From a virus: 64,000 bases of DNA. The DNA is taken from the IMG/VR virus record IMGVR_UViG_3300034107_000273, positions 32,001 to 96,000 of that record; one strand, 5' to 3'. Position numbers and translations under genes: made by a program. Under the pieces are notes generated by a model. It saw only the letters and a list, made by a program, of their open reading frames with translations, had not been told where the DNA came from and searched no databases. Numbering within the stretch: position 1 is the stretch's first letter; each line of letters begins with the position of its first letter. Shown here in pieces: positions 1 to 64,000 of this stretch.

Positions 1-1
1 T

Positions 2-2266
2 GTTTATTGGAGCGGAAATTACAATGGTAGTGAGATTAATAAACCAGTATCTGGACAAGGACAATATGTAGAATTTGACTTAAGTGAATCAACTGGAAAT
101 GCATCAATTACTGCAACAGTTGAGCAGACTGGTCTTGGACAAGCAACAATATCTTGGGAGCAACAAGGATCACAAAGCTACAAAATAATTTATAGGGTTG
201 ACTCCAATGTTAGCCCTGGATATACTGATATTCCTGTAACTGGAAATGATTCAAGTACGTTTCCATCAAAAATTGTAAATGCAACAGATTCAGATGTGTC
301 TGTTAGAGCACTTTATTTATATTCTCTTCCAAATCAAGCTGGAAGAGAGTTTGGAAGTACAATAACTTTTCCACCAACAGTAACTCTTGGAGCTGGCACA
401 CAACTAGAAACAACAGCATCAGGAACCATTAATCTTATTACTGCACCAACTGCACCAACAGGACTATCTAAAATTGCAGAAAATAATGGAAGTATAACAT
501 TTTCTTGGTCTCCACCTATAAATGATGGTGGAACACCTATAACAAGATATGATGTTATGGTTATTCAAAATGGAGTTGGATCATATATTTCAAATGGATT
601 ATCAACAACATATACTGCAACTTTTAGTACTGGTAATACTGGTGTGTTTTATGTAAGAGCTGTAAATGCTTGGTCAGTAGGCCCAGCTGCTTTCACTGAA
701 AACTTATATATACCAGCAATTTTAACGGGACCAGTAGGCACATCAACTACAGCAACAACAACAAGAGCAAGCTGGACATCATACTATCAAAGTGGTTATA
801 GCCTATCTCTTCTTGGAAATTCTACATACACAGGAACAAGTGCAACACATAGAGATATATCTGGGCTATCTCCTTCAACACAATATCCTGTTGCACTTTC
901 TATTAATTCTGTAACTGGAAATACTGCAACTCAAAGTCTTTCTTATACAATAACTGGTGCTTCTACAACAGGATCTGTTGTTACATATATTACCAATAAT
1001 CAATTACGTGCAGGACAAAGAGTAGTTATAACTGGAGTTAGTCCAAGCTCATATAATATGAATGCAACTGTTGCATCGGCTACAAAAACATCTTTTACTA
1101 TTAATACGTTTGTGACTCCAGGTACTACATATTCATCTGGTGGAACAGCTTCTGCTATTATTAATACTCTTGCAGAAGTTCCAACAATTACTACCTCAAA
1201 TATTACAGCAGGTGGATTCACAGCAAATTGGTCAGCATCTGGTGCATACAAATATTATGTTGATATTTATAGATCAAGTACTGGAACTTCAATTGCTGGT
1301 TATCCAACTTATACTACTTTGACAACCTCTGGAGCACTTACAGGACTTGTTCAAGGTGCTTTATATAGTATTTCTGTAAGATCAATAAATAATATTGATC
1401 AACAATCTACTACTGCTATACAATCTGTTACAACAGGATCAGCACCTTCTGGAGGATCTGTTTCAATTTCTACAAATACTGGAAACTATAATGTTGGAAG
1501 TATAATAACTTATTCAACTACTGGTTGGTCTAACTCACCTACAAGTTATGACTTAAGGCTATACAATGGAACAAGTCCAGTATTAACATCAGATCCATTA
1601 AGAGCAAGTACTACTTCTTCAAGTGGCACATATACAATTACTTCAGCAGATCAAAGTAAGTACTTTAAAGCATTTGCTACAGCAACAAATATCTATGGAA
1701 CTTCAACAGAGGCTAGCTCATCTCAAGTAGGTCCAGTTCCAGCACCTATATTATATACGGTTACTTTTACTACAAACGGAGCAACATTTGGAGCTCCTTC
1801 AGTTAGTTCAGTAACACAAGATTCATCAGGAGCATCAGTAACTTTAGCTACTGTAGGAACAATGGGTAAGCCACCGTTTGTATTTGGTGGATGGACAATA
1901 GATGGAGTAAGTTATCCTTCTGGAGGAACTTATACTCCTACAGCAAATGTAAATGCATCTGCTATTTGGAATGCATCAGGATCTGCTCCATCTACACCAA
2001 GTGGATTAACAAACTCATATTCATCAGGACCAACTTGGACTGGATCCTGGGCAGCCTCAAGCGGTACTGCTCCTATAACATATTATTGGACACTTTATCA
2101 ATCTGCAACAGTTGGTGGAACAATAAATGCTACAGCATCAGGAAGTACAACTTCAACGTCATTTACAAAAACAATGTTATCTGCAGATGGCCTATGGGCT
2201 CAATTTACAGTATACGCTTCAAATTCAAGTGGAACTTCAGGAACAGCAACGTCAGGATGGGCATGA
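2..2266 (+). CDS. Tail/fibre-type protein with FN3/Ig-like repeats (5' truncated)
   Basis: Frame is open from position 2; S/T/G-rich beta repeats, FN3 motifs (WSPPINDGGTPITRY, YVRAVNAWSVG). Confidence 0.75.
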   Translation, partial: VYWSGNYNGSEINKPVSGQGQYVEFDLSESTGNASITATVEQTGLGQATISWEQQGSQSYKIIYRVDSNVSPGYTDIPVTGNDSSTFPSKIVNATDSDVSVRALYLYSLPNQAGREFGSTITFPPTVTLGAGTQLETTASGTINLITAPTAPTGLSKIAENNGSITFSWSPPINDGGTPITRYDVMVIQNGVGSYISNGLSTTYTATFSTGNTGVFYVRAVNAWSVGPAAFTENLYIPAILTGPVGTSTTATTTRASWTSYYQSGYSLSLLGNSTYTGTSATHRDISGLSPSTQYPVALSINSVTGNTATQSLSYTITGASTTGSVVTYITNNQLRAGQRVVITGVSPSSYNMNATVASATKTSFTINTFVTPGTTYSSGGTASAIINTLAEVPTITTSNITAGGFTANWSASGAYKYYVDIYRSSTGTSIAGYPTYTTLTTSGALTGLVQGALYSISVRSINNIDQQSTTAIQSVTTGSAPSGGSVSISTNTGNYNVGSIITYSTTGWSNSPTSYDLRLYNGTSPVLTSDPLRASTTSSSGTYTITSADQSKYFKAFATATNIYGTSTEASSSQVGPVPAPILYTVTFTTNGATFGAPSVSSVTQDSSGASVTLATVGTMGKPPFVFGGWTIDGVSYPSGGTYTPTANVNASAIWNASGSAPSTPSGLTNSYSSGPTWTGSWAASSGTAPITYYWTLYQSATVGGTINATASGSTTSTSFTKTMLSADGLWAQFTVYASNSSGTSGTATSGWA

Positions 2267-2267
2267 T

Positions 2268-2465
2268 ATGACTAATGAAGAAAAGATAATCTTGTTAAAC
2301 AATAGGATTGATAATTTTAATATACATATAGGTATATTAGAAAAAGATATCTTGGACAATCCAAATGATGATCATCCAGACAAACCTTTAAGGCAAGATG
2401 TACTAAATAATTTTTATGCTATGAGGCAGGCTATTGTTCAAGAAATAGAAGAACTAACTGCCTAA
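2268..2465 (+). CDS. Hypothetical protein
   Basis: ATG 1 nt after upstream stop; the MTNEEKI start resembles the next gene (LTNEEKI). Confidence 0.6.
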   Translation: MTNEEKIILLNNRIDNFNIHIGILEKDILDNPNDDHPDKPLRQDVLNNFYAMRQAIVQEIEELTA

Positions 2466-2501
2466 TCTATGGTATGATATAATAAGACAAGGAGGAAAAA
2501 A

Positions 2502-2717
2502 ATGGCATACGTACTAACAAATGAAGAAAAGATCGGAATTGTTGAACAACACTTAAGAAACCTAGAATATTCTAAGTTTAATGTTTCAATATCATTAATT
2601 GAAGAATCATCTATTACTCCAGTAAAGCAGGACTTAATTGATGATCTTGAAAAGCAAATATCAGATATTAATGCAAAAATTGAATCACTAGTGGCTGAAT
2701 TAGCAACACTTAACTAG
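2502..2717 (+). CDS. Hypothetical coiled-coil protein
   Basis: AGGAGG SD and upstream TATGAT -10. Confidence 0.7.
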   Translation: MAYVLTNEEKIGIVEQHLRNLEYSKFNVSISLIEESSITPVKQDLIDDLEKQISDINAKIESLVAELATLN

Positions 2718-2744
2718 CAATAACTAATTAATCAGGGGGTAATT

Positions 2745-2936
2745 ATGGATAAGGCTGAATTAATTATTACAGCTTTGCAACAACGTATTGGAGAACTAGT
2801 CTCTAATTATGAAACACAGGTAGCTATTCTTAGAGCAGAAATTACAACTTATGCTCAAGAAAAAGAAGCAGCAGAAAAAGAAGAAGCAGAAAAACAAAAT
2901 GCTTTATCTGAGTACTCATCTACTCTTGAAAAATAA
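2745..2936 (+). CDS. Hypothetical coiled-coil protein
   Basis: ORF with GGGGG SD. Confidence 0.65.
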   Translation: MDKAELIITALQQRIGELVSNYETQVAILRAEITTYAQEKEAAEKEEAEKQNALSEYSSTLEK

Positions 2937-2948
2937 ATAAAGGAAATA

Positions 2949-3140
2949 ATGTTAAATTGTAATAGATGCTCTGGACGTGTATTTGTAGATAGACAATATA
3001 GTAACTCTGATCATATAGAAACTTCTTGCATTACGTGTGGTAATAGAAAATTCTATCATCCACCTTCAGCAACTAAAGAGGGAGCATGGATACTTCAAAA
3101 GGAAAAATCCAGAGCCAAGCATACAATAACGAACCTGTAA
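2949..3140 (+). CDS. Zn-ribbon protein
   Basis: CNRC...CITC pairs. Confidence 0.65.
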   Translation: MLNCNRCSGRVFVDRQYSNSDHIETSCITCGNRKFYHPPSATKEGAWILQKEKSRAKHTITNL

Positions 3141-3628
3141 TAAAAGGTAAAGTTAAAGTATGGTTTGTAAATGGTGATCTTGTAAAGGTCTACCACAGCT
3201 CTCGTTCTACTGGAATGGTTACGTTTTATAATATAACTAAAGATCGTTTAGAGACATGCTTGCTTGCTGATTTTAAAAAAAGTCGTGAGCGTGCATATAG
3301 TGTAGCAGAAACTGCAAAACTTGTCAATAGACATAGAAAGTATATTCCAAGTTTAATTAAACGAGGAGTTATTCCTCCACCAATTGGTGCATCACTTAAT
3401 GGTGAAAGATCTTTTAAGGTAAGAGCTTATTATTCAGAATCTCATGTCAGAGAGATTCGTGCTATACTTGCAAGTATACATATTGGACAACCAAGAAAAG
3501 ACAAATTAATAACAAACAACATGACTCCTACAAGCCAAGAGTTGACACGGCGTATGGGAGACGGTATACTTACATATACGAGAACAGAAGATGGACGATT
3601 TATTCCAGTGTGGAGTGAGTCTATATAA
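3086..3628 (+). CDS. Putative HTH DNA-binding protein
   Basis: YSVAETAKLVNRHRKYIPSLIKRG resembles a MerR/excisionase-like HTH. Confidence 0.55.
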   Translation: MDTSKGKIQSQAYNNEPVIKGKVKVWFVNGDLVKVYHSSRSTGMVTFYNITKDRLETCLLADFKKSRERAYSVAETAKLVNRHRKYIPSLIKRGVIPPPIGASLNGERSFKVRAYYSESHVREIRAILASIHIGQPRKDKLITNNMTPTSQELTRRMGDGILTYTRTEDGRFIPVWSESI

Positions 3629-3647
3629 TTTAGAAATGGGTGGGGTA

Positions 3648-3854
3648 ATGGAAAACGATTCAACAAAGGTAAATGTAACACTAGGATATACACTTAATCT
3701 AGGAAATTTTCAATCACTAAGGCTTGATCTTGGAGTTGTAGATAGCAAGCGTGATGGAGAAACTACAAGCGAAGCTTTTGAGCGTGTTTATAAGTTTGTA
3801 GAAGATAAGTTAACTGATAAGATTAACGAAGCAAAGTCTGAAATCAACGAGTAA
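3648..3854 (+). CDS. Hypothetical protein
   Basis: TLNLGNFQSLRLD motif; coupled to the next gene. Confidence 0.6.
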   Translation: MENDSTKVNVTLGYTLNLGNFQSLRLDLGVVDSKRDGETTSEAFERVYKFVEDKLTDKINEAKSEINE

Positions 3855-4162
3855 TGGCTGAACGCAAAGACCGTATGGCTTTGCTTAGTAGATACTCAAA
3901 ATTGCACACAGCAAGGTATGAGCAAAAGCCATCTCTAAATTTAAATGTTGAACAATGGGCAGCAGACGGCCTAGTTGAATCATACGGAATGTCTCAGTGC
4001 TATGACTTATTAGACTATTATTTTTCTGTTGCACAAGATCCAACTTGGAATTACTTTGCTTATAATGCAGAAAAAATTCTTAATGGTAAACTAGATGTAG
4101 AACAAGATATAAAAGATAGAAAAGAACGCAGGGCTAAAGCAAAGGAGTGGCTAAGTGAATAA
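3854..4162 (+). CDS. Hypothetical protein upstream of the helicase
   Basis: Coupled ORF. Confidence 0.65.
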   Translation: MAERKDRMALLSRYSKLHTARYEQKPSLNLNVEQWAADGLVESYGMSQCYDLLDYYFSVAQDPTWNYFAYNAEKILNGKLDVEQDIKDRKERRAKAKEWLSE

Positions 4163-5378
4163 TACAGAGGCTAAAGTAATTTCAGCGGTATTACAGGATA
4201 AGCAACTTCATGTCTTATTACAGGCAAACGTAGAAACATTCCTTAGAACACACAATGACGTATGGAATTTTATTCGTCTGTATGCTGAGAATAATGGAAC
4301 TGTTCCTCCAGCATCATTGGTAGTAGAAAAGTTTAGAGACTTTGAAATTATTAAAGAGGTTGGAGCAACCAAGCACCACCTAGAAGAATTACAAACAGAA
4401 TATTTAAATGATACATTAAAAGATATTTTAAGATCAGCAGCAACTGAGGTGCAGGGTGGTCAGGGATCAATAGCACTTGAAGATCTTATCACCAAAACAT
4501 CTACCCTAAAAAAGAATACATCTTCTATCCGTGATATTGATGCTACAGATATTGATTCTGCTATTGCATACTTTGAAAATGTAAAAGAGCAAATGGCTTT
4601 AGGTCATCGTGGTATTAAAACAGGATTGCCAGGATTTGATAACTACCTACCTTCTGGAATTATGCCAGGGCAACTAGGAGTCTTTTTAGCTTATCCAGGT
4701 ATAGGAAAGTCATGGATGGCTCTATACTTCGCTGTACAGGCCTGGAAACAGGGTAAGACACCCCTTATTATCTCCCTTGAGATGAGTGAGACAGAGGTTC
4801 GTAACCGTGTCTTTACAATTATGGGTGAGGGTCTATGGTCACATAGAAAGCTTTCTAATGGTGAAGTAGAACTTGACATGATGAAGAAGTGGCATACAGA
4901 TAAAATTGATGGTCGTCCACCATTTCATATTATCTCAAATGATTCTGGTGGAGAAGTAACACCTTCTGTAATCCGTGGAAAGTTAGATCAGTATAAGCCT
5001 GACTTTGTTGTGGTTGATTATCTACAACTTATGTCTCCAAATCAAAAGGCTGATAACGAAACGGTAAAGATGAAAAACCTTTCACGTGAACTTAAACTAA
5101 TGGCTATTAGTGAAGAAGTACCTATTATTGCTATCTCATCTGCTACACCTGATGATGTTAAAGATATGTCTACTGTTCCTACACTTGCACAAACTGCTTG
5201 GTCAAGACAGATTGCCTATGATGCTGACTGGGTTTTAGCATTAGGTCGTGGACTTAATAGCGATATTATTGAGTGTGCATTTAGAAAGAACCGTAATGGT
5301 TTTATGGGAGACTTCTTAGTTCAGTGTGACTTTGACAAGGGTTACTATCGTTATAAGGATTTTGAAGATGGCAAGTAA
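4155..5378 (+). CDS. dnaB: DnaB-like replicative helicase
   Basis: Walker A AYPGIGKS, SLEMS, VVVDYLQLM. Confidence 0.92.
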   Translation: MNNTEAKVISAVLQDKQLHVLLQANVETFLRTHNDVWNFIRLYAENNGTVPPASLVVEKFRDFEIIKEVGATKHHLEELQTEYLNDTLKDILRSAATEVQGGQGSIALEDLITKTSTLKKNTSSIRDIDATDIDSAIAYFENVKEQMALGHRGIKTGLPGFDNYLPSGIMPGQLGVFLAYPGIGKSWMALYFAVQAWKQGKTPLIISLEMSETEVRNRVFTIMGEGLWSHRKLSNGEVELDMMKKWHTDKIDGRPPFHIISNDSGGEVTPSVIRGKLDQYKPDFVVVDYLQLMSPNQKADNETVKMKNLSRELKLMAISEEVPIIAISSATPDDVKDMSTVPTLAQTAWSRQIAYDADWVLALGRGLNSDIIECAFRKNRNGFMGDFLVQCDFDKGYYRYKDFEDGK

Positions 5379-6294
5379 AGAGATATATACAGAAGAACAG
5401 ATTCGTCGTGTACTTAATGGTGCAGGACTAGATATTGAAGCGGAGTTTGGTAATGACTTCATTATCTATTGCCCATACCACAACAACACTAGAACACCTG
5501 CTGGAGAAGTAGCAAAAGACAGTGGTTTGTTTTTTTGTTTTGGATGTCAAGTTACTAAGAATCTTGTTGAGTTAATCATGTTTACTTCAAACAGATCATA
5601 CTTTGAAACTGTCAGATATATTAAAGGCAAAGAGCAGCAATCTGATATCCAAACAATAGTTGGAAAAGCTTTATATGCACCACCTGATTTTGTTCAGTAT
5701 GATGAACTGCTTATTAAAAGATTAAATAAGCAAGCACTTGATACGCCAATAGCAATGAATTATTTTAATAGTCGTAGAATTAATAAGGAATCTGTAATTA
5801 AGTTTGATCTTGGTTATTCAGAAAAGCAAGGTTCTGTAACTATACCAATTCACTCACCTGATTCTATGTGTATTGGGTTTGTTGCTAGAACAATTGAAGG
5901 AAAAGAGTTTAAAAATACACCAGGACTTCCAAAGAGTAAGGTTCTTTTTAACTTGCACAGAGTAAAGAGTTCTAGTATAGTATATGTAGTGGAATCATCA
6001 TTTGATGCTATCCGCTTAGACCAAGTAGGTTTTCCAGCAGTTGCAACGCTGGGTGCTAATGTGTCTGTATCTCAGATCAGACTATTAGAAAAGTACTTCA
6101 ATAATGTTGTACTTATTGCAGATAACGATGAGGCTGGTAGCATTATGAAAGATAAACTAATTGAAAAATTAGGAAGTCTTGTAACAGTTATTAGCCTAGA
6201 TAAAAAATATAAAGACATAGGAGACATGGATGATGATGAGATTAGAAAATTGGAGTTCCAGTTTGACAATTCAATCATATCTATGCTAAAATAG
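5368..6294 (+). CDS. dnaG: DNA primase
   Basis: CPYH...CFGC Zn finger; TOPRIM VVESSFDAI and ADNDEAG. Confidence 0.9.
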   Translation: MASKEIYTEEQIRRVLNGAGLDIEAEFGNDFIIYCPYHNNTRTPAGEVAKDSGLFFCFGCQVTKNLVELIMFTSNRSYFETVRYIKGKEQQSDIQTIVGKALYAPPDFVQYDELLIKRLNKQALDTPIAMNYFNSRRINKESVIKFDLGYSEKQGSVTIPIHSPDSMCIGFVARTIEGKEFKNTPGLPKSKVLFNLHRVKSSSIVYVVESSFDAIRLDQVGFPAVATLGANVSVSQIRLLEKYFNNVVLIADNDEAGSIMKDKLIEKLGSLVTVISLDKKYKDIGDMDDDEIRKLEFQFDNSIISMLK

Positions 6295-6321
6295 AAAAAA
6301 CAAACAAGGAGAAAAACAAAA

Positions 6322-6978
6322 ATGGCAATTGTAAAAGGATTAAAAAACATTAACGCATTAGTAGATAAGCCAAAGTTTGAAGGCACAGGTACAAAGGTTC
6401 GTTGGTTTAAGATCGCTGACGGTCAAGCAGTAAAGATTCGTTTTATTGAAGAGCTTGATGAAGATTCAGCAAATTATAATGAGGCTCGTGGTCTTGCACT
6501 AGTTGTATCAGAGCACACAAATCCAAAGGACTATAAGCGTAAGGCTGTAGATACTATGGAGTCAGAAGGTCGTGACTGGGCAGAAGAAATGCACCGCAAG
6601 GATATGAAGGCTGGCTGGCGTGCACGTCTTCGTTTCTATTGCAACGTTCTTGTAGATGATGGCATTGATGCACCATATGTTGCAATTTGGAACATGGGTG
6701 TTAGCAAGCAATCTGCATTTAATACTATTCGTGAGTATGCACTTGAAACAGGTAGCATCTCAAATCTTACTTGGAAGGTAAAGCGTAACGGTCAAGGTAC
6801 TGAGACAAGTTATACACTTATTCCAAGTTCTCCAGATGCTGCTCCATTTGATTGGACAGGAATTGAACCATTCCCATTGGAGAAGGCACTAAACAAGGTT
6901 CCATACGCAGAACAAGAAGCCTTTTATCTAGGCTTTGATACTCCTTCATCTTCATCATCAGCAAACATTGACTGGTAA
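6322..6978 (+). CDS. Single-stranded DNA-binding protein (gp32-like)
   Basis: Position between primase and polymerase; KRNGQGTETSYTL motif; acidic/aromatic C-terminus IDW. Confidence 0.7.
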   Translation: MAIVKGLKNINALVDKPKFEGTGTKVRWFKIADGQAVKIRFIEELDEDSANYNEARGLALVVSEHTNPKDYKRKAVDTMESEGRDWAEEMHRKDMKAGWRARLRFYCNVLVDDGIDAPYVAIWNMGVSKQSAFNTIREYALETGSISNLTWKVKRNGQGTETSYTLIPSSPDAAPFDWTGIEPFPLEKALNKVPYAEQEAFYLGFDTPSSSSSANIDW

Positions 6979-6981
6979 TAG

Positions 6982-9900
6982 ATGAACTACGTTGGCTTAC
7001 ATGTCCATACACACTACTCCTTAATGGATGGTGTTGCTACTCCAGAAGAATACGTGAACCGTGCAGTTGCGTTAGGAATGCCAGCATTGGCTATTACTGA
7101 CCACGGTACTTTATCTGGGCATAGGGAACTGCACCGTATTGCAAAAGCAAATGGAATTAAGCCAATACTTGGTGTAGAAGGCTATATGACGACTAGTATG
7201 GCGGATAAGAGAGCAAAGGCAGATCGCCAAGATCCTCTTGACCTCAACTATCATCATATAGTCCTTCTCGCTAAGAACCAAGTTGGTCTTGAAAATCTTA
7301 ATAAGATTAATGAGATTGCATGGACAGATGGTTTCTTTAGTAAGCCAAGATTTGATTTTGAAACACTAGCAAAGTATAAAGAAGGACTAATCGTAACTTC
7401 TGGATGTTTAAGTGGATGGATTGCAAAAGCTGTTGAATTAGGTGAACTTGCAACAGCAAAGCGACACATGCAATGGTTTAAAAATGAATTTGGTGATGAT
7501 TACTATATTGAGGTAATGCCACATAACTCTGCTGAAATTAATAAAGGAATTATTGAGTTAGCAGATGCAATGAAGATTAAGATTGTTGTAACACCAGACT
7601 GTCATCATGCTGACGTAGATCAAAAAGAAGTTCAAGAACTAATGCTTCTTTTGAATACACACGCAAAGTTAGAAAAAGATGTTACATATGAGAAGTCAAA
7701 AAAGTATAATACTTTTATGGAGAGACTAGATTATCTATATGGTGCAGACCGTATGATGAGTTTTAATAAGTTTGACATTCATTTGCTTTCTTACGAACAG
7801 ATGAAGGATGCTATGCTAAAGCAGGGCATTGATCGTGAAGATATGTTTACTTCTACGATTGAGATTGCTAATAAGGTTGAAGATTATGATATTAAAGAAC
7901 ATTTAGACTTGCTTCCTGTTCAATATAAGAAGCCAATGAATGAACTTAAAAAGCTTGCTCTTGAAGGTTTATCTGAAAGAGGTTTAGAGTCTAATGAAGA
8001 ATATCTTGCAAGACTTGATGAAGAGTTAGAGATTATTGGACAAAAGAATTTTGGTCCATACTTCCTTGTTGTAAGAAATATGCTTAACTGGGCAAAGAGC
8101 GAAGGTATCATGGTTGGTCCTGGTCGTGGATCTGCAGCAGGTTCATTGCTTTGCTATGCACTTGGAATTACTGACATTGATCCAATTAAACATGGACTAC
8201 TGTTCTTCCGTTTTATTAATCCAGAACGTAATGACTTCCCTGATATTGACTCAGATATTCAAGATACTCGTCGTGATGAAGTTAAAGATTATCTAGTTAG
8301 ACAGTATCGCCATGTTGCATCTATTGCTACATTCTTACAGTTCAAGGATAAGGGTGTTGTGCGAGATGTTGCAAGATGCTTAAACATACCGTTGCCTGAT
8401 GTCAACAAGGTTCTAAAGGTTGTTGATACATGGGATGATTACTGTAACTCTAAGAATACTTTGTGGTTTAGAGAAAAGTATCCAGAGGTAGAACTGTACG
8501 GAGATCAACTTCGTGGAAGAATTCGTGGTACTGGAATTCACGCAGCAGGTGTAGTAACAAGTAAAGATCCAATCTTTAGATATGCACCAATGGAAACACG
8601 TTCAGTAACTGGACAGGATGAGCGCATCCCAGTAGTGGCAGTTGATATGGGTGAAGCAGAAAACATTGGTTTGATTAAGATTGATGCTCTTGGACTAAAG
8701 ACACTGAGCGTTCTTAAAGATTGTATTGATATTGTTAAAGAACGTGAAGGCACAAAGATTGATCTATTAAAGATTGATATGGATGATGCAAATGTTTATA
8801 ACATGCTATCTGATGGATACACCAAGGGTGTGTTCCAGTGTGAAGCAGCACCATACACAAACCTTCTAATTAAGATGCGTGTTAAAAACTTATCAGAACT
8901 TGCTGCATCAAATGCACTTGTTCGTCCTGGTGCTATGAACACAATTGGTAAATCTTATATTGCACGAAAGCATGGAAGAGAAAATATTGATTATAAGCAT
9001 CAAGTTATGAAAGCATTTACGGAGGAAACCTATGGCTGTATTCTTTACCAAGAGCAAGTTATGCAAGCATGCGTACAGCTTGGCGGTATGTCCATGTCGG
9101 AAGCAGATAAAGTTAGAAAGATCATTGGAAAGAAAAAGGATGCTAAAGAATTTGATGTTTTCAAAGATCAATTTGTTAAGGGTGCTTCACAATACCTTTC
9201 GCCAAATGATGCGTTAGATTTGTGGCATGACTTTGAGGCTCACGCAGGGTACTCATTCAATAAGTCTCACGCAGTAGCATATTCAACACTTTCATACTGG
9301 ACAGCGTGGTTAAAGTATCATTATCCTCTAGAGTTTATGTTTGCATTACTTAAGAACGAAAAAGACAAAGACGGAAGAACGGAGTATTTAATTGAAGCAA
9401 AACGTATGGGTATTACTGTTAAACTTCCGCATCTTAATGATTCGGAAATTGATTTTAAAATTGAAGGTAAAGGAATTAGATTTGGGCTTACGGGTATTAA
9501 ATATATCTCTGACAAAATTGCAGACAGATATATCGCAGGCCGTCCGTTCACATCATATAAACAAGTAGAAGAATTTACTTTTACTAAGGGTAATGGAGTT
9601 AATAGTCGTGCACTTCAAGCAATGAGATGTGTAGGAGCATTAACATTTCCAGATAATCCAGCAAATCCGCAGGAAGTTAAAGAAAATCTATATGAGTATC
9701 TTAACTTACCTGAGTTCAATACCTCTATTCCTCAACACTACTATGCATATATAAATGATGTAGAAGAATATGAAGAGACTGGATCTTTTGTATTACTTGG
9801 TATGGTTAAATCAATTAAGCGAAGCAAGGGTTGGTCACGAGTAGAGTTGCTTGATAAGACTGGCAGTGTTGGAATCTTTGATGAAGAAAATACTACAATT

Positions 9901-10257
9901 GAAGCTGGTAAAACTTATCTGCTTCTTGCTTCTGATAATAGAATTGTGTCTGCAATTCCAGCAGATGAAATCAAAGAATCAAAAGACTCTTTAATTAAGT
10001 TTTTAAATTATAAGATGCTTCCATATAAAGAAGGAGAACACTTTGTTGTTTCCTTTAAGCCAAGAGTTACAAAGGCTGGAAAGAAGATGGCTTCTCTTGT
10101 TGTTGCAGATGCAGGCAGAGAAATGCATTCAGTTGTTGTATTTCCAATGCAATTTGCAAAGGCATACATGAAGATTGAAGAAGGTAGTATATATAAGTTT
10201 GAGTTTGGAAAGACAAAAGATGGTACTATTATAATGAATGAGGTAGAAAATGTTTGA
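6982..10257 (+). CDS. dnaE: DNA polymerase III alpha subunit
   Basis: PHP domain HVHTHYSLMDG, GPGRGSAAGSL, PDIDSD, YSFNKSH. Confidence 0.97.
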   Translation: MNYVGLHVHTHYSLMDGVATPEEYVNRAVALGMPALAITDHGTLSGHRELHRIAKANGIKPILGVEGYMTTSMADKRAKADRQDPLDLNYHHIVLLAKNQVGLENLNKINEIAWTDGFFSKPRFDFETLAKYKEGLIVTSGCLSGWIAKAVELGELATAKRHMQWFKNEFGDDYYIEVMPHNSAEINKGIIELADAMKIKIVVTPDCHHADVDQKEVQELMLLLNTHAKLEKDVTYEKSKKYNTFMERLDYLYGADRMMSFNKFDIHLLSYEQMKDAMLKQGIDREDMFTSTIEIANKVEDYDIKEHLDLLPVQYKKPMNELKKLALEGLSERGLESNEEYLARLDEELEIIGQKNFGPYFLVVRNMLNWAKSEGIMVGPGRGSAAGSLLCYALGITDIDPIKHGLLFFRFINPERNDFPDIDSDIQDTRRDEVKDYLVRQYRHVASIATFLQFKDKGVVRDVARCLNIPLPDVNKVLKVVDTWDDYCNSKNTLWFREKYPEVELYGDQLRGRIRGTGIHAAGVVTSKDPIFRYAPMETRSVTGQDERIPVVAVDMGEAENIGLIKIDALGLKTLSVLKDCIDIVKEREGTKIDLLKIDMDDANVYNMLSDGYTKGVFQCEAAPYTNLLIKMRVKNLSELAASNALVRPGAMNTIGKSYIARKHGRENIDYKHQVMKAFTEETYGCILYQEQVMQACVQLGGMSMSEADKVRKIIGKKKDAKEFDVFKDQFVKGASQYLSPNDALDLWHDFEAHAGYSFNKSHAVAYSTLSYWTAWLKYHYPLEFMFALLKNEKDKDGRTEYLIEAKRMGITVKLPHLNDSEIDFKIEGKGIRFGLTGIKYISDKIADRYIAGRPFTSYKQVEEFTFTKGNGVNSRALQAMRCVGALTFPDNPANPQEVKENLYEYLNLPEFNTSIPQHYYAYINDVEEYEETGSFVLLGMVKSIKRSKGWSRVELLDKTGSVGIFDEENTTIEAGKTYLLLASDNRIVSAIPADEIKESKDSLIKFLNYKMLPYKEGEHFVVSFKPRVTKAGKKMASLVVADAGREMHSVVVFPMQFAKAYMKIEEGSIYKFEFGKTKDGTIIMNEVENV

Positions 10258-10567
10258 TAATCTAGCAGAACAAATACATACAAATGCAGTAGCAAAAGGA
10301 TTTTGGGATCGCCCAGCAGATGAAATTTTTGTAACAAAACAAATGATGATGATAGTCTCTGAGGTTGTTGAAGCAATGGAAGCATTGAGAAAAGACATGG
10401 ACCCAGATCATATGTCAGATGAGTTTGCAGATATAATCATTCGTACATTAGATCTATATGCAGGAATGGTAAAAGCAGGGTACATGACTAAATCTTTAGA
10501 CTCTGCAATCAAACAAAAGATGGACAAGAACTCTGATAGACCAAAGAAGCATGGGGTAAGATTCTAA
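10250..10567 (+). CDS. MazG-like NTP pyrophosphohydrolase
   Basis: SEVVEAMEA...DEFADIIIR motif. Confidence 0.8.
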   Translation: MFDNLAEQIHTNAVAKGFWDRPADEIFVTKQMMMIVSEVVEAMEALRKDMDPDHMSDEFADIIIRTLDLYAGMVKAGYMTKSLDSAIKQKMDKNSDRPKKHGVRF

Positions 10568-11580
10568 TGATGACAGTAGAAGAAGTATTAGCACAACTTA
10601 GTCCAAAGCTAAGAAAGACTGTTATGGCTGGAGATACTATTCCAGCAACACAATATGCATCTACTCCTAGTTTCGGTTTAAACCGTGCTCTCAATGGTGG
10701 ATTACCATATGGTCGTCAGGTACTGGTCTGGGGTTCAAAATCGTCTGCAAAGTCTTCTCTATGCCTTCAGATGATAGGTCTAGCACAGAAGGAAGGAAAG
10801 ATCTGTGCATGGATTGATGCAGAAATGTCATATGATAAAAAGTGGGCAGAAGGTCTTGGTGTAGATTCATCAAAACTTATTGTTTCTCAATGCCGTACAA
10901 TTAATGAGATGGTTGATGTTGGAACTAATCTTATGAATGCAGGAGTTGATATTATTGTTATTGACTCAATTACATCGTTATTGCCAGCAATATATTTTGA
11001 AAAGGATTCAGATGAACTTAAACAACTTGAGAATACAAAACAAATCGGTGCAGAGTCTAGAGACTTTAGTAACGCTTGGAAAATGCTTAACTATGCTAAC
11101 AATAAGGTTAAGCCTACTATGCTTGTCCTTATTAGTCAGTCTCGCAATAATATTAGCGCTATGTATACTAGCCAGCAGCCTACTGGTGGTCAAGCTACTA
11201 AGTTCTATTCTTCTACCGTTATTAAATTATTTTCATCGGAATCCGACAATCAAGCAATTAAAGGAAAGATTCATGTTGGAGATAAACTTATTGAAGAAAA
11301 GATTGGTCGCAAGATTCGTTGGGAACTCCAATTTTCTAAGACCTCTCCTGGCTTTCAGTCTGGCGAGTATGACTTTTATTTCAGGGGAGATAATGTTGGT
11401 ATTGATAGCATTGGTGATCTTGTTGATACGGCTGAAATGATGGGAATTGTTGAGCGCACAGGTGCTTGGTATGTATTGCCAGACGGTACAAAGGTACAAG
11501 GTCGTGATGGCTTTGTCAATAGGGTAAGAGAAGATTTAAACCTACAAGATACAATCAAGAATAAGATCCTAGATGTCTGA
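10567..11580 (+). CDS. recA: RecA-like recombinase
   Basis: GSKSSAKS P-loop, WIDAEMS, VIDSITSL, TGGQATKFYSS. Confidence 0.92.
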   Translation: MMTVEEVLAQLSPKLRKTVMAGDTIPATQYASTPSFGLNRALNGGLPYGRQVLVWGSKSSAKSSLCLQMIGLAQKEGKICAWIDAEMSYDKKWAEGLGVDSSKLIVSQCRTINEMVDVGTNLMNAGVDIIVIDSITSLLPAIYFEKDSDELKQLENTKQIGAESRDFSNAWKMLNYANNKVKPTMLVLISQSRNNISAMYTSQQPTGGQATKFYSSTVIKLFSSESDNQAIKGKIHVGDKLIEEKIGRKIRWELQFSKTSPGFQSGEYDFYFRGDNVGIDSIGDLVDTAEMMGIVERTGAWYVLPDGTKVQGRDGFVNRVREDLNLQDTIKNKILDV

Positions 11581-11755
11581 AAAATTTAAAGTATTTCCTG
11601 GAAAGTTTCCATGTAAGACTTGTGCAGAAGAAGTTACATCTTTAAGACTATGGAAAGAAAGTGCAGACTTGACTTGGATGTGTTCTAACAAACACCTGTC
11701 AAGGGTACCAATTATTATGACAAGGAAAGACTTTGAGCGAAAGAACGGAAAGTAA
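11573..11755 (+). CDS. Small Zn-binding protein
   Basis: CKTC...CSNKH. Confidence 0.6.
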   Translation: MSEKFKVFPGKFPCKTCAEEVTSLRLWKESADLTWMCSNKHLSRVPIIMTRKDFERKNGK

Positions 11756-12023
11756 AAGGATTGGTGCTAAGCAGCACAAAAACTCAGGTCGTAATACCCA
11801 TAAGGGAGATGCAACCTGGAAAAACTTTACGGTTGACTTTAAGGAATGCTCTAAGTCTTTTACTTTAAATAAAGATGTATGGGCTAAGGCTGTTACGGAT
11901 GCTATTAGGAATGGTAACGATCCTGCTATCTTGGTTGTACTTGGAGAAGGAAATACAAAAGTAAGATTAATGATAACTGAGTTTGAAATAATGGAGCAAT
12001 TAATAGGAGAAGAAAATGAGTGA
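11733..12023 (+). CDS. PD-(D/E)XK nuclease / resolvase-like protein
   Basis: NSGR...KGDA...VDFKE motif. Confidence 0.65.
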   Translation: MSERTESKRIGAKQHKNSGRNTHKGDATWKNFTVDFKECSKSFTLNKDVWAKAVTDAIRNGNDPAILVVLGEGNTKVRLMITEFEIMEQLIGEENE

Positions 12024-12318
12024 ACAAACAACGATAGAGATGGTAGATGGATTATCTGAAATAGCAGACTATATGAAAGATGAGGAGTTGACGGCAGCCT
12101 TAACATTTATTGCTAAGATCATTATCAAGCCTGACATTCCTCTTAATGTGGCAACTATAGAGATTGTTAGACTTCAGGCAATCGCAGCAAAAATGGCTTT
12201 CAAGGCAACTTGGATGGCCAATGTTGACAAAAATGACAGGGCAAAGAAGAATATTTATTATACGGCAGCAGAATCAATCAATAACTTGGTATCAGCACTC
12301 AAATACATTATGCGCTAA
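12016..12318 (+). CDS. Hypothetical protein
   Basis: Coupled ORF with GGAG SD. Confidence 0.65.
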   Translation: MSEQTTIEMVDGLSEIADYMKDEELTAALTFIAKIIIKPDIPLNVATIEIVRLQAIAAKMAFKATWMANVDKNDRAKKNIYYTAAESINNLVSALKYIMR

Positions 12319-12350
12319 CCTGGTATACTTATATAGACAAAGGAATAGTT

Positions 12351-13136
12351 ATGACAAAAAACTTACTAAAGCAGATAATGATTAAAGAGGTTGATACTCC
12401 AGCACAGATAGATGCACAAGAGCTTGTGAAGGCTATTGAGGCAGGATATCTTGTTGGGCGTGAACCTAAGCATACACAAAAGAAAACTTTTGGTCCATCT
12501 ACTATTGCATATGGGCATGGAGAATGTCCACGTTATTGGTACCTTGCATTTGAGGGAGCGGTATTTGAGGATAACTCTGACCCATACGCAGTAGCAAATA
12601 TGACTAATGGAACTCTTGCTCATGGAAGAATTGAGACAGCGTTTAAGAACTCTGGTATTTCAATTGATTCAGAGTTTAAGATTTTTAATGATGATCCTCC
12701 AATTTTTGGTTATGTAGATAACTTTATTAATTGGAAGGGTGAAGAGGTTGTTGTTGAAGTAAAGACAACCAATAACGAAGTGTTTGAGTATCGTAAACGT
12801 ACAGGTAAGCCTAAGATGGGTCACGTTGTACAGATACTTATTTACATGAAGATTCTTAAGAAGGCAAAGGGTGTTCTTATTTATGAAAATAAAAACAACC
12901 ATGAACTTCTTGTAATTCCAGTTGAGGTAAATGATCATTACCGAAAGTGGATTGATGAAGCTTTTGAATGGATGAGAGTTGTTCGTAAGTCTTGGGAAGT
13001 AAAAGAACTTCCAACAAAGAACTATAGATCAAACTCTAAGATTTGCAAGAATTGTCCAATTAAAAAAGCATGTGATGAAGCTGGAGCAGGTGTTGTGAAG
13101 ATAGCATCTCTGGAGGAACTGAGTGAAACTTTGTAG
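12351..13136 (+). CDS. Cas4-like PD-(D/E)XK exonuclease
   Basis: CPR, GTLAH, GYVD...VEVKT, QILIY, CKNCPIKKAC. Confidence 0.85.
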   Translation: MTKNLLKQIMIKEVDTPAQIDAQELVKAIEAGYLVGREPKHTQKKTFGPSTIAYGHGECPRYWYLAFEGAVFEDNSDPYAVANMTNGTLAHGRIETAFKNSGISIDSEFKIFNDDPPIFGYVDNFINWKGEEVVVEVKTTNNEVFEYRKRTGKPKMGHVVQILIYMKILKKAKGVLIYENKNNHELLVIPVEVNDHYRKWIDEAFEWMRVVRKSWEVKELPTKNYRSNSKICKNCPIKKACDEAGAGVVKIASLEELSETL

Positions 13137-13413
13137 CAGATGTGACAACAGGTTTGATCCAAAGGTCAGTTATCAAATTTACTGCAGCCTTGAATGTCGT
13201 GACCTTGCTACAAAAGATAAGATTAAAGAAAGATATCAAGTAACTCGTAGACAAAAGAGGAAGGGGAAGGATCGCAGATGTTTAGGCGGATGCAATACTT
13301 CTCTTTCCATCTACAACGATTCTGGATTTTGTGCAAACTGTAATGTAAGCAAAAAGTCTGTTGATAAAATGTTAAAAGATCTGAAAGGTTTTTTTGATTA
13401 TGAGCAAGAATAA
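13123..13413 (+). CDS. Cys-rich Zn-finger protein
   Basis: Multiple CxxC/CxxxC motifs. Confidence 0.65.
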   Translation: MKLCSRCDNRFDPKVSYQIYCSLECRDLATKDKIKERYQVTRRQKRKGKDRRCLGGCNTSLSIYNDSGFCANCNVSKKSVDKMLKDLKGFFDYEQE

Positions 13414-13996
13414 GTGGGGTATGGAAGTTACCCCAAAAAGAATATGTGCTATTGATGCTAGTACTAATAGTCTTGCTTTTGCTATTTTTGATACCTTCAC
13501 AAAAGATCTTATAAGTGTTGGAAAGATTAACTTTGAAGGTAAAGACACCTATGAAAAAGTAATGGATGCTGGTAAAAAGGTAAAAGCTTTTCTAGATATA
13601 TACGGTGGGTTTGAGGCAATTGTTATTGAGCACACTGTATTTATGAATAGTCCTAAGACTGCAGCAGATTTAGCCTTGGTTCAAGGAGCTATCCTTGGAT
13701 CAGCTGGTCAGTCAGGAACTACAAAGATTGGAAAAGTATCACCAATAACTTGGCAAAATTTTATTGGAAACAAAAAGATTTCAAAGGACGAGCAACTTTT
13801 TATTCGTGCACAAAATCCTGGTAAATCAGTATCTTGGTATAAGACTTATGAAAGAAACCTTAGAAAAGAAAGAACTATAAAGTTTATTAATATTAATTAT
13901 GATAGAACCATAACAGATAATGATGTAGCAGATGCCTGTGGAATTGGTCACTGGGCACTAAAGAACTGGGATAAGGCGGTTGGAAGTAATGAGTGA
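13400..13996 (+). CDS. RuvC-like Holliday junction resolvase
   Basis: AIDAS, VIEH, DNDVADACGIG. Confidence 0.8.
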   Translation: MSKNKWGMEVTPKRICAIDASTNSLAFAIFDTFTKDLISVGKINFEGKDTYEKVMDAGKKVKAFLDIYGGFEAIVIEHTVFMNSPKTAADLALVQGAILGSAGQSGTTKIGKVSPITWQNFIGNKKISKDEQLFIRAQNPGKSVSWYKTYERNLRKERTIKFININYDRTITDNDVADACGIGHWALKNWDKAVGSNE

Positions 13997-14164
13997 AAGA
14001 AAAGCCAAAACATTTAAGGAAGAAAATGCTGACGTTATACTAACAGTTAGAACTCTTGCCCCAACAAAATGGTTGCTCATGGATCGTGAAACTGGTCAAA
14101 TGTATCAGGGTAATGCAAGTGGTTACTGGGATAAACTAAAAACAGTAGAAAGAGATAATAAATA

Positions 14165-14809
14165 ATGCCAGAGTTAAATGCAAACATACCACCTATTGAA
14201 TGCTATGTACGTGGTAATTTCTTAAGAGATCAATTAGATAGTCATGATAAGTATTTTCCATGTGTAATTTTTGGAGTGTCAAGCATTAAGGCTAGAAGCC
14301 CTTTGTTCCATTTTATGATGGAAGATGGTGGTATTTGGTGGCGTATGCCGATAAATGCTTTTTGTGCTAAGCCAGGAGTTCCAGAAGAACCAATCCATAA
14401 TCTTGTTTTATGGAATTCTTTTAGTTCACATATTTCTGTTACAAAGTTTCAAGCATTAAGCAATATGAGAATGTCTTATCTTGATAGAAGCAAAAACACT
14501 ATCCCTGGAACATATCTGTTTACTTTAGATTGGCATAGCCCAGAAACCAATATACTAGATGACGGGTATTCTGAAAACCCAGGGCAGCATAAGTGTGGTC
14601 ACGTTATTCAAAGAGATGACGGAAATTTTGCGGTACAGCCAAATAATAGGGTAAGAATTAAAGAGCCGTCATTTGTCACCAAGAAAGACCTAGTGATAAA
14701 TAGATTAATTAACACAAATAAATGGGATGTTGAAAGTTACGATAAGTGGATACTTGAAGACTCCAATGCCTATAATTATGATGTTATTGATACCGAAGTT
14801 GACAAATAA
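14165..14809 (+). CDS. Conserved phage hypothetical protein
   Basis: LNANIP, YLFTLDW, QPNNR motifs. Confidence 0.7.
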   Translation: MPELNANIPPIECYVRGNFLRDQLDSHDKYFPCVIFGVSSIKARSPLFHFMMEDGGIWWRMPINAFCAKPGVPEEPIHNLVLWNSFSSHISVTKFQALSNMRMSYLDRSKNTIPGTYLFTLDWHSPETNILDDGYSENPGQHKCGHVIQRDDGNFAVQPNNRVRIKEPSFVTKKDLVINRLINTNKWDVESYDKWILEDSNAYNYDVIDTEVDK

Positions 14810-14813
14810 CGCT

Positions 14814-14969
14814 ATGGCTGGTAAACTATATACATCAGAAGTTTGGTTAAAGAAAAGATTTCTTATTGATAAGAAGTCACCAGAAGAGATTGCAAAAGAG
14901 TGTGGGGCAAGCGTAGAGACTGTCTATGTTTACCTTGCTAAATTCGGACTAAGGAAGTCAAGGCGATGA
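14814..14969 (+). CDS. Small HTH protein
   Basis: SPEEIAKECGASVETVYVYL. Confidence 0.65.
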   Translation: MAGKLYTSEVWLKKRFLIDKKSPEEIAKECGASVETVYVYLAKFGLRKSRR

Positions 14970-15100
14970 ATAAATTACAAAAAGTTATTATTGGTCTAGG
15001 AGTTGCTGGTGCAGTAGGATTAACCTATGTCATTACAGCTCTAAAGGGTATGCCAGAAGCATTCACGTGGGAAAATGATGAGGAAGAAGAGTATGAGTGA
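14966..15100 (+). CDS. Small membrane protein (not in ORF track)
   Basis: MNKLQKVIIGLGVAGAVGLTYVITALKG...; overlaps both neighbours. Confidence 0.55.
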   Translation: MNKLQKVIIGLGVAGAVGLTYVITALKGMPEAFTWENDEEEEYE

Positions 15101-15335
15101 TAATCTAACTATTACGGTAGATCAGGTTAATCACCCACGACATTACACTACAGATCCTTCTGGCGTTGAGTGCATAGAGATTACACGTCATCGTAACTTT
15201 AATATTGGTAACGCATTTAAGTATCTATGGCGTGCAGGACTTAAAGATGAGTCAAAAACTATACAGGATCTTGAGAAAGCAATTTTTTATATTAAAGATG
15301 AAATTAATAGGTTAGAGGGCAAATATGTCAACTGA
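15093..15335 (+). CDS. DUF3310 family protein
   Basis: DQVNHPRHY, ECIE, GNAFKYLWRAG, DLEKA. Confidence 0.85.
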   Translation: MSDNLTITVDQVNHPRHYTTDPSGVECIEITRHRNFNIGNAFKYLWRAGLKDESKTIQDLEKAIFYIKDEINRLEGKYVN

Positions 15336-15867
15336 AGAAGAACTAGTAAAGCATCTTGATATAATGAATGATGTTGTAGGAGAATACCTCAAGGGTAGCG
15401 ATCCAACAACAATTTCTAAAGAATTAACAATTCCACGTACTCGTGTTGTTGCATACATTGATGAATGGAAAGAAAAGACTTCTAACAACATAGCCATTCG
15501 TGCTCGTGCCAAAGATGCTTTAGCAGGAGCAGATGCACATTACAGCAAGCTTATACTAAAGTCATACGAAGTTATTGATGAAGCATCAATGACCAATAAT
15601 CTTAGTGCAAAGACTGCTGCTATTAAACTTGTTATGGACATTGAGTCTAAGCGTATTGATATGTTGCAAAAAGCTGGACTCTTAGAAAATAAAGAGATTG
15701 CAGAAGAAATGGTTGAGATTGAGCGTCGTCAAGAAGTATTGGTTGGTATTCTTAGAGACATTGCATCAACACACCCAGAAGTTAGAGATATTATTCTTGA
15801 GAGACTATCAGCAATTGCAAAACAAGGAGAAGTATTAACAGTTATTTCTGTGAGTACAAATGAATAA
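15325..15867 (+). CDS. Probable terminase small subunit
   Basis: N-terminal HTH plus helical body upstream of the large subunit (synteny inference). Confidence 0.5.
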   Translation: MSTEEELVKHLDIMNDVVGEYLKGSDPTTISKELTIPRTRVVAYIDEWKEKTSNNIAIRARAKDALAGADAHYSKLILKSYEVIDEASMTNNLSAKTAAIKLVMDIESKRIDMLQKAGLLENKEIAEEMVEIERRQEVLVGILRDIASTHPEVRDIILERLSAIAKQGEVLTVISVSTNE

Positions 15868-16393
15868 TTTACAAAAAATATCTATAATAAATATTGAAGG
15901 TATATCTTTAGATGATGTCTTATCTCACTGTGATAATAAAAATTGGACAGATGGAGAAGTTGCAAAATCTAGGTATTCTTCAGACACTGGATCAGGAACA
16001 AATAAAACAATCAGAGATGTTAATGTATCTGAAATGGATGCTGAGATTCATGTTGTTTTAAATAATTTAATTCAACCACACGTAGACAAGTATGCTAAAG
16101 ATAATAACATTAAAATATACGCTAATACATTTTATACAATAGCAAAATATTCTAAGGGTCAGTTTTTTACTGAGCACACAGATTCAACACCAGAGTTTCC
16201 TAGAGCAATATCTGCAATATTATATTTAAATGATGACTATGAAGGTGGAACTTTAACTTTTGGTAAAATTGGAAAAACCTTTAAGCCAAAAGCAAATACT
16301 CTTTTTATATTTCCATCTAGTGATGATTTTAGCCACTCAGCAGACCCAGTTATAGATGGTGTAAAGTATGTAATAGTTGGGTTTTGGTCATGA
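15860..16393 (+). CDS. 2OG-Fe(II) oxygenase (prolyl-4-hydroxylase-like)
   Basis: HTD, LYLNDDYEGG, FPS...H...V..G.K. Confidence 0.85.
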   Translation: MNNLQKISIINIEGISLDDVLSHCDNKNWTDGEVAKSRYSSDTGSGTNKTIRDVNVSEMDAEIHVVLNNLIQPHVDKYAKDNNIKIYANTFYTIAKYSKGQFFTEHTDSTPEFPRAISAILYLNDDYEGGTLTFGKIGKTFKPKANTLFIFPSSDDFSHSADPVIDGVKYVIVGFWS

Positions 16394-18165
16394 TATTTGA
16401 TGAATTTTTAGAGGTTTTAAAAGAAAATCATTTTATTGAGAGGCCTGTTGACGCAAAGACATTTGTTGAGTCTCCAGAGTATCTTGGTCAACCACCTTTA
16501 TCTGAAATTCAGTATACAATTGTTGAAGCAATGAGCCAGATTTACCGCAAAGAAGATGTGATAGATATTCTTGGTGATAAAGGTGAGGAATACTACAAAA
16601 AATATACAAAGAATGAACTCATTCTACAACTTGGCAAGGGATCTGGAAAAGACTTCGTATCAACAGTAGCATGTGCATATGTAGTATATAAGATGCTATG
16701 CCTTAAAGATCCTGCTGTTTATTATGGAAAGCCTGCAGGAGATGCTATTGATATTATAAACGTTGCTGTTAACGCTCAGCAGGCTAAGAATGTTTTCTTT
16801 AAAGGTTTTAAATCAAAGATTGAAAGATCTCCTTGGTTTGCTGGAAAGTATAATCCAAAGGCAGACTCAATTGAGTTTGATAAATCAATTACTGTTTACT
16901 CTGGTCACTCAGAGCGTGAATCACATGAGGGTTTAAACCTATTCATGGCTGTACTTGATGAGATTTCTGGTTTTGCATCAGAGGTAGCAACAGGAAATGA
17001 ACAAGGAAAAACTGCTGATAATATTTATAAAGCTTTCCGTGGTACTGTAGATTCTCGTTTTCCTGATCTTGGAAAGGTTGTGCTTCTTTCATTTCCCCGC
17101 TATCAAGGTGACTTTATTTCTCAACGGTATGACTCAGTAATTGCTGATAAAGAGGTAGTAGAAAAAACACACAAGTTCATCATTAATGAAGAGTTGCCAC
17201 ATGACAACCCAGACAATACGTTTGAAATATCCTGGGATGAAGATCATATACTTTCATACAAAATACCTAAGATATTTGCACTGAAGCGTCCAACATGGGA
17301 TGTTAATCCTACAAGAAAGATTGATGACTTTAAGATTGCATTCTTAACAGACTTAGGCGATGCTATGATGCGTTTTCTGTGCACACCAACATATTCATCA
17401 GATGCTTTCTTTAAGCAAAAAGATAAACTTATTAATTGCATGACCTTAACAAATCCTGTAGATAGTTTTAGAAGGTTCTCAGAAAACTTTAAACCAGATC
17501 CAGATAAGATTTATTATGTTCATGCTGACCTTGCACAAAAACACGATAAGTGTGCGGTTGCTATTGCTCACGTAGAAAAGTGGGTAAATATTCAGGTAAT
17601 TAAAGATTATGAACAAGTAGCACCAATTGTAGTAGTAGATGCAGTAGCATGGTGGGAGCCAAGATCAGAAGGACCAGTTGATCTTTCTCAGGTTAAACAG
17701 TGGATTCAAAACCTAAGAAGACAAGGGTTTAACATAGGATTAGTATCATTTGACCGTTGGCAGTCATTTGATATACAGCAAGAACTTAAAGGTGTTGGTA
17801 TAAGAACTGATACTGTTTCTGTTGCAAAAAAACACTACGAAGATTTAGCAATGATGATCTATGAAGAGCGTGTTGCTATGCCCATGATCCCATTACTTCT
17901 GGAAGAAATGTCAGAATTAAAAATCATGAAGGGTAATCGTGTAGATCACCCTAGAAAAAAATCTAAAGACCTAGCAGATGCTGTTTGTGGGGCAGTATTT
18001 GGAGCTATATCCCATACTCCAAAAGAAATGAATGTTGAGATAGAGATTCATACTTGGGGTACCTCAGACAAACTTGCACGCAGGCAAGAGTCTATGGTAG
18101 AATTGGAAGACAGGCAAATGCCAGAAGATGTCAAGAGTTTTCTTGATAATCTAAAACTAATATAA
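16390..18165 (+). CDS. Terminase large subunit
   Basis: GKGSGKD Walker A, VLDE Walker B, nuclease HADLA, SFDRW, DHP...KDLADA. Confidence 0.88.
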   Translation: MIFDEFLEVLKENHFIERPVDAKTFVESPEYLGQPPLSEIQYTIVEAMSQIYRKEDVIDILGDKGEEYYKKYTKNELILQLGKGSGKDFVSTVACAYVVYKMLCLKDPAVYYGKPAGDAIDIINVAVNAQQAKNVFFKGFKSKIERSPWFAGKYNPKADSIEFDKSITVYSGHSERESHEGLNLFMAVLDEISGFASEVATGNEQGKTADNIYKAFRGTVDSRFPDLGKVVLLSFPRYQGDFISQRYDSVIADKEVVEKTHKFIINEELPHDNPDNTFEISWDEDHILSYKIPKIFALKRPTWDVNPTRKIDDFKIAFLTDLGDAMMRFLCTPTYSSDAFFKQKDKLINCMTLTNPVDSFRRFSENFKPDPDKIYYVHADLAQKHDKCAVAIAHVEKWVNIQVIKDYEQVAPIVVVDAVAWWEPRSEGPVDLSQVKQWIQNLRRQGFNIGLVSFDRWQSFDIQQELKGVGIRTDTVSVAKKHYEDLAMMIYEERVAMPMIPLLLEEMSELKIMKGNRVDHPRKKSKDLADAVCGAVFGAISHTPKEMNVEIEIHTWGTSDKLARRQESMVELEDRQMPEDVKSFLDNLKLI

Positions 18166-18180
18166 CAAGGAGAAAAAAGA

Positions 18181-19230
18181 ATGAATTCATTCAAGAAGAT
18201 CGCTATTGTCGTTGCTGCAGCATTGACATTTGCAGGTATTTCAACAGTTGCACAGGCTGCACCGTTGGTAGTAACAGTTGCTTCAGCAACTAATGCTACA
18301 ACAACAGCAAACCCTGTAACAGTTGCAGTTCCTTCAACAAACGTAATTGATGCAGGTCGCACAATTGCAATTGCAGCAACAGCAGACAATGGAACAGTTG
18401 TTTCTTTCGCAGCATCATCAACAGTTAAGTTGGTATCTGCACTTAATACATCAGATGCTCCAAAGACAGTAGCATCAGGAGTTTCAGCACTTTCAGTAAC
18501 TTCAGCAGGTACAGCAGTTACAGTATATGCATACACAACATCAACAACAGTTGGTTCAGTTACCGTTACAAATGGTGCATACTCAACAATTATTTACATT
18601 AAGGGTACAGCAGGACCTGCTTATAACCTAGCCGTTACAGTTCCTACAGCAGCAGCAGTTGGAACAGTTCCAGCAATTTCAGTTACAACAACTGACGTTT
18701 TTGGTAACGCATCTTCAGATACAGTAACAGCAACAATCGTTGGTTCAACATTTGCTGATGGCTCATCAGTCAAGTCAGTAACTCCAGATGTTGCATCATA
18801 TTCACTTGCTACAGGTGTAGCAGGAGAAGTTACAGTTATTGTAACTGGTCTAACATTGGTTACTCCAGTATCTGGATTCCCAGCACCAGTAAAGGCAGCA
18901 ATTGCTAAGTTTACAGTGTCTGATCTTGCAGCAGTAATTAATGCACTAAAGGTGGAACTTGCTGTAGCACAAGCAGAACTTGCTAAGGCAAAGTCAGATG
19001 CTTCATTGGCAGCAGCCAAGTCAGCTTCAGATGCAGCACTTGCTAAGGCAGCAGCAGATAAGGCTTTGGCAGATGCCAAGGCTGTATCAGATGCAGCAGC
19101 ACTATCTGCAAAGGTAGCAGCAGATCTAGCAACTGCAACAGCAGCAGCAAAATACAAGGCAGAGTACAACGCTCTTGCTACAAAGTGGAACAAGAAGTTC
19201 CCTAAGCTAAAGGTAGCACTAAAGAAGTAA
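18181..19230 (+). CDS. Secreted Ala/Thr/Val-rich surface-type protein
   Basis: Signal peptide ending AQA, beta-rich body, Ala-rich coil, basic tail; strong GCA/ACA/GTT codon bias. Confidence 0.7.
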   Translation: MNSFKKIAIVVAAALTFAGISTVAQAAPLVVTVASATNATTTANPVTVAVPSTNVIDAGRTIAIAATADNGTVVSFAASSTVKLVSALNTSDAPKTVASGVSALSVTSAGTAVTVYAYTTSTTVGSVTVTNGAYSTIIYIKGTAGPAYNLAVTVPTAAAVGTVPAISVTTTDVFGNASSDTVTATIVGSTFADGSSVKSVTPDVASYSLATGVAGEVTVIVTGLTLVTPVSGFPAPVKAAIAKFTVSDLAAVINALKVELAVAQAELAKAKSDASLAAAKSASDAALAKAAADKALADAKAVSDAAALSAKVAADLATATAAAKYKAEYNALATKWNKKFPKLKVALKK

Positions 19231-19244
19231 TATTCTTTAAAGTT

Positions 19245-19279
19245 AGAGGACTAGTCAAGCGCTAGTCCTCTTTCTTTTT
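19245..19279 (+). terminator. Intrinsic terminator
   Basis: AGAGGACTAG/CTAGTCCTCT stem followed by a T-rich tract. Confidence 0.8.
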
Positions 19280-19341
19280 GCAATAAAATGATATAATAGC
19301 TTTATTAGTCATATCACCACTAGGACTATAAGGAGAGATCT

Positions 19342-21423
19342 ATTAAGAAATTAACAAGGGTATTAATTGTTATATCTTTAATACTAACACCACTACTTTT
19401 AATCATAGACAAAGCTCATGCAGCAGAAGGCTTGACTGCTCAAGTCTATAATGTGCTGGGACAAAATGCTTCTCCTTACATACCCCAGGGAGCCTCTCCA
19501 GTAGTGACTACAAATGTACCCAATATTGACTTCCAGTGGGGTTCTGGCAGTGTCTTAGGTGGCCCTTCAGAGGATGTTATTGTACGATTTACTGGGTCAA
19601 TTAGAAGCGATTCTACTCAAGACATATCATTTTTAGCAACAGCAGATGACGGAACAAAACTGTATGTTGATGGCATACTTGTAGCAAGTGACTGGGTAGA
19701 CAAAGGTGGTGGAGGAACTACAACTGCCCCAATAGCCTTTACAGCAGGAGTCCCTAAAACAATAGAATTAATGTACTATGAAAATGGTGGTGGAGCAAAC
19801 GTATTTTTAAACTGGGATCAATCTGGATCAATGCAGATTATTCCAGCATCAGCATTTACTTCACAAGCAGCACCAGTAGTAAAAACAATAGGACCTCCAA
19901 GAAATTTAACTATAGCCAGTAGCGATACATCAACAGTGTTATCTTGGGAAGCACCAGACACTGGTAACACTCAACCAGAAAGATATGCAATAAGTTTTAA
20001 TTGTTCTGGATGCAATGGTTGGGGAATTGCAACTGGAAATGTTGGCGGACCAAATTCTTTAAACACAACAATAACAATTGATCATTCCTTGTTAGACGGC
20101 CTTCGTCCTGCAGGAACAGTATGGTCATTTCATATTAGATCAGATAACGACACATTTGCCCTTTACTCTGCAAATTCAAACGTTGTTACTGGGTCTACAT
20201 ATGTAGCACCAACACCAACACCTACGCCTACTCCTACACCAGAGCCAACGCCTACACCAGAAACAACAACTGTTACAACACCAACCCCAGAACCAGGACC
20301 AGTTACAGTAGAGCCAACTGGACCAACTGAGGCAGAAATTGCAGCACAAGTAGCAGCCCAGCTAGCTGCACAACAAGCGGAAGCAGCAAGAATACAGGCA
20401 GAGACAGCAGCACTGATTGCAGCACAAGCAGCAGCAGCCCAAGCAGAAGCAAATAGAATTGCTGCAGAAGAAGCAGCCAGAGAAGCAGCAAGAATTCAAG
20501 CAGAAGCGGAACTAAAAGAAAAGGCTGACCGTGAAGCAGCAGAGATTGAAGCAGCAAGAATTAAAGCAGAAATAGAAGCCAAAGAAGAAGCAGATCGTAT
20601 TGCAGCAGAAGTTAAAGCAGCAGAAGAAAAAGCAGAAGCAGAGGCTAAGGCAGAGGCTGATCGTATAGAAGCAGAGCGTATAGCGGAAGAAAAAAGAATT
20701 GCTGAAGAAGCAGAAGCAGAGGCAGAGCGTATAGCAGCAGAAGAAGAAGCCATTGCAGAAGCAGTTGCCAAGGCCGAAGCACTTGCAGAAGAAGAAAGAA
20801 TTGCTGCAGAAGAAGAGGCTAGAGCGCAAGCCGAAGAAGATGCCAAAGCGGAGGCAGAAAAGGCTGAGGCTGATAAAATAGCAGCAGAAGAAGCTGCTAA
20901 AAAAGCAGAAGAAGAAAGATTAGCAAAAATTGCTAAAGATGCCCAGGATGGAAAAGAACTATCTAAAGAAGAAGTTGCACTAGTCGTAACAGCATTAGTT
21001 GCTAACTTAAGTCCAGGTGAATCAATCTCAGCAGCAGAAGTACAATCTTCTGGAGTTTCATATTCAGATCTTCCACCACAAACACCAATTGAAATTAGAA
21101 CATCAGAGTCTGGTGAAGTTCTTGTTATTACCGCAGAAGTGGCAGCAAATGTTGAATTAGTTCAAGATCCAGGCGCATTGCTAGAAGCAGTATTTACAGA
21201 TCCAGGTGCAGCCATTGCTGCTCTTGGAAGTATTGGAGCAGATATGACTCCAGGAGAAAGAGAAGAAGCAACAGAGATGGTTGTTGCAACAGTTGTTGCT
21301 GCAGGTGCAGCAATTAATGCAGCAGCCGTTGCAGCAGGTGGAAGCACAGGAGGAGGAAATTCTGGTGGAGGTGGCGCATCAGGCTCCAATTCACCAGCTT
21401 CAAGAGGAGGTAGAAAATGGTAA
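19342..21423 (+). CDS. Secreted PA14 + FN3 + PT-linker + Ala/Glu coiled-coil protein; probable ATT start
   Basis: PA14 motifs ADDGTKLYVDG and YYENGGGA; in-frame signal peptide begins at ATT 19342 after AAGGAG. Confidence 0.75.
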   Translation: MKKLTRVLIVISLILTPLLLIIDKAHAAEGLTAQVYNVLGQNASPYIPQGASPVVTTNVPNIDFQWGSGSVLGGPSEDVIVRFTGSIRSDSTQDISFLATADDGTKLYVDGILVASDWVDKGGGGTTTAPIAFTAGVPKTIELMYYENGGGANVFLNWDQSGSMQIIPASAFTSQAAPVVKTIGPPRNLTIASSDTSTVLSWEAPDTGNTQPERYAISFNCSGCNGWGIATGNVGGPNSLNTTITIDHSLLDGLRPAGTVWSFHIRSDNDTFALYSANSNVVTGSTYVAPTPTPTPTPTPEPTPTPETTTVTTPTPEPGPVTVEPTGPTEAEIAAQVAAQLAAQQAEAARIQAETAALIAAQAAAAQAEANRIAAEEAAREAARIQAEAELKEKADREAAEIEAARIKAEIEAKEEADRIAAEVKAAEEKAEAEAKAEADRIEAERIAEEKRIAEEAEAEAERIAAEEEAIAEAVAKAEALAEEERIAAEEEARAQAEEDAKAEAEKAEADKIAAEEAAKKAEEERLAKIAKDAQDGKELSKEEVALVVTALVANLSPGESISAAEVQSSGVSYSDLPPQTPIEIRTSESGEVLVITAEVAANVELVQDPGALLEAVFTDPGAAIAALGSIGADMTPGEREEATEMVVATVVAAGAAINAAAVAAGGSTGGGNSGGGGASGSNSPASRGGRKW

Positions 21424-21599
21424 GAATAGTAAAAAATATAATCAAAGACCTAATTGATCAGGCATGGACCCTTCTTGGAATGTTTATAGCCTGGGTGGTT
21501 TTAGATGGAAGTGCAAAAACAGTAGTTGGATATGGAATTATAGCAACTACAACACTTTGGATTGTAACTAGTCCAATTAGAAATAGAGAGGAAGAATAA
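21417..21599 (+). CDS. Small two-TM membrane protein
   Basis: Hydrophobic segments; overlaps upstream gene. Confidence 0.7.
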   Translation: MVRIVKNIIKDLIDQAWTLLGMFIAWVVLDGSAKTVVGYGIIATTTLWIVTSPIRNREEE

Positions 21600-21601
21600 A
21601 A

Positions 21602-21886
21602 ATGGCAACTAAAAAAATAGTGGAACCACCAAAGAAAGAGCACCCACAAAAAGCAATAACAAATATCTTAATGAGAATTCTTGCGGTATTTGCAGCATCA
21701 GGACTATCAGTCCTAGGAGCAGGAGCAGTAGTAGGAATTGATACTATGCAGGCAGTATTCTTAGCAGGACTATTAGGCGTAGCAACAGTCATAGAAAGAC
21801 TGGCTAGGGCTTTTTTGGACGATGGAAAACTCACATTGGCAGAGATCAATGATGCGTTTAAGACGGTAGACAAAAAGGCTAATTAG
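21602..21886 (+). CDS. Membrane protein (holin-like)
   Basis: Two TM segments and a charged C-terminus. Confidence 0.55.
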   Translation: MATKKIVEPPKKEHPQKAITNILMRILAVFAASGLSVLGAGAVVGIDTMQAVFLAGLLGVATVIERLARAFLDDGKLTLAEINDAFKTVDKKAN

Positions 21887-21902
21887 TCATTATTGACGGT
21901 AG

Positions 21903-21933
21903 TTGACAGCCCTCTCTGGGCAATGGTATACTT
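21903..21933 (+). promoter_or_regulatory. SigA-type promoter overlapping an inverted repeat
   Basis: TTGACA-18-TATACT; AGCCCTCTC...GAGAGGGCT repeat. Confidence 0.65.
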
Positions 21934-21963
21934 GAGTATAACCTATCTGGAGAGGGCTTTGTC

Positions 21964-22482
21964 ATGACCTGCATTGCTGGAATAATGAAAGAAGGCAAAG
22001 TATATCTTGCTGGAGAACGAGGAGCCTCTGAAGGCACCTACATAGTACCTATTGACAAACCAAAAATATGGAAATCTGGTCCTTATGTCTTTGGATTTGC
22101 TGGAACCTTTGATGGTCAAATTATTCAATATAACTTTATTCCACCTGCCTTAGAGGGTAATGTTGATAAATTTATGCATGGTAAGTTTTTAAAATCACTT
22201 AAAGCATTTTATAGTGAATGGGATATTGGTGGTAAAGATAGCGAGTTATCATTATTAATTGGAGTAAAAGGAAAGCTCTATGAGCATGATGCAGATGGAC
22301 TAACTCTGATGTCCTATGACAGAGATTATTGTGCAATAGGTTCAGGTGCAGATTTTGCTATGGGATCACTTTTTGCCACACAAACACATAAAGATCCAAA
22401 ACGTCGCCTTACATTAGCATTAAATGCAGCAGTTGCCTTTAGCACTTCTTGTATTGGCCCAGTTGACATAATTCAAGGTTAG
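21964..22482 (+). CDS. Ntn-hydrolase (HslV/proteasome beta-like) peptidase
   Basis: N-terminal MTCIAG, AIGSGADFAMG. Confidence 0.75.
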   Translation: MTCIAGIMKEGKVYLAGERGASEGTYIVPIDKPKIWKSGPYVFGFAGTFDGQIIQYNFIPPALEGNVDKFMHGKFLKSLKAFYSEWDIGGKDSELSLLIGVKGKLYEHDADGLTLMSYDRDYCAIGSGADFAMGSLFATQTHKDPKRRLTLALNAAVAFSTSCIGPVDIIQG

Positions 22483-22497
22483 GGGTATACTTATATT

Positions 22498-22716
22498 ATG
22501 GATGAAGAATTTCAAGAAATATTAAAAAATATTCAAGATTCAGAATCAGACTATAAAGAGTTTGAAATATGGATTAAAAATGGGATTGAACGTGGATGGA
22601 TAACAGAACCATTTTGTAATACACATGATGGAGATCCATACATGAGTGAAGAAGAGTTAGAAGAGTGGGACCAAGGTGGCGACCCATGTCAGGTAGTAAT
22701 TAGAATAAAGCTATAG
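22498..22716 (+). CDS. Hypothetical protein (leaderless)
   Basis: TATACT 6 nt before ATG; CNTHDG motif. Confidence 0.65.
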   Translation: MDEEFQEILKNIQDSESDYKEFEIWIKNGIERGWITEPFCNTHDGDPYMSEEELEEWDQGGDPCQVVIRIKL

Positions 22717-22782
22717 TCTGATATAATATATATGTACTGCCTGCGGGGGTACATTAACTTATTCGCTTGAAAGGGGAATAAA

Positions 22783-23205
22783 ATGGTAAGTGTAATAAAA
22801 CATCCAATGGATCTATTAAATGATCCTTTTTTTATTGGCTTCAACAGAGAGTTGAATCGCCTAAATAGTGCACATAAAACAAACTCACAATCATATCCTC
22901 CATATGATCTTCTTAAACTAGATGAAGATACATATAAGATCTCATTGGCTATTGCTGGATTTTCTAGGGAAGATATTGATGTCTCCGTAGATAATAGAAC
23001 TCTTATTATCAAGGGTGAGATTGTAGAAGTAATAGATGCAGAGGTAGTTCATAAAGGTATCGCAGGAAGAAAGTTCGTAAGATCTTTTGCTCTTGGAGAA
23101 TATATGGAAGTAAGCTCTGCAGAACTAAGGGATGGCATGCTACATATTAACGTAGTCCGCACTGTCCCTGAAGAAAAGAAACCTAAGACAATTAAGATAA
23201 AGTAA
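22783..23205 (+). CDS. Small heat-shock protein (Hsp20/IbpA-like)
   Basis: YPPYD, AIAGFS, FVRSFAL, AELRDGML. Confidence 0.92.
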   Translation: MVSVIKHPMDLLNDPFFIGFNRELNRLNSAHKTNSQSYPPYDLLKLDEDTYKISLAIAGFSREDIDVSVDNRTLIIKGEIVEVIDAEVVHKGIAGRKFVRSFALGEYMEVSSAELRDGMLHINVVRTVPEEKKPKTIKIK

Positions 23206-23210
23206 TTAAA

Positions 23211-23238
23211 ACACCTGAGCATGTGTATAAACTGCTCA
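23211..23238 (+). ncRNA. Compact H-type pseudoknot motif, copy A
   Basis: ACAC-C-TGAGCA-T-GTGT-ATAAAC-TGCTCA immediately after the Hsp20 stop. Confidence 0.65.
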
Positions 23239-23240
23239 AT

Positions 23241-23273
23241 ATTCACTTGGATTTAATCATAAGTTTACCAATT
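23241..23273 (+). promoter_or_regulatory. Putative PHO box (three 11-nt units)
   Basis: ATTCACTTGGA TTTAATCATAA GTTTACCAATT upstream of the pstS -10. Confidence 0.4.
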
Positions 23274-23312
23274 ATAACAAAAGTATATAGTTTTACACTA
23301 TATACTATAAGT

Positions 23313-24356
23313 ATGAAATTTAAATTCATTACTTTACCAGTAGCATTAGCCATTTTTGCTAATGCTTTTTTTATTACTACTTCACATGCTGATAACCTAC
23401 AAGGTGCTGGATCCACATTTGCTGCTAACTTTATAGACAGATGTAGGGTTGAATTTATTAAATCAACAGGAGATTCTGTTGTATATGGAGCATCTGGATC
23501 GGGTGCTGGTAAAAATATGTTTTCAAATGGTGTAACAGATTTTGCTATGTCAGATGTTCCTTATTCTGGATCAGAACTAAAACCATCAAAAGAATTTACA
23601 TATGTTCCATTAGTCGCAGGACCAATTGGAATTATATACAATCTTGATGGATATAAAATTACTATTAAGATGAGTAAGGATACTCTTGCTAAAGTTTTTG
23701 CGGGACAAATAACAATGTGGAATGATCCACAGATATTAAAAGAAAATATGATAGGAACAAGACTGCCAAAGATACCATCAACAAAGATCAGAGTTGTTTA
23801 CCGTATTGATGGATCTGGAACTTCAGAAGTATTTACGTCATACCTTAACGCAATTGCTCCAAATATATGGACAAAGCCAGGTAATAAAAATTTTATATCT
23901 GCATTTCCTGGTGATATATCTAAGCAATATATGAATAGTGCTTCTGGTTCACATGGCATTGCAATGGTACAGAGTACTACAAATGGATCTATTGGATACA
24001 ACGAGATATCTTATGCAAGAGGACTTAAAACTATTTCTGTTGAGAATGAATCTGGAAGGTTTATGCAACCAACAGTTAGTGCAGCATCTGTATTTCTTGG
24101 AGATTTTGTTCCAGATAAAAGTGGGGCAGTTAAAATAAATTATAAAAATCCTAATAAACTATCCTATAACATATCTACATTCACCTACGGTATAGCATAC
24201 AAAGAAAAGAACTCAAAGAATGATTCTGTAAAGAAGTTCTTTAATTTTATGTTGGATACATGCGGTAAAAAAGCAGAAGATCTTGGATACTCACCAATAA
24301 GAGGAGCTATGCTTAAGTTTGCAAAGTCAAAGGTAGCAGAAGTAAGTTCAAAGTAG
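23313..24356 (+). CDS. pstS: Phosphate-binding protein PstS
   Basis: GAGSTF, SGSGAG, DFAMSD, RIDGSGTSEVFT; signal peptide; leaderless start. Confidence 0.93.
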   Translation: MKFKFITLPVALAIFANAFFITTSHADNLQGAGSTFAANFIDRCRVEFIKSTGDSVVYGASGSGAGKNMFSNGVTDFAMSDVPYSGSELKPSKEFTYVPLVAGPIGIIYNLDGYKITIKMSKDTLAKVFAGQITMWNDPQILKENMIGTRLPKIPSTKIRVVYRIDGSGTSEVFTSYLNAIAPNIWTKPGNKNFISAFPGDISKQYMNSASGSHGIAMVQSTTNGSIGYNEISYARGLKTISVENESGRFMQPTVSAASVFLGDFVPDKSGAVKINYKNPNKLSYNISTFTYGIAYKEKNSKNDSVKKFFNFMLDTCGKKAEDLGYSPIRGAMLKFAKSKVAEVSSK

Positions 24357-24371
24357 TAGTACAATATAAAT

Positions 24372-24456
24372 GTCCCCACACAGGACCTTAGTGATGGATT
24401 AGTTACCCATTGGATAGAGACCGTGGCGCAAGTCAGGTGAATTGCCTGTGTGGGGC
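24372..24456 (+). ncRNA. Candidate structured small RNA
   Basis: TACAAT -10 at 24360; 11-bp closing stem CCCCACACAGG/CCTGTGTGGGG. Confidence 0.45.
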
Positions 24457-24485
24457 TTTAATATTTGTTGATATAATTAAAGCCT

Positions 24486-24761
24486 ATGACTGACAAAGAG
24501 TTAGTGCATTATAATAAGCAGCAGTTTAAAAAAAGACTGTCAGAGATTAAAGAAGCGTCTGGCTGCACAGACTGTGGAGTTACCAATCCAATAGTATTAG
24601 ACTTTGATCATCTCAAAGATAAAAAATATAATATCTCAAGAATGATTCATGATGGATTTTCTTGGGCAGCTATTAAAAAAGAAATTGCAAAGTGTGAGGT
24701 AGTATGTGCAAACTGTCATAGAATAAGAACTCATTATCGTTTGACACACAAAGCCTCCTAA
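24486..24761 (+). CDS. HNH endonuclease-like protein
   Basis: CTDC, LDFDH, CANCHRIRT. Confidence 0.8.
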   Translation: MTDKELVHYNKQQFKKRLSEIKEASGCTDCGVTNPIVLDFDHLKDKKYNISRMIHDGFSWAAIKKEIAKCEVVCANCHRIRTHYRLTHKAS

Positions 24762-24795
24762 TGCTATAATAGATAGATACCTATAGGAGGGTAAT

Positions 24796-25440
24796 ATGTC
24801 AGTTAAAGGATCAGTAGAAGCAATCATTGAAATTGCTAAAAAAGAACTAGGAACTATTGAAGGACCAAAAGATAATGAAACAAAGTACGGTGCATGGATT
24901 AAGGTTAATTTTCAACCATGGTGTCAATCATTTGTTTCGTGGTGTGCATTTACAGCGGGAGTTAAATCATTCCCAAAGTCTGCTTCAACAGTAGCAGCAT
25001 CAGATCAGTTCAAGAAAGAAGGACGTTGGTCAGATGCACGTAATGATGACCCAATGCCAGGAGACTGGATCTATTTTGATTTTCCAGAAGATGGAGTAAA
25101 TCGTATTTCACATGTTGGTATTTGTATTAAAAATAATGGTGATGGAACTATTCAAGTTATTGAAGGAAACACTTCAGGAACTGCAAAGGGAGATCAGAGA
25201 AACGGCGGAATGTGCGTTGAGAAGACTCGTGGATACGTCAAGAACAATAAGAAGAAGTTAGTAAATGCTGTTGTTGGTTGGGGTCGTCCAGTATATACTG
25301 GTGAAGAGAATGCTCCACTGCTAAATAAGTTGGCAGCAACACCAGTTACGTCTACATCTCCAGATGCTGCTAAGAAAGATGCAAAGGCTGCTGCTAAGAA
25401 ATCTTCTGGTGGCGGAGGAAAAGGTAAGGTAGCACTATAA
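24796..25440 (+). CDS. CHAP-domain endolysin
   Basis: PWCQSFVSW, SHVGI, IEGNT. Confidence 0.85.
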   Translation: MSVKGSVEAIIEIAKKELGTIEGPKDNETKYGAWIKVNFQPWCQSFVSWCAFTAGVKSFPKSASTVAASDQFKKEGRWSDARNDDPMPGDWIYFDFPEDGVNRISHVGICIKNNGDGTIQVIEGNTSGTAKGDQRNGGMCVEKTRGYVKNNKKKLVNAVVGWGRPVYTGEENAPLLNKLAATPVTSTSPDAAKKDAKAAAKKSSGGGGKGKVAL

Positions 25441-25658
25441 TGGATTCTAGAAGAAAGTCATTACTAAAAACCATAAGCTGGCCCTTTGTACATTTTACTT
25501 TTGTTGCTGGAATAATTTATTCTTTGCTTAAGCATTTTACTGGGGAAGCAGAATGGGAATATGTTGGTCTATACGGACTAATGTACCTTACATTAGAAAT
25601 GACTTTCTTCTTTATTCATGAGCGAGTTTGGTCTAAATTTGGTAAAAAGGTAAAGTAA
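25440..25658 (+). CDS. DUF2061-like membrane protein
   Basis: SLLKTISW...HERVW. Confidence 0.7.
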   Translation: MDSRRKSLLKTISWPFVHFTFVAGIIYSLLKHFTGEAEWEYVGLYGLMYLTLEMTFFFIHERVWSKFGKKVK

Positions 25659-26239
25659 TGAAAGTTCTAGGGGATAAAATTTTTATTATAGAAAATTTTA
25701 TATCTGTTGATACTGCAAACTTTTTAGTAGATTCATTTACTGAGAATATACAGCCAACAGTTCACCCTGGAATATACAGCGGACCAGGCCAAGGAGACAA
25801 TGAAGCCTATAAAATCAGTGGTCAACACAAGATCAAGCAATATGATTCAAAAAATAACATTGCTATTGATATAATGACAAGTCTTTGTCCAAGTATGGAA
25901 AAGGTTATGTCTAATGTATTCAATAAAAACCTACAATTAAAGTCTATTTCTTATGTTCATATGAAATCAGGTGGAAAAAATGATCTTCACTATGATAACT
26001 ATAGTGAAGAATACAAGGATGATTACTCAGGTATTTTATATTTAACAGATAAATACTTAGGTGGCGCTTTAAATTTTCCTAACAATGACATAAAAATAGA
26101 GCCTAAAATAGGAGATTTTATATGTTTTGTTGGTGACAACGAACTAGAGCATGAGGTTCAAGAAGTAATTCAAGGAGATCGTGTTAATCTAGTATGTTTT
26201 TTTAATGAAAAAGGAAAAGATATATATGCCAATCTATGA
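25658..26239 (+). CDS. 2OG-Fe(II) oxygenase
   Basis: HYD, LYLTDKYLGG, HEVQEVIQGDR. Confidence 0.85.
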   Translation: MKVLGDKIFIIENFISVDTANFLVDSFTENIQPTVHPGIYSGPGQGDNEAYKISGQHKIKQYDSKNNIAIDIMTSLCPSMEKVMSNVFNKNLQLKSISYVHMKSGGKNDLHYDNYSEEYKDDYSGILYLTDKYLGGALNFPNNDIKIEPKIGDFICFVGDNELEHEVQEVIQGDRVNLVCFFNEKGKDIYANL

Positions 26240-26411
26240 ATATAAATGTTTAAATGAATGTAATGGAATAGTAAACAAACAAAGATCTATAACTGAATCA
26301 GATCCAGGATATCTCTGTGAGACTTGCAATGTTCAACTAGAACGTGTATACTCTAATATAGGAGCAGTATTCAACGGTAGTGGATTTTATTCCACTGATA
26401 ATAGAAAGTAG
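26226..26411 (+). CDS. FmdB-family Zn-ribbon protein
   Basis: MPIYEYKC...FNGSGFYSTD. Confidence 0.85.
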   Translation: MPIYEYKCLNECNGIVNKQRSITESDPGYLCETCNVQLERVYSNIGAVFNGSGFYSTDNRK

Positions 26412-26429
26412 GAGTATACTATTAACACA

Positions 26430-26678
26430 ATGATTACAGAACAAGAAGATAAAAAAGACTGGGTATTAAAGGCTACAGATCGTTGCGATTCTTGTGCAGC
26501 AGAAGCCCTTGTTCAGGTTACTGGAATTGAAGGTGTTTTAACATTTTGTGGGCATCACTATAATAAAATTATGAACAATCCAGATGGATACAAGAAGATG
26601 ATGTCTTTTGCAATAAGTATTATTGATGAAAGAGATAAGCTTATTCAGAACAAGTTAAAGGATGAAGATTATGTATGA
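26430..26678 (+). CDS. Actinobacterial-type Zn-binding hypothetical protein
   Basis: DRCDSC...FCGHH...DER. Confidence 0.65.
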   Translation: MITEQEDKKDWVLKATDRCDSCAAEALVQVTGIEGVLTFCGHHYNKIMNNPDGYKKMMSFAISIIDERDKLIQNKLKDEDYV

Positions 26679-27078
26679 GTACTATGTTCGTAAAGTAGAG
26701 AATGTCGTAGATGGAGATACCATTGATGTTCTTATTGATTTAGGGTTTGATATTTTATTTCAATCACGTGTTAGATTAGCTGGCATTGATACCCCTGAGT
26801 CTCGCACAAAGGATCTTAAAGAGAAGGCTTTGGGGCTTGAGTCTAAAGAATATCTAAAGAAGCATTTAAAGGATGCTAAGTCTGTTGTCATTAAGACTGA
26901 AAAAATGGATTCCTCTGAAAAGTATGGTCGCATTCTTGGCTGGGTATATATTAATGGTGACACAGAATCTCTTAATGATAAGATGATTAATGATGGATAT
27001 GCTTGGGGATATATGGGTGATACTAAAGTTAAAGACTTTGATGCTCTTGAAAAAGCAAGAAAGAAGTCTGGTAAATGA
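26671..27078 (+). CDS. SNase-like nuclease
   Basis: VVDGDTID, RLAGIDTPES, KYGRILG. Confidence 0.9.
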   Translation: MYEYYVRKVENVVDGDTIDVLIDLGFDILFQSRVRLAGIDTPESRTKDLKEKALGLESKEYLKKHLKDAKSVVIKTEKMDSSEKYGRILGWVYINGDTESLNDKMINDGYAWGYMGDTKVKDFDALEKARKKSGK

Positions 27079-27326
27079 CACACGTACTTTACTTCACCGC
27101 TGACTGGTGTAATCCTTGTCAACGCACTAGACCAATTACAGATGAGCTTAAGCGTGAAGGAATAATTGATTTTTTATATGTTGATGTAGATACAGAGATA
27201 GAGTTATCAGAAGAGTTTGGCATTAAATCTATACCAACCTACATATTAATTGAAGATGGCATAGAGGTTAAAAGAATGAATGGTGCAAAAACTCGTCAAG
27301 AATTCTTGGACTTCATGGATGTTTGA
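27075..27326 (+). CDS. Thioredoxin
   Basis: FTADWCNPC, SIPT. Confidence 0.88.
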   Translation: MTHVLYFTADWCNPCQRTRPITDELKREGIIDFLYVDVDTEIELSEEFGIKSIPTYILIEDGIEVKRMNGAKTRQEFLDFMDV

Positions 27327-27663
27327 TGATGATGCCATAAGTCAGATAATAGATGACTTAATTCTTGAGGGTGGATTAGAGGTTGCAGGTATTGATCCTG
27401 ATAGTGGAGAAATGTTATATTCTTTTACTCCAAAGGTTAAAGAACTAATGCCTGAACTATATGAAGATCACTTAAATTTTGTTAATGCTGAACTTATGGT
27501 CCTGTGGGAAAAAGGGTATGTTAATATAGACTTCTTTAAAGAAGACCCATTAATCTCACTAACAAATAAGGCTCATGATCCAGACGAGGTAGCCAAGCTT
27601 TCAAAGCAGGAGAAATGGTCTCTTCAGGAGCTAAAAAGAGTTGTAAAGTCTCAAGAATTCTGA
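27319..27663 (+). CDS. Hypothetical protein
   Basis: Coupled ORF. Confidence 0.6.
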   Translation: MFDDDAISQIIDDLILEGGLEVAGIDPDSGEMLYSFTPKVKELMPELYEDHLNFVNAELMVLWEKGYVNIDFFKEDPLISLTNKAHDPDEVAKLSKQEKWSLQELKRVVKSQEF

Positions 27664-27675
27664 TATAATCATTGT

Positions 27676-28734
27676 ATGCCATATCGTGTAGGTGCTAAAG
27701 GAAGTTACGGTTGCTCAGGATACCCTGCGTTAAAAGAGGGTACCAATGAAGTAATGGGCTGTCATACCTCTAGATCAGAAGCAGCAGCACAAATATATGC
27801 AATTAATCGTAGCGAAGGAAACATAGGTAAGAGTATGCCAAATCTAAAAGAAGGCGATTACGCCATGACAGCACACGGATCTGATGAAGAGGTCCACATT
27901 GGTCAAGTAATTCATGTTATGCGTGAAGGCATGCTTGGTGTTCCTGGAGGAGAGTACTCATTAGAAGCATCCGCAGAAAACCCAGCGGTACTAATTCAGT
28001 TATTTGAACAAGATGAAAATGGTTTATGGGAAGCAACCAACCTATATACAGGATGCATGATGTCGCTCATGGTTGCAATTGATCCACTACCACAAGAACC
28101 AACTGAAGAAGAAGTTGCAATGGGTATGTACGATGCATCAATTGGAAAATCAGAATGTTGCCCAGAAGATATTTCTAAGCAAGCACCTTGTTGGGATGGT
28201 TATGTACAACGTGGAATGAAGCCAGGAAAAGATGGCAAGAAAGTTCCTAACTGTGTACCTGCTGCAAAGGCAGATGATTTATTTGAAGATGATGACACAG
28301 TTGAATATGAGACTGATACAGTTTCTAAGGCTGAAGGCTACTCGCCACCAGCAGGAGCAAGATCTGCTGCTCGCAGAGCAATTAAGTTTAAAGAAGATGG
28401 TAAGGCAACTGGTGCAGGAACTGCAGTTGGTTGGACTCGTGCAGGCCAGTTAGCAAGAGGAGAAACTATTTCTCTCAGCACTGTTAAGAGAATGTACTCA
28501 TACTTCTCACGCCATGAGGTAGACAAAAAGGGCAAGGACTGGGGTAACTCAGCAAATCCTTCTAATGGATATATCATGTGGTTAGCATGGGGTGGAGATG
28601 CAGGATTCTCTTGGTCAAGAGGAATTGTTAATCGTGAAAAAGATAAGGCTTTGTTTGCTGACTTTGGTAAAGACTACACAACATCTCAGTCATTGACGCA
28701 TATATTTAAGCCAAAAGAAAATGGTAATCAATAA
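27676..28734 (+). CDS. Modular hypothetical protein
   Basis: Leaderless start; GCH...AAAQ, PCWDGY...VPNCVP and WLAWGGDAG modules. Confidence 0.7.
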   Translation: MPYRVGAKGSYGCSGYPALKEGTNEVMGCHTSRSEAAAQIYAINRSEGNIGKSMPNLKEGDYAMTAHGSDEEVHIGQVIHVMREGMLGVPGGEYSLEASAENPAVLIQLFEQDENGLWEATNLYTGCMMSLMVAIDPLPQEPTEEEVAMGMYDASIGKSECCPEDISKQAPCWDGYVQRGMKPGKDGKKVPNCVPAAKADDLFEDDDTVEYETDTVSKAEGYSPPAGARSAARRAIKFKEDGKATGAGTAVGWTRAGQLARGETISLSTVKRMYSYFSRHEVDKKGKDWGNSANPSNGYIMWLAWGGDAGFSWSRGIVNREKDKALFADFGKDYTTSQSLTHIFKPKENGNQ

Positions 28735-28884
28735 TGCCAAAAAAGAAGGCTGGATCATTTAATGCAACACAAATTAAAGATGGAAAGGTTGTTCGTTTAA
28801 ATAAAAACGGTACAATTAAATCTATTATTAGTGACTATATTGTAAAACATCCTAAGAAAGATTAATCTATTTAACGGGGAGAGC

Positions 28885-29304
28885 ATGACATATATATTAG
28901 CCATTGGCTTGACATTGCTGTCTATATCCTCTATAATTATAATAGCAGTAAAAAGAAGTAAAAAGTATTTTACTAAAGTTGTATATACACAAAGTGATAT
29001 ACATCAAATAGTAAAAAACTTTATTCCAAAAGATCTTTTTGAAATGCCAAAACCGCTTTCTCAAGCAAGAAAGCATATACGTAATAATACAGTAAAGGTT
29101 TTGATAATAGAAGATCAGGCATATTGGGTACATAACAATATGTTTTATGTGGCTGATACAGTTGAAGGACTAGTAAGTCCAGAAACAGTCAGGCCAGTTG
29201 ATACAAACAATATGTCAAAGCGAGATATTGATAAGATGCTATTCATTTTGGATAGCTTAAAGAATGGGAATTCTGATGATAGTAGCAGTACATGGAACAA
29301 CTGA
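28885..29304 (+). CDS. Membrane-anchored hypothetical protein
   Basis: N-terminal TM segment. Confidence 0.65.
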   Translation: MTYILAIGLTLLSISSIIIIAVKRSKKYFTKVVYTQSDIHQIVKNFIPKDLFEMPKPLSQARKHIRNNTVKVLIIEDQAYWVHNNMFYVADTVEGLVSPETVRPVDTNNMSKRDIDKMLFILDSLKNGNSDDSSSTWNN

Positions 29305-29626
29305 CTTTGATGATTATCAAGTCTTTCTTCGTGCTATGGGTGTTGCTCTTTCTGGAATGCAAGACGGAGAAAAAGAGTTTATAGTTTATTCAGCAGGTCC
29401 AGCATCTGTTAATTCTTTCGTATCTGAATTCTGTAACCTTTCTGAAAGAGGAATGAAATCTCGTGGCCGTAAGATTAAATTTATGCAGGTACCTACATGG
29501 TACATTGAAGAAAACATTAATAGTGTAAATTATCTTGTATTTCTTAGCAAGCCTAAGCAGCCTGTATCAAAACTTGTTACAACTGCTGAACAAAATAACA
29601 TTGAAGTTGGAATTTTCCGATACTAA
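29276..29626 (+). CDS. Hypothetical protein (SLOG-like)
   Basis: IVAVHGTTDFDDY start. Confidence 0.5.
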   Translation: MIVAVHGTTDFDDYQVFLRAMGVALSGMQDGEKEFIVYSAGPASVNSFVSEFCNLSERGMKSRGRKIKFMQVPTWYIEENINSVNYLVFLSKPKQPVSKLVTTAEQNNIEVGIFRY

Positions 29627-29636
29627 AGGGGTAAAA

Positions 29637-29846
29637 ATGATAGTAAATAATTTAGAAACAATGGAAAAGATTGTGTCAAAGAACTACAATCTTCATTGGG
29701 ATGGTTGGACAGTAGTAGAAACAAAACAGTCTGATATGGCAAAGACTGCAATTAATGGAATTTATCGTAAAGGTAAGTGGTTCTTAGCAAAGAATTTTGT
29801 ACCTGATCGTAAAGGCTGGGATATTCCAAACAGATATAAGGTATAA
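29637..29846 (+). CDS. Hypothetical protein
   Basis: ORF with GGGG SD. Confidence 0.6.
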   Translation: MIVNNLETMEKIVSKNYNLHWDGWTVVETKQSDMAKTAINGIYRKGKWFLAKNFVPDRKGWDIPNRYKV

Positions 29847-29848
29847 AT

Positions 29849-30136
29849 ATGAAGCAACACTTATGGAAAGATGAAGGTGCTTGCTTTGATATGGACACAA
29901 ATTTATTTTTTGATAAATATGAAGACGATGAATTGATTAGACCAATAATAGATAATCTTTGTCAATCATGTCCAGTTCAAAGAATATGTTTTGCCAATGG
30001 TGTATCTGGTAAAGAGTGGGGAATTTGGGGCGGTATTTACCTAGAAAATGGTGAAATATCTAGAGAGTTTAGTAAACATAGAACAAAAGAAAAGTGGGGT
30101 GAAGTATGGAAATCTCTAACAATGGAGAAGAATTAA
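29849..30136 (+). CDS. whiB: WhiB-family Fe-S transcription factor
   Basis: C...FF...CQSCPVQRIC and GIWGG turn. Confidence 0.9.
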   Translation: MKQHLWKDEGACFDMDTNLFFDKYEDDELIRPIIDNLCQSCPVQRICFANGVSGKEWGIWGGIYLENGEISREFSKHRTKEKWGEVWKSLTMEKN

Positions 30137-30408
30137 CAAGCTTTGAAGCAATGTCTTCTATACTTGGTGAGCTTTGGATGGACTATAAGTCTGACAAATA
30201 CTTCAAAGACTTTATTGAGTATAATGATATTGGATTACCAATTGCATTTTTAGTTGATAATGAACTTGTAGAACCAACACAATTAGCTAAGCAATATGTT
30301 TATGAAACTTGGAATATATTTTTAGCAGCATTAGAAATTACAGAAGATCTTGGCTGGGAATCTCTTGAAGAGATTTTTAATTTTGTAGAAAAGAAAAATC
30401 AAAAATAA
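30106..30408 (+). CDS. Hypothetical protein
   Basis: FIEYNDIGLPIA motif. Confidence 0.6.
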   Translation: MEISNNGEELTSFEAMSSILGELWMDYKSDKYFKDFIEYNDIGLPIAFLVDNELVEPTQLAKQYVYETWNIFLAALEITEDLGWESLEEIFNFVEKKNQK

Positions 30409-30638
30409 TGTATACAGATACTATGCGTAGAGCAGTTCGTTCTATTACTTCTCCTAAAAATTTTGGAGTAGAGATTATTGATAATGAACATTTTTTAACT
30501 ATTAAATTAAACGAATATGACTTTATTACAATGAATCATGATGAAAAAATCCAAGCATTACAGTATGTTGTACAACTTAAAAGTGCATTAGAGATGGAAG
30601 GTGCTATAGTGTTAGTTACAAGGGAGCCTATAAAATAA
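30408..30638 (+). CDS. Hypothetical protein
   Basis: Coupled ORF. Confidence 0.6.
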   Translation: MYTDTMRRAVRSITSPKNFGVEIIDNEHFLTIKLNEYDFITMNHDEKIQALQYVVQLKSALEMEGAIVLVTREPIK

Positions 30639-31048
30639 TGACAACTGTAGAAATAATCTTAAGTATACTATCTGTATTTTTGTTTATTGTATCTATTAGA
30701 TTAACCTTCAGAGTATATAATCTAATAAATAGAATAAGTATATTGTCTGTGGCTTATGCTAAAATTGAATCATTAACTTCTTTAAAAGACAATAATGATA
30801 TGAATAATGATGTTCATAAAGAGAACTTTATTAAATTCTTATCAGATTCTCGTGATTGGGCATATCAATATATCAAAGATGTTCAAGACAGTTTAGAAAA
30901 GTTTGTAAACGAAGTTGAGCCAGAGATTGCATATTTTGATGAGTACGGACTTGTTGGTGATGCATACCCACATTATCACTCAATGAAAAAAATATCATCA
31001 GAGTATAAAGAATTAAAGAAGTTGTTACCAAGTGAGGAAACAAAATGA
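30638..31048 (+). CDS. Membrane-anchored hypothetical protein
   Basis: N-terminal TM segment. Confidence 0.6.
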   Translation: MTTVEIILSILSVFLFIVSIRLTFRVYNLINRISILSVAYAKIESLTSLKDNNDMNNDVHKENFIKFLSDSRDWAYQYIKDVQDSLEKFVNEVEPEIAYFDEYGLVGDAYPHYHSMKKISSEYKELKKLLPSEETK

Positions 31049-31203
31049 AAGATATTTTATTATCAACATTAACAGGTTTTGGATGTGGTGTCGTGTTTGC
31101 TGCATTCAAATTACCAGTCCCAGCTCCACCAGTTTTTGCGGGAGTCGCAGGAATTATTGGACTATGGATTGGTTTTACAATACTAACACGAATTATATCC
31201 TAG
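31045..31203 (+). CDS. XapX/DUF1427-like membrane protein (not in ORF track)
   Basis: MKDILLSTLTGFGCGVVFAAFKLPVPAPPVFAGVAGIIGLWIG. Confidence 0.7.
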   Translation: MKDILLSTLTGFGCGVVFAAFKLPVPAPPVFAGVAGIIGLWIGFTILTRIIS

Positions 31204-31211
31204 GAGGAAAA

Positions 31212-31514
31212 ATGAATACAACACAACTAAAGGCACTACTTGCATCATATGGACGATCAGTTCTTGCTTCAGGTCTTGCCCTATATATGGCAGGCGTTAC
31301 AGATCCAAAGGATCTATGGACAGCACTAGTTGCTGCACTAGCACCAGTTGCAATTAGAGCAATCAACCCTAACGACAAGGCTTTTGGTATCTTGCCAGAT
31401 GCTAGCGCCGTAGAAGAGGCTCTGAAGGCTGCTAAGGCACCTGCAAAGGCACCTGCAAAGAAGACTGCTAACCCAAAGGTTGCAACAAGAGCAGATAAGA
31501 AAGCTCCAAAGTAA
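31212..31514 (+). CDS. Holin-like membrane protein
   Basis: AGGAGG SD; two TMs, INPNDKAFG, Lys/Ala tail. Confidence 0.6.
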   Translation: MNTTQLKALLASYGRSVLASGLALYMAGVTDPKDLWTALVAALAPVAIRAINPNDKAFGILPDASAVEEALKAAKAPAKAPAKKTANPKVATRADKKAPK

Positions 31515-31528
31515 TTAATAAAAAATAG

Positions 31529-31560
31529 AGGGGCCAGTCTAGAAATAGGCTGGCCCTTTT
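31529..31560 (+). terminator. Intrinsic terminator
   Basis: GGGCCAGTCTA/TAGGCTGGCCC stem followed by Ts. Confidence 0.75.
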
Positions 31561-31579
31561 ACTGCTATAATTAAAACAT

Positions 31580-32266
31580 ATGTCAAAAACAGCTCTCATA
31601 ATGTGTACTTATATAAGGTTTGAAAACCTTAAAATGACTTTAGGATGCCTACAAAGGCAAACTAATCAAGACTTTGATTTTTATATAGTTGATAATTCTA
31701 ATAGACATGATAAACTATTAGGGTATATTAAAAAATTTGGCAACGGAATTGATGTAACTGTACATAACTACCAGAATGACTTTAAACAATTTGCTAGGTT
31801 CTTGTTAGCAAGAGAACTGGCTGAACAAGGATATGAAAAGATAATCTTTATTGATGATGATGAGATTATTCCAGATACTTTTATACAAGAGTGTCATGAT
31901 CAGTATGAAGAAAATTCTGTTAAAACATTTTGGGCTCATTTTGTAGATAGTATATACAATAAAAAAATAAAATTAGAACATAACGAAATAGGAAACTATG
32001 CAGGAACAGGTGGTTTGATATGTCACTCAAGTTTATTTCTTAATGATGATTTTTTTGATTGCCCAGAGGATTACTGGATCATTGATGATCTTTGGTTATC
32101 TTTTTACATATTAAAACATACAAACCTTAAGATTAAAGAGCTTAAAACAAACATACATTTTATAAAAGACAACAAAGCAACATTTATGACTCTTGGTAAC
32201 TTAAAGCAAAAATTTTCTGAAGAATTTATTATTCCAGTATCTAAGTCTTTAGGGCTAAAGATTTAA
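31580..32266 (+). CDS. Glycosyltransferase, GT2-like
   Basis: IMCTY, IVDN, FIDDD, DDLWLS. Confidence 0.8.
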   Translation: MSKTALIMCTYIRFENLKMTLGCLQRQTNQDFDFYIVDNSNRHDKLLGYIKKFGNGIDVTVHNYQNDFKQFARFLLARELAEQGYEKIIFIDDDEIIPDTFIQECHDQYEENSVKTFWAHFVDSIYNKKIKLEHNEIGNYAGTGGLICHSSLFLNDDFFDCPEDYWIIDDLWLSFYILKHTNLKIKELKTNIHFIKDNKATFMTLGNLKQKFSEEFIIPVSKSLGLKI

Positions 32267-33289
32267 TAAGTCTTGATATTTTTGATATAAAACTTCATTA
32301 GAAAAATTATTAAATCCTATATCAAAAGCCTTAGATTTAGCGGTAGAGATATCACTATCATAGTAATGATCAATTAAACTAGCAAGCATCTTAGCATCAC
32401 CCTCATATACATCAAGCATTGTACGAGTCATTAGCCTATCAGTCTTTACAGAATCTACAAGCCATTCTTTTGGAAGTATACTGTTGTTGGGAGATACATT
32501 GGTCATAAAAACGGGTAGAGAGGCCAATAGAGCTTCGTTCATAGGCAAACACAACCCTGCATATCTTCTAGGCAAGATCATAGCGTCATAGCCCTCATAT
32601 AGGCTTTCTCGTGAGTCTGGACTAGAGGTATCAATAGTCAGTCTTGGATCATCGCAGGGTATGTCCAAAGGTGTCTGACTCTTAATAACAAGTTCATAAT
32701 CAGCATTAGAATATTTAAGCATTTCAACTACTGTATTTGTACCATTTCTGTCCTTTACCGCAGCCTTTCCACCAATATGTAGTATTTTTTTATGTGTCTT
32801 AGATGTGTTAATCTTATTTGCATTAGCAAACAATTCTACTCTTGTTGGAGGGGGAAGATGAACAACCATTGATCTATCGCTAAATTTTGTTACAACATCT
32901 TCAAAGTTCCAGAGACTAGGGGAAACTAAAATATCTGGTAGTTCAACATCTGGGTTTACTAAATAATCTAAAAACTCATAGTTATATTGAAGAATAGTTT
33001 TAACTTTTCTTTTCTTAGCCATATTGACAAAAGAGCTATGATAAAAGATTTCACAACTAATTACTACATCTAAATCATCTAAGAATTCATATACTTCTTC
33101 TCTAGAAGCCATGCCACGCTTAGTAGTTGTAACATTATATCCTGAGTACCATTCTGGATGTTGTTTATTTCCATTGAAGTGTGATGAATCAATAAGAAGG
33201 ATCTTACTAGGATTAAGCATCTTAACTAATTCCATAGTTTGATTACCTAAACCAGTGTTATCAGATCTTGCGATGATTCCTAATCTCAT
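32255..33289 (-). CDS. Glycosyltransferase, GT4-like
   Basis: PRRYAGLCLPMNEALLASLPV. Confidence 0.8.
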   Translation of the reverse strand: MRLGIIARSDNTGLGNQTMELVKMLNPSKILLIDSSHFNGNKQHPEWYSGYNVTTTKRGMASREEVYEFLDDLDVVISCEIFYHSSFVNMAKKRKVKTILQYNYEFLDYLVNPDVELPDILVSPSLWNFEDVVTKFSDRSMVVHLPPPTRVELFANANKINTSKTHKKILHIGGKAAVKDRNGTNTVVEMLKYSNADYELVIKSQTPLDIPCDDPRLTIDTSSPDSRESLYEGYDAMILPRRYAGLCLPMNEALLASLPVFMTNVSPNNSILPKEWLVDSVKTDRLMTRTMLDVYEGDAKMLASLIDHYYDSDISTAKSKAFDIGFNNFSNEVLYQKYQDLLNL

Positions 33290-33951
33290 AAGTCCATCTC
33301 TCTATAAAGCTGTCTTAATCCTTTTAGTGTTCCAATATCCATATATTTACCTCCAGGCTTTACTGCCATTATATTTCTACCGTCTAATATCCAGTCCTTG
33401 ATTTGTTTTCCAGGATGCTCTAGTGTTGGATCTAAATATCTAATCATGTTTTTTCTAAACATCATAGTGCCCCACATGTCTGGATAATCACAATCTTCTA
33501 CTTTATCTTCAGAGCCAATTACTTTATCTCCAGAAACTAAAACCTGTCCAACACGACCTTTTATATCATTACTGCACTCCCAAACACCTAGAACTAAATC
33601 AGCATTTGTTTCTTTCATCATTGCTTTATAAATATTTACTGGTGAATTCAAGATATAAGTATCTGGCATACCAACAAGAACGGTATCATTTTGCTCACCA
33701 ACCATAAACTTTACGGCATCTGACATTGTTGACGGTTCACGAACAATTAACTTAACATTCATATCCATGTTTTGTATAATAGGAACCCATTCAGCCCTAG
33801 TTGATATACGAACTTCATCACATACTTCTAACATTTGTTCTACATGCCATTGAAGCAAAGATCTTTCATCAGATATAGGCAAACAAAACTTTGGTATACC
33901 GCCAATTCTAGATGCTTTTCCAGATGCTGGTAAAATTCCTATTGTTTGCAT
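33286..33951 (-). CDS. Sugar-phosphate nucleotidyltransferase-like protein
   Basis: GILPASGKASR, PKFCLP, YMDIGT. Confidence 0.8.
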   Translation of the reverse strand: MQTIGILPASGKASRIGGIPKFCLPISDERSLLQWHVEQMLEVCDEVRISTRAEWVPIIQNMDMNVKLIVREPSTMSDAVKFMVGEQNDTVLVGMPDTYILNSPVNIYKAMMKETNADLVLGVWECSNDIKGRVGQVLVSGDKVIGSEDKVEDCDYPDMWGTMMFRKNMIRYLDPTLEHPGKQIKDWILDGRNIMAVKPGGKYMDIGTLKGLRQLYREMDL

Positions 33952-34739
33952 TAGATTAACCCATAGTTTTTCTTTAAAGTTTCTATACTATTTACTGGCC
34001 AATAATCTAAAGATTTTGTAGGATCATTGAATGGATACTTATATTCGCCCCATCCTTCTCTTGTTCTATCTCCGCCCCACTTAGACTTAAAGTAATCATG
34101 AAGAGGTTCAATATTAATTCTTAGTCCGTCTATTGTTGCACCGCCGTCTATTTGACATGTTACATCAACTTCTGCAGCAGGGGCGTTTATTCTCATTACA
34201 TAACTTATAGGTGTGTTAGAATGTACAAACTGACTACGCCAAGAAACTTCAACATCCGAATTAGGATTGCTCATAACTTGTTCTTCAAGTATTCTGCACC
34301 TTTGATCCCAGTCACAATCATCAAAATTGTAAGGATAAAAGTTTTCATCAAAGTATCCAATTGCTGCAACCAGCTTTTTATTTATTCCAGCTAAATGCCA
34401 TCCATGCTGTGTCCTAAACATTAGACCATTAAATCCATCAAGCATATCAACTATATGAGAAAAAGGTTTATTAAATAACATTGAAGACGAAACAAAAAAG
34501 GTCCAGTCATGGTTCTTTTTTAATCCTATGTTCCATGCTCTTGCCAAACCAATATTCTCTGATTGATACTCTACTTGAAAGCCATATTTTTTTTCAAATA
34601 CTTCACACTCTCTATTACCGCTATTATCTATAAGTAAAACATTTTTATCTCGTATAGATTCCATGCAGTTGTATATTCTTTCTGTTACTCTATAAATAGG
34701 TATACAAATTAAGTAGTCAATCTTAGTATCTGTTTCCAT
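33951..34739 (-). CDS. Glycosyltransferase, GT2-like
   Basis: LIDNS, NIGLARAWNIG, GYFDENFYP. Confidence 0.75.
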   Translation of the reverse strand: METDTKIDYLICIPIYRVTERIYNCMESIRDKNVLLIDNSGNRECEVFEKKYGFQVEYQSENIGLARAWNIGLKKNHDWTFFVSSSMLFNKPFSHIVDMLDGFNGLMFRTQHGWHLAGINKKLVAAIGYFDENFYPYNFDDCDWDQRCRILEEQVMSNPNSDVEVSWRSQFVHSNTPISYVMRINAPAAEVDVTCQIDGGATIDGLRINIEPLHDYFKSKWGGDRTREGWGEYKYPFNDPTKSLDYWPVNSIETLKKNYGLI

Positions 34740-35421
34740 AAATATAACCTCCTCGTTCTGGGCTGCCTAAAATTTCTAATCCAAATTGCTTAGATAGCTT
34801 TTCAACCATAATTCCAAATCTGCCGTCAAAAGATTTATCAAACTCAAGCGTAATATATTTAATCTTTGCAAGTGTTTCAGGTGGCGTATTAATGATAAGA
34901 TCAAACTCAGCACCTTCAATGTCTATTTTTACAACATCTATTTCATCAATACCATATAGGTCAATAAAGTCTTGAATGGTTATTGCTAAAACTTCTACAG
35001 ATTCATCATTTGTTTCATTAATAATGCTGCTATTTCCGCCTTTATTGGTAATAAGAACAGTCTTTTGTTCATGCCAGATAGCATTATTTATAACTGTAAT
35101 ATTTTCTGTTGGATTGTTTTTAATATTTTCTTTTAGTAATAAAAGATTGTTAGGCTCTGGTTCAACAGAGTAAACCTTTATTTTGTTATATTCATCTCTA
35201 ACTTTGTTAAAGTTATCTACATATAAGCTAACGGACCCAATATTTGCTCCAATATCAAGAAAAACTGCATTGTCTTTAAATTGATACTCATGTATTCTAT
35301 AAACATTTTCATTCCATGTTTCATCAATTACCTTATAGTCTAAGTTATGATCATTGCTTGGATCATCAAGAAAACTTCTAATTTCAAATGAGTAGTTTTC
35401 ATTTATTGTTTTATAATTCAT
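34723..35421 (-). CDS. FkbM-family methyltransferase
   Basis: LDIGANIG, VEP, KIDIEGAE. Confidence 0.9.
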   Translation of the reverse strand: MNYKTINENYSFEIRSFLDDPSNDHNLDYKVIDETWNENVYRIHEYQFKDNAVFLDIGANIGSVSLYVDNFNKVRDEYNKIKVYSVEPEPNNLLLLKENIKNNPTENITVINNAIWHEQKTVLITNKGGNSSIINETNDESVEVLAITIQDFIDLYGIDEIDVVKIDIEGAEFDLIINTPPETLAKIKYITLEFDKSFDGRFGIMVEKLSKQFGLEILGSPERGGYIYGNRY

Positions 35422-36359
35422 ATTCCTAGATCCTCTAGTATTTTTTGCCATCTATGTTTATAAGTATAATTACTCTTAACCAAACTATGCCCTGCTAATC
35501 TAATCTTTTCACGTTCATCATCATTCTCAATGTAGTAATCAATTAATTGTTGAAGTTGTTCAAAATTATTATATTCATAAAAAACAACATGCTCTCTATC
35601 AGTAAATTCTTTTTCAAGTCCAGGTACGTATGGGTGTATTAAGAATCCTCCGCGACCAAGAGTTTCATAAATTCTATCTGACCAATAGTCAGGGTAATTA
35701 AAATCAATACATAAAGTATCACCAACCACTACCTTGGTAGACCAATAAAGTTTATTTAGATCTAGCCCTCTTATTGATCTAACTCCACCATTTCCATAAT
35801 GCTCAAATCTATTTCCATATGTTTTGTCTAGCCAATCAATTAATTTTGGACGGTAAGGCCATTCAGAATGATACTTTTTACTACCAACAAATAGAACATC
35901 ATGCTTTTTGGTAACATCCCTAATAGTACATTCAGGACCAAATACACCAGCAGGCAAGTAGTGGCCTTTAACTTCAGTCTTTTCGTTAAACCAGTTTGCC
36001 ATCTGACTATCAACAGTAAAGAAATGATCAATCATTTTGTATACAGGAAATGACTCAAGATCTTTTTGTCTTTGAAGCCCAAACCATAAATCAAGATGGT
36101 ATGTCATGCTTGGAATAGATAAAGTTTTTAATGTTTGAAGAAGTTTTTCCATGCTGATCTTGCCTTGTGTTTCCCAGCCATGTGTGTGTATCCAAATAAA
36201 CAGATCGCTACTTACGCATGCAGCTAAAATATCTTCTGATCTAGCCTCAGACTCTTGCATTCTTATTACATTATGTCCAAGTTCCTCTAAAGATTTTGCA
36301 TGGTGAGATTCGCTTGTGTAGTCAACACGAAAGTTACCTAAAAAAACTATATTTGACAA
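35418..36359 (-). CDS. Glycosyltransferase (CgeB-like GT-B)
   Basis: SDRIYETLGRGGFL, REKIRLAG; probable TTG start after GGGGAA. Confidence 0.8.
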   Translation of the reverse strand: MSNIVFLGNFRVDYTSESHHAKSLEELGHNVIRMQESEARSEDILAACVSSDLFIWIHTHGWETQGKISMEKLLQTLKTLSIPSMTYHLDLWFGLQRQKDLESFPVYKMIDHFFTVDSQMANWFNEKTEVKGHYLPAGVFGPECTIRDVTKKHDVLFVGSKKYHSEWPYRPKLIDWLDKTYGNRFEHYGNGGVRSIRGLDLNKLYWSTKVVVGDTLCIDFNYPDYWSDRIYETLGRGGFLIHPYVPGLEKEFTDREHVVFYEYNNFEQLQQLIDYYIENDDEREKIRLAGHSLVKSNYTYKHRWQKILEDLGI

Positions 36360-36401
36360 CGATTCCCCCATTTTATTATAAAACAATTGTATCATGCTTT
36401 G

Positions 36402-36474
36402 TACCCCTGGCAGGAATTGAACCTGCGACACCAGGCTTAGAAGTCCTGTGTTCTATCCACTGAACTACAGAGGT
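36402..36474 (-). tRNA. tRNA-Arg(TCT)
   Basis: Cloverleaf; anticodon loop CTTCTAA; GTTCAAT T-loop. Confidence 0.9.
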
Positions 36475-36475
36475 T

Positions 36476-36551
36476 TGGAGCGAAAGACGAGATTTGAACT
36501 CGCAACATCTACCTTGGCAAGGTAGTACTCTACCAATTGAGTTACTTCCGC
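36476..36551 (-). tRNA. tRNA-Gly(GCC)
   Basis: Cloverleaf; loop TTGCCAA; encoded CCA. Confidence 0.92.
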
Positions 36552-36555
36552 ATTG

Positions 36556-36628
36556 CTGGTCTGACAGGCTACGATCCTGTGACATCCGAATTAACAGTTC
36601 GGCGCTCTACCAACTGAGCTACAGACCA
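36556..36628 (-). tRNA. tRNA-Asn(GTT)
   Basis: Cloverleaf; loop CTGTTAA; atypical T-loop GATCGTAG. Confidence 0.85.
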
Positions 36629-36632
36629 CTAG

Positions 36633-36706
36633 TGCACCAGGTAGGACTTGAACCTACGACGACCAAATTATGAGTTTGGGGCTCTAACCAACTGAGCTAC
36701 TGGAGC
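36633..36706 (-). tRNA. tRNA-CAT (Ile2 or elongator Met)
   Basis: Cloverleaf; loop CTCATAA; one acceptor-stem mismatch. Confidence 0.85.
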
Positions 36707-36816
36707 TAATACCATTTATTCTTTATCTTGTTTAATACCAATAGTCATTACAAGATATGATAGTCCATACCCTGAAAAGAATGCTATTAATCCAAATACA
36801 AGTGCTTCTGCTGTAT

Positions 36817-37050
36817 TCATTTGTTTTCCTTTTCTAATTCTATTTCATCTCTACGCCAATGTAAAAATGATTTAATATAAACTATGGCATAAGCAATTGC
36901 AGAAAAAATAAAACCATATTGTTTTGTAATTACTGCATAAGTTATCCAAAGAATTTCATTAAAGCAAAGTACAACCCATCCCCATATAGTCTTGCGACCT
37001 ACAAAGTAAATTCCTGCTACGCCTATTACTGCTAATACCCAAGACCACAT
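36817..37050 (-). CDS. PnuC-like small membrane protein
   Basis: Three TMs, GRKTIWGW, QYGF. Confidence 0.6.
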   Translation of the reverse strand: MWSWVLAVIGVAGIYFVGRKTIWGWVVLCFNEILWITYAVITKQYGFIFSAIAYAIVYIKSFLHWRRDEIELEKENK

Positions 37051-37171
37051 TTATGCACCAATGGTTGGCATTATTTTATCACATGGGCACATGATAGATT
37101 CAGCTAAATCACCCTTAGCTTCAATAGTAATCTTTGTCCCGCACTCTGGATCTTCACATACATATATACGC

Positions 37172-37408
37172 TTATTCATTATTTTCCCTTACTTTTTCGT
37201 TTTGTCCTCTTGCAATTGCTGCACACACTTTAAATGCAGCCTTAGTTCTACGACTTTTCATAAAGCCTAAACCGTCCCATACTGGTACAGTAGCCTCAAT
37301 ATCAAGAGCAATCTGCTCTCTAATCTCTTTAACAGTTGTAATGATAAGATCCATTACATAAGCTTTTTGTTCATCATCTAAGTCTTTAGTCCATCCATTT
37401 GTTTCCAT
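37172..37408 (-). CDS. Hypothetical protein
   Basis: Leaderless-type ORF. Confidence 0.55.
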   Translation of the reverse strand: METNGWTKDLDDEQKAYVMDLIITTVKEIREQIALDIEATVPVWDGLGFMKSRRTKAAFKVCAAIARGQNEKVRENNE

Positions 37409-37461
37409 ATGTTAATCATACCAGAAACTCAGCGGTATTGCAAGTGTGGTATGATTATATT

Positions 37462-37626
37462 ATGTATGAATGCGATCACTGGTTAATACCAATAGTATAC
37501 GGATATATGTATGGGGAAATCATTGATAAGGTAGATAACAATGAGGTTGTTTATGGTGGTGCTAGAAAAATTGCAGGCTCACCTGAATGGTTTTGCAATA
37601 GATGCTTGGAAGATATTGATCTTTAA
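37462..37626 (+). CDS. Small Cys-containing protein
   Basis: IPIVYG...WFCNRC; TATGAT upstream. Confidence 0.5.
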   Translation: MYECDHWLIPIVYGYMYGEIIDKVDNNEVVYGGARKIAGSPEWFCNRCLEDIDL

Positions 37627-37824
37627 TTATTGTCTATGCCTTTTCTTATTTCCAAATTTAGCTTTAACCTCAGCCTTAGCCTGATTTACAATTGCGTTCG
37701 TAATGTCTTCAACATTAAACTCTTTCTCATTATCCATTAGTCAATCCTATCTAAATCTTCAAAGCTATTAACACCATACAGATTAATTATTTCTTCAACA
37801 GTAAATTCTAGGTCAAATTGTTTT

Positions 37825-38031
37825 TCAGTATCCATTTAGGCACTCATTTCTCGTGTGATACAGTCTAATCTTTGTCATAATTTTGCGGGATGGGGCAGAG
37901 ATATCCTCTTTACAAGTTAAACATCTATAAGACCATTCACCAGTAAAGAAATCATGTATGTATCCTTTGGCATTGGCATACTTCTTGAATACAAAGGTTT
38001 GAAAAGGATCTGGGATTTCTAGGTTAATCAT
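37825..38031 (-). CDS. Hypothetical Zn-binding protein
   Basis: CLTC...H...C. Confidence 0.55.
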   Translation of the reverse strand: MINLEIPDPFQTFVFKKYANAKGYIHDFFTGEWSYRCLTCKEDISAPSRKIMTKIRLYHTRNECLNGY

Positions 38032-38578
38032 AGTTTTCTTACAAGATCAGCAGCCATTTTAAGACCTTTAACTACACCATCATGATAGTCTTGATTCTTA
38101 ATTATTCTAGCCCTATCCCATACATCATAAGACTCTTGATCTAGTCTATCTGCTATTTCTATTTTTAACATCATTTCATCTAAGCTCATCTTGATCCCAT
38201 TTCTCTGTATTAATTGTATAGTATGTTCCCCACTTTTCATAGGGTTTATTAAGATACTTCCACATTTTTGCATGGTACTTATAAGCCAAACCATTCTTGC
38301 CATCTTCATCATAATCAAAACATTTAACTAAATGATTACCAGCATATCCTCCAAGAAAGTTGCCAAGCCATCTAAGAGGAAGTATCTTTGTTCTGTTTAT
38401 CTTCTGTGACATTCTGAGGAACCCATCTGAGTTTTCCATCTTTATACTCTCTTTCATATCCTAAAGCTTTCCAGTCCATCTGCATAATACGTGGTTCTTT
38501 CATATATTAAGTATACTAAAACAATATAGATATGTCAAGCCTGAAAATACATCTCTATAGATGCTGGAAGTGCCCCAA

Positions 38579-39244
38579 CTACAGCCACTCTTGTTCTCTT
38601 CTTACATCTATATTCCATAAACCGTCTATAGCAAAGTCTTGTGATTTTTTAAGATCATAATATTTTTTATTTTTATGAAAGGTTTCAGCATATCTATTAA
38701 GCAATTCTGAATCACTTTGAATGGTTTGTGATGGTCCAGATGGGGCAACAACTTCAACTGCACGATTATGAAATGTTAATACTTGAGGGTTATCTTGTTT
38801 TGCTATGCGAAAAAATCTTTCTTGATAGTCATCATCTTCACCTGTATATGGGTAAAAATGCTCATCAAATAAGCCAACTTTTCTAACTATATTTTCTCCA
38901 ATAGAAAAACAACTAAATCCTTCACTTGAACCTATTATATTTGATTCACCGCTAACTTCATAAAACTTTTCTAAAGATCCTGGTAGCCAATGTGTATCCG
39001 CAGAAGAAAATAGCCAGTATTTTTCATGAGGATAAAGCTTAATAGTTAAGTTCCACGATCCAGACATTCCTAAATTAGATGGAAGGTTAAGTACCCTAAC
39101 ATTTAAATCTTTTCTCTTAGGTTCGTAATCTTCTTTTCCATTATTGATAATCAATATTTCTTTAATTGGAAAGTCTATTAGGTTTAAATTTTCATCTAAT
39201 AGGTCATATCTGTTTAAAACTGGTATTGATAAAACTGGTATCAT
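38579..39244 (-). CDS. Glycosyltransferase, GT2-like
   Basis: IINNG, NLGMSGSWN, GLFDEHFYP.EDDDY. Confidence 0.75.
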   Translation of the reverse strand: MIPVLSIPVLNRYDLLDENLNLIDFPIKEILIINNGKEDYEPKRKDLNVRVLNLPSNLGMSGSWNLTIKLYPHEKYWLFSSADTHWLPGSLEKFYEVSGESNIIGSSEGFSCFSIGENIVRKVGLFDEHFYPYTGEDDDYQERFFRIAKQDNPQVLTFHNRAVEVVAPSGPSQTIQSDSELLNRYAETFHKNKKYYDLKKSQDFAIDGLWNIDVRREQEWL

Positions 39245-40320
39245 TATGAGGATAAGCCCATTTTTAAATGATGGTCGCATACGTCTGCAATGATATACTC
39301 TTCGTTATCTAGTATTACATCAAAGTACTTGGCATCTTTCTCGCAGTACACGCATTTTCCTGATTTCATATATCTATCATATCATATCTGGTTTTAAGTT
39401 CGGCGACGATATAGAGGTATCAAACCTTACATGCTCCAAAGGAGCACTATTGGTTAGCATCCACATCTTTGTCCCATATTATTAAACACTTTGTACAGGT
39501 AATACCTGCATCCCTCATATACCAAGTATGCTTACACATTCCTGTATTTCCAATTTAGCAGGGTATATATGAATTCACCGTACCACTTATGAGAACAACG
39601 CTTAATCCCATTCATACCATAATGATCCATCATAAATAAAGTTAGCTTTGTTTTGCTTTTGGTTCTAATGAACTTACCACAATCAATACATGCCTGAAAA
39701 ATGTGCATAGGAAGTGGCTTATCGTAATCTACTTTCACATTAACTCCTTTTCAATAGCCCTAATAGTTGGACAAGGATATGACCATTCATCGCATTCCAT
39801 ACAATTTGTTCCCCATGAACCGTCAGGTAAAGTTATTTCCTGTGGCTTATGTAATTCTAGGACAGAACGTATAACTATATATGGATGGTTTAGGGTTCTA
39901 CTATTCATATAGGTTTGGCTTTTTGTAGCCTCTAATAATTCATCATGTGTCATTTAGTACACCAGATCCTTCCATCACTCATGGTTTGATGAGTCTCCCA
40001 AAATAGGGGATCTTTATGGCTCATCTCACATTTTTGACATTCGTTTTTCTTCATAAAACAAGCATACCCTATTTTGGAGGGGAAGTCAAATTAAGGATAT
40101 CCACCATTCCAGATGACATCCCAAGAGATTGTATTATAATATAGAGCATCTACTGGAGTGCCATTTGCGTCATAGAAACCACCATCAACATAGGTAAATG
40201 GCTCAATATATGTATTATCATATACTTGGATAGGAGCAATCTTAGCTTTCACAATGACAACATGTGGATCAAAGTAAGATTCTATATTTGGTTTTTGTTG
40301 CTTAGATATTATTGTGAGCA

Positions 40321-41232
40321 TTATACTGCTCCAGATACATCATCCGTTACGTTTAACATTCCTGTTAGAACTGTATACACTTTATCTGGTGTTTCGCTTT
40401 GAGTTAAAAATATTGGAGTTCCACCTGTTGCTGGGTTTCTCCATGTAGAAAAAGTATATCCTGATCTTGTAACTATAGGAGCTGTATGTAAAAGACCAAT
40501 GTCCTTGGTTGTTGAAGTTCCTCCTGTGCCACCATTTGCATCCCAAGTAACCCTGTATTGTCCAGCTGGGATAGGTGTTGGTGCATCTGCAGCAGCAACT
40601 GCTGAAGTAGCCGAAGAGGTAGCAGTAGCATTGTCTCCAACACCATTACTTGCTGTAATAACAACTGTAATAGCCTTAGTTAAATCTCCTGAGACAATGG
40701 TGTATGTAGGAGAGTTAGTTCCAACGTTACTTCCAGCAGCTTTCCATTGATAAGATAGGGTTGGTGTTGGAGAACCAGTAAGTCCAGTTGTACCAGCTGT
40801 CAATACTTGTCCTACTTTAGCTGTTCCAGTAATTGTTGCTGTTGAGATTGCAGGAGCGATGTCAGGTAGAACATCAGCTGTTCCTCCTGTTGCTAGAGGT
40901 ACAGCATTCCATTGAGCATAAAATGTTATATTCTTATCTGGAGTATAGGTGGTTCCAGAATCTATTATTTGAACATCATAAAAATAATTACCAGCTGATA
41001 AATTTCTTCCAATGTTAGATGGAATTTTGCAAGATATACTAGACAAACCTACCTTTTGAGCAGTTCCTGTATATTGGGTAGCACCTGCTCCTCTGAAGTT
41101 AGCAATCTTAAATGTGTAGGTTTCAAACCCAGAAAGATCAAAGTCACTTCCATCTTGGTTCTTTACATCAATGCTGAATTCAAATGTATCTCCACGGTAG
41201 TACTCAAGGTTGTGAGTTTTTGGGAATGCCAT
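40321..41232 (-). CDS. BppU-like structural protein with inserted Ig-like domain
   Basis: YRGDTF...YFYDVQI...LTGMLNV domain interrupted by about 185 aa. Confidence 0.6.
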   Translation of the reverse strand: MAFPKTHNLEYYRGDTFEFSIDVKNQDGSDFDLSGFETYTFKIANFRGAGATQYTGTAQKVGLSSISCKIPSNIGRNLSAGNYFYDVQIIDSGTTYTPDKNITFYAQWNAVPLATGGTADVLPDIAPAISTATITGTAKVGQVLTAGTTGLTGSPTPTLSYQWKAAGSNVGTNSPTYTIVSGDLTKAITVVITASNGVGDNATATSSATSAVAAADAPTPIPAGQYRVTWDANGGTGGTSTTKDIGLLHTAPIVTRSGYTFSTWRNPATGGTPIFLTQSETPDKVYTVLTGMLNVTDDVSGAV

Positions 41233-41458
41233 AGTATGTGCCTCTTTTCTTAATTTATTATATCATGGTTTAAGTATTTGAAAATTTCGGGGAATATAAA
41301 TTGATCCTCATAATCCCTATAGTAAATACACTATATCCCCATATGCCCAATAGCCAAAGAGACGTACCGTTTTTTATAGATCGTAGCCTTTTATATACTC
41401 ACATTTGTCACATTTTGAGATAATAAAGCTACCCTTGATATAAAGGTTTATAGAGTGA

Positions 41459-42343
41459 GGTTTGTTATCTAAGCACATATATATATGATAGCATACTGGT
41501 TTTACTGGGCTATATATAGGGTTTGAAGGCTTATTTGATACTAGATATGGGGTTTGAAATGAGAAATAAATCTTACTGACATTTTTTAGATATGGTTTGG
41601 GTGGAGGAAAGTGGAGGATAGTGGGTTATTGGGCGCTTATACAGATGGCGTCGTAATGTCCACGGCTTTAAAACCTCCTATCATAAAACCTTTCCTTTGT
41701 CAAACCTTCTCTTTCTGGCATGGAGTATATCATCCAAACCTCTATTTGTCAAACCTTTATAGCTTAAAAGCCCTATAAAAAACCTATACAAAACCAGCCG
41801 AAATGTCCAATAATATAATAGAAAGGTTTGATAATATTTAAAAAGATATCCAAAACCAGGAGAAAAGGTTTGTTATTCTATAGGGAGTAAAAGGTATGTG
41901 GTTTGTCTTATATCCCCCGTCAAAAACGGGGACGCTAAAGCGTTGATCGTAATGTCTGATAGGATTATTAGCGCCTTCTGGCACGGGACTTAAAGAGATA
42001 TAAGAACTATACCTATAGTAACCAATAGAGTAATAAACCCTGTAGCTATAAATATAAACAAATCATAGTCTGGTTTGATATCATGTGGATCTTCATGAGA
42101 GTGGGTATGCTGAGAAAAACCATCATTAATAAAATATGGTCCACCGTGTTTTGAAAAATGATTTCTACCCATAAAACCATTATAACATGGTTTGACAAGG
42201 ATGGTTTGATATGATATAAGCTATGAATCTGGAAAAATATTTGAAGCTTCGTAATGTCCATGAATCTGGAAAAAATTTTGAATGCTCGTAATGTCTGAAA
42301 ATGGGAAAAATTTGGACATATCGTAATAAGGTTTGAAGGTTTG
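41459..42343. repeat. Cluster of GGTTTG/CAAACC and TCGTAATGTC motifs plus a 37-bp tandem duplication
   Basis: About 15 GGTTTG; 4 TCGTAATGTC; duplication 42223-42259 / 42260-42296. Confidence 0.7.
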
Positions 42344-42402
42344 GATCGGGACCCCTCGGGCACAACGGCAGGCTTTTGTCAAGCCCACCGCTGGCATCAC
42401 TA

Positions 42403-42615
42403 TTAGAATAGTTTGTATTGGTTGTAGTTATTGTACCGCTCTTGCATTGTGTGTTCCGCTGAGTCTGCAATAGTAATTAAACGATTGTAGATTACATTTG
42501 GTGATGACTCTGCAAGATACTGCCCTATCAAATCAAGGTCTAACCTTAAGTCTGATAGAACATTAGATAGTTGGATTGCTACCTTTTCTTCCTTTGTTAC
42601 CAGTTTTCGTCTCAT
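42403..42615 (-). CDS. Hypothetical protein
   Basis: GAAGGAG SD. Confidence 0.6.
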   Translation of the reverse strand: MRRKLVTKEEKVAIQLSNVLSDLRLDLDLIGQYLAESSPNVIYNRLITIADSAEHTMQERYNNYNQYKLF

Positions 42616-42697
42616 GGTTCTCCTTCATTTCATTGTACCAAAAATAAGGGGGGAGCGCAACCCACCACAAATCGCACTCCCCCGTTGCAGCGTTTGT

Positions 42698-43066
42698 TTA
42701 TACCACTGCGTGCTCAGGCAAATATGCTTGGATAAACTTATCCCATTTGACAGGAACATTATCAGTTACTGTCTTGTTAACAAAATCAATGACGACTGTC
42801 TGGTCTCCTAAATCATAGTTAGTACCATTAATCGCATAGATTCCAAATCCATGCTCATCTAAAATATTATGCTGAATGAGATAACTAATTATCATACGTG
42901 TGCCATATGAAGCATCATTCCAACGTGGCTTGGCATGCTCTAGCGCTTGTGCAATATCAGTCTCCCATCCAGTCTGGCCCCAGTGACTGTATAGAACAAC
43001 AGATACGGAGGGCTCTCCTACTGCAGGATCTGAATCTTTAAAAACAAAGTTAATTCTTGCTCCCAT
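42698..43066 (-). CDS. Conserved phage hypothetical protein
   Basis: LYSHWG, PRWND.SY. Confidence 0.65.
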   Translation of the reverse strand: MGARINFVFKDSDPAVGEPSVSVVLYSHWGQTGWETDIAQALEHAKPRWNDASYGTRMIISYLIQHNILDEHGFGIYAINGTNYDLGDQTVVIDFVNKTVTDNVPVKWDKFIQAYLPEHAVV

Positions 43067-43311
43067 TATTCTTGCTCCTCAATCTCTGTAACTTGTAGTG
43101 GAAACCAATCGTATGCATAATCTTCAACATCTTCAGTTAATTCAATACGATTAATCTCAGCAATTGCAGAGGCTTCATCTTCTGACTCAATCTCAAACTC
43201 ATAGTAAGTTTCTCTAGTGGCAGTTATTTTGTATAGTGGCATTTTCTTCCTTTTCTGTAGTAGTTACTTCAATTGTACCAAAATCTAGGGGCAGTGTCAA
43301 TTCTTCCCACA

Positions 43312-44001
43312 TTAATTGCTCCTGTCGTCATAGGCCTTTTGGTGTGCCTCACACATGTCACTGCTCCAGCCACAGTGTGGGCATGGATAGTCTGAACAGT
43401 CATCACAGTCAATGATTTGGCTATCCTCATAGGTACCGTCACAATCATTGCATTGGTTGTCATACATTGACTCACTAATTATCTTACCACGCAAGAGTTC
43501 ACACTCTCCACCCCAGCCAGTCTCTTCTTCGTATGACAAAGTAAATAATAAATCAGGGTACTGTTCAGAAAGATTAAGTAGAGCAGGCATTGGACGAGAC
43601 CATGCTGTATTAAAGTTATAGTGAACAACGTGGTTCTCACCATTGACTGTATCTTCAACGGTAGTATCAGGGTATTCATTATCTGAAGATACCGCTACAT
43701 CCCACTTAGTACCCCAGTTACGAACATTCCAGTTATACCAATCATCACCCTCAAAGGTAATTGGTAGTTCTGGTGTATGTACAGGCTGACTGTCATAGGT
43801 ATCTAGATTAGTAGGCTTAACAATGTTCCAGAATGCAAAGACAGGGTTTGGATACGTTACCTGTTGTTTTTCCATTTGATGTGTCTCAGTGCTCCAGTTG
43901 TCATGAACACGAACGAATGGTTGATTAAGTTGGTCCATCATTTTCTTGACAGACTCTGGATTGCCTTCTACAGTTAATCCGTTAAATACCCAGTTTGGCA
44001 T
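43312..44001 (-). CDS. Api92/YubB ferredoxin-like domain protein
   Basis: MPNW, WYNWNVRNWGTKWD, FNTAWSRP. Confidence 0.8.
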   Translation of the reverse strand: MPNWVFNGLTVEGNPESVKKMMDQLNQPFVRVHDNWSTETHQMEKQQVTYPNPVFAFWNIVKPTNLDTYDSQPVHTPELPITFEGDDWYNWNVRNWGTKWDVAVSSDNEYPDTTVEDTVNGENHVVHYNFNTAWSRPMPALLNLSEQYPDLLFTLSYEEETGWGGECELLRGKIISESMYDNQCNDCDGTYEDSQIIDCDDCSDYPCPHCGWSSDMCEAHQKAYDDRSN

Positions 44002-44233
44002 GGTGGTTCTCCTTTATTTGTTGGCGGTCTATACTTAAATTATACGTCAAGCAGTATAGGTCTGTCAAGCAGTCTTTGTACCCCTCTGCCCACTGTTTAT
44101 CTTCAAACTCTTTATCTTGCATTTCATTCATCATATTCTTTAACTCGCCGTGCAGGATATCAATTAGAGGAATGCTAAGATCTTCCATAGCACGTTCTAA
44201 GTGCTTGGGTAGGAATGGATACTTATCACTCAT
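43982..44233 (-). CDS. Hypothetical protein
   Basis: GGAG SD. Confidence 0.55.
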   Translation of the reverse strand: MSDKYPFLPKHLERAMEDLSIPLIDILHGELKNMMNEMQDKEFEDKQWAEGYKDCLTDLYCLTYNLSIDRQQIKENHHAKLGI

Positions 44234-44405
44234 TAATTAACTCCAATACATAGTCGTATGCGTCAAGGGCACCCATATAGAAATCATCTGACTCCCAATG
44301 GTATCCCTCTCCAGGGTCAGCACCTTCTTGTGCTTCTTCCATGTCTTGCTCAACGCTGATTCTGTGAATTTTTAAGTACTCTCTTAATGTGTTTATGTCC
44401 ATATA

Positions 44406-44621
44406 TTAATTATAAGGGTTGCTGTTGATTTTGACAAGTTTTGGTGGTGTGATGTTAGTCACAGGCTCCAGGGTAGGTCCCTTAGCATCTGACTCTTCTA
44501 ATAGGATAACTATACCCTCACCGTCACAGATGCAGGAAGGCTCTCTAACAAGATCTGAACAGGCAGTGATTTCAATCAGGGCATCGCAATCAATGCATAG
44601 ATAATCATACTTAGTCCACAT
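44406..44621 (-). CDS. Zn-ribbon protein
   Basis: YDYLCIDC...CIC. Confidence 0.55.
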   Translation of the reverse strand: MWTKYDYLCIDCDALIEITACSDLVREPSCICDGEGIVILLEESDAKGPTLEPVTNITPPKLVKINSNPYN

Positions 44622-44929
44622 AATCAGTCCTTACATATATCGCATAGGGATTCAATACAACAAATAGATTCAACTGAGCACCAATCGCACCAGTCTTTAT
44701 TAAGATTACAATTCATTAGTCAAAGTACCCTTCTGCCCATAAGCCCTGGAGGAAAGAATAGGTTTTAGCCAAACCTTCTCGTAATTGTTCATTAGATGAA
44801 CTATCATGAGCAAGCCCTACAAAATGGCTCATCTCATCTAAATCTGTTTTAGTATAACCTAACATTATTCCTCACATTCACATTTATAGTTTGGGTTTTG
44901 GACGGGTATTCTACAAAAAGGATGACATT

Positions 44930-45142
44930 TCATAGTAGGAAATCATCTCCCTCTATGTATCCATAGTATTCGTTATACTGTTGTTTTAGTTCAGGTGAGG
45001 CATATTGCATAAACATATTTTCTGCATAGTCTTCCCCTTGTTCTAAGTTGTTATTAGACCATTGGTCAAACAACTCTTCTGCAATTTCCTGTATCATTGC
45101 TCCTGTGATGTGTTCTGCTAGTGTGTCTATGAATTGTTCCAT
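44930..45142 (-). CDS. Acidic hypothetical protein
   Basis: AGGAG SD; promoter TTGCTT-17-TAAAAT. Confidence 0.6.
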   Translation of the reverse strand: MEQFIDTLAEHITGAMIQEIAEELFDQWSNNNLEQGEDYAENMFMQYASPELKQQYNEYYGYIEGDDFLL

Positions 45143-45263
45143 TTTTTCTCCTATGGTAGTTATGATATTAATTTTACAGGAAAACTGGGAAAAAAGCAAC
45201 TCCTACGTAATAAAGTTTTTAATGAATGTTTATATTATGTAAAGTGCCCCCGAGCCGTTTTCC

Positions 45264-45340
45264 TGGCGATCCGTACGAGACTTGAACTCGTGACCTCTAC
45301 CGTGACAGGGTAGCGCTCTAACCAACTGAGCTAACGGACC
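45264..45340 (-). tRNA. tRNA-Asp(GTC)
   Basis: Cloverleaf; loop CTGTCAC; encoded CCA. Confidence 0.92.
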
Positions 45341-45383
45341 AATAAGGTGAGCAGTTTTAAATCTTGCTCAGGATTTTTTTTAG

Positions 45384-46400
45384 TTATGCAATCTGCATTA
45401 CGTTTTGCACAACTTTTAGCAAACGATTTTTTTCTGCGTTAATTGCAGGGTCAAAACCACTTGCACTAGCAAGAATACTTTCGTTATTCCCACCACGTGC
45501 AGAACGATACCAGTCAAGGCGTTCTGTTAGTGCATTGAAAGCACCCCATGCGTTACCAGCAATCATGCCGTTAAACTCGCCTGTATAAATGTCGTTAATA
45601 ACATCTACCTTGTTTTCCCATTTCTTGAAAGCACCCTTTGAGTCCTTTTCAGGCTTAGGGTATGCAGAAAGGATAATGTCATTGAAAGACTTAGCATTGA
45701 CTTCTTTTTCAATCATTGCCTTAGCCATGATGTCAAATTCATCCATGTAAGCATTAGCAAGACCAAGAGTCTGTCGTGCAATAGCAACCTTACCGCTTGC
45801 TGTCTGTGTGTGACGTATCTTGAAAGATTGCTTGATACCATTCTTACGCTTTTTCTGATTAAGTGCAAGATTGAGAGTGTTAGCGCACACAACACGAACA
45901 GGTGTAATGCTTGCTTGAATAGCGATAGAGCCGTCATGTGATGTGTTGATAAGTAAATAAGTCTTTACCTTATCTGCAACACCGCTAGGGTCTAGAACAG
46001 TTTCACGCTCTAGTGCTAGTGCGCCAAATACTACACGACCGCCCTTGATTGAGCCAGCAGTTTCCCAACGACCTCCGCCGTCTAGAATGTTATCACCAAA
46101 TGAGAACAAGTCCTCATTCTGCATAACGTGGTAACGCTCACCAACGACACCAAGAATGTCTGTCTGAGAGTTGTCAGTAGGATTGGTACGCAATACATAC
46201 TGATAGTTTTTATCGCTTGTTAAGTGTGATGGAGTTTGCAAATCCTCTAGACGAACATTCCACCCATTGAGGTTAGCAAGAGCCAACATCTCTGATGTGT
46301 TTTTTTCCTCTGTAAAGACTGTACCCAATCCATGCCATGCAGGCTCTCTAAATGAAGCAAAAGAGGTCTTGCCGTTTTGTATTTCTAGGTCATGTGCCAT
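45384..46400 (-). CDS. DUF932 (TIGR03299-like) phage/plasmid protein
   Basis: PAWHGLG, WETAGSIKGG, SHDGS, PVRVVCANTL. Confidence 0.88.
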   Translation of the reverse strand: MAHDLEIQNGKTSFASFREPAWHGLGTVFTEEKNTSEMLALANLNGWNVRLEDLQTPSHLTSDKNYQYVLRTNPTDNSQTDILGVVGERYHVMQNEDLFSFGDNILDGGGRWETAGSIKGGRVVFGALALERETVLDPSGVADKVKTYLLINTSHDGSIAIQASITPVRVVCANTLNLALNQKKRKNGIKQSFKIRHTQTASGKVAIARQTLGLANAYMDEFDIMAKAMIEKEVNAKSFNDIILSAYPKPEKDSKGAFKKWENKVDVINDIYTGEFNGMIAGNAWGAFNALTERLDWYRSARGGNNESILASASGFDPAINAEKNRLLKVVQNVMQIA

Positions 46401-46625
46401 GAGTTTATTTTCCTTTTCTTTTTGTAGTTATTTTAAGTATAGCAGGATAGGCTGACAAATGCAAAGCGGGATAGTTAAAAATGGGAAAAAATGGGGATTA
46501 TTTTAATGTGTCGTAAATCACAGTGTGAGCTTGATCACGCCCCCCGAGCCGCTTTTTTATGCAACGGCATAAATAAAAATAAGGAGCAGTTTTAAAACAT
46601 GCTCAGGTTTATTAGTAGCCCCCTA

Positions 46626-47057
46626 CTAAATACTTACTCTCTCAATGGAAGAGGATAGGTATTGAACTGAGTCTGAACTATAATCAACAGTATCAAAATC
46701 AATTTCATGAATTAAGTTTTGTGCCTCTTCTTCATTACGTGCATTAACTGTAATTGAATACTGAACTTCAACTTCTAGTTCAAATTCTTTTGTTAATTCA
46801 AAACCGCAAATGTCTGCAATTTCTTGTGCTTCTGACTCATTAAGCGTACCTGCTTCAATGGCTTCAAAGGTCCATTCTTGCATTGCTTCTACCATACGAT
46901 TATGCTCTGCTGCTAAGCCGTATGAACGTTGTGTTACTACGCTGATGTGCTTTTCTAGTTCATCTATGCGTGTTTTGTTTGATGCTAACTGTGACTCAAG
47001 GAATTCTCTTGTCAAGTACATTGGCTTTTCTGTTGTTTCTGTGATTGGTTGGTCCAT
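46626..47057 (-). CDS. Hypothetical protein
   Basis: Own promoter; VNARNEEEA domain. Confidence 0.65.
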   Translation of the reverse strand: MDQPITETTEKPMYLTREFLESQLASNKTRIDELEKHISVVTQRSYGLAAEHNRMVEAMQEWTFEAIEAGTLNESEAQEIADICGFELTKEFELEVEVQYSITVNARNEEEAQNLIHEIDFDTVDYSSDSVQYLSSSIERVSI

Positions 47058-47121
47058 AAGGGCTACCTCTTTCTGTTAGTTGTTTAGTTTAATTGTACTG
47101 CAGGGCACTGACAAATGTCAA

Positions 47122-47619
47122 TTACCAAGATGATGCATAAGAAAATGACAACTTATCAATTTCTGGTAGGGCAAATAGGCGTTCTAATTGACGGATAGTA
47201 TTCTTGATATCATTCCAATACCATTCATCAATATCTGTACCACCAAAGAAAAATCCTGCTTGTGGTGGAAATAGGCTAGGGTCTTTAGTTTCTAGCGCAT
47301 GCTTACACAGTGCAAGCAATTCTATTAGTTTATCTTGTGAGACATAGTAGTCTCCACAGTCATCAATACCATTCTGAACATTCTTGACAAACCAAGCATG
47401 TATCTGATTAGCCTTGCGCCAATAAGCACAGGTAACTTCTACACTTGCTCCATAGATATCTGTTGCAACATCTGTGAGTTGTGTCAATGCCATTAGGTCA
47501 TTGAACTTAGGATATACGGCTTCAGGTGATGAATAAGATAATTCATCATTTGCTTGGAGCGCTTTCCAATTAATTTTTTCTAAATGCTTCTTAGCACTAA
47601 GGTACATGTCTAATCCCAT
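47122..47619 (-). CDS. Conserved phage hypothetical protein
   Basis: MGLDMYL, YWRKANQIHAWF, GFFFGG. Confidence 0.75.
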   Translation of the reverse strand: MGLDMYLSAKKHLEKINWKALQANDELSYSSPEAVYPKFNDLMALTQLTDVATDIYGASVEVTCAYWRKANQIHAWFVKNVQNGIDDCGDYYVSQDKLIELLALCKHALETKDPSLFPPQAGFFFGGTDIDEWYWNDIKNTIRQLERLFALPEIDKLSFSYASSW

Positions 47620-47887
47620 GGGGGCTTCCTTCTTTCTGTTGTTCTGATATTAATATAATTCTAGCAGGTTGGACTGACAAATGCCAATCGTAAATCCTGG
47701 GATCTTAAATAGTGGTACGTAAAGGGTGTGATTAAATTCACATGAGCTCGGGGGCAAAAAGTGAACAGTTTTAATTCATGTTCAGGAATGCACCGCCTCG
47801 CTATAGCACTGGCAGTAACTTTGTTGAGCAGTTTTGCAACCTACTCAGGTTGTTTGGGTTCAGGACTTTAATTGCCTCCCAAATTAT

Positions 47888-48310
47888 TTAGAGATAACGA
47901 GCAACCGCATTGTAAGTGCTTGTGCTAACTACTTCCTCATCTGTCATCTTTAGGATACGAATAGCATTAGAGATTTCCTCTTTCTGCTCACGATAGTTAT
48001 AAACAGAGATTGACTCAAAATCCCTCTCAGGCTCTTTAGGTAAATCCTTGTCTGATACTGTTAGGTCGTAGTCAATGTTGAGAGTGTTGTTCCAGTTGCG
48101 ATAGTTAGTGCGAAAGTTTTCAGCCTTCTTGATGTTAGCAACCGCATAGTCGCTAATCTCTTTCTGCCAAGCCTTACGCAACTTTTCATACTTTGCTTCG
48201 TTTGCTTCTTGTGATGCGTAGTCTGCTTCTAGTTTAGCAAGTGCTACTTCTAGTGCCTTGATTACCTTTGGTGTTGCTATCTTTACTGAGATTGCTTTTT
48301 GACGTGCCAT
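47888..48310 (-). CDS. Hypothetical protein
   Basis: Own promoter. Confidence 0.65.
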   Translation of the reverse strand: MARQKAISVKIATPKVIKALEVALAKLEADYASQEANEAKYEKLRKAWQKEISDYAVANIKKAENFRTNYRNWNNTLNIDYDLTVSDKDLPKEPERDFESISVYNYREQKEEISNAIRILKMTDEEVVSTSTYNAVARYL

Positions 48311-48416
48311 GTGTTTTTCTCTTTTCTTTGGTGGGTTATTTATAGTATAGGGGTTGGGTGTGACATTTTTAGTGTGAGCAGTTTTAATTCATACTCAGGA
48401 ATAAGCAATTAACTAG

Positions 48417-48584
48417 TTACGCTTGGGCTTTCCATGTTGTCCAGCGTGTGTTGCCATTAACGTCTAACTTAACACGAACTGTATCCTTTGATGTTGGTGC
48501 GATTTCAAGGATTGTTCCTGTTACCTTTGACTTTTGTGATGTGTAGAGGTCGCCTACCTTGTATGTGTTTGTTGCTACTGTCAT
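48417..48584 (-). CDS. Small SH3/KOW-like protein
   Basis: YKVGD...TGTILEI; AGGAG SD. Confidence 0.55.
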   Translation of the reverse strand: MTVATNTYKVGDLYTSQKSKVTGTILEIAPTSKDTVRVKLDVNGNTRWTTWKAQA

Positions 48585-48771
48585 TTTATTTCTCCTTTTT
48601 AGTTTGTTGTATGTATTAAGTATAACATTTCCCACTGACATTTTTCAACTCCATTTCTGTTATTTCTCACTATTTGAGACGCTTGCGGGTGTGATGTAGG
48701 TCACTATTGGTAAATCAGGAACACTAATAGGGCTATTATGAATAGCGGAATTATGCTTTCCATTTATCTCC

Positions 48772-49494
48772 TTACTTTTTACTTGATGAGAATACAACGT
48801 CACTCTTTGAGTATACACAAAGTGAGCAAGAAACGCAAGCGGAGCCTTGTTGAGAGATTAGGGGAATGGCTTTTTTATTCTCAGGACACTTTGCCCCTAC
48901 CTTGCCAATCATCTCTTTCATGTCTGCTTGTCCTACTTGAAAGTTTTTTGCGAGGTATGCAAGACGAATACCATGATCTGTTTTAAGACCAATACCTATA
49001 GCCTTGTTTTCGCTATCTGTAGAATAGTATAAAGATAGATTAGGAATATCTTTAAGCATTACCGCTGCACTCTTCACTCTTGTATAAACCCAGAATTGAA
49101 TTTCAGGATTATTAAGGATGACATGCTTCCATGCGAATGTATAAGTATCATTAAAGAAGTCGCCGTCCCAATGAATACGGAATAGCATAGGGGCTTCACG
49201 CTTTACACAATCAGCCTTGAAGTCTGCAATCATCTCTTCAAGCAATGCTTCAATAGTATCATGATCAGCGTCTTTAACTAATTCCCAATTATGTAATAGG
49301 TTTTTCTTTACTGTTGGGAATACCTTTTCCAATTTGCCTGCATAGCAAACACTCTCGCAGACACTCGTTGCGCCAGGACATGAATAGTTTTTTCCTGCAG
49401 GTAGTCCAAAGGTGTTGGCGATACTTGCTTGTTTTCCATTAGGGGTGACGGCATTAGCGACCTTTCTGTCTTTGCTTCTGAGTAGTTTAGTCAT
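48772..49494 (-). CDS. Gp88-like Fe-S (radical-SAM-like) phage protein
   Basis: FGLPAG..SCPGA..CESVCYA, FRIHWDGDF, WVYTR. Confidence 0.7.
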   Translation of the reverse strand: MTKLLRSKDRKVANAVTPNGKQASIANTFGLPAGKNYSCPGATSVCESVCYAGKLEKVFPTVKKNLLHNWELVKDADHDTIEALLEEMIADFKADCVKREAPMLFRIHWDGDFFNDTYTFAWKHVILNNPEIQFWVYTRVKSAAVMLKDIPNLSLYYSTDSENKAIGIGLKTDHGIRLAYLAKNFQVGQADMKEMIGKVGAKCPENKKAIPLISQQGSACVSCSLCVYSKSDVVFSSSKK

Positions 49495-49723
49495 GGTGGG
49501 TTACTCGCTTTCTTTCTTTAATTTTAGCATTTGGGACTGACATTTTTTTCTATTGTATTTCTTTTTATTTGGAACAGCTGAGGCTGCATTAGAACGGCGA
49601 AGTTCCATTAACCTTCTTAATTCCTCAGAATTTTTCTTCATAACTTAATCTTATCAGAAATGGGAAAAAATATCAAATCTCTTAAATGTGATCAATCTCA
49701 CAGGGCCCCCTCGGGCCGTTTTT

Positions 49724-49957
49724 TCAATCTAAATAAACGTACCAATCAACTTCATCATCAAATGCAAACTGAACAATTTCTGATTCACCAAAATCATTTG
49801 TTATTTGAATGTCATAGTTATCTCCTGTTGAATCACTTTCAATAAAAGTAATTTCAACAATCTCATCACCATAACCAATTAGATCCCCAATCTGTAGTGC
49901 ATCTACAGTTAGCGAATCTGCTTTGACTAGTTCCATGTCAATCATTGTAGCACTCAT
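49724..49957 (-). CDS. Acidic hypothetical protein
   Basis: LQIGDLI; GGAG SD. Confidence 0.55.
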   Translation of the reverse strand: MSATMIDMELVKADSLTVDALQIGDLIGYGDEIVEITFIESDSTGDNYDIQITNDFGESEIVQFAFDDEVDWYVYLD

Positions 49958-50098
49958 TTAGATAAACTCCGCTAAATCTCTATCCATTATTTCATTCATG
50001 TCCACTCCTTGAGTTTCTGCTATGGCTTCCCATAGGTCTGATTCTGTATAGTTTCCATCAGGATACCATTCTGCTAAAAGTGAGTATAAGTCTGTCAT

Positions 50099-50422
50099 TT
50101 ATTCTAATCCCAATCCTAATTCATAGCCTGCATCTTCTTCCCAATAGTCTGCCTCATCTTGTGGCAACCATGGGTCTAAGTGGTGTTGTTCAATAATTGC
50201 AAACGCTGGAGCGTGGCTCATTCCCTTATAGAATACTCCGTCTGGCATCGCAATCTGGCGCATGGCATCATTTTCATGGTATGCGTCAATAGCATCTATG
50301 CAAGGCTGAACCATGCTTAGTGGTACTGGTGGATAGTGATTACCTTGTAAGTGATAACCAATAGCCTGTTCAAGTGTTATGTCTAGGTTTTCTGCTAAGT
50401 CCATCGCTGTATTGTATCCCAT
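50099..50422 (-). CDS. Hypothetical protein
   Basis: HLQGNHYPPVP. Confidence 0.65.
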   Translation of the reverse strand: MGYNTAMDLAENLDITLEQAIGYHLQGNHYPPVPLSMVQPCIDAIDAYHENDAMRQIAMPDGVFYKGMSHAPAFAIIEQHHLDPWLPQDEADYWEEDAGYELGLGLE

Positions 50423-50640
50423 TATCGTGTTACCACCATTCCTGTTTTGTAGAAAGTTTTTGTGTGCATTTTGCCTGAAGGTTCAGACAAGTTAATTGTT
50501 GAGTATTCATTAGCAAGTCCATGGTCAATAAACTTTTGATAAACTTCAACGGCAGATAGGCAATCGCTATAACGACCAACCCAAGTAGTAGTAGGGTCTG
50601 AGTCATAGGTACAAGTGACTGAGTATAGGTATTCGTTCAT
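50422..50640 (-). CDS. Hypothetical protein
   Basis: Coupled ORF. Confidence 0.6.
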   Translation of the reverse strand: MNEYLYSVTCTYDSDPTTTWVGRYSDCLSAVEVYQKFIDHGLANEYSTINLSEPSGKMHTKTFYKTGMVVTR

Positions 50641-50831
50641 TAGTTATTCTCCTTATAGTTTTCGTTCATTATACTTTCAGCATACCATGCACAGTATTCA
50701 TTTTCAAGCGACACGCCCTTGTTGCAATCGCAAAATTCTGAGTCGTATTCCTCGCCACCATTACCAAAAAAGAGGACACCCTCATCATGGCAATCAACGC
50801 AATCAACCAAAAAGTCTAGTAAGTTTCCCAT
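50640..50831 (-). CDS. Small Cys-rich protein
   Basis: CVDC...CDC. Confidence 0.6.
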   Translation of the reverse strand: MGNLLDFLVDCVDCHDEGVLFFGNGGEEYDSEFCDCNKGVSLENEYCAWYAESIMNENYKENN

Positions 50832-50835
50832 TTAT

Positions 50836-51045
50836 TTATTCTCCAATCTTTACGGCTACTGTAGCCCAAAAGTCTTTTATGCCACGTGTTGGCGATACCT
50901 GAATTGCATACGCCTCAAAGTCTGAGCCGTACCAAACTGAGTCACGCTTTTCAGCATGAACAACAACACCCTCATCATGGCGAGAGTGTGAGCGATAGTA
51001 TTTTCCTACTAGTAGGCTTTCTATTGTATAAGGTTTTGCTGACAT
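50836..51045 (-). CDS. Hypothetical protein
   Basis: First gene after the promoter at 51090. Confidence 0.6.
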   Translation of the reverse strand: MSAKPYTIESLLVGKYYRSHSRHDEGVVVHAEKRDSVWYGSDFEAYAIQVSPTRGIKDFWATVAVKIGE

Positions 51046-51273
51046 TAGCAACCTGCTTTCTTTTTGTTTATTTAACTTATTACTCTGTAATCCTATCATG
51101 CGAGGCAGACAAAAAACTAATTACTAGCGAGTAATCTTAAATAGTGAGACGCTCAGAAAATGTGAGAAAAATCACAACCACGTAAAGTTATCCACAAGAG
51201 CCTGTGGAAAACCCCCCGAGCTTTTTTATTTGAAAAGATCAAGCAGTTTTAAAACTTGCTTAGGTTTTTTATT

Positions 51274-51480
51274 TTATTTTAGTAAAGCGTGTAATTCTGG
51301 CAGTTGGCAAATTTCTTTTGTGCAAGCATCATAGAATTTATTTTCATCAAATCTAGGATTGTCTGCACTGAACCATTCACTGAATTCAAAAATTAAATCT
51401 TGAAAAGTTTTTAATTCAATTTCATTTGCAAACTGATTTAGAATTTTTGCAGTTTCAACGTAGTCTTTACGTGTCATCAT
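51274..51480 (-). CDS. Hypothetical protein
   Basis: MTRKDY...DNPRFD. Confidence 0.65.
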   Translation of the reverse strand: MMTRKDYVETAKILNQFANEIELKTFQDLIFEFSEWFSADNPRFDENKFYDACTKEICQLPELHALLK

Positions 51481-51640
51481 TATAGGCTCACCAATTTTTC
51501 TACATAGTGTGAAATTTGATTGTATGCATTAGCGCATTGATAACAATAAGTCTCAGTAGGAATTCCACCAAGCATTAGCGCATCAATTCCTGAATAAACC
51601 AACTCTGTTGAGTTGCAATTAATTACTTGACACTCTTTCA

Positions 51641-51844
51641 TTATTCTGCCACCTTTAGAATTGCGTATGAGCCATTTTTATTTATTTCATCAAGAATAGG
51701 TTGCAAGCGTGAGCCAACCAATTCCTTTAGCATTTCTTCAAGCATTTGGACTTGCTCTTGCTTAGGAAGTGCAGCCATTGCCAGTGTGATAGGGTGTCCT
51801 GATTTGAATTCTGTTACGAATTTTAGATTATGTTCAACGTTCAT
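51641..51844 (-). CDS. Hypothetical protein
   Basis: ORF in operon context. Confidence 0.55.
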   Translation of the reverse strand: MNVEHNLKFVTEFKSGHPITLAMAALPKQEQVQMLEEMLKELVGSRLQPILDEINKNGSYAILKVAE

Positions 51845-51863
51845 TTATTTTATTTCCTATTCT

Positions 51864-52061
51864 TTAGTTTGAGTTAGTAAGTGTGCGAGTGCCACGTAGT
51901 GTTCCTGTAACACCTAGGGCATCACAAGATAGTTTTACAGATACGCCAACAGGTAATTGTGTTGGGTATTGTGAGATGAATTGAGCAACAGCACCTTGTG
52001 AGGCGAAGTTGATTTTTTTTGTTGAACCTGAAAAGGTTTCTAGTGTTACAGTGTAAGTCAT
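51864..52061 (-). CDS. Hypothetical protein
   Basis: GGGAG SD; own promoter. Confidence 0.6.
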   Translation of the reverse strand: MTYTVTLETFSGSTKKINFASQGAVAQFISQYPTQLPVGVSVKLSCDALGVTGTLRGTRTLTNSN

Positions 52062-53896
52062 TAAGTGACTCCCTTTCGTTTGTTTGATAAGACTATCTTA
52101 CCATTTGGGGCTGACAAATTAGGGCATTTATTTGCTAGGCTCATTGTGATTTGCATCACACTTATTTGCTAGGCTCACTGCCTTATTTATCTTTATTTAA
52201 TTGTTATACCTACAAGGGTACCAGATAAGTTTCAGGAAGTCAAAACGACACGCCGTAAAATGGGAAAAAATTTGTGTGACCTTAAACACATAAGTTATAC
52301 ACAGCCTGTGGAAAACGCCTCGGGCCGTTTTTTATGCATGGATCTGAATTTTTATAAATTAGATTTCCAATAAATAAAACCAAACACAATCATTGCAATC
52401 ATTACAACCAACATTTTTTATTCTCTTTCTAATTCTGTGTAATCAACAACAACAAAATCAAGTCGTTCCAATGGAATAACTTTTAACCAAGATAGTGCAG
52501 ACTCAAAGTTATCATCCTCAATGGTGACGGATAAATCAAAATTAAAAACTGGCATTATTTATTCTCCTTATAAAGAAAGTCCCACGCCTTACGGCATAAC
52601 ACAATTGAATTGCAATTGTCACAACAGATAACACCATGCTCATTTAATTCTAAATCATACATGTCAATCATGGCAGTTACTGCACCACATACAGATTTTA
52701 CAGGCACATAGGTACTCATTATTTCTCACACTCACATTCTAAAGCAGATAGGTCAAAGTCGCAATGCTTGCAACCTTGAAACAAAAAGTGTTCATTGCAA
52801 TAAATTGCAGTTTGCATTTCCTCGCAACACAAGAATTGTTTTGTGCCACGCAAAAAGACATTTGTTAAAGACATAGGGAAAAGGACAAGTGTAGGGGTAC
52901 TCATTAGTTACTCACATACCAATCTGTCCATGTAGGGAATTGTTCAGGGTCACTATCATAGTAGTAACGCTCAATGTTATTTTCACAATCCATGCAGAAA
53001 GTAAATTGTTCATCTCCAATTTCAGAGATAGCGGAAAGCATAGGTTTATGCTCATGTGTTTTTGTTAATGTAGTCATTTTATGACCACCTTTCTTTAGCG
53101 GATTTCTTTACCACTTTTATTTTCTTATACTGCAAGTATAGCCTATAAGTCTGACATTTATCAACCTACTAGCCAGTAATTCCAGATAGTGAGACGCTCA
53201 AGTAATGTGATAAAGGACACACTTACTTAAAGTTATCCACAGAAGTTATCCACAGGCGCCCCGAGCAAAAAATCGCAGCTTTTTATTTCTGCGATCTTTT
53301 TTTATTTATAAATTACTTTGCGAATAAATAAAACCAAAAACAATAAATGCAATCATCACAACTAACAATTTATTTCTCCTCAATTTCATCTAGTAGATCC
53401 CATAGTGCAGTTTCTAATTCTTTAGAAACTAAATCTAATTTTTCTTGTAGTGTTTTCATTCTGCATTCTCCAATTCATTTATGTCTGCGACATAGACATT
53501 GTTTTTATTTATTCCATAGTTTAATTGGAATTCAAATACAGTGATAGCCTCATCATAGGAATCAGCCTCAACGTTTATGAAAGTATTAAATTCAAATGTA
53601 GCCATTCTTTATTCTCCCTTTATAGTGTTTTTCCGCAGTGGTTACAAGGTTTTCCTTGGTGGTCTATGCTAAGGGCATCATAGTTTGTGCCCTTCCAACA
53701 ATGGTGGCATACGATTACAAAGTCCATTATTCTGTTACCGCCTTATCTGTTATCATTTTAAGAATTAACTGTAACTGTTCTGTAGTTAGTAGTGCTTGAG
53801 CGCAACCCCAAGCAAATGAAAGCGCAAGCGCACTATCTCCATAGTGCTCATTAGCAAGAGTGTTTATCTCTTGCGTTATCTCAAAATTAGTTTTCA

Positions 53897-53992
53897 TTAT
53901 TTATTTTCTTCTTTCTTTAGTAGTGATAGGGCAAGGGCAAGACTTTGCTTGCGCTGGGCTTCTACGTGAGCCTTGTATTCTTCAAGTGTCAT
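53897..53992 (-). CDS. 31-aa microprotein, copy 1
   Basis: MTLEEYKAHVEAQRKQSLALALSLLKKEENK; GAAAGG SD. Confidence 0.7.
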   Translation of the reverse strand: MTLEEYKAHVEAQRKQSLALALSLLKKEENK

Positions 53993-54243
53993 TTATCTGA
54001 CCTTTCTTTTTCTTTATACTGTAATTGTAGCATGGGGGTCTGACAAATTGGGGGATATCCATGGGCGTGTCGTAGAATTATTTTTGTGATGTTGGTCACA
54101 AACGGCCCGAGCAAAATTTGCAGCTGTTACACTGCAAATCTTTTTTTACTTATTGCCAAACATGTTAAATATTTCATCAACCTGTTCATCAGTTAAGTGA
54201 TCTAACTGAATTGCTTTTTCAAATTCAAAGAAATCTTTTTCCA

Positions 54244-54438
54244 TTATTCTGTTTCCTCGTTTTCTTCTAGTGCATCTTGAAAGTCATAGAGTGCCTCATT
54301 GTATGCGATTGGGTCGCACTCTTTTAGTATTTGCGAAGGGTAAAAAGTTAATTGTCCTATAGTTACAACAGGATAAGAATCATCTAGCATTTCATCAAAT
54401 AATTCTTTACTAGCGAAAGCCATTTCAAAATCTAACAT
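54244..54438 (-). CDS. Acidic phage hypothetical protein
   Basis: FDEMLD...PSQILKECDPIAY. Confidence 0.65.
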   Translation of the reverse strand: MLDFEMAFASKELFDEMLDDSYPVVTIGQLTFYPSQILKECDPIAYNEALYDFQDALEENEETE

Positions 54439-54584
54439 TAGTTTTCTTCTTTCTGTAGTAGGTAAGTATTAGTTAGGGAACGATTATTATTTGAGAACAT
54501 AGACTCTATAACCGCTTTATCTTTTAGTGATTGAGCAATTCTTTTATCTTGTTGCTCTTTTAGAATTCTATCAAATGTGCTCAT
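54438..54584 (-). CDS. 48-aa protein, copy 1
   Basis: MSTFDRILKEQ...SMFSN...YLLQKEEN; paralog at 55414. Confidence 0.7.
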   Translation of the reverse strand: MSTFDRILKEQQDKRIAQSLKDKAVIESMFSNNNRSLTNTYLLQKEEN

Positions 54585-54676
54585 TTGTCTGAGCCTTTCT
54601 TTAGTAGGGACATGGCTTGCAAGGTGCTTGCCTTGCGTTGCGCCTCAACGTGCGCCTTGTATTCTTCTAGTGTCAT
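54581..54676 (-). CDS. 31-aa microprotein, copy 2
   Basis: MTLEEYKAHVEAQRKASTLQAMSLLKKGSDK. Confidence 0.7.
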   Translation of the reverse strand: MTLEEYKAHVEAQRKASTLQAMSLLKKGSDK

Positions 54677-55413
54677 TTATTTAACGACCTTTCTTGTTGT
54701 TTATACTAGCAATTCTAGCATGGGGGTCTGACAAATTAGCCTATTTGTTAGGGTGTGTCGTGTGTGACCTTAGTCACGCCACAGGAATGGATTACCTGTA
54801 GCCTCATAGCCGTCACGCCATGAACAGCGAGGATAGACAGTGTGACTAGAAACATAGCCACACTCTGGGCAGATAACGTTTGCTAGTCGTGAGCGCATGG
54901 TTTCATAGCCCTCTGCATTTCTATTTTCAAACAGTGAGTTCATTTGGAACTCCTTTCTTTATTTTCTTTATACTAGTATTCTAGCACCTACCACTGACAA
55001 ATTTGGAGATTTTTTGGGCGTGTCGTAGAACTATTTTTGTGATCCTCATCACATGGCCCCCGAGGCGTGTGAGCGACATCACATGCGACACGCCGTGTTT
55101 AGATTTGCTTTTGTCAGTCCTAACTGTTATACTTGCAGTATTAGATAGTTAAAGTATAACTACTAAACGAAAGGTCACTAACATGAACCCATTTACAGCA
55201 CTACAAGATTTCCTAGATGAGAATGTCGCTTACGGACTAATTGGAGCCTTCATAGGCGTAGCAGTAGCCGTTATCCTATGCCTTACGCTTGGAGCGTGAC
55301 ACACATCACACAACGCCAACGGCGTGTCGCCTTGACTTTTCAGGGTATGTATGATACCCTTACAGGTATAACAATTAAATAAGATTAACTAACTAACAAG
55401 AAAGGTGTTCAGA

Positions 55414-55560
55414 ATGAATACACTAGAAAGAATACAGAAAGAGCAAGCAGAAAAGCGTGCTATACAATCTATCAAGGACAAGGCTATTGTTGCCTCAATG
55501 TTTTCTAATACAAATCGTCCATTAAACAATCAGTACCTACTAGGTAAAGAGGAAAACTAA
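55414..55560 (+). CDS. 48-aa protein, copy 2
   Basis: MNTLERIQKEQ...SMFSN...YLLGKEEN; GAAAGG SD. Confidence 0.7.
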   Translation: MNTLERIQKEQAEKRAIQSIKDKAIVASMFSNTNRPLNNQYLLGKEEN

Positions 55561-55677
55561 GTGTTTATTATTGACATGATTACAAATTTTATTGAAGAGT
55601 ACGCTATGGTTATAGTTATCTCATCAGTATGCATTATCCCTACTATTATCTACTACATCAACAATTAAGGAAAACTA

Positions 55678-55872
55678 ATGTCACTATCACTAATAAACAA
55701 AATCAATGTTGGAAAACTGTTTATCTCCAACGACCATATGTATCTTGTTAAAGAGGTATTAGAGGTAAATGATGAACACGAATCAGTAACTGCAACACTT
55801 ACTAACTATAAAGGTGAGGAAGTGTTTTTTTGTGGTGGGTTTTCTCAATGGTTTGAAGGGTTGGTTAAATAA
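55678..55872 (+). CDS. Hypothetical protein
   Basis: AAGGA SD. Confidence 0.55.
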   Translation: MSLSLINKINVGKLFISNDHMYLVKEVLEVNDEHESVTATLTNYKGEEVFFCGGFSQWFEGLVK

Positions 55873-56331
55873 ATGAGTGCCATGTACGCACACACATGCG
55901 AGGCGTGTGGGGATACAGGTATTATTATTTTTGATGAGGGCACCACACGCATAGACCCTTGCAAGTGCTAAAAGGGTACTAGTACTAATTAAAAAGCTGG
56001 TACTAGATGGATCTAAGTGGTGGGCATACATATGGTGTGCTCACTATTTTTTTCTATTTATTTTTTCATATACATGTATCATACACAAATAGAAAATATT
56101 CAGATTTTCTCAAAACCAAAATTATTCAGATTTTCAGAAAATGCGGTATACTAAATACATGGCCATACTAGATAACGTAGATAACGATACATATCCACTA
56201 TTTGAAACAGAACCGTCTTCCCTGAGTGTAAAGATATTTTCAGAAACGGTTTGTAAAGATTGTGAACATTCACCTATGTCAAATACTGACAATATGGGTA
56301 GAGAAAAATTTTGGGAATATTCACAAACCCC

Positions 56332-56517
56332 TTAAGCGATAAAACCTTCTTCTTTCATTCTATCGTAAAGGTTTGACATCAATAAGCCAAGGCTTGGCTG
56401 ACTCATTTGAATAGAAGACTCTGCATCTTCCTTAGACATTCCTGAACGCTCACATAGTTCACGATTATCGTTATTAACGCTATTGATCATAAATGCTATT
56501 ACTTCTTGTTGATTCAT
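56332..56517 (-). CDS. Hypothetical protein
   Basis: ORF in operon context. Confidence 0.55.
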   Translation of the reverse strand: MNQQEVIAFMINSVNNDNRELCERSGMSKEDAESSIQMSQPSLGLLMSNLYDRMKEEGFIA

Positions 56518-56521
56518 TTTT

Positions 56522-56719
56522 TCACCATTTCTCTATAGGACATTTTGCTTTTTCTAATTTAGTTTTTAGCTTCATAAAGCAACCACACTTCTTGCAAGTC
56601 TGATTTCCTTTACGAAAGAATTCACATGTTCTGCATATTGCCAAACGGTATTCTTCAAGTTCTTCTGGACTTCTAGGAGATCCATTAATAAGATCCCAAG
56701 GCTTTACATCATCACTCAC
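56522..56719 (-). CDS. DUF6171-like Cys-rich protein
   Basis: RLAICRTC...CKKCGCFM...CPIEKW. Confidence 0.7.
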   Translation of the reverse strand: MSDDVKPWDLINGSPRSPEELEEYRLAICRTCEFFRKGNQTCKKCGCFMKLKTKLEKAKCPIEKW

Positions 56720-57345
56720 AATATCTCCAATTTGGACGGTATATCAATGATATCACAAGAGACTGTAGTCCATAACTGATGAGACATAGTAGGACGTATA
56801 GTAGCAGACATACCTGGTATCTCCATTACATATTTGTAGCCTTTTCCATGCTTAGATTCTTTTCTTGACCAATGCTCAAAACCATAATCTAATTTGGATG
56901 CTTCAAATACAAATAGATAATACGTCTTAGTCTCAATTTTGGACGGTATATGAGACCAATCCTGGTCTGCTTTGGCTAAACACACATACCAATCAGCATG
57001 TGTAGATGAAACACTCTCAACCATTTTCTCTAATGTTTCGTGTTTGCCTAGCCTAGATCCAGATATAACCAATGTAGCCTTCTCTGGGTCATATCTTCCT
57101 GACTTGACGGATATACTCTCTCCTGACTCCAAAGTCATGTCTATACTGACGCTATGGCTTCTATCAGGCTTCCAGTCATTTGGCATACCGTTTTCATTTA
57201 GGGTATCTGAGACTAGCTCTTCTAAATACTCACTTGTACAAGGTAATCTATATACCGAATGATGGATTGCCAGCTTTTCTAGCAAACCACCAATTAGAAT
57301 ATTTTTGAGTTTATCACGCATAATAGAATCCATTGTATCAGACAT
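56716..57345 (-). CDS. Putative restriction-endonuclease-fold protein
   Basis: EE...D-x9-SVKS arrangement resembling a PD-(D/E)XK core. Confidence 0.4.
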   Translation of the reverse strand: MSDTMDSIMRDKLKNILIGGLLEKLAIHHSVYRLPCTSEYLEELVSDTLNENGMPNDWKPDRSHSVSIDMTLESGESISVKSGRYDPEKATLVISGSRLGKHETLEKMVESVSSTHADWYVCLAKADQDWSHIPSKIETKTYYLFVFEASKLDYGFEHWSRKESKHGKGYKYVMEIPGMSATIRPTMSHQLWTTVSCDIIDIPSKLEIL

Positions 57346-57471
57346 GCTTGGATGGTGTCAATCCATATGTGTCTAAGGGATGGTTTGTATAACCTCTATT
57401 TCGGCGACGATTTAAGTGCCCCGCCCGAACTTAAAAGATAATTTAGTTTAGAATAATGGTATAATCTTTGC

Positions 57472-57753
57472 ATGACATTACATTCCCTAACCACACTAAG
57501 CAGCTCAACTGCTACACTTCTAACTCCAAACGGAACTCACAGCGGATTGGACATTACTGTTCAAAATGTTGATGCATCAGCATATGTATATGTTGGTGGA
57601 GAAGGTGTTACTTCAACTAATTATGGATATCGCTTAGCACCAGCTGCAGCACTTTCTATTGAGCTGCCAGGAAAAGATGCACTCTATGCAATAACAAGTG
57701 TTAATGGTTCCAAGATTGCAGTACTTAAGACAAACCTAGAGTCAGGTAATTAA
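57472..57753 (+). CDS. Small beta-rich virion-type protein
   Basis: ITVQN...VYVGG.GVT...GY.L; leaderless. Confidence 0.6.
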   Translation: MTLHSLTTLSSSTATLLTPNGTHSGLDITVQNVDASAYVYVGGEGVTSTNYGYRLAPAAALSIELPGKDALYAITSVNGSKIAVLKTNLESGN

Positions 57754-57755
57754 TA

Positions 57756-58340
57756 ATGGCACGTTTTACACAGATCGGCGAGCCTGGACCACAGGGGCCA
57801 GAGGGTCCTTCAGGTGCTGGATTTAGCACATACTTAGTTCGCAATAATACTGGATCAACAATTTTAAAAGGAACTTTAGTTTCTGCTGTAGATGCAGAGC
57901 CAAGCGGTAGAATTGATGTTGAACCATTTGCTGCTGTCGGAGGTTTAGATTCAGAGTTACGTGTAATGGGTATAGTTATGGATAACCTTTCAACAGGAAT
58001 TAACGGAACTGTCATGAGTCTGGGAACACTAACTGGATTAGATACTAGAGGAACATCTGCTAGCGGATTGTCAGTAGGAGATGAAACCTGGGCAGAAGGA
58101 GATATACTTTTTGCACATCCTGCAGTTGCAGGAAAACTTACTAAGGTAAGACCACAACATGATTTGCCAGTTGCTTTTATTACAATTCGCCATGCATCTT
58201 CAGGACAAATTGCAATTAGAATTGTTCCAGGAAATCATCATTTAGAGTGGCTACATGATGTTCAAATAACAAATCCTCAAAATGGTGATGTTTTAAAATT
58301 TAATAGTTCTTTGGGACTTTGGACTAATGTTGCAGAATAA
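57756..58340 (+). CDS. Fibre/decoration-type protein
   Basis: Short collagen run, VRNNTGSTILKG, LHDVQITNPQNGDVL. Confidence 0.6.
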   Translation: MARFTQIGEPGPQGPEGPSGAGFSTYLVRNNTGSTILKGTLVSAVDAEPSGRIDVEPFAAVGGLDSELRVMGIVMDNLSTGINGTVMSLGTLTGLDTRGTSASGLSVGDETWAEGDILFAHPAVAGKLTKVRPQHDLPVAFITIRHASSGQIAIRIVPGNHHLEWLHDVQITNPQNGDVLKFNSSLGLWTNVAE

Positions 58341-58377
58341 ATTAATTAGTCTTAAATAATGATATAATAATCTTATT

Positions 58378-58644
58378 ATGACAATTCAAGACTGGGCTTC
58401 GTTAATTGTAGCAATTCTTACAATTGTCTCATCATTTGGTTTAGCTGTTAGATGGCTTGTAAAACATTACCTAAGCGAACTTAAACCAAATTCTGGATCA
58501 AGCTTAAGAGACCAGGTTAATAGACTTGAACATTCTTTAGACGAACAAAGAATTGACTCTATTGAATCTAGAAATCGTCAAGAGTCAAAGCTTGATGAGA
58601 TGTATAAAATATTAATTGAGCATATTGCTAAAACTGACAAGTAA
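58378..58644 (+). CDS. Membrane protein (holin-like)
   Basis: TM segment plus LKPNSGSSLRD. Confidence 0.55.
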   Translation: MTIQDWASLIVAILTIVSSFGLAVRWLVKHYLSELKPNSGSSLRDQVNRLEHSLDEQRIDSIESRNRQESKLDEMYKILIEHIAKTDK

Positions 58645-58958
58645 CCTAATTTTCCTATTTTCCTTATATATAATATATTAACTATCTTTTAAAAACCTAT
58701 ATTAGATATACTTCTTTTCTTTATATATTTTAAGTATACACTACCGTTTTGAGTTATTCAACTTGAAGTTCAAAAAAAGTTTATAACAATTCTGTAACAA
58801 TTCCAAATACCCTGGCCTTATAACTTTTTGTTATACTATATGTCCACTTTGTCTATATTTATATAAACAATGTTATAATTTAAGTCTGCTAGTACTCAGG
58901 TTCTAACCCACCCCACTGCGCCTGAGTACTAGCTTTATTTTATGGTATAATCAATGAT

Positions 58959-59375
58959 ATGTGTACACCAACAATGGAAAAATTTGGAGCAACCCCAGCA
59001 AATATTCAGTGGGCCGTTGTCCGTGGAGATTATGCTTCTTTTACTGTTTCTTTTCTTGAAAATGATGAAGTTACAGAGTTTGATACAGACGGATGGCAAT
59101 TTTCTGCTACCGCATATGATCCAACAACAGATGTACTTGACGAACTAGATGTTTTAGTTGATGGTTCAGTAATTACTGTAAGCGCTCCAGCACTTATAAC
59201 TGAAAATTGGGGAATAAAGTACAGGTCGGTAGTAGCAGAATTGCTATTTGACCTACAGGCATTAATACCAGATGGCAATTCTACAATTACTTGGACTCCA
59301 GTAATAGGCACAATTTGTGTACTTGGAGATGTTTCTCCAGGCACTGCAAGAAGTACTATTGGTGGTTTATCTTAA
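58959..59375 (+). CDS. BppU-like structural protein
   Basis: VRGD...FDLQ...GTICVLGDV. Confidence 0.55.
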   Translation: MCTPTMEKFGATPANIQWAVVRGDYASFTVSFLENDEVTEFDTDGWQFSATAYDPTTDVLDELDVLVDGSVITVSAPALITENWGIKYRSVVAELLFDLQALIPDGNSTITWTPVIGTICVLGDVSPGTARSTIGGLS

Positions 59376-59462
59376 ATGATAATTAAAATTAAGGACACCA
59401 ATCCAAAACTTCCACCATTGATAAAAGTTAATGGGACTGTTTTCAAAGTAAAGAAATAACCA

Positions 59463-60200
59463 ATGGCCATATCAAAAAATATGGATGCTCCAAAAACCAG
59501 ATATTCTGAAGCAGTAAAATCAACCAAAAGCATAGAGGCTAACAATACTGAGTATATAGCCGTGCCAGGAATACAGGGAGAAAAAGGTGAGGTAGGCCCC
59601 GCAGGACCACAAGGACCTCAAGGCCCAAGAGGAGAGCGTGGTATTCCTGGAAAAGATGGTAAAGAAGGACCAAAAGGCCCTAAAGGTGATCCTGGTAAGG
59701 GCGGTGGAGAGGGTTACGAAAGTTCATCAGGTCAATATCCAGGATGGGCATATTATCAAAACAAAAATAAAAAACCATTATTTTTAGGCCCTGATAGAGG
59801 TCATGATGGTTGGGTAAATATTTTTATGGATGATGATGCAGATAATAATATTTTAAGATTTCTTCCAAAAGGCTCAGTTTCACTTTGGAATTCAGTGACA
59901 CAAAGAATCAACCTAAAGGGTTTAAAAGCAGGATCTATTATAACAATTCGTTATGATATTACTTTAAGCACATTTAACAATAATACAGAGGTTTGGTTTA
60001 GGACAGTTACCCCAGACCTTTCATATGGGCCTACGACTTTGGTTGGCAACTTAAAATATCAGTTTGAATACGACCTATCCCTAGAACATACATTTTTTGT
60101 AGAAAATGAAAAAATGAAAAACCTAGGTGCATACTCACAGGTCCTTACTGATAATGAGTCTTCAATGATCGTTAAGTCTATGTATATAAATATTCTTTAA
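59463..60200 (+). CDS. Collagen-repeat protein
   Basis: About 14 G-X-Y triplets and a globular C-domain. Confidence 0.8.
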
Positions 60201-60270
60201 AATAAAAATGTAAAATTAATATAATTGTCTGTATGTTTAAAATGTGTTATTTTGTGGTATACTTATGAAC

Positions 60271-61350
60271 ATGAGCGCCCAGAAACCTAATTCCATTGAT
60301 TCTTCAACAAAGTCAGCGCCACTTGCACCTACAATAGGAACAGCAACAAATGTTGGAACTGGTCGTGCCTATAATAATGGTTCTGCAACAATTACATTTA
60401 CTGCACCTACATTTGATGGAAAACTACCAATCACTTCTTATACTGTAACATCTAGCACTGGTGGATTTACAGCATCTGGTGCTTCATCTCCATTAACTGT
60501 AACAGGTCTTGCTTCTGGTACAGCATATACATTTACAGTAACTGCTACTAATGCAGTTGGCACAAGTCCTGCTTCTGCAGCATCCAATAGCATTACTGCA
60601 ACTACTGTTCCACAGGCTCCAACTATTGGAACTCCAACAGTTGCTACTGGTCAGGCTTATAGTGGATCTGCTTCTGTATCTGTTCCATTTACCACTAACG
60701 CAACTGGTGGTTCTACTATTACTAGTTATACAGTTACATCTTCATCAGGAAATACTGCTTCTGGTTCATCTTCTCCTATTTTAGTATCTGATACTGTAGG
60801 AACTGCTCGTACTTATACAGTTACCGCCACAAATGCAAATGGAACATCTACTGCCTCTTCTGCTAGTTCTTCTGTTACACCTTCTTCTGTTCCACAGGCT
60901 CCTACAATTGGTACCGCTACTGGTGGCGCAAGTGGTGTTGTGTCAGTACCTTTTACAGCTAACGCAACTGGTGGTTCTTCAGTTACTGGATTTACTGCGA
61001 CATCTTCTTCTGGACGTACTGCTTCAGGAGCTTCTTCTCCAATTCCGTTTACAGAAATTTCTGCTGGAACTTATACTTATACAGTTAGAGCAACAAATGC
61101 AAATGGTAACTCTGCAGCATCTGCTGCAAGTAATTCTGTAGTGTCAACATTTGGTCCGTTCTTCCCACCGTTCTTCCCATTCTTCCCACCATTCTTTCCA
61201 CCTTTCTTTCCATTTTTCCCATTCTTCCCACCGTTCTTCCCACCGTTCTTCCCAACATTTGGTCCATTCTTCCCACCTACATTTGGTCCATTCTTCCCAC
61301 CGTTCTTCCCATTCTTCCCTCCAAGATTTGGTGGCGGTGGAGCAGTCTAA
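60271..61350 (+). CDS. Triple-FN3 protein with (Pro-Phe-Phe)n C-terminal tail
   Basis: Three VPQAPTIG...YTVTATNANG repeats; 13 PFF units. Confidence 0.8.
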   Translation: MSAQKPNSIDSSTKSAPLAPTIGTATNVGTGRAYNNGSATITFTAPTFDGKLPITSYTVTSSTGGFTASGASSPLTVTGLASGTAYTFTVTATNAVGTSPASAASNSITATTVPQAPTIGTPTVATGQAYSGSASVSVPFTTNATGGSTITSYTVTSSSGNTASGSSSPILVSDTVGTARTYTVTATNANGTSTASSASSSVTPSSVPQAPTIGTATGGASGVVSVPFTANATGGSSVTGFTATSSSGRTASGASSPIPFTEISAGTYTYTVRATNANGNSAASAASNSVVSTFGPFFPPFFPFFPPFFPPFFPFFPFFPPFFPPFFPTFGPFFPPTFGPFFPPFFPFFPPRFGGGGAV

Positions 61351-61415
61351 ACGGTATCCTGAATAATACAAATATATTCCATATGATATACTTGTTTTAA
61401 ACAGGGGGTAACAAA

Positions 61416-62129
61416 ATGAACTCTTATGACGAAAATTCAAACGAGTGGTTTACAAAAGATCGTTCAGAGACATCATCCAATAGATCTAGTATCAGAGAGA
61501 TAAACTACAATATCTCAGTAGAAAATCCAGCTCTTGGATTAAATATTTATAAAAATACATTCTCTGCTACAGATGCAAATAGGTATATAGACATTCTTGA
61601 GTCTAACCTATCAGGAGATAAAAAATATAAATGGTCAGAAGCACAAGTTACCAACTCTACAGTTCCGATTAAAAAAGCACGAGACTGTGTAGACTTTAAA
61701 TATAAACAAGAAAACCTGGGTGCGAGAGATGAAAACAATTCTGAACTCTTAGATCTTCATCAAGAAATATATGAAAAGCTAAAGTTTTGTATAGACGATT
61801 ATGCAAGGTACTGGGGAATTAATGTTGTATATTACGAAGCCTTTAACTTTGTAAAGTATGAAGGAGAAGGAACCCACTTTAATATTCATGCAGACCACGG
61901 ACCAGCATATAACTGTACAGTGTCTGCTGTTATCTATATTAACGATGATTACGAGGGTGGCGAGATTAAGTTCCCAAGACTTGACAACTATGTTCATAAA
62001 CCAAGAGTAGGAGATATAGCGGTTTTCCCATCTAACTATATATATGAGCATGCATCACTTCCTATGAAGTCTGGAACAAAGTATTGTGTTGTTGTTATGA
62101 CAGATATCAATGAATTGGGACACAAGTAA
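61416..62129 (+). CDS. 2OG-Fe(II) oxygenase (P4H-like)
   Basis: HAD, YINDDYEGG, FPSNYIYEH, GTKY. Confidence 0.88.
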   Translation: MNSYDENSNEWFTKDRSETSSNRSSIREINYNISVENPALGLNIYKNTFSATDANRYIDILESNLSGDKKYKWSEAQVTNSTVPIKKARDCVDFKYKQENLGARDENNSELLDLHQEIYEKLKFCIDDYARYWGINVVYYEAFNFVKYEGEGTHFNIHADHGPAYNCTVSAVIYINDDYEGGEIKFPRLDNYVHKPRVGDIAVFPSNYIYEHASLPMKSGTKYCVVVMTDINELGHK

Positions 62130-62899
62130 TGTCTTTAGTTGCTATATTTAGATCCTTTAGGCCATGGATTAACAAAGATAGCAAGTCTACTCCTACATCA
62201 ACTCAAAATGAAATACCTCAATGGTATAAGGATGCTGATAGATTTGCAAAAAATGAATTAACTGGTGAGTACTATAAAGCACCAAAAGAGGTTTGCCCAT
62301 TTCCAAAAGAAGGAACACAGGATGACTATGGAAAGATTCCAACATGGAAAGCGTGTCCAGCAATCATGGATGCATTTTTAACTGGATATGTATTAAAGAC
62401 TCCTTGTGATCTTATATTTTTTAAAAATGAAAATGGATCAATAGATGTTAGAATTGATGATGAAAAACATTTAGATTTTTGTAGCAAAAGATTTGCAATG
62501 CCACAATTTGAACATCCAAAAGGTTTTTATAAAGATCACTTTGCATGGTATCCAGACTGGGGATTAGAGTTGCCAGAAGGATATAGCGCAATCTATATGA
62601 CTCCAATGAATAGATTTGATTTACCATTTATGAATACAACTGGAATTATTGATAATGATAGTGTTCATCTTTTAGGGACAATACCCTTTTTTATTCCAGA
62701 GGGATGGGAAGGAACTATTCCAGCAGGAACTCCTTATGTACAAATAATTCCATTTAAGAGAGAAAACTGGTATCATGAACTAGAATATTTAAATCATAAA
62801 GATATGTATGATAGAATGATATCAAATGCAAGTTTTTACCGTCAGCCTGATGGCGGTGTATATAAGAATAAGGTTTGGACTAGAAGAGAATATAAATAG
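62129..62899 (+). CDS. DUF6065-like hypothetical protein
   Basis: TWKACPAIMDAFLTGY, GTPYVQIIPFKRE. Confidence 0.6.
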   Translation: MSLVAIFRSFRPWINKDSKSTPTSTQNEIPQWYKDADRFAKNELTGEYYKAPKEVCPFPKEGTQDDYGKIPTWKACPAIMDAFLTGYVLKTPCDLIFFKNENGSIDVRIDDEKHLDFCSKRFAMPQFEHPKGFYKDHFAWYPDWGLELPEGYSAIYMTPMNRFDLPFMNTTGIIDNDSVHLLGTIPFFIPEGWEGTIPAGTPYVQIIPFKRENWYHELEYLNHKDMYDRMISNASFYRQPDGGVYKNKVWTRREYK

Positions 62900-62907
62900 G
62901 GGGAAAT

Positions 62908-63564
62908 ATGAATACTTGGACAGAGAAGGTAAATTTTGGTAATGGAATTGTTTGTTATCGTAATGTAATTAATTCTGATATCAAAGTTATAGAAAGACTT
63001 GAGGCTAACTTAAAGCCAGAAGGAGACAAAACGGGCTACAGCTGGTTGCCAGCGTATGTAGGCTATGGTGATTTAATGCCAGAATACAGAGATTGCAATG
63101 ACTTTAAGTTTAAAAAAACAGACCTTCAATATGATAAAAGTGAAACATCTGTAAATCTTCAAAGCCTATGGCAAGATGTTTATGATGTTCAGTTCCCAGC
63201 AGTTGAAGACTATAGAAGAGACTATAACATTATGGATCTTAGATACTGGGAGGCTTTTAACTTTATCAAGTATGGCCCAGGACAACATTTTCAAGAACAT
63301 CATGATCACGGGTTCTCATACAACTGTACTGTGTCACTTGTAGCATATCCAAATGATGACTATGAGGGTGGAGAACTATACTTTAGATTACAAGATTTAA
63401 AGATTAAGCCACAAGCTGGAGACCTATACATATTTCCATCTAATTTTATGTATCCTCATAAAGCTATGCCAGTTTTATCTGGAACAAAGTATTCAATAGT
63501 TACAATGCTTGATTACAACAAAAAGTTCCATACTCCAGAAATGTATGAGCCAGACAAAGAATAA
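62908..63564 (+). CDS. 2OG-Fe(II) oxygenase (P4H-like)
   Basis: HHD, YPNDDYEGG, FPSNFMYPH; paralog of 61416. Confidence 0.88.
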   Translation: MNTWTEKVNFGNGIVCYRNVINSDIKVIERLEANLKPEGDKTGYSWLPAYVGYGDLMPEYRDCNDFKFKKTDLQYDKSETSVNLQSLWQDVYDVQFPAVEDYRRDYNIMDLRYWEAFNFIKYGPGQHFQEHHDHGFSYNCTVSLVAYPNDDYEGGELYFRLQDLKIKPQAGDLYIFPSNFMYPHKAMPVLSGTKYSIVTMLDYNKKFHTPEMYEPDKE

Positions 63565-64000
63565 TGATAAACATAATTGCTGAAAAAGTAAAAGGATCTC
63601 ATATAAACGTTACACCAATGTCTATAAAAAGAGATTGGATGGATGAAACTCCAGAAAAGCACGCATATAGGTGTTTTCCAGTAACACAAGCAAATATGAT
63701 AGGTTGGACGCTATCTTGTGATATTGACATTAAGTTTATTTGGAATGGAGTAAATGATACATCCTCAGAAAATGTAAAAATTTTAGAAGGTGGTGACATT
63801 GTTTACACTGGTAGAGGTCAGTCTAGTGTAAGCTTTACAACTGGTCTGGTTTTTAAATCACCAGAAAACATAAGCCTTCTTGCTATTAATCCATCCAACT
63901 ACTTTAATAAAGACTTTGAAACCATATCTTCTCTAATCAGTACTTCTTGGTATGATAATGATTTTCCATTAGCAATAAAAGCACTCACTCCAAATAAAGA
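63564..64000 (+). CDS. DUF6065-like protein (3' truncated)
   Basis: RDWMD...HAYRCFPVTQANMIGW. Confidence 0.65.
   Translation, partial: MINIIAEKVKGSHINVTPMSIKRDWMDETPEKHAYRCFPVTQANMIGWTLSCDIDIKFIWNGVNDTSSENVKILEGGDIVYTGRGQSSVSFTTGLVFKSPENISLLAINPSNYFNKDFETISSLISTSWYDNDFPLAIKALTPNK

Follow-up and report, generated by a model that had tools for sequence, protein, structure and literature searches.

In the window analysed here (64,000 nucleotides, positions 32,001 to 96,000 of IMG/VR virus record IMGVR_UViG_3300034107_000273), an ORF on the plus strand at 60271-61350 encodes a protein with three FN3-like modules followed by a tract of proline and phenylalanine. Other in-frame starts are an ATG at 60265 and a GTG at 60244. 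The N-terminal FN3 part (60271-61155, plus strand) matches Pfam fn3 (PF00041; residues 35-106, E 1.9e-11, 44.5 bits versus a cut-off of 25), and the boundary motif VPQAPTIGT is present twice; thus, we count three modules. The closest relatives of the protein have two. A weak Pfam match to Y_Y_Y was found at residues 253-290. Homologues of the FN3 part are numerous (6435, spanning about 75% of the protein), and this part also matches phrog_6977, annotated as a minor tail protein (E 9.5e-8). Directly upstream on the same strand (59463-60200) is a gene for a collagen-like tail-fibre protein of 245 aa (Pfam Collagen, E 1.9e-7) that matches PHROG tail-fibre families (best E 2e-17); in relatives, the upstream neighbour is an Mtd_N fibre. 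The Pro/Phe-tailed protein belongs to the tail-fibre module, and the virion probably carries it. This location fits the suggestion, made in a first-pass annotation of the sequence, of a virion appendage. That annotation also drew the collagen-repeat gene into the locus. The gene is present, but it is not a consistent partner of the genes described below: among 27 large related loci centred on them, only 6 have a collagen-like ORF. It is a neighbour rather than a consistent member of the module.

The Pro/Phe tract (61156-61332, plus strand; residues 296-354), which is the proposed substrate, is 59 residues long and 90% Pro/Phe (F29 P24 G3 T2 R1). PFF and PPFF units are mixed, with exactly 13 PFF, two TFG units and a single RFG that closes the tract. 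These values bear out the original description of a PFF-rich C-terminal tail on an FN3 protein. The C-terminal end (GGGGAV) runs 5 residues past the tract, and the stop codon is at 61348-61350.

At the nucleotide level, the tract is a tandem repeat with periods of 12, 21 and 33 nt that includes an exact 24-nt duplication. Proline is encoded by CCA (16), CCG (5) and CCT (3), and phenylalanine by TTC (23) and TTT (6). TTC makes up 79% of the Phe codons in the tract versus 18.5% in the rest of the window, and CCG 21% versus 2.6% of the Pro codons. The mixture of synonymous codons had been read as a sign of protein-level selection. The mixture is literally there, but it makes a weak argument, since the same stretch repeats in tandem as DNA and its codon use is skewed. 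Better evidence for such selection comes from 155 distinct tracts in other viral contigs, all of which are read in the Pro/Phe frame and which vary in unit order and length. Among genomes of 185,579 species, no long Pro/Phe tracts were found other than mis-binned copies of this phage module.

Behind the tail gene lies an array of genes on the same strand. The first, ox1 (61416-62129), encodes a P4H-like 2OG-Fe(II) oxygenase and begins 65 nt after the Pro/Phe-tailed gene, and no terminator-like site was found in this gap. It is followed by duf1 (62129-62899), which encodes a protein with a predicted dUTPase fold, by ox2 (62908-63564), a second P4H-like 2OG-Fe(II) oxygenase, and by the gene for a DUF6065 protein of 238 aa (from 63564, running past the window end at 64000). 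The alternation of oxygenase and DUF genes initially reported holds within the window, but the cluster is not complete where the window ends: five more oxygenases and an adh_short dehydrogenase follow. In total, the array encodes seven PF13640 oxygenases, two dUTPase-fold proteins and one short-chain dehydrogenase. Past it, the minus strand encodes an SLT lysozyme, and two fibre or structural proteins follow. When every array gene was scanned with Pfam, the only families returned were PF13640, DUF6065 and adh_short; no halogenase, JmjC member or peptide-synthetase partner was among them.

The PF13640 (2OG-FeII_Oxy_3) matches of the seven oxygenases score 33.1-54.1 bits versus a cut-off of 27 (E 1.1e-10 for ox1 and 3.2e-14 for ox2). 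As first described, ox1 and ox2 are paralogues directly downstream of the tail gene, and they share 44% identity. An alignment of the paralogues places the HxD motif, the distal His and a Lys or Arg in all seven, and H158, D160, H212 and K222 are invariant across 35 ox1 orthologues. Orthologues of ox1 were identified in 163 of 200 related loci and those of ox2 in 154; all seven paralogues have separate sets of orthologues, present in 73-163 of those loci. The paralogues are old, retained and distinct.

An AF2 model of ox1 (pLDDT 87.6) was compared with solved structures using Foldseek. The best matches are the algal P4H (2jig/3gze), PBCV-1 vCPH (5c5t), Bacillus anthracis P4H, PHD2 and LH3. The listed matches, all at probability 1.00, are mostly P4H, PHD2, LH3 and P3H1, and also include 3dkq and 9qn0, bacterial 2OG oxygenases of other or unknown function. 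The double-stranded beta-helix predicted for ox1 is closest to those of peptidyl-prolyl/-lysyl hydroxylases, including 3gze with its bound (Ser-Pro)5 peptide. By sequence, the nearest solved relatives of ox1, ox3, ox5 and ox6 are P4H, P3H1 or LH3.

Two DUF6065-like genes had been proposed to alternate with the oxygenases. The one at 63564 is indeed DUF6065 (PF19541; E 1.2e-25 for the part in the window and 1.2e-32 at full length, 113.8 bits versus a cut-off of 26.6), but duf1 has no Pfam match, even at E 1. A profile-profile comparison of the two (hhalign) gave a probability of 48% and E 1.9e-4, and gp43 of Synechococcus phage Syn9 is matched by the profiles of both duf1 (E 2.6e-10) and DUF6065 (E 4.6e-5). 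These matches suggest that duf1 is distantly related to DUF6065, hence DUF6065-like rather than a member. For the AF2 model of duf1 (pLDDT 80.8), every one of the 22 best VIA-align rows has the dUTPase fold; they comprise dUTPases, dCTP deaminases and two viral proteins of that fold, with Z of 5.5-9.6 over 95-129 aligned residues and Foldseek probabilities of 0.99-1.00. The consensus GI[IV]DxD (GIVDSD in duf1) resembles dUTPase motif III in our own reading. Both proteins have an invariant cysteine (C76 in duf1 and C37 in DUF6065).

The tract and the enzymes occur together across related phages. A back-translated PFFPPFFPFFP pattern matched at least 118 IMG/VR viral contigs. Sequence extends 1.5 kb or more downstream of 96 tract ORFs; for 77 of these, an oxygenase gene lies inside that distance on the same strand, and six further ORFs have one within 2.1 kb. 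Five apparent exceptions were checked: four have 6-13 PF13640 genes elsewhere in the same record, and the record of the fifth is only 26% complete. In the other direction, relatives of duf1 were found in at least 592 contigs, and a Pro/Phe-rich ORF is present within 4 kb upstream on the same strand in every one of the 48 duf1-anchored loci with enough upstream sequence. It is likewise present in all six loci of a divergent clade in which duf1 is only 49% identical. Three loci with distant duf1 homologues have no Pro/Phe tract, and PF13640 genes are absent from them too. The tract genes are always upstream of, and co-oriented with, the array. The pairing is kept where the array reads OX-DUF1-OX-DUF2 or OX-OX-DUF2-DUF1, where two small tract genes stand in tandem, and where three genes are inserted between tract gene and array. 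The predicted co-occurrence of PFF-tail genes and oxygenases across phage contigs was therefore found from either side, and it held where the local gene order is rearranged. The linked contigs are all members of a single, abundant lineage of lake phages (TerL shares 81-98% and duf1 49-83% identity with those of the window). Consequently, the cases of linkage are not fully independent events, and inherited synteny accounts for part of the signal.

The explanation that we favour, with confidence about evenly balanced, is that the array is a protein-modification module with which the phage hydroxylates a fibre-associated polymer of its own. Intact catalytic residues, the P4H-like fold, conserved linkage and tight co-oriented spacing support it. 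The Pro/Phe tract would be the likeliest substrate of the array enzymes, given that tract and enzymes are together in every checkable related fragment. The FN3-(Pro/Phe)n protein, a product of the tail-fibre module made in the cytoplasm, would have its tract hydroxylated after translation by the seven prolyl-hydroxylase-like Fe(II)/2-oxoglutarate oxygenases, whose genes follow directly on that strand. We infer that the targets would be prolines in FPP, PPF and FPF contexts and possibly Phe side-chain carbons, and that modification would make a soluble, stiff stalk of polyproline-II-like character, or a sticky appendage, out of a polymer that is otherwise extremely hydrophobic. The two dUTPase-fold proteins and the short-chain dehydrogenase are fixed members of the module; one option is that they take part in further oxidation of the hydroxyl. 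Genomic linkage and fold thus agree with the first-pass idea of a substrate encoded with its tailoring enzymes, but glycosylation in the manner of hydroxyproline-rich glycoproteins is not supported, as the array lacks a glycosyltransferase. Counting against hydroxylation of the tract, seven or more enzymes for a two-letter polymer are not obviously economical.

A broader version, which we think unlikely, is that the Pro/Phe polymer represents a new kind of virion biopolymer, one that is tailored by enzymes, carries several modifications and forms a new adhesive or structural material. The hydroxylases, together with the dehydrogenase and dUTPase-fold partners, would install 3-/4-hydroxyproline, beta-hydroxy-phenylalanine and possibly keto groups. 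By analogy, such a polymer would be comparable to hydroxyproline- and DOPA-rich adhesive proteins.

Among known systems, hydroxylation of a phage's own repeat protein has a parallel in the chlorovirus PBCV-1, a virus with a P4H-type enzyme and proline-rich repeat proteins of its own that are able to serve as substrate. Its vCPH (5c5t) ranks fifth among the ox1 fold matches (E 5e-8) and is also a weak sequence match of ox3. However, PBCV-1 is a eukaryotic algal virus with one enzyme rather than seven or more, and it lacks dUTPase-fold or dehydrogenase partners. In PBCV-1 the repeat is of the Pro-Ala-Pro-Lys type, and the proteins that carry it are not known to be encoded next to the P4H gene. 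The best structural matches of ox1 are to Chlamydomonas Cr-P4H-1 (2jig, 3gze), an enzyme whose substrate is a non-collagen Pro-rich repeat and whose active-site groove is occupied, in 3gze, by a (Ser-Pro)5 peptide in polyproline-II form. Sequence identity to ox1 is about 14%. The plant substrates are hydrophilic Ser-Pro repeats that are later glycosylated, whereas half of the tract described here is phenylalanine.

The strongest competing explanation is synteny without a substrate relation, in which the array produces or modifies a small molecule, or has host proteins as its hydroxylation targets, and merely shares a variable fibre-side region with the Pro/Phe protein. We consider it improbable. 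The precedent is the gp41-gp54 array of Syn9, in which ten tandem dioxygenases and a dUTPase-fold protein were assigned to secondary-metabolite synthesis with no protein substrate proposed (Iyer, Abhiman, de Souza & Aravind, 2010; PMC2938197). Both arrays contain many non-recent 2OG-Fe(II) dioxygenase paralogues and an embedded dUTPase-fold protein with a conserved Cys (gp43 in Syn9, homologous to duf1 and DUF6065), and both lie just downstream of tail-fibre genes. In Syn9, no Pro/Phe-tract protein adjoins the array. A small-molecule role would also suit the dUTPase-fold proteins, the conserved adh_short enzyme and a TauD-family enzyme present in one relative, the latter two being typical small-molecule enzymes. 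The restriction of linked contigs to one lineage likewise favours this explanation. The Syn9 array differs in having two tryptophan halogenases and a JmjC/MINA-type member, both missing from the window array, which also lacks a peptide-synthetase partner. None of the Syn9 dioxygenases was recovered by a profile built from the seven window enzymes, so the two sets are not close. The hosts differ as well: that of Syn9 is a cyanobacterium, whereas the window phage looks actinobacterial. Counting against this rival, besides the missing halogenase and synthetase, adjacency of tract and array is kept in four or more gene orders and where proteins have diverged by about 50%, with the tract gene always upstream and co-oriented, and the oxygenases tested are nearest to protein prolyl/lysyl hydroxylases rather than to small-molecule 2OG enzymes.

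Alternatively, the enzymes may be true prolyl hydroxylases whose main substrates are other virion proteins, such as the collagen-like fibre or the protein at 57756-58340, which has a short Gly-X-Y stretch, with the tract separately structural. Pro-containing Gly-X-Y tracts are the classical P4H substrate, and a collagen-like fibre gene lies immediately upstream of the Pro/Phe-tailed gene here and also flanks the array in some relatives. Furthermore, among solved structures, the closest in sequence to ox1, ox3, ox5 and ox6 is the prokaryotic P4H of Bacillus anthracis (3itq, 5hv0; E 3e-5 to 1e-2), for which Gly-X-Y collagen-like repeats or EF-Tu, not Pro/Phe polymers, are the proposed substrates; B. 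anthracis P4H is, however, a single enzyme. However, phages without a P4H commonly have collagen-like fibres as well. The low incidence of collagen-like ORFs (6/27), as compared with the tract gene in 48 of 48 scorable loci, also argues against this explanation, and we give it little weight.

Action of the array on nucleotides or DNA, for example base hypermodification in which the dUTPase-fold protein handles the nucleotide and the oxygenases oxidise the base, is very improbable. It is suggested by the dUTPase or dCTP-deaminase fold of duf1 (Z up to 9.6), the motif III-like GIVDSD, and a weak Tet_JBP match of ox3 (E 4.9e-4). However, the latter scores 19.8 bits versus a cut-off of 34.9 and lies beneath a stronger PF13640 match. 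By both fold and sequence, the oxygenases have protein hydroxylases as their neighbours, the duf1 profile matches no solved dUTPase by sequence, and the array is in the fibre module, not among replication genes. Least probable of all is a RiPP-like system, as first floated, in which the FN3 part and tract act as leader or scaffold for a short C-terminal peptide that is modified and released: Cys-rich peptides of about 30 residues follow the tract in 69 of the 155 relatives and Hint-like domains that could cut the chain in 13 (matches below Pfam cut-offs), but 56 have short ends without Cys, the window protein stops 5 residues past its tract, and the array yielded no RiPP recognition element, no protease and no exporter.

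We found no paper describing a system of Pro/Phe tract and oxygenase array. Arrays of 2OG-Fe(II) oxygenases are among the commonest unexplained gene sets of aquatic phages and have so far been attributed to secondary metabolism or host nitrogen physiology. Here, a chemically extreme and adjacent candidate substrate is tied to such an array over hundreds of contigs, which makes the substrate question directly testable. If the phage does hydroxylate its fibre-associated polymer, this would represent extensive enzymatic post-translational tailoring of a phage fibre-region protein, would add a Pro/Phe repeat class to the known P4H substrates, and would give a first functional context to DUF6065 and Syn9 gp43-like dUTPase-fold proteins. 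The broader reading of a multiply modified polymer would, if true, provide the first defined substrate for the long-orphan phage 2OG-oxygenase arrays. The lineage is a freshwater one, with a probably actinobacterial host. It is represented by at least 590 contigs and is abundant in lakes, and thus has a wide ecological reach; near-identical DNA was found in at least 14 runs.

The tail protein, which we propose as the substrate of the neighboring oxygenases, comprises 359 residues (60271-61350, plus strand; in-frame alternative starts at 60265 and 60244). It has a Pfam fn3 domain at residues 35-106 and three FN3-like modules delimited by VPQAPTIGT (a motif seen twice); the closest relatives have two modules. 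The Pro/Phe tract occupies residues 296-354 (61156-61332) and consists of 29 F, 24 P, 3 G, 2 T and 1 R. The tract includes 13 PFF units, in a mix of PFF and PPFF broken by two TFG and one RFG, and the protein ends in GGGGAV. The N-terminus does not resemble a signal peptide, which in our reading would mean that the protein is made within reach of soluble phage enzymes. The repeat is also open in other frames, for 71 aa on the plus strand and for 63 and 98 aa on the minus; we dismiss these as its by-products. Only the Pro/Phe frame runs on from the FN3 domains, both here and in relatives.

The first oxygenase gene (ox1, 61416-62129) starts 65 nt past the tail-gene stop codon. It is followed by duf1 (62129-62899), which has no Pfam hit, by ox2 (62908-63564), which is 44% identical to ox1, and by a DUF6065 gene (from 63564) that is truncated by the window end. 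The first-pass annotation described this alternation of two oxygenases and two DUF6065-like genes; its observation is confirmed, and the cluster proves larger than is visible in the window. The window covers 32001-96000 of an IMG/VR virus record of 107,956 bp, and the continuation of that record (L002) encodes five further oxygenases in a row, all assigned, as are ox1 and ox2, to PF13640. Also encoded there are a dehydrogenase of the classical short-chain type (adh_short, E 9e-40), a structural protein of 791 aa, an Mtd_N tail fibre of 846 aa and, on the opposite strand, an SLT lysozyme. The HxD...H iron triad and the 2-oxoglutarate Lys or Arg are retained in all seven oxygenases. Each has its own separate orthologues, found in 73-163 of 200 related loci, and the seven are not recent duplicates. 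The dehydrogenase, a constant component of the array, would fit either a further oxidation step on a hydroxylated residue or small-molecule chemistry. In many relatives, an additional gene of ~145 residues separates the tract gene from the first oxygenase (e.g., L005:1636-2076 and L048:4474-4902); it has no Pfam match and is absent from the window.

Among the structures closest to the AlphaFold model of ox1 (pLDDT 87.6) are the Chlamydomonas P4H (2jig, and 3gze with bound (Ser-Pro)5 peptide), the PBCV-1 viral prolyl hydroxylase (5c5t), the Bacillus anthracis P4H, PHD2, lysyl hydroxylase LH3 and prolyl 3-hydroxylase 1. Sequence comparison likewise places ox1, ox3, ox5 and ox6 nearest, among solved proteins, to P4H, P3H1 or LH3. 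Given these structural and sequence neighbors, the label "P4H-like" is justified for the putative enzymes. An uncontrolled co-fold of ox1, based on a 35-row alignment, and residues 290-359 of the tail protein scored 0.00 and speaks neither for nor against binding.

The first-pass annotation proposed that the tail and the enzymes form a substrate-plus-tailoring locus, and the genomic linkage that this entails was found in both directions. A back-translated PFFPPFFPFFP pattern matched at least 118 viral contigs, in every one of which an ORF reads the repeat as Pro/Phe. Using local profiles of the oxygenases and DUF genes of the window, we identified a same-strand oxygenase within 1.5 kb downstream for 77 of the 96 tract ORFs, among the matches listed, that are followed by 1.5 kb or more of sequence, and within 2.1 kb for six further tract ORFs. 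Five tract genes without an adjacent oxygenase were checked at the record level: four of the records carry 6-13 PF13640 genes elsewhere, and the fifth is only 26% complete. Conversely, relatives of duf1 occur in at least 592 viral contigs. Among the best 80 of these, 48 loci extend at least 3.5 kb upstream, and every one of them has a co-oriented Pro/Phe-rich ORF in the preceding 4 kb; so do all six members of a clade with a duf1 49% identical to that of the window. The tract gene always heads the array, although gene order varies between clades (OX-DUF1-OX-DUF2; OX-OX-DUF2-DUF1; two tandem small tract genes; three genes between the tract gene and the array). Considering this linkage together with the predicted fold, we judge the chance to be about even that the tail tract is the substrate of the array oxygenases.

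The main rival explanation is that the arrangement reflects inherited synteny and that the array has another target; we regard this as rather improbable. The contigs represent one abundant lineage (terminase 81-98% identical among the best 80 of at least 597 contigs), and the linkage counts are thus not independent events. Within the lineage, identity is 49-83% for duf1 and 39-87% for ox1. The terminase-anchored hunt for relatives without tract and array kept 80 loci, too similar and mostly too short to provide a comparison set lacking both. More distant homologues of duf1 (35-38% identical) are accompanied by neither tract nor PF13640. In L208-L210, the lack of oxygenases refers to the local profile of the seven oxygenases and to Pfam scans of eight L209 and two L208 ORFs. 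Here, a cassette (L209:2654-7936, and L210) encodes an FN3 and Gly_rich_2 protein, two duf1-like genes, a sulfotransferase, an Asp/Asn beta-hydroxylase and an APS kinase. This is another arrangement of an FN3 protein followed by tailoring enzymes, and its gene content suggests hydroxylation and sulfation of a phage FN3 protein.

Collagen-like repeats are the classical P4H substrate, and collagen-like proteins could be the target of the oxygenases instead, but only 6 of 27 large array-centred loci contain their genes, and these six rank among the window's closest relatives. An Mtd_N tail fibre takes the position upstream of the tract gene in other clades.

Across 155 distinct tract proteins, tracts have a median span of 63 residues (range 17-181) and contain 52.7% F, 43.0% P and 1.8% Y. 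Tract length differs in whole units, even between close relatives. In one DNA run (X2; 60978-61445), contigs break at the repeat, one ending at 61185 and the next beginning at 61290, and summed depth rises about ten-fold there because the tracts of many co-occurring phages pile up; assembled tract lengths may be unreliable. The sequence after the tract is a Cys-rich end of ~30 residues in 69 of the 155 proteins, a short Cys-less end (as in the window protein) in 56, a Hint-like domain, called from Pfam matches below cut-off, in 13, and other domains in 17. The Cys-rich ends (e.g., in L005, L012, L045 and L048) are of the form CSGC..YCWQACP.CCG.CGC and have no Pfam match. In P0004 and in the tract proteins of L024, L038, L064, L065 and L106, the tract is followed by a domain of ~180 residues with Cys or Ser as the first residue, a VGD motif and sub-threshold matches to Intein_splicing and Hint_2. 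This domain, which the window protein lacks, may be self-cleaving.

Mixed synonymous codons in the tract had been read as a sign of protein-level selection. This argument is weak, as the tract DNA is a tandem repeat with skewed and unusual codons. TTC accounts for 79% of Phe codons in this tract and 90% in tracts family-wide, versus 18.5% in the other long ORFs of the window and none of nine in the FN3 part of the tail gene; the corresponding values for CCG (Pro) are 21%, 26% and 2.6%. That tracts with many different unit orders keep one reading frame is the better sign of protein-level selection. The codon bias could stem from homopolymer avoidance, repeat homogenisation or translation speed. 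The window has five tRNA genes, all on the minus strand (a block of Arg-TCT, Gly-GCC, Asn-GTT and Met-CAT, plus Asp-GTC; 36401-36706 and 45264-45340), none of which is a tRNA-Phe or tRNA-Pro able to serve the tract.

For duf1, the model (pLDDT 80.8) adopts the fold of a dUTPase or dCTP deaminase, and its 22 best structural matches all belong to that superfamily (Z up to 9.6); a sequence profile search of duf1 against the PDB found nothing. The duf1 and DUF6065 profiles match each other weakly (hhalign E 1.9e-4), and both match gp43 (E 2.6e-10 and 4.6e-5, respectively) of the tandem dioxygenase array of cyanophage Syn9 (gp41-gp54). By elimination and from this profile match, gp43 is the dUTPase-fold protein that Iyer et al. 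(2010; PMC2938197) describe in this array. Given the dUTPase-type fold and the gp43 matches, the window array is related in kind to that of Syn9. The two differ, however, in that the window array has no halogenases and its oxygenase families are different. None of the Syn9 dioxygenases was matched by the local profile of the seven oxygenases, which is blind to distant 2OG families.

Among INPHARED phages, there was no DNA match to 59400-64000 and no protein match for the tail protein or DUF6065. In this set, ox1 matches cyanophage oxygenases (only 25-33% identity), and duf1 matches hypothetical proteins of HF2-group haloviruses (only 25-30% identity) that stand alone without oxygenases, such as the lone homologue in Halorubrum phage HF2, a haloarchaeal tailed virus (L192, 48119-49003 of its record). 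We found no publication describing the system in the literature on prolyl hydroxylase, phage, 2OG-Fe, tail fibre, actinophage and freshwater, and no paper that mentions DUF6065.

At least 14 runs from lakes or fresh water, belonging to different studies, contain near-identical DNA. Among the genomes of 185,579 species, long tracts occur only in low-GC lake MAG contigs that bear the same oxygenase and DUF genes. Since they are spread over bins of five phyla, these contigs are mis-binned phage. The MAGs carrying the phage module are labelled Luteolibacter, Bacteroidetes, Beijerinckiaceae, Acidimicrobiaceae and Chitinophagaceae (L292, L295, L301, L302 and L304), most likely through contamination rather than as prophages.

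A freshwater actinobacterial host is likely, judging from sequence features. The DnaE-type DNA polymerase III alpha subunit (6982-10257) shares 55% identity with its counterparts in Streptomyces phages of ~127 kb, among them Wakanda and BillNye. There are 12 copies of TGTCAG-N10-TANNNT in 46436-55133, 11 of them on the minus strand, versus 0.98 expected by chance; we take the motif to resemble the actinobacterial RecA-independent (PafBC) promoter, a hint at the host. Three lake metatranscriptome runs yielded contigs over parts of the tail gene, ox1, duf1, ox2 and DUF6065, although such libraries can contain DNA, the contigs give neither level nor strand, and uncovered parts are uninformative. 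One contig of 468 nt spans 61308-61776, from the end of the tail gene into ox1, and no terminator-like site was found in the 65-nt gap between the two genes. These observations are compatible with co-transcription of the tail gene and the array. Also encoded in the window is a PstS-like phosphate-transporter subunit (23223-24356; phrog_5385, E 2e-40), an auxiliary metabolic gene.
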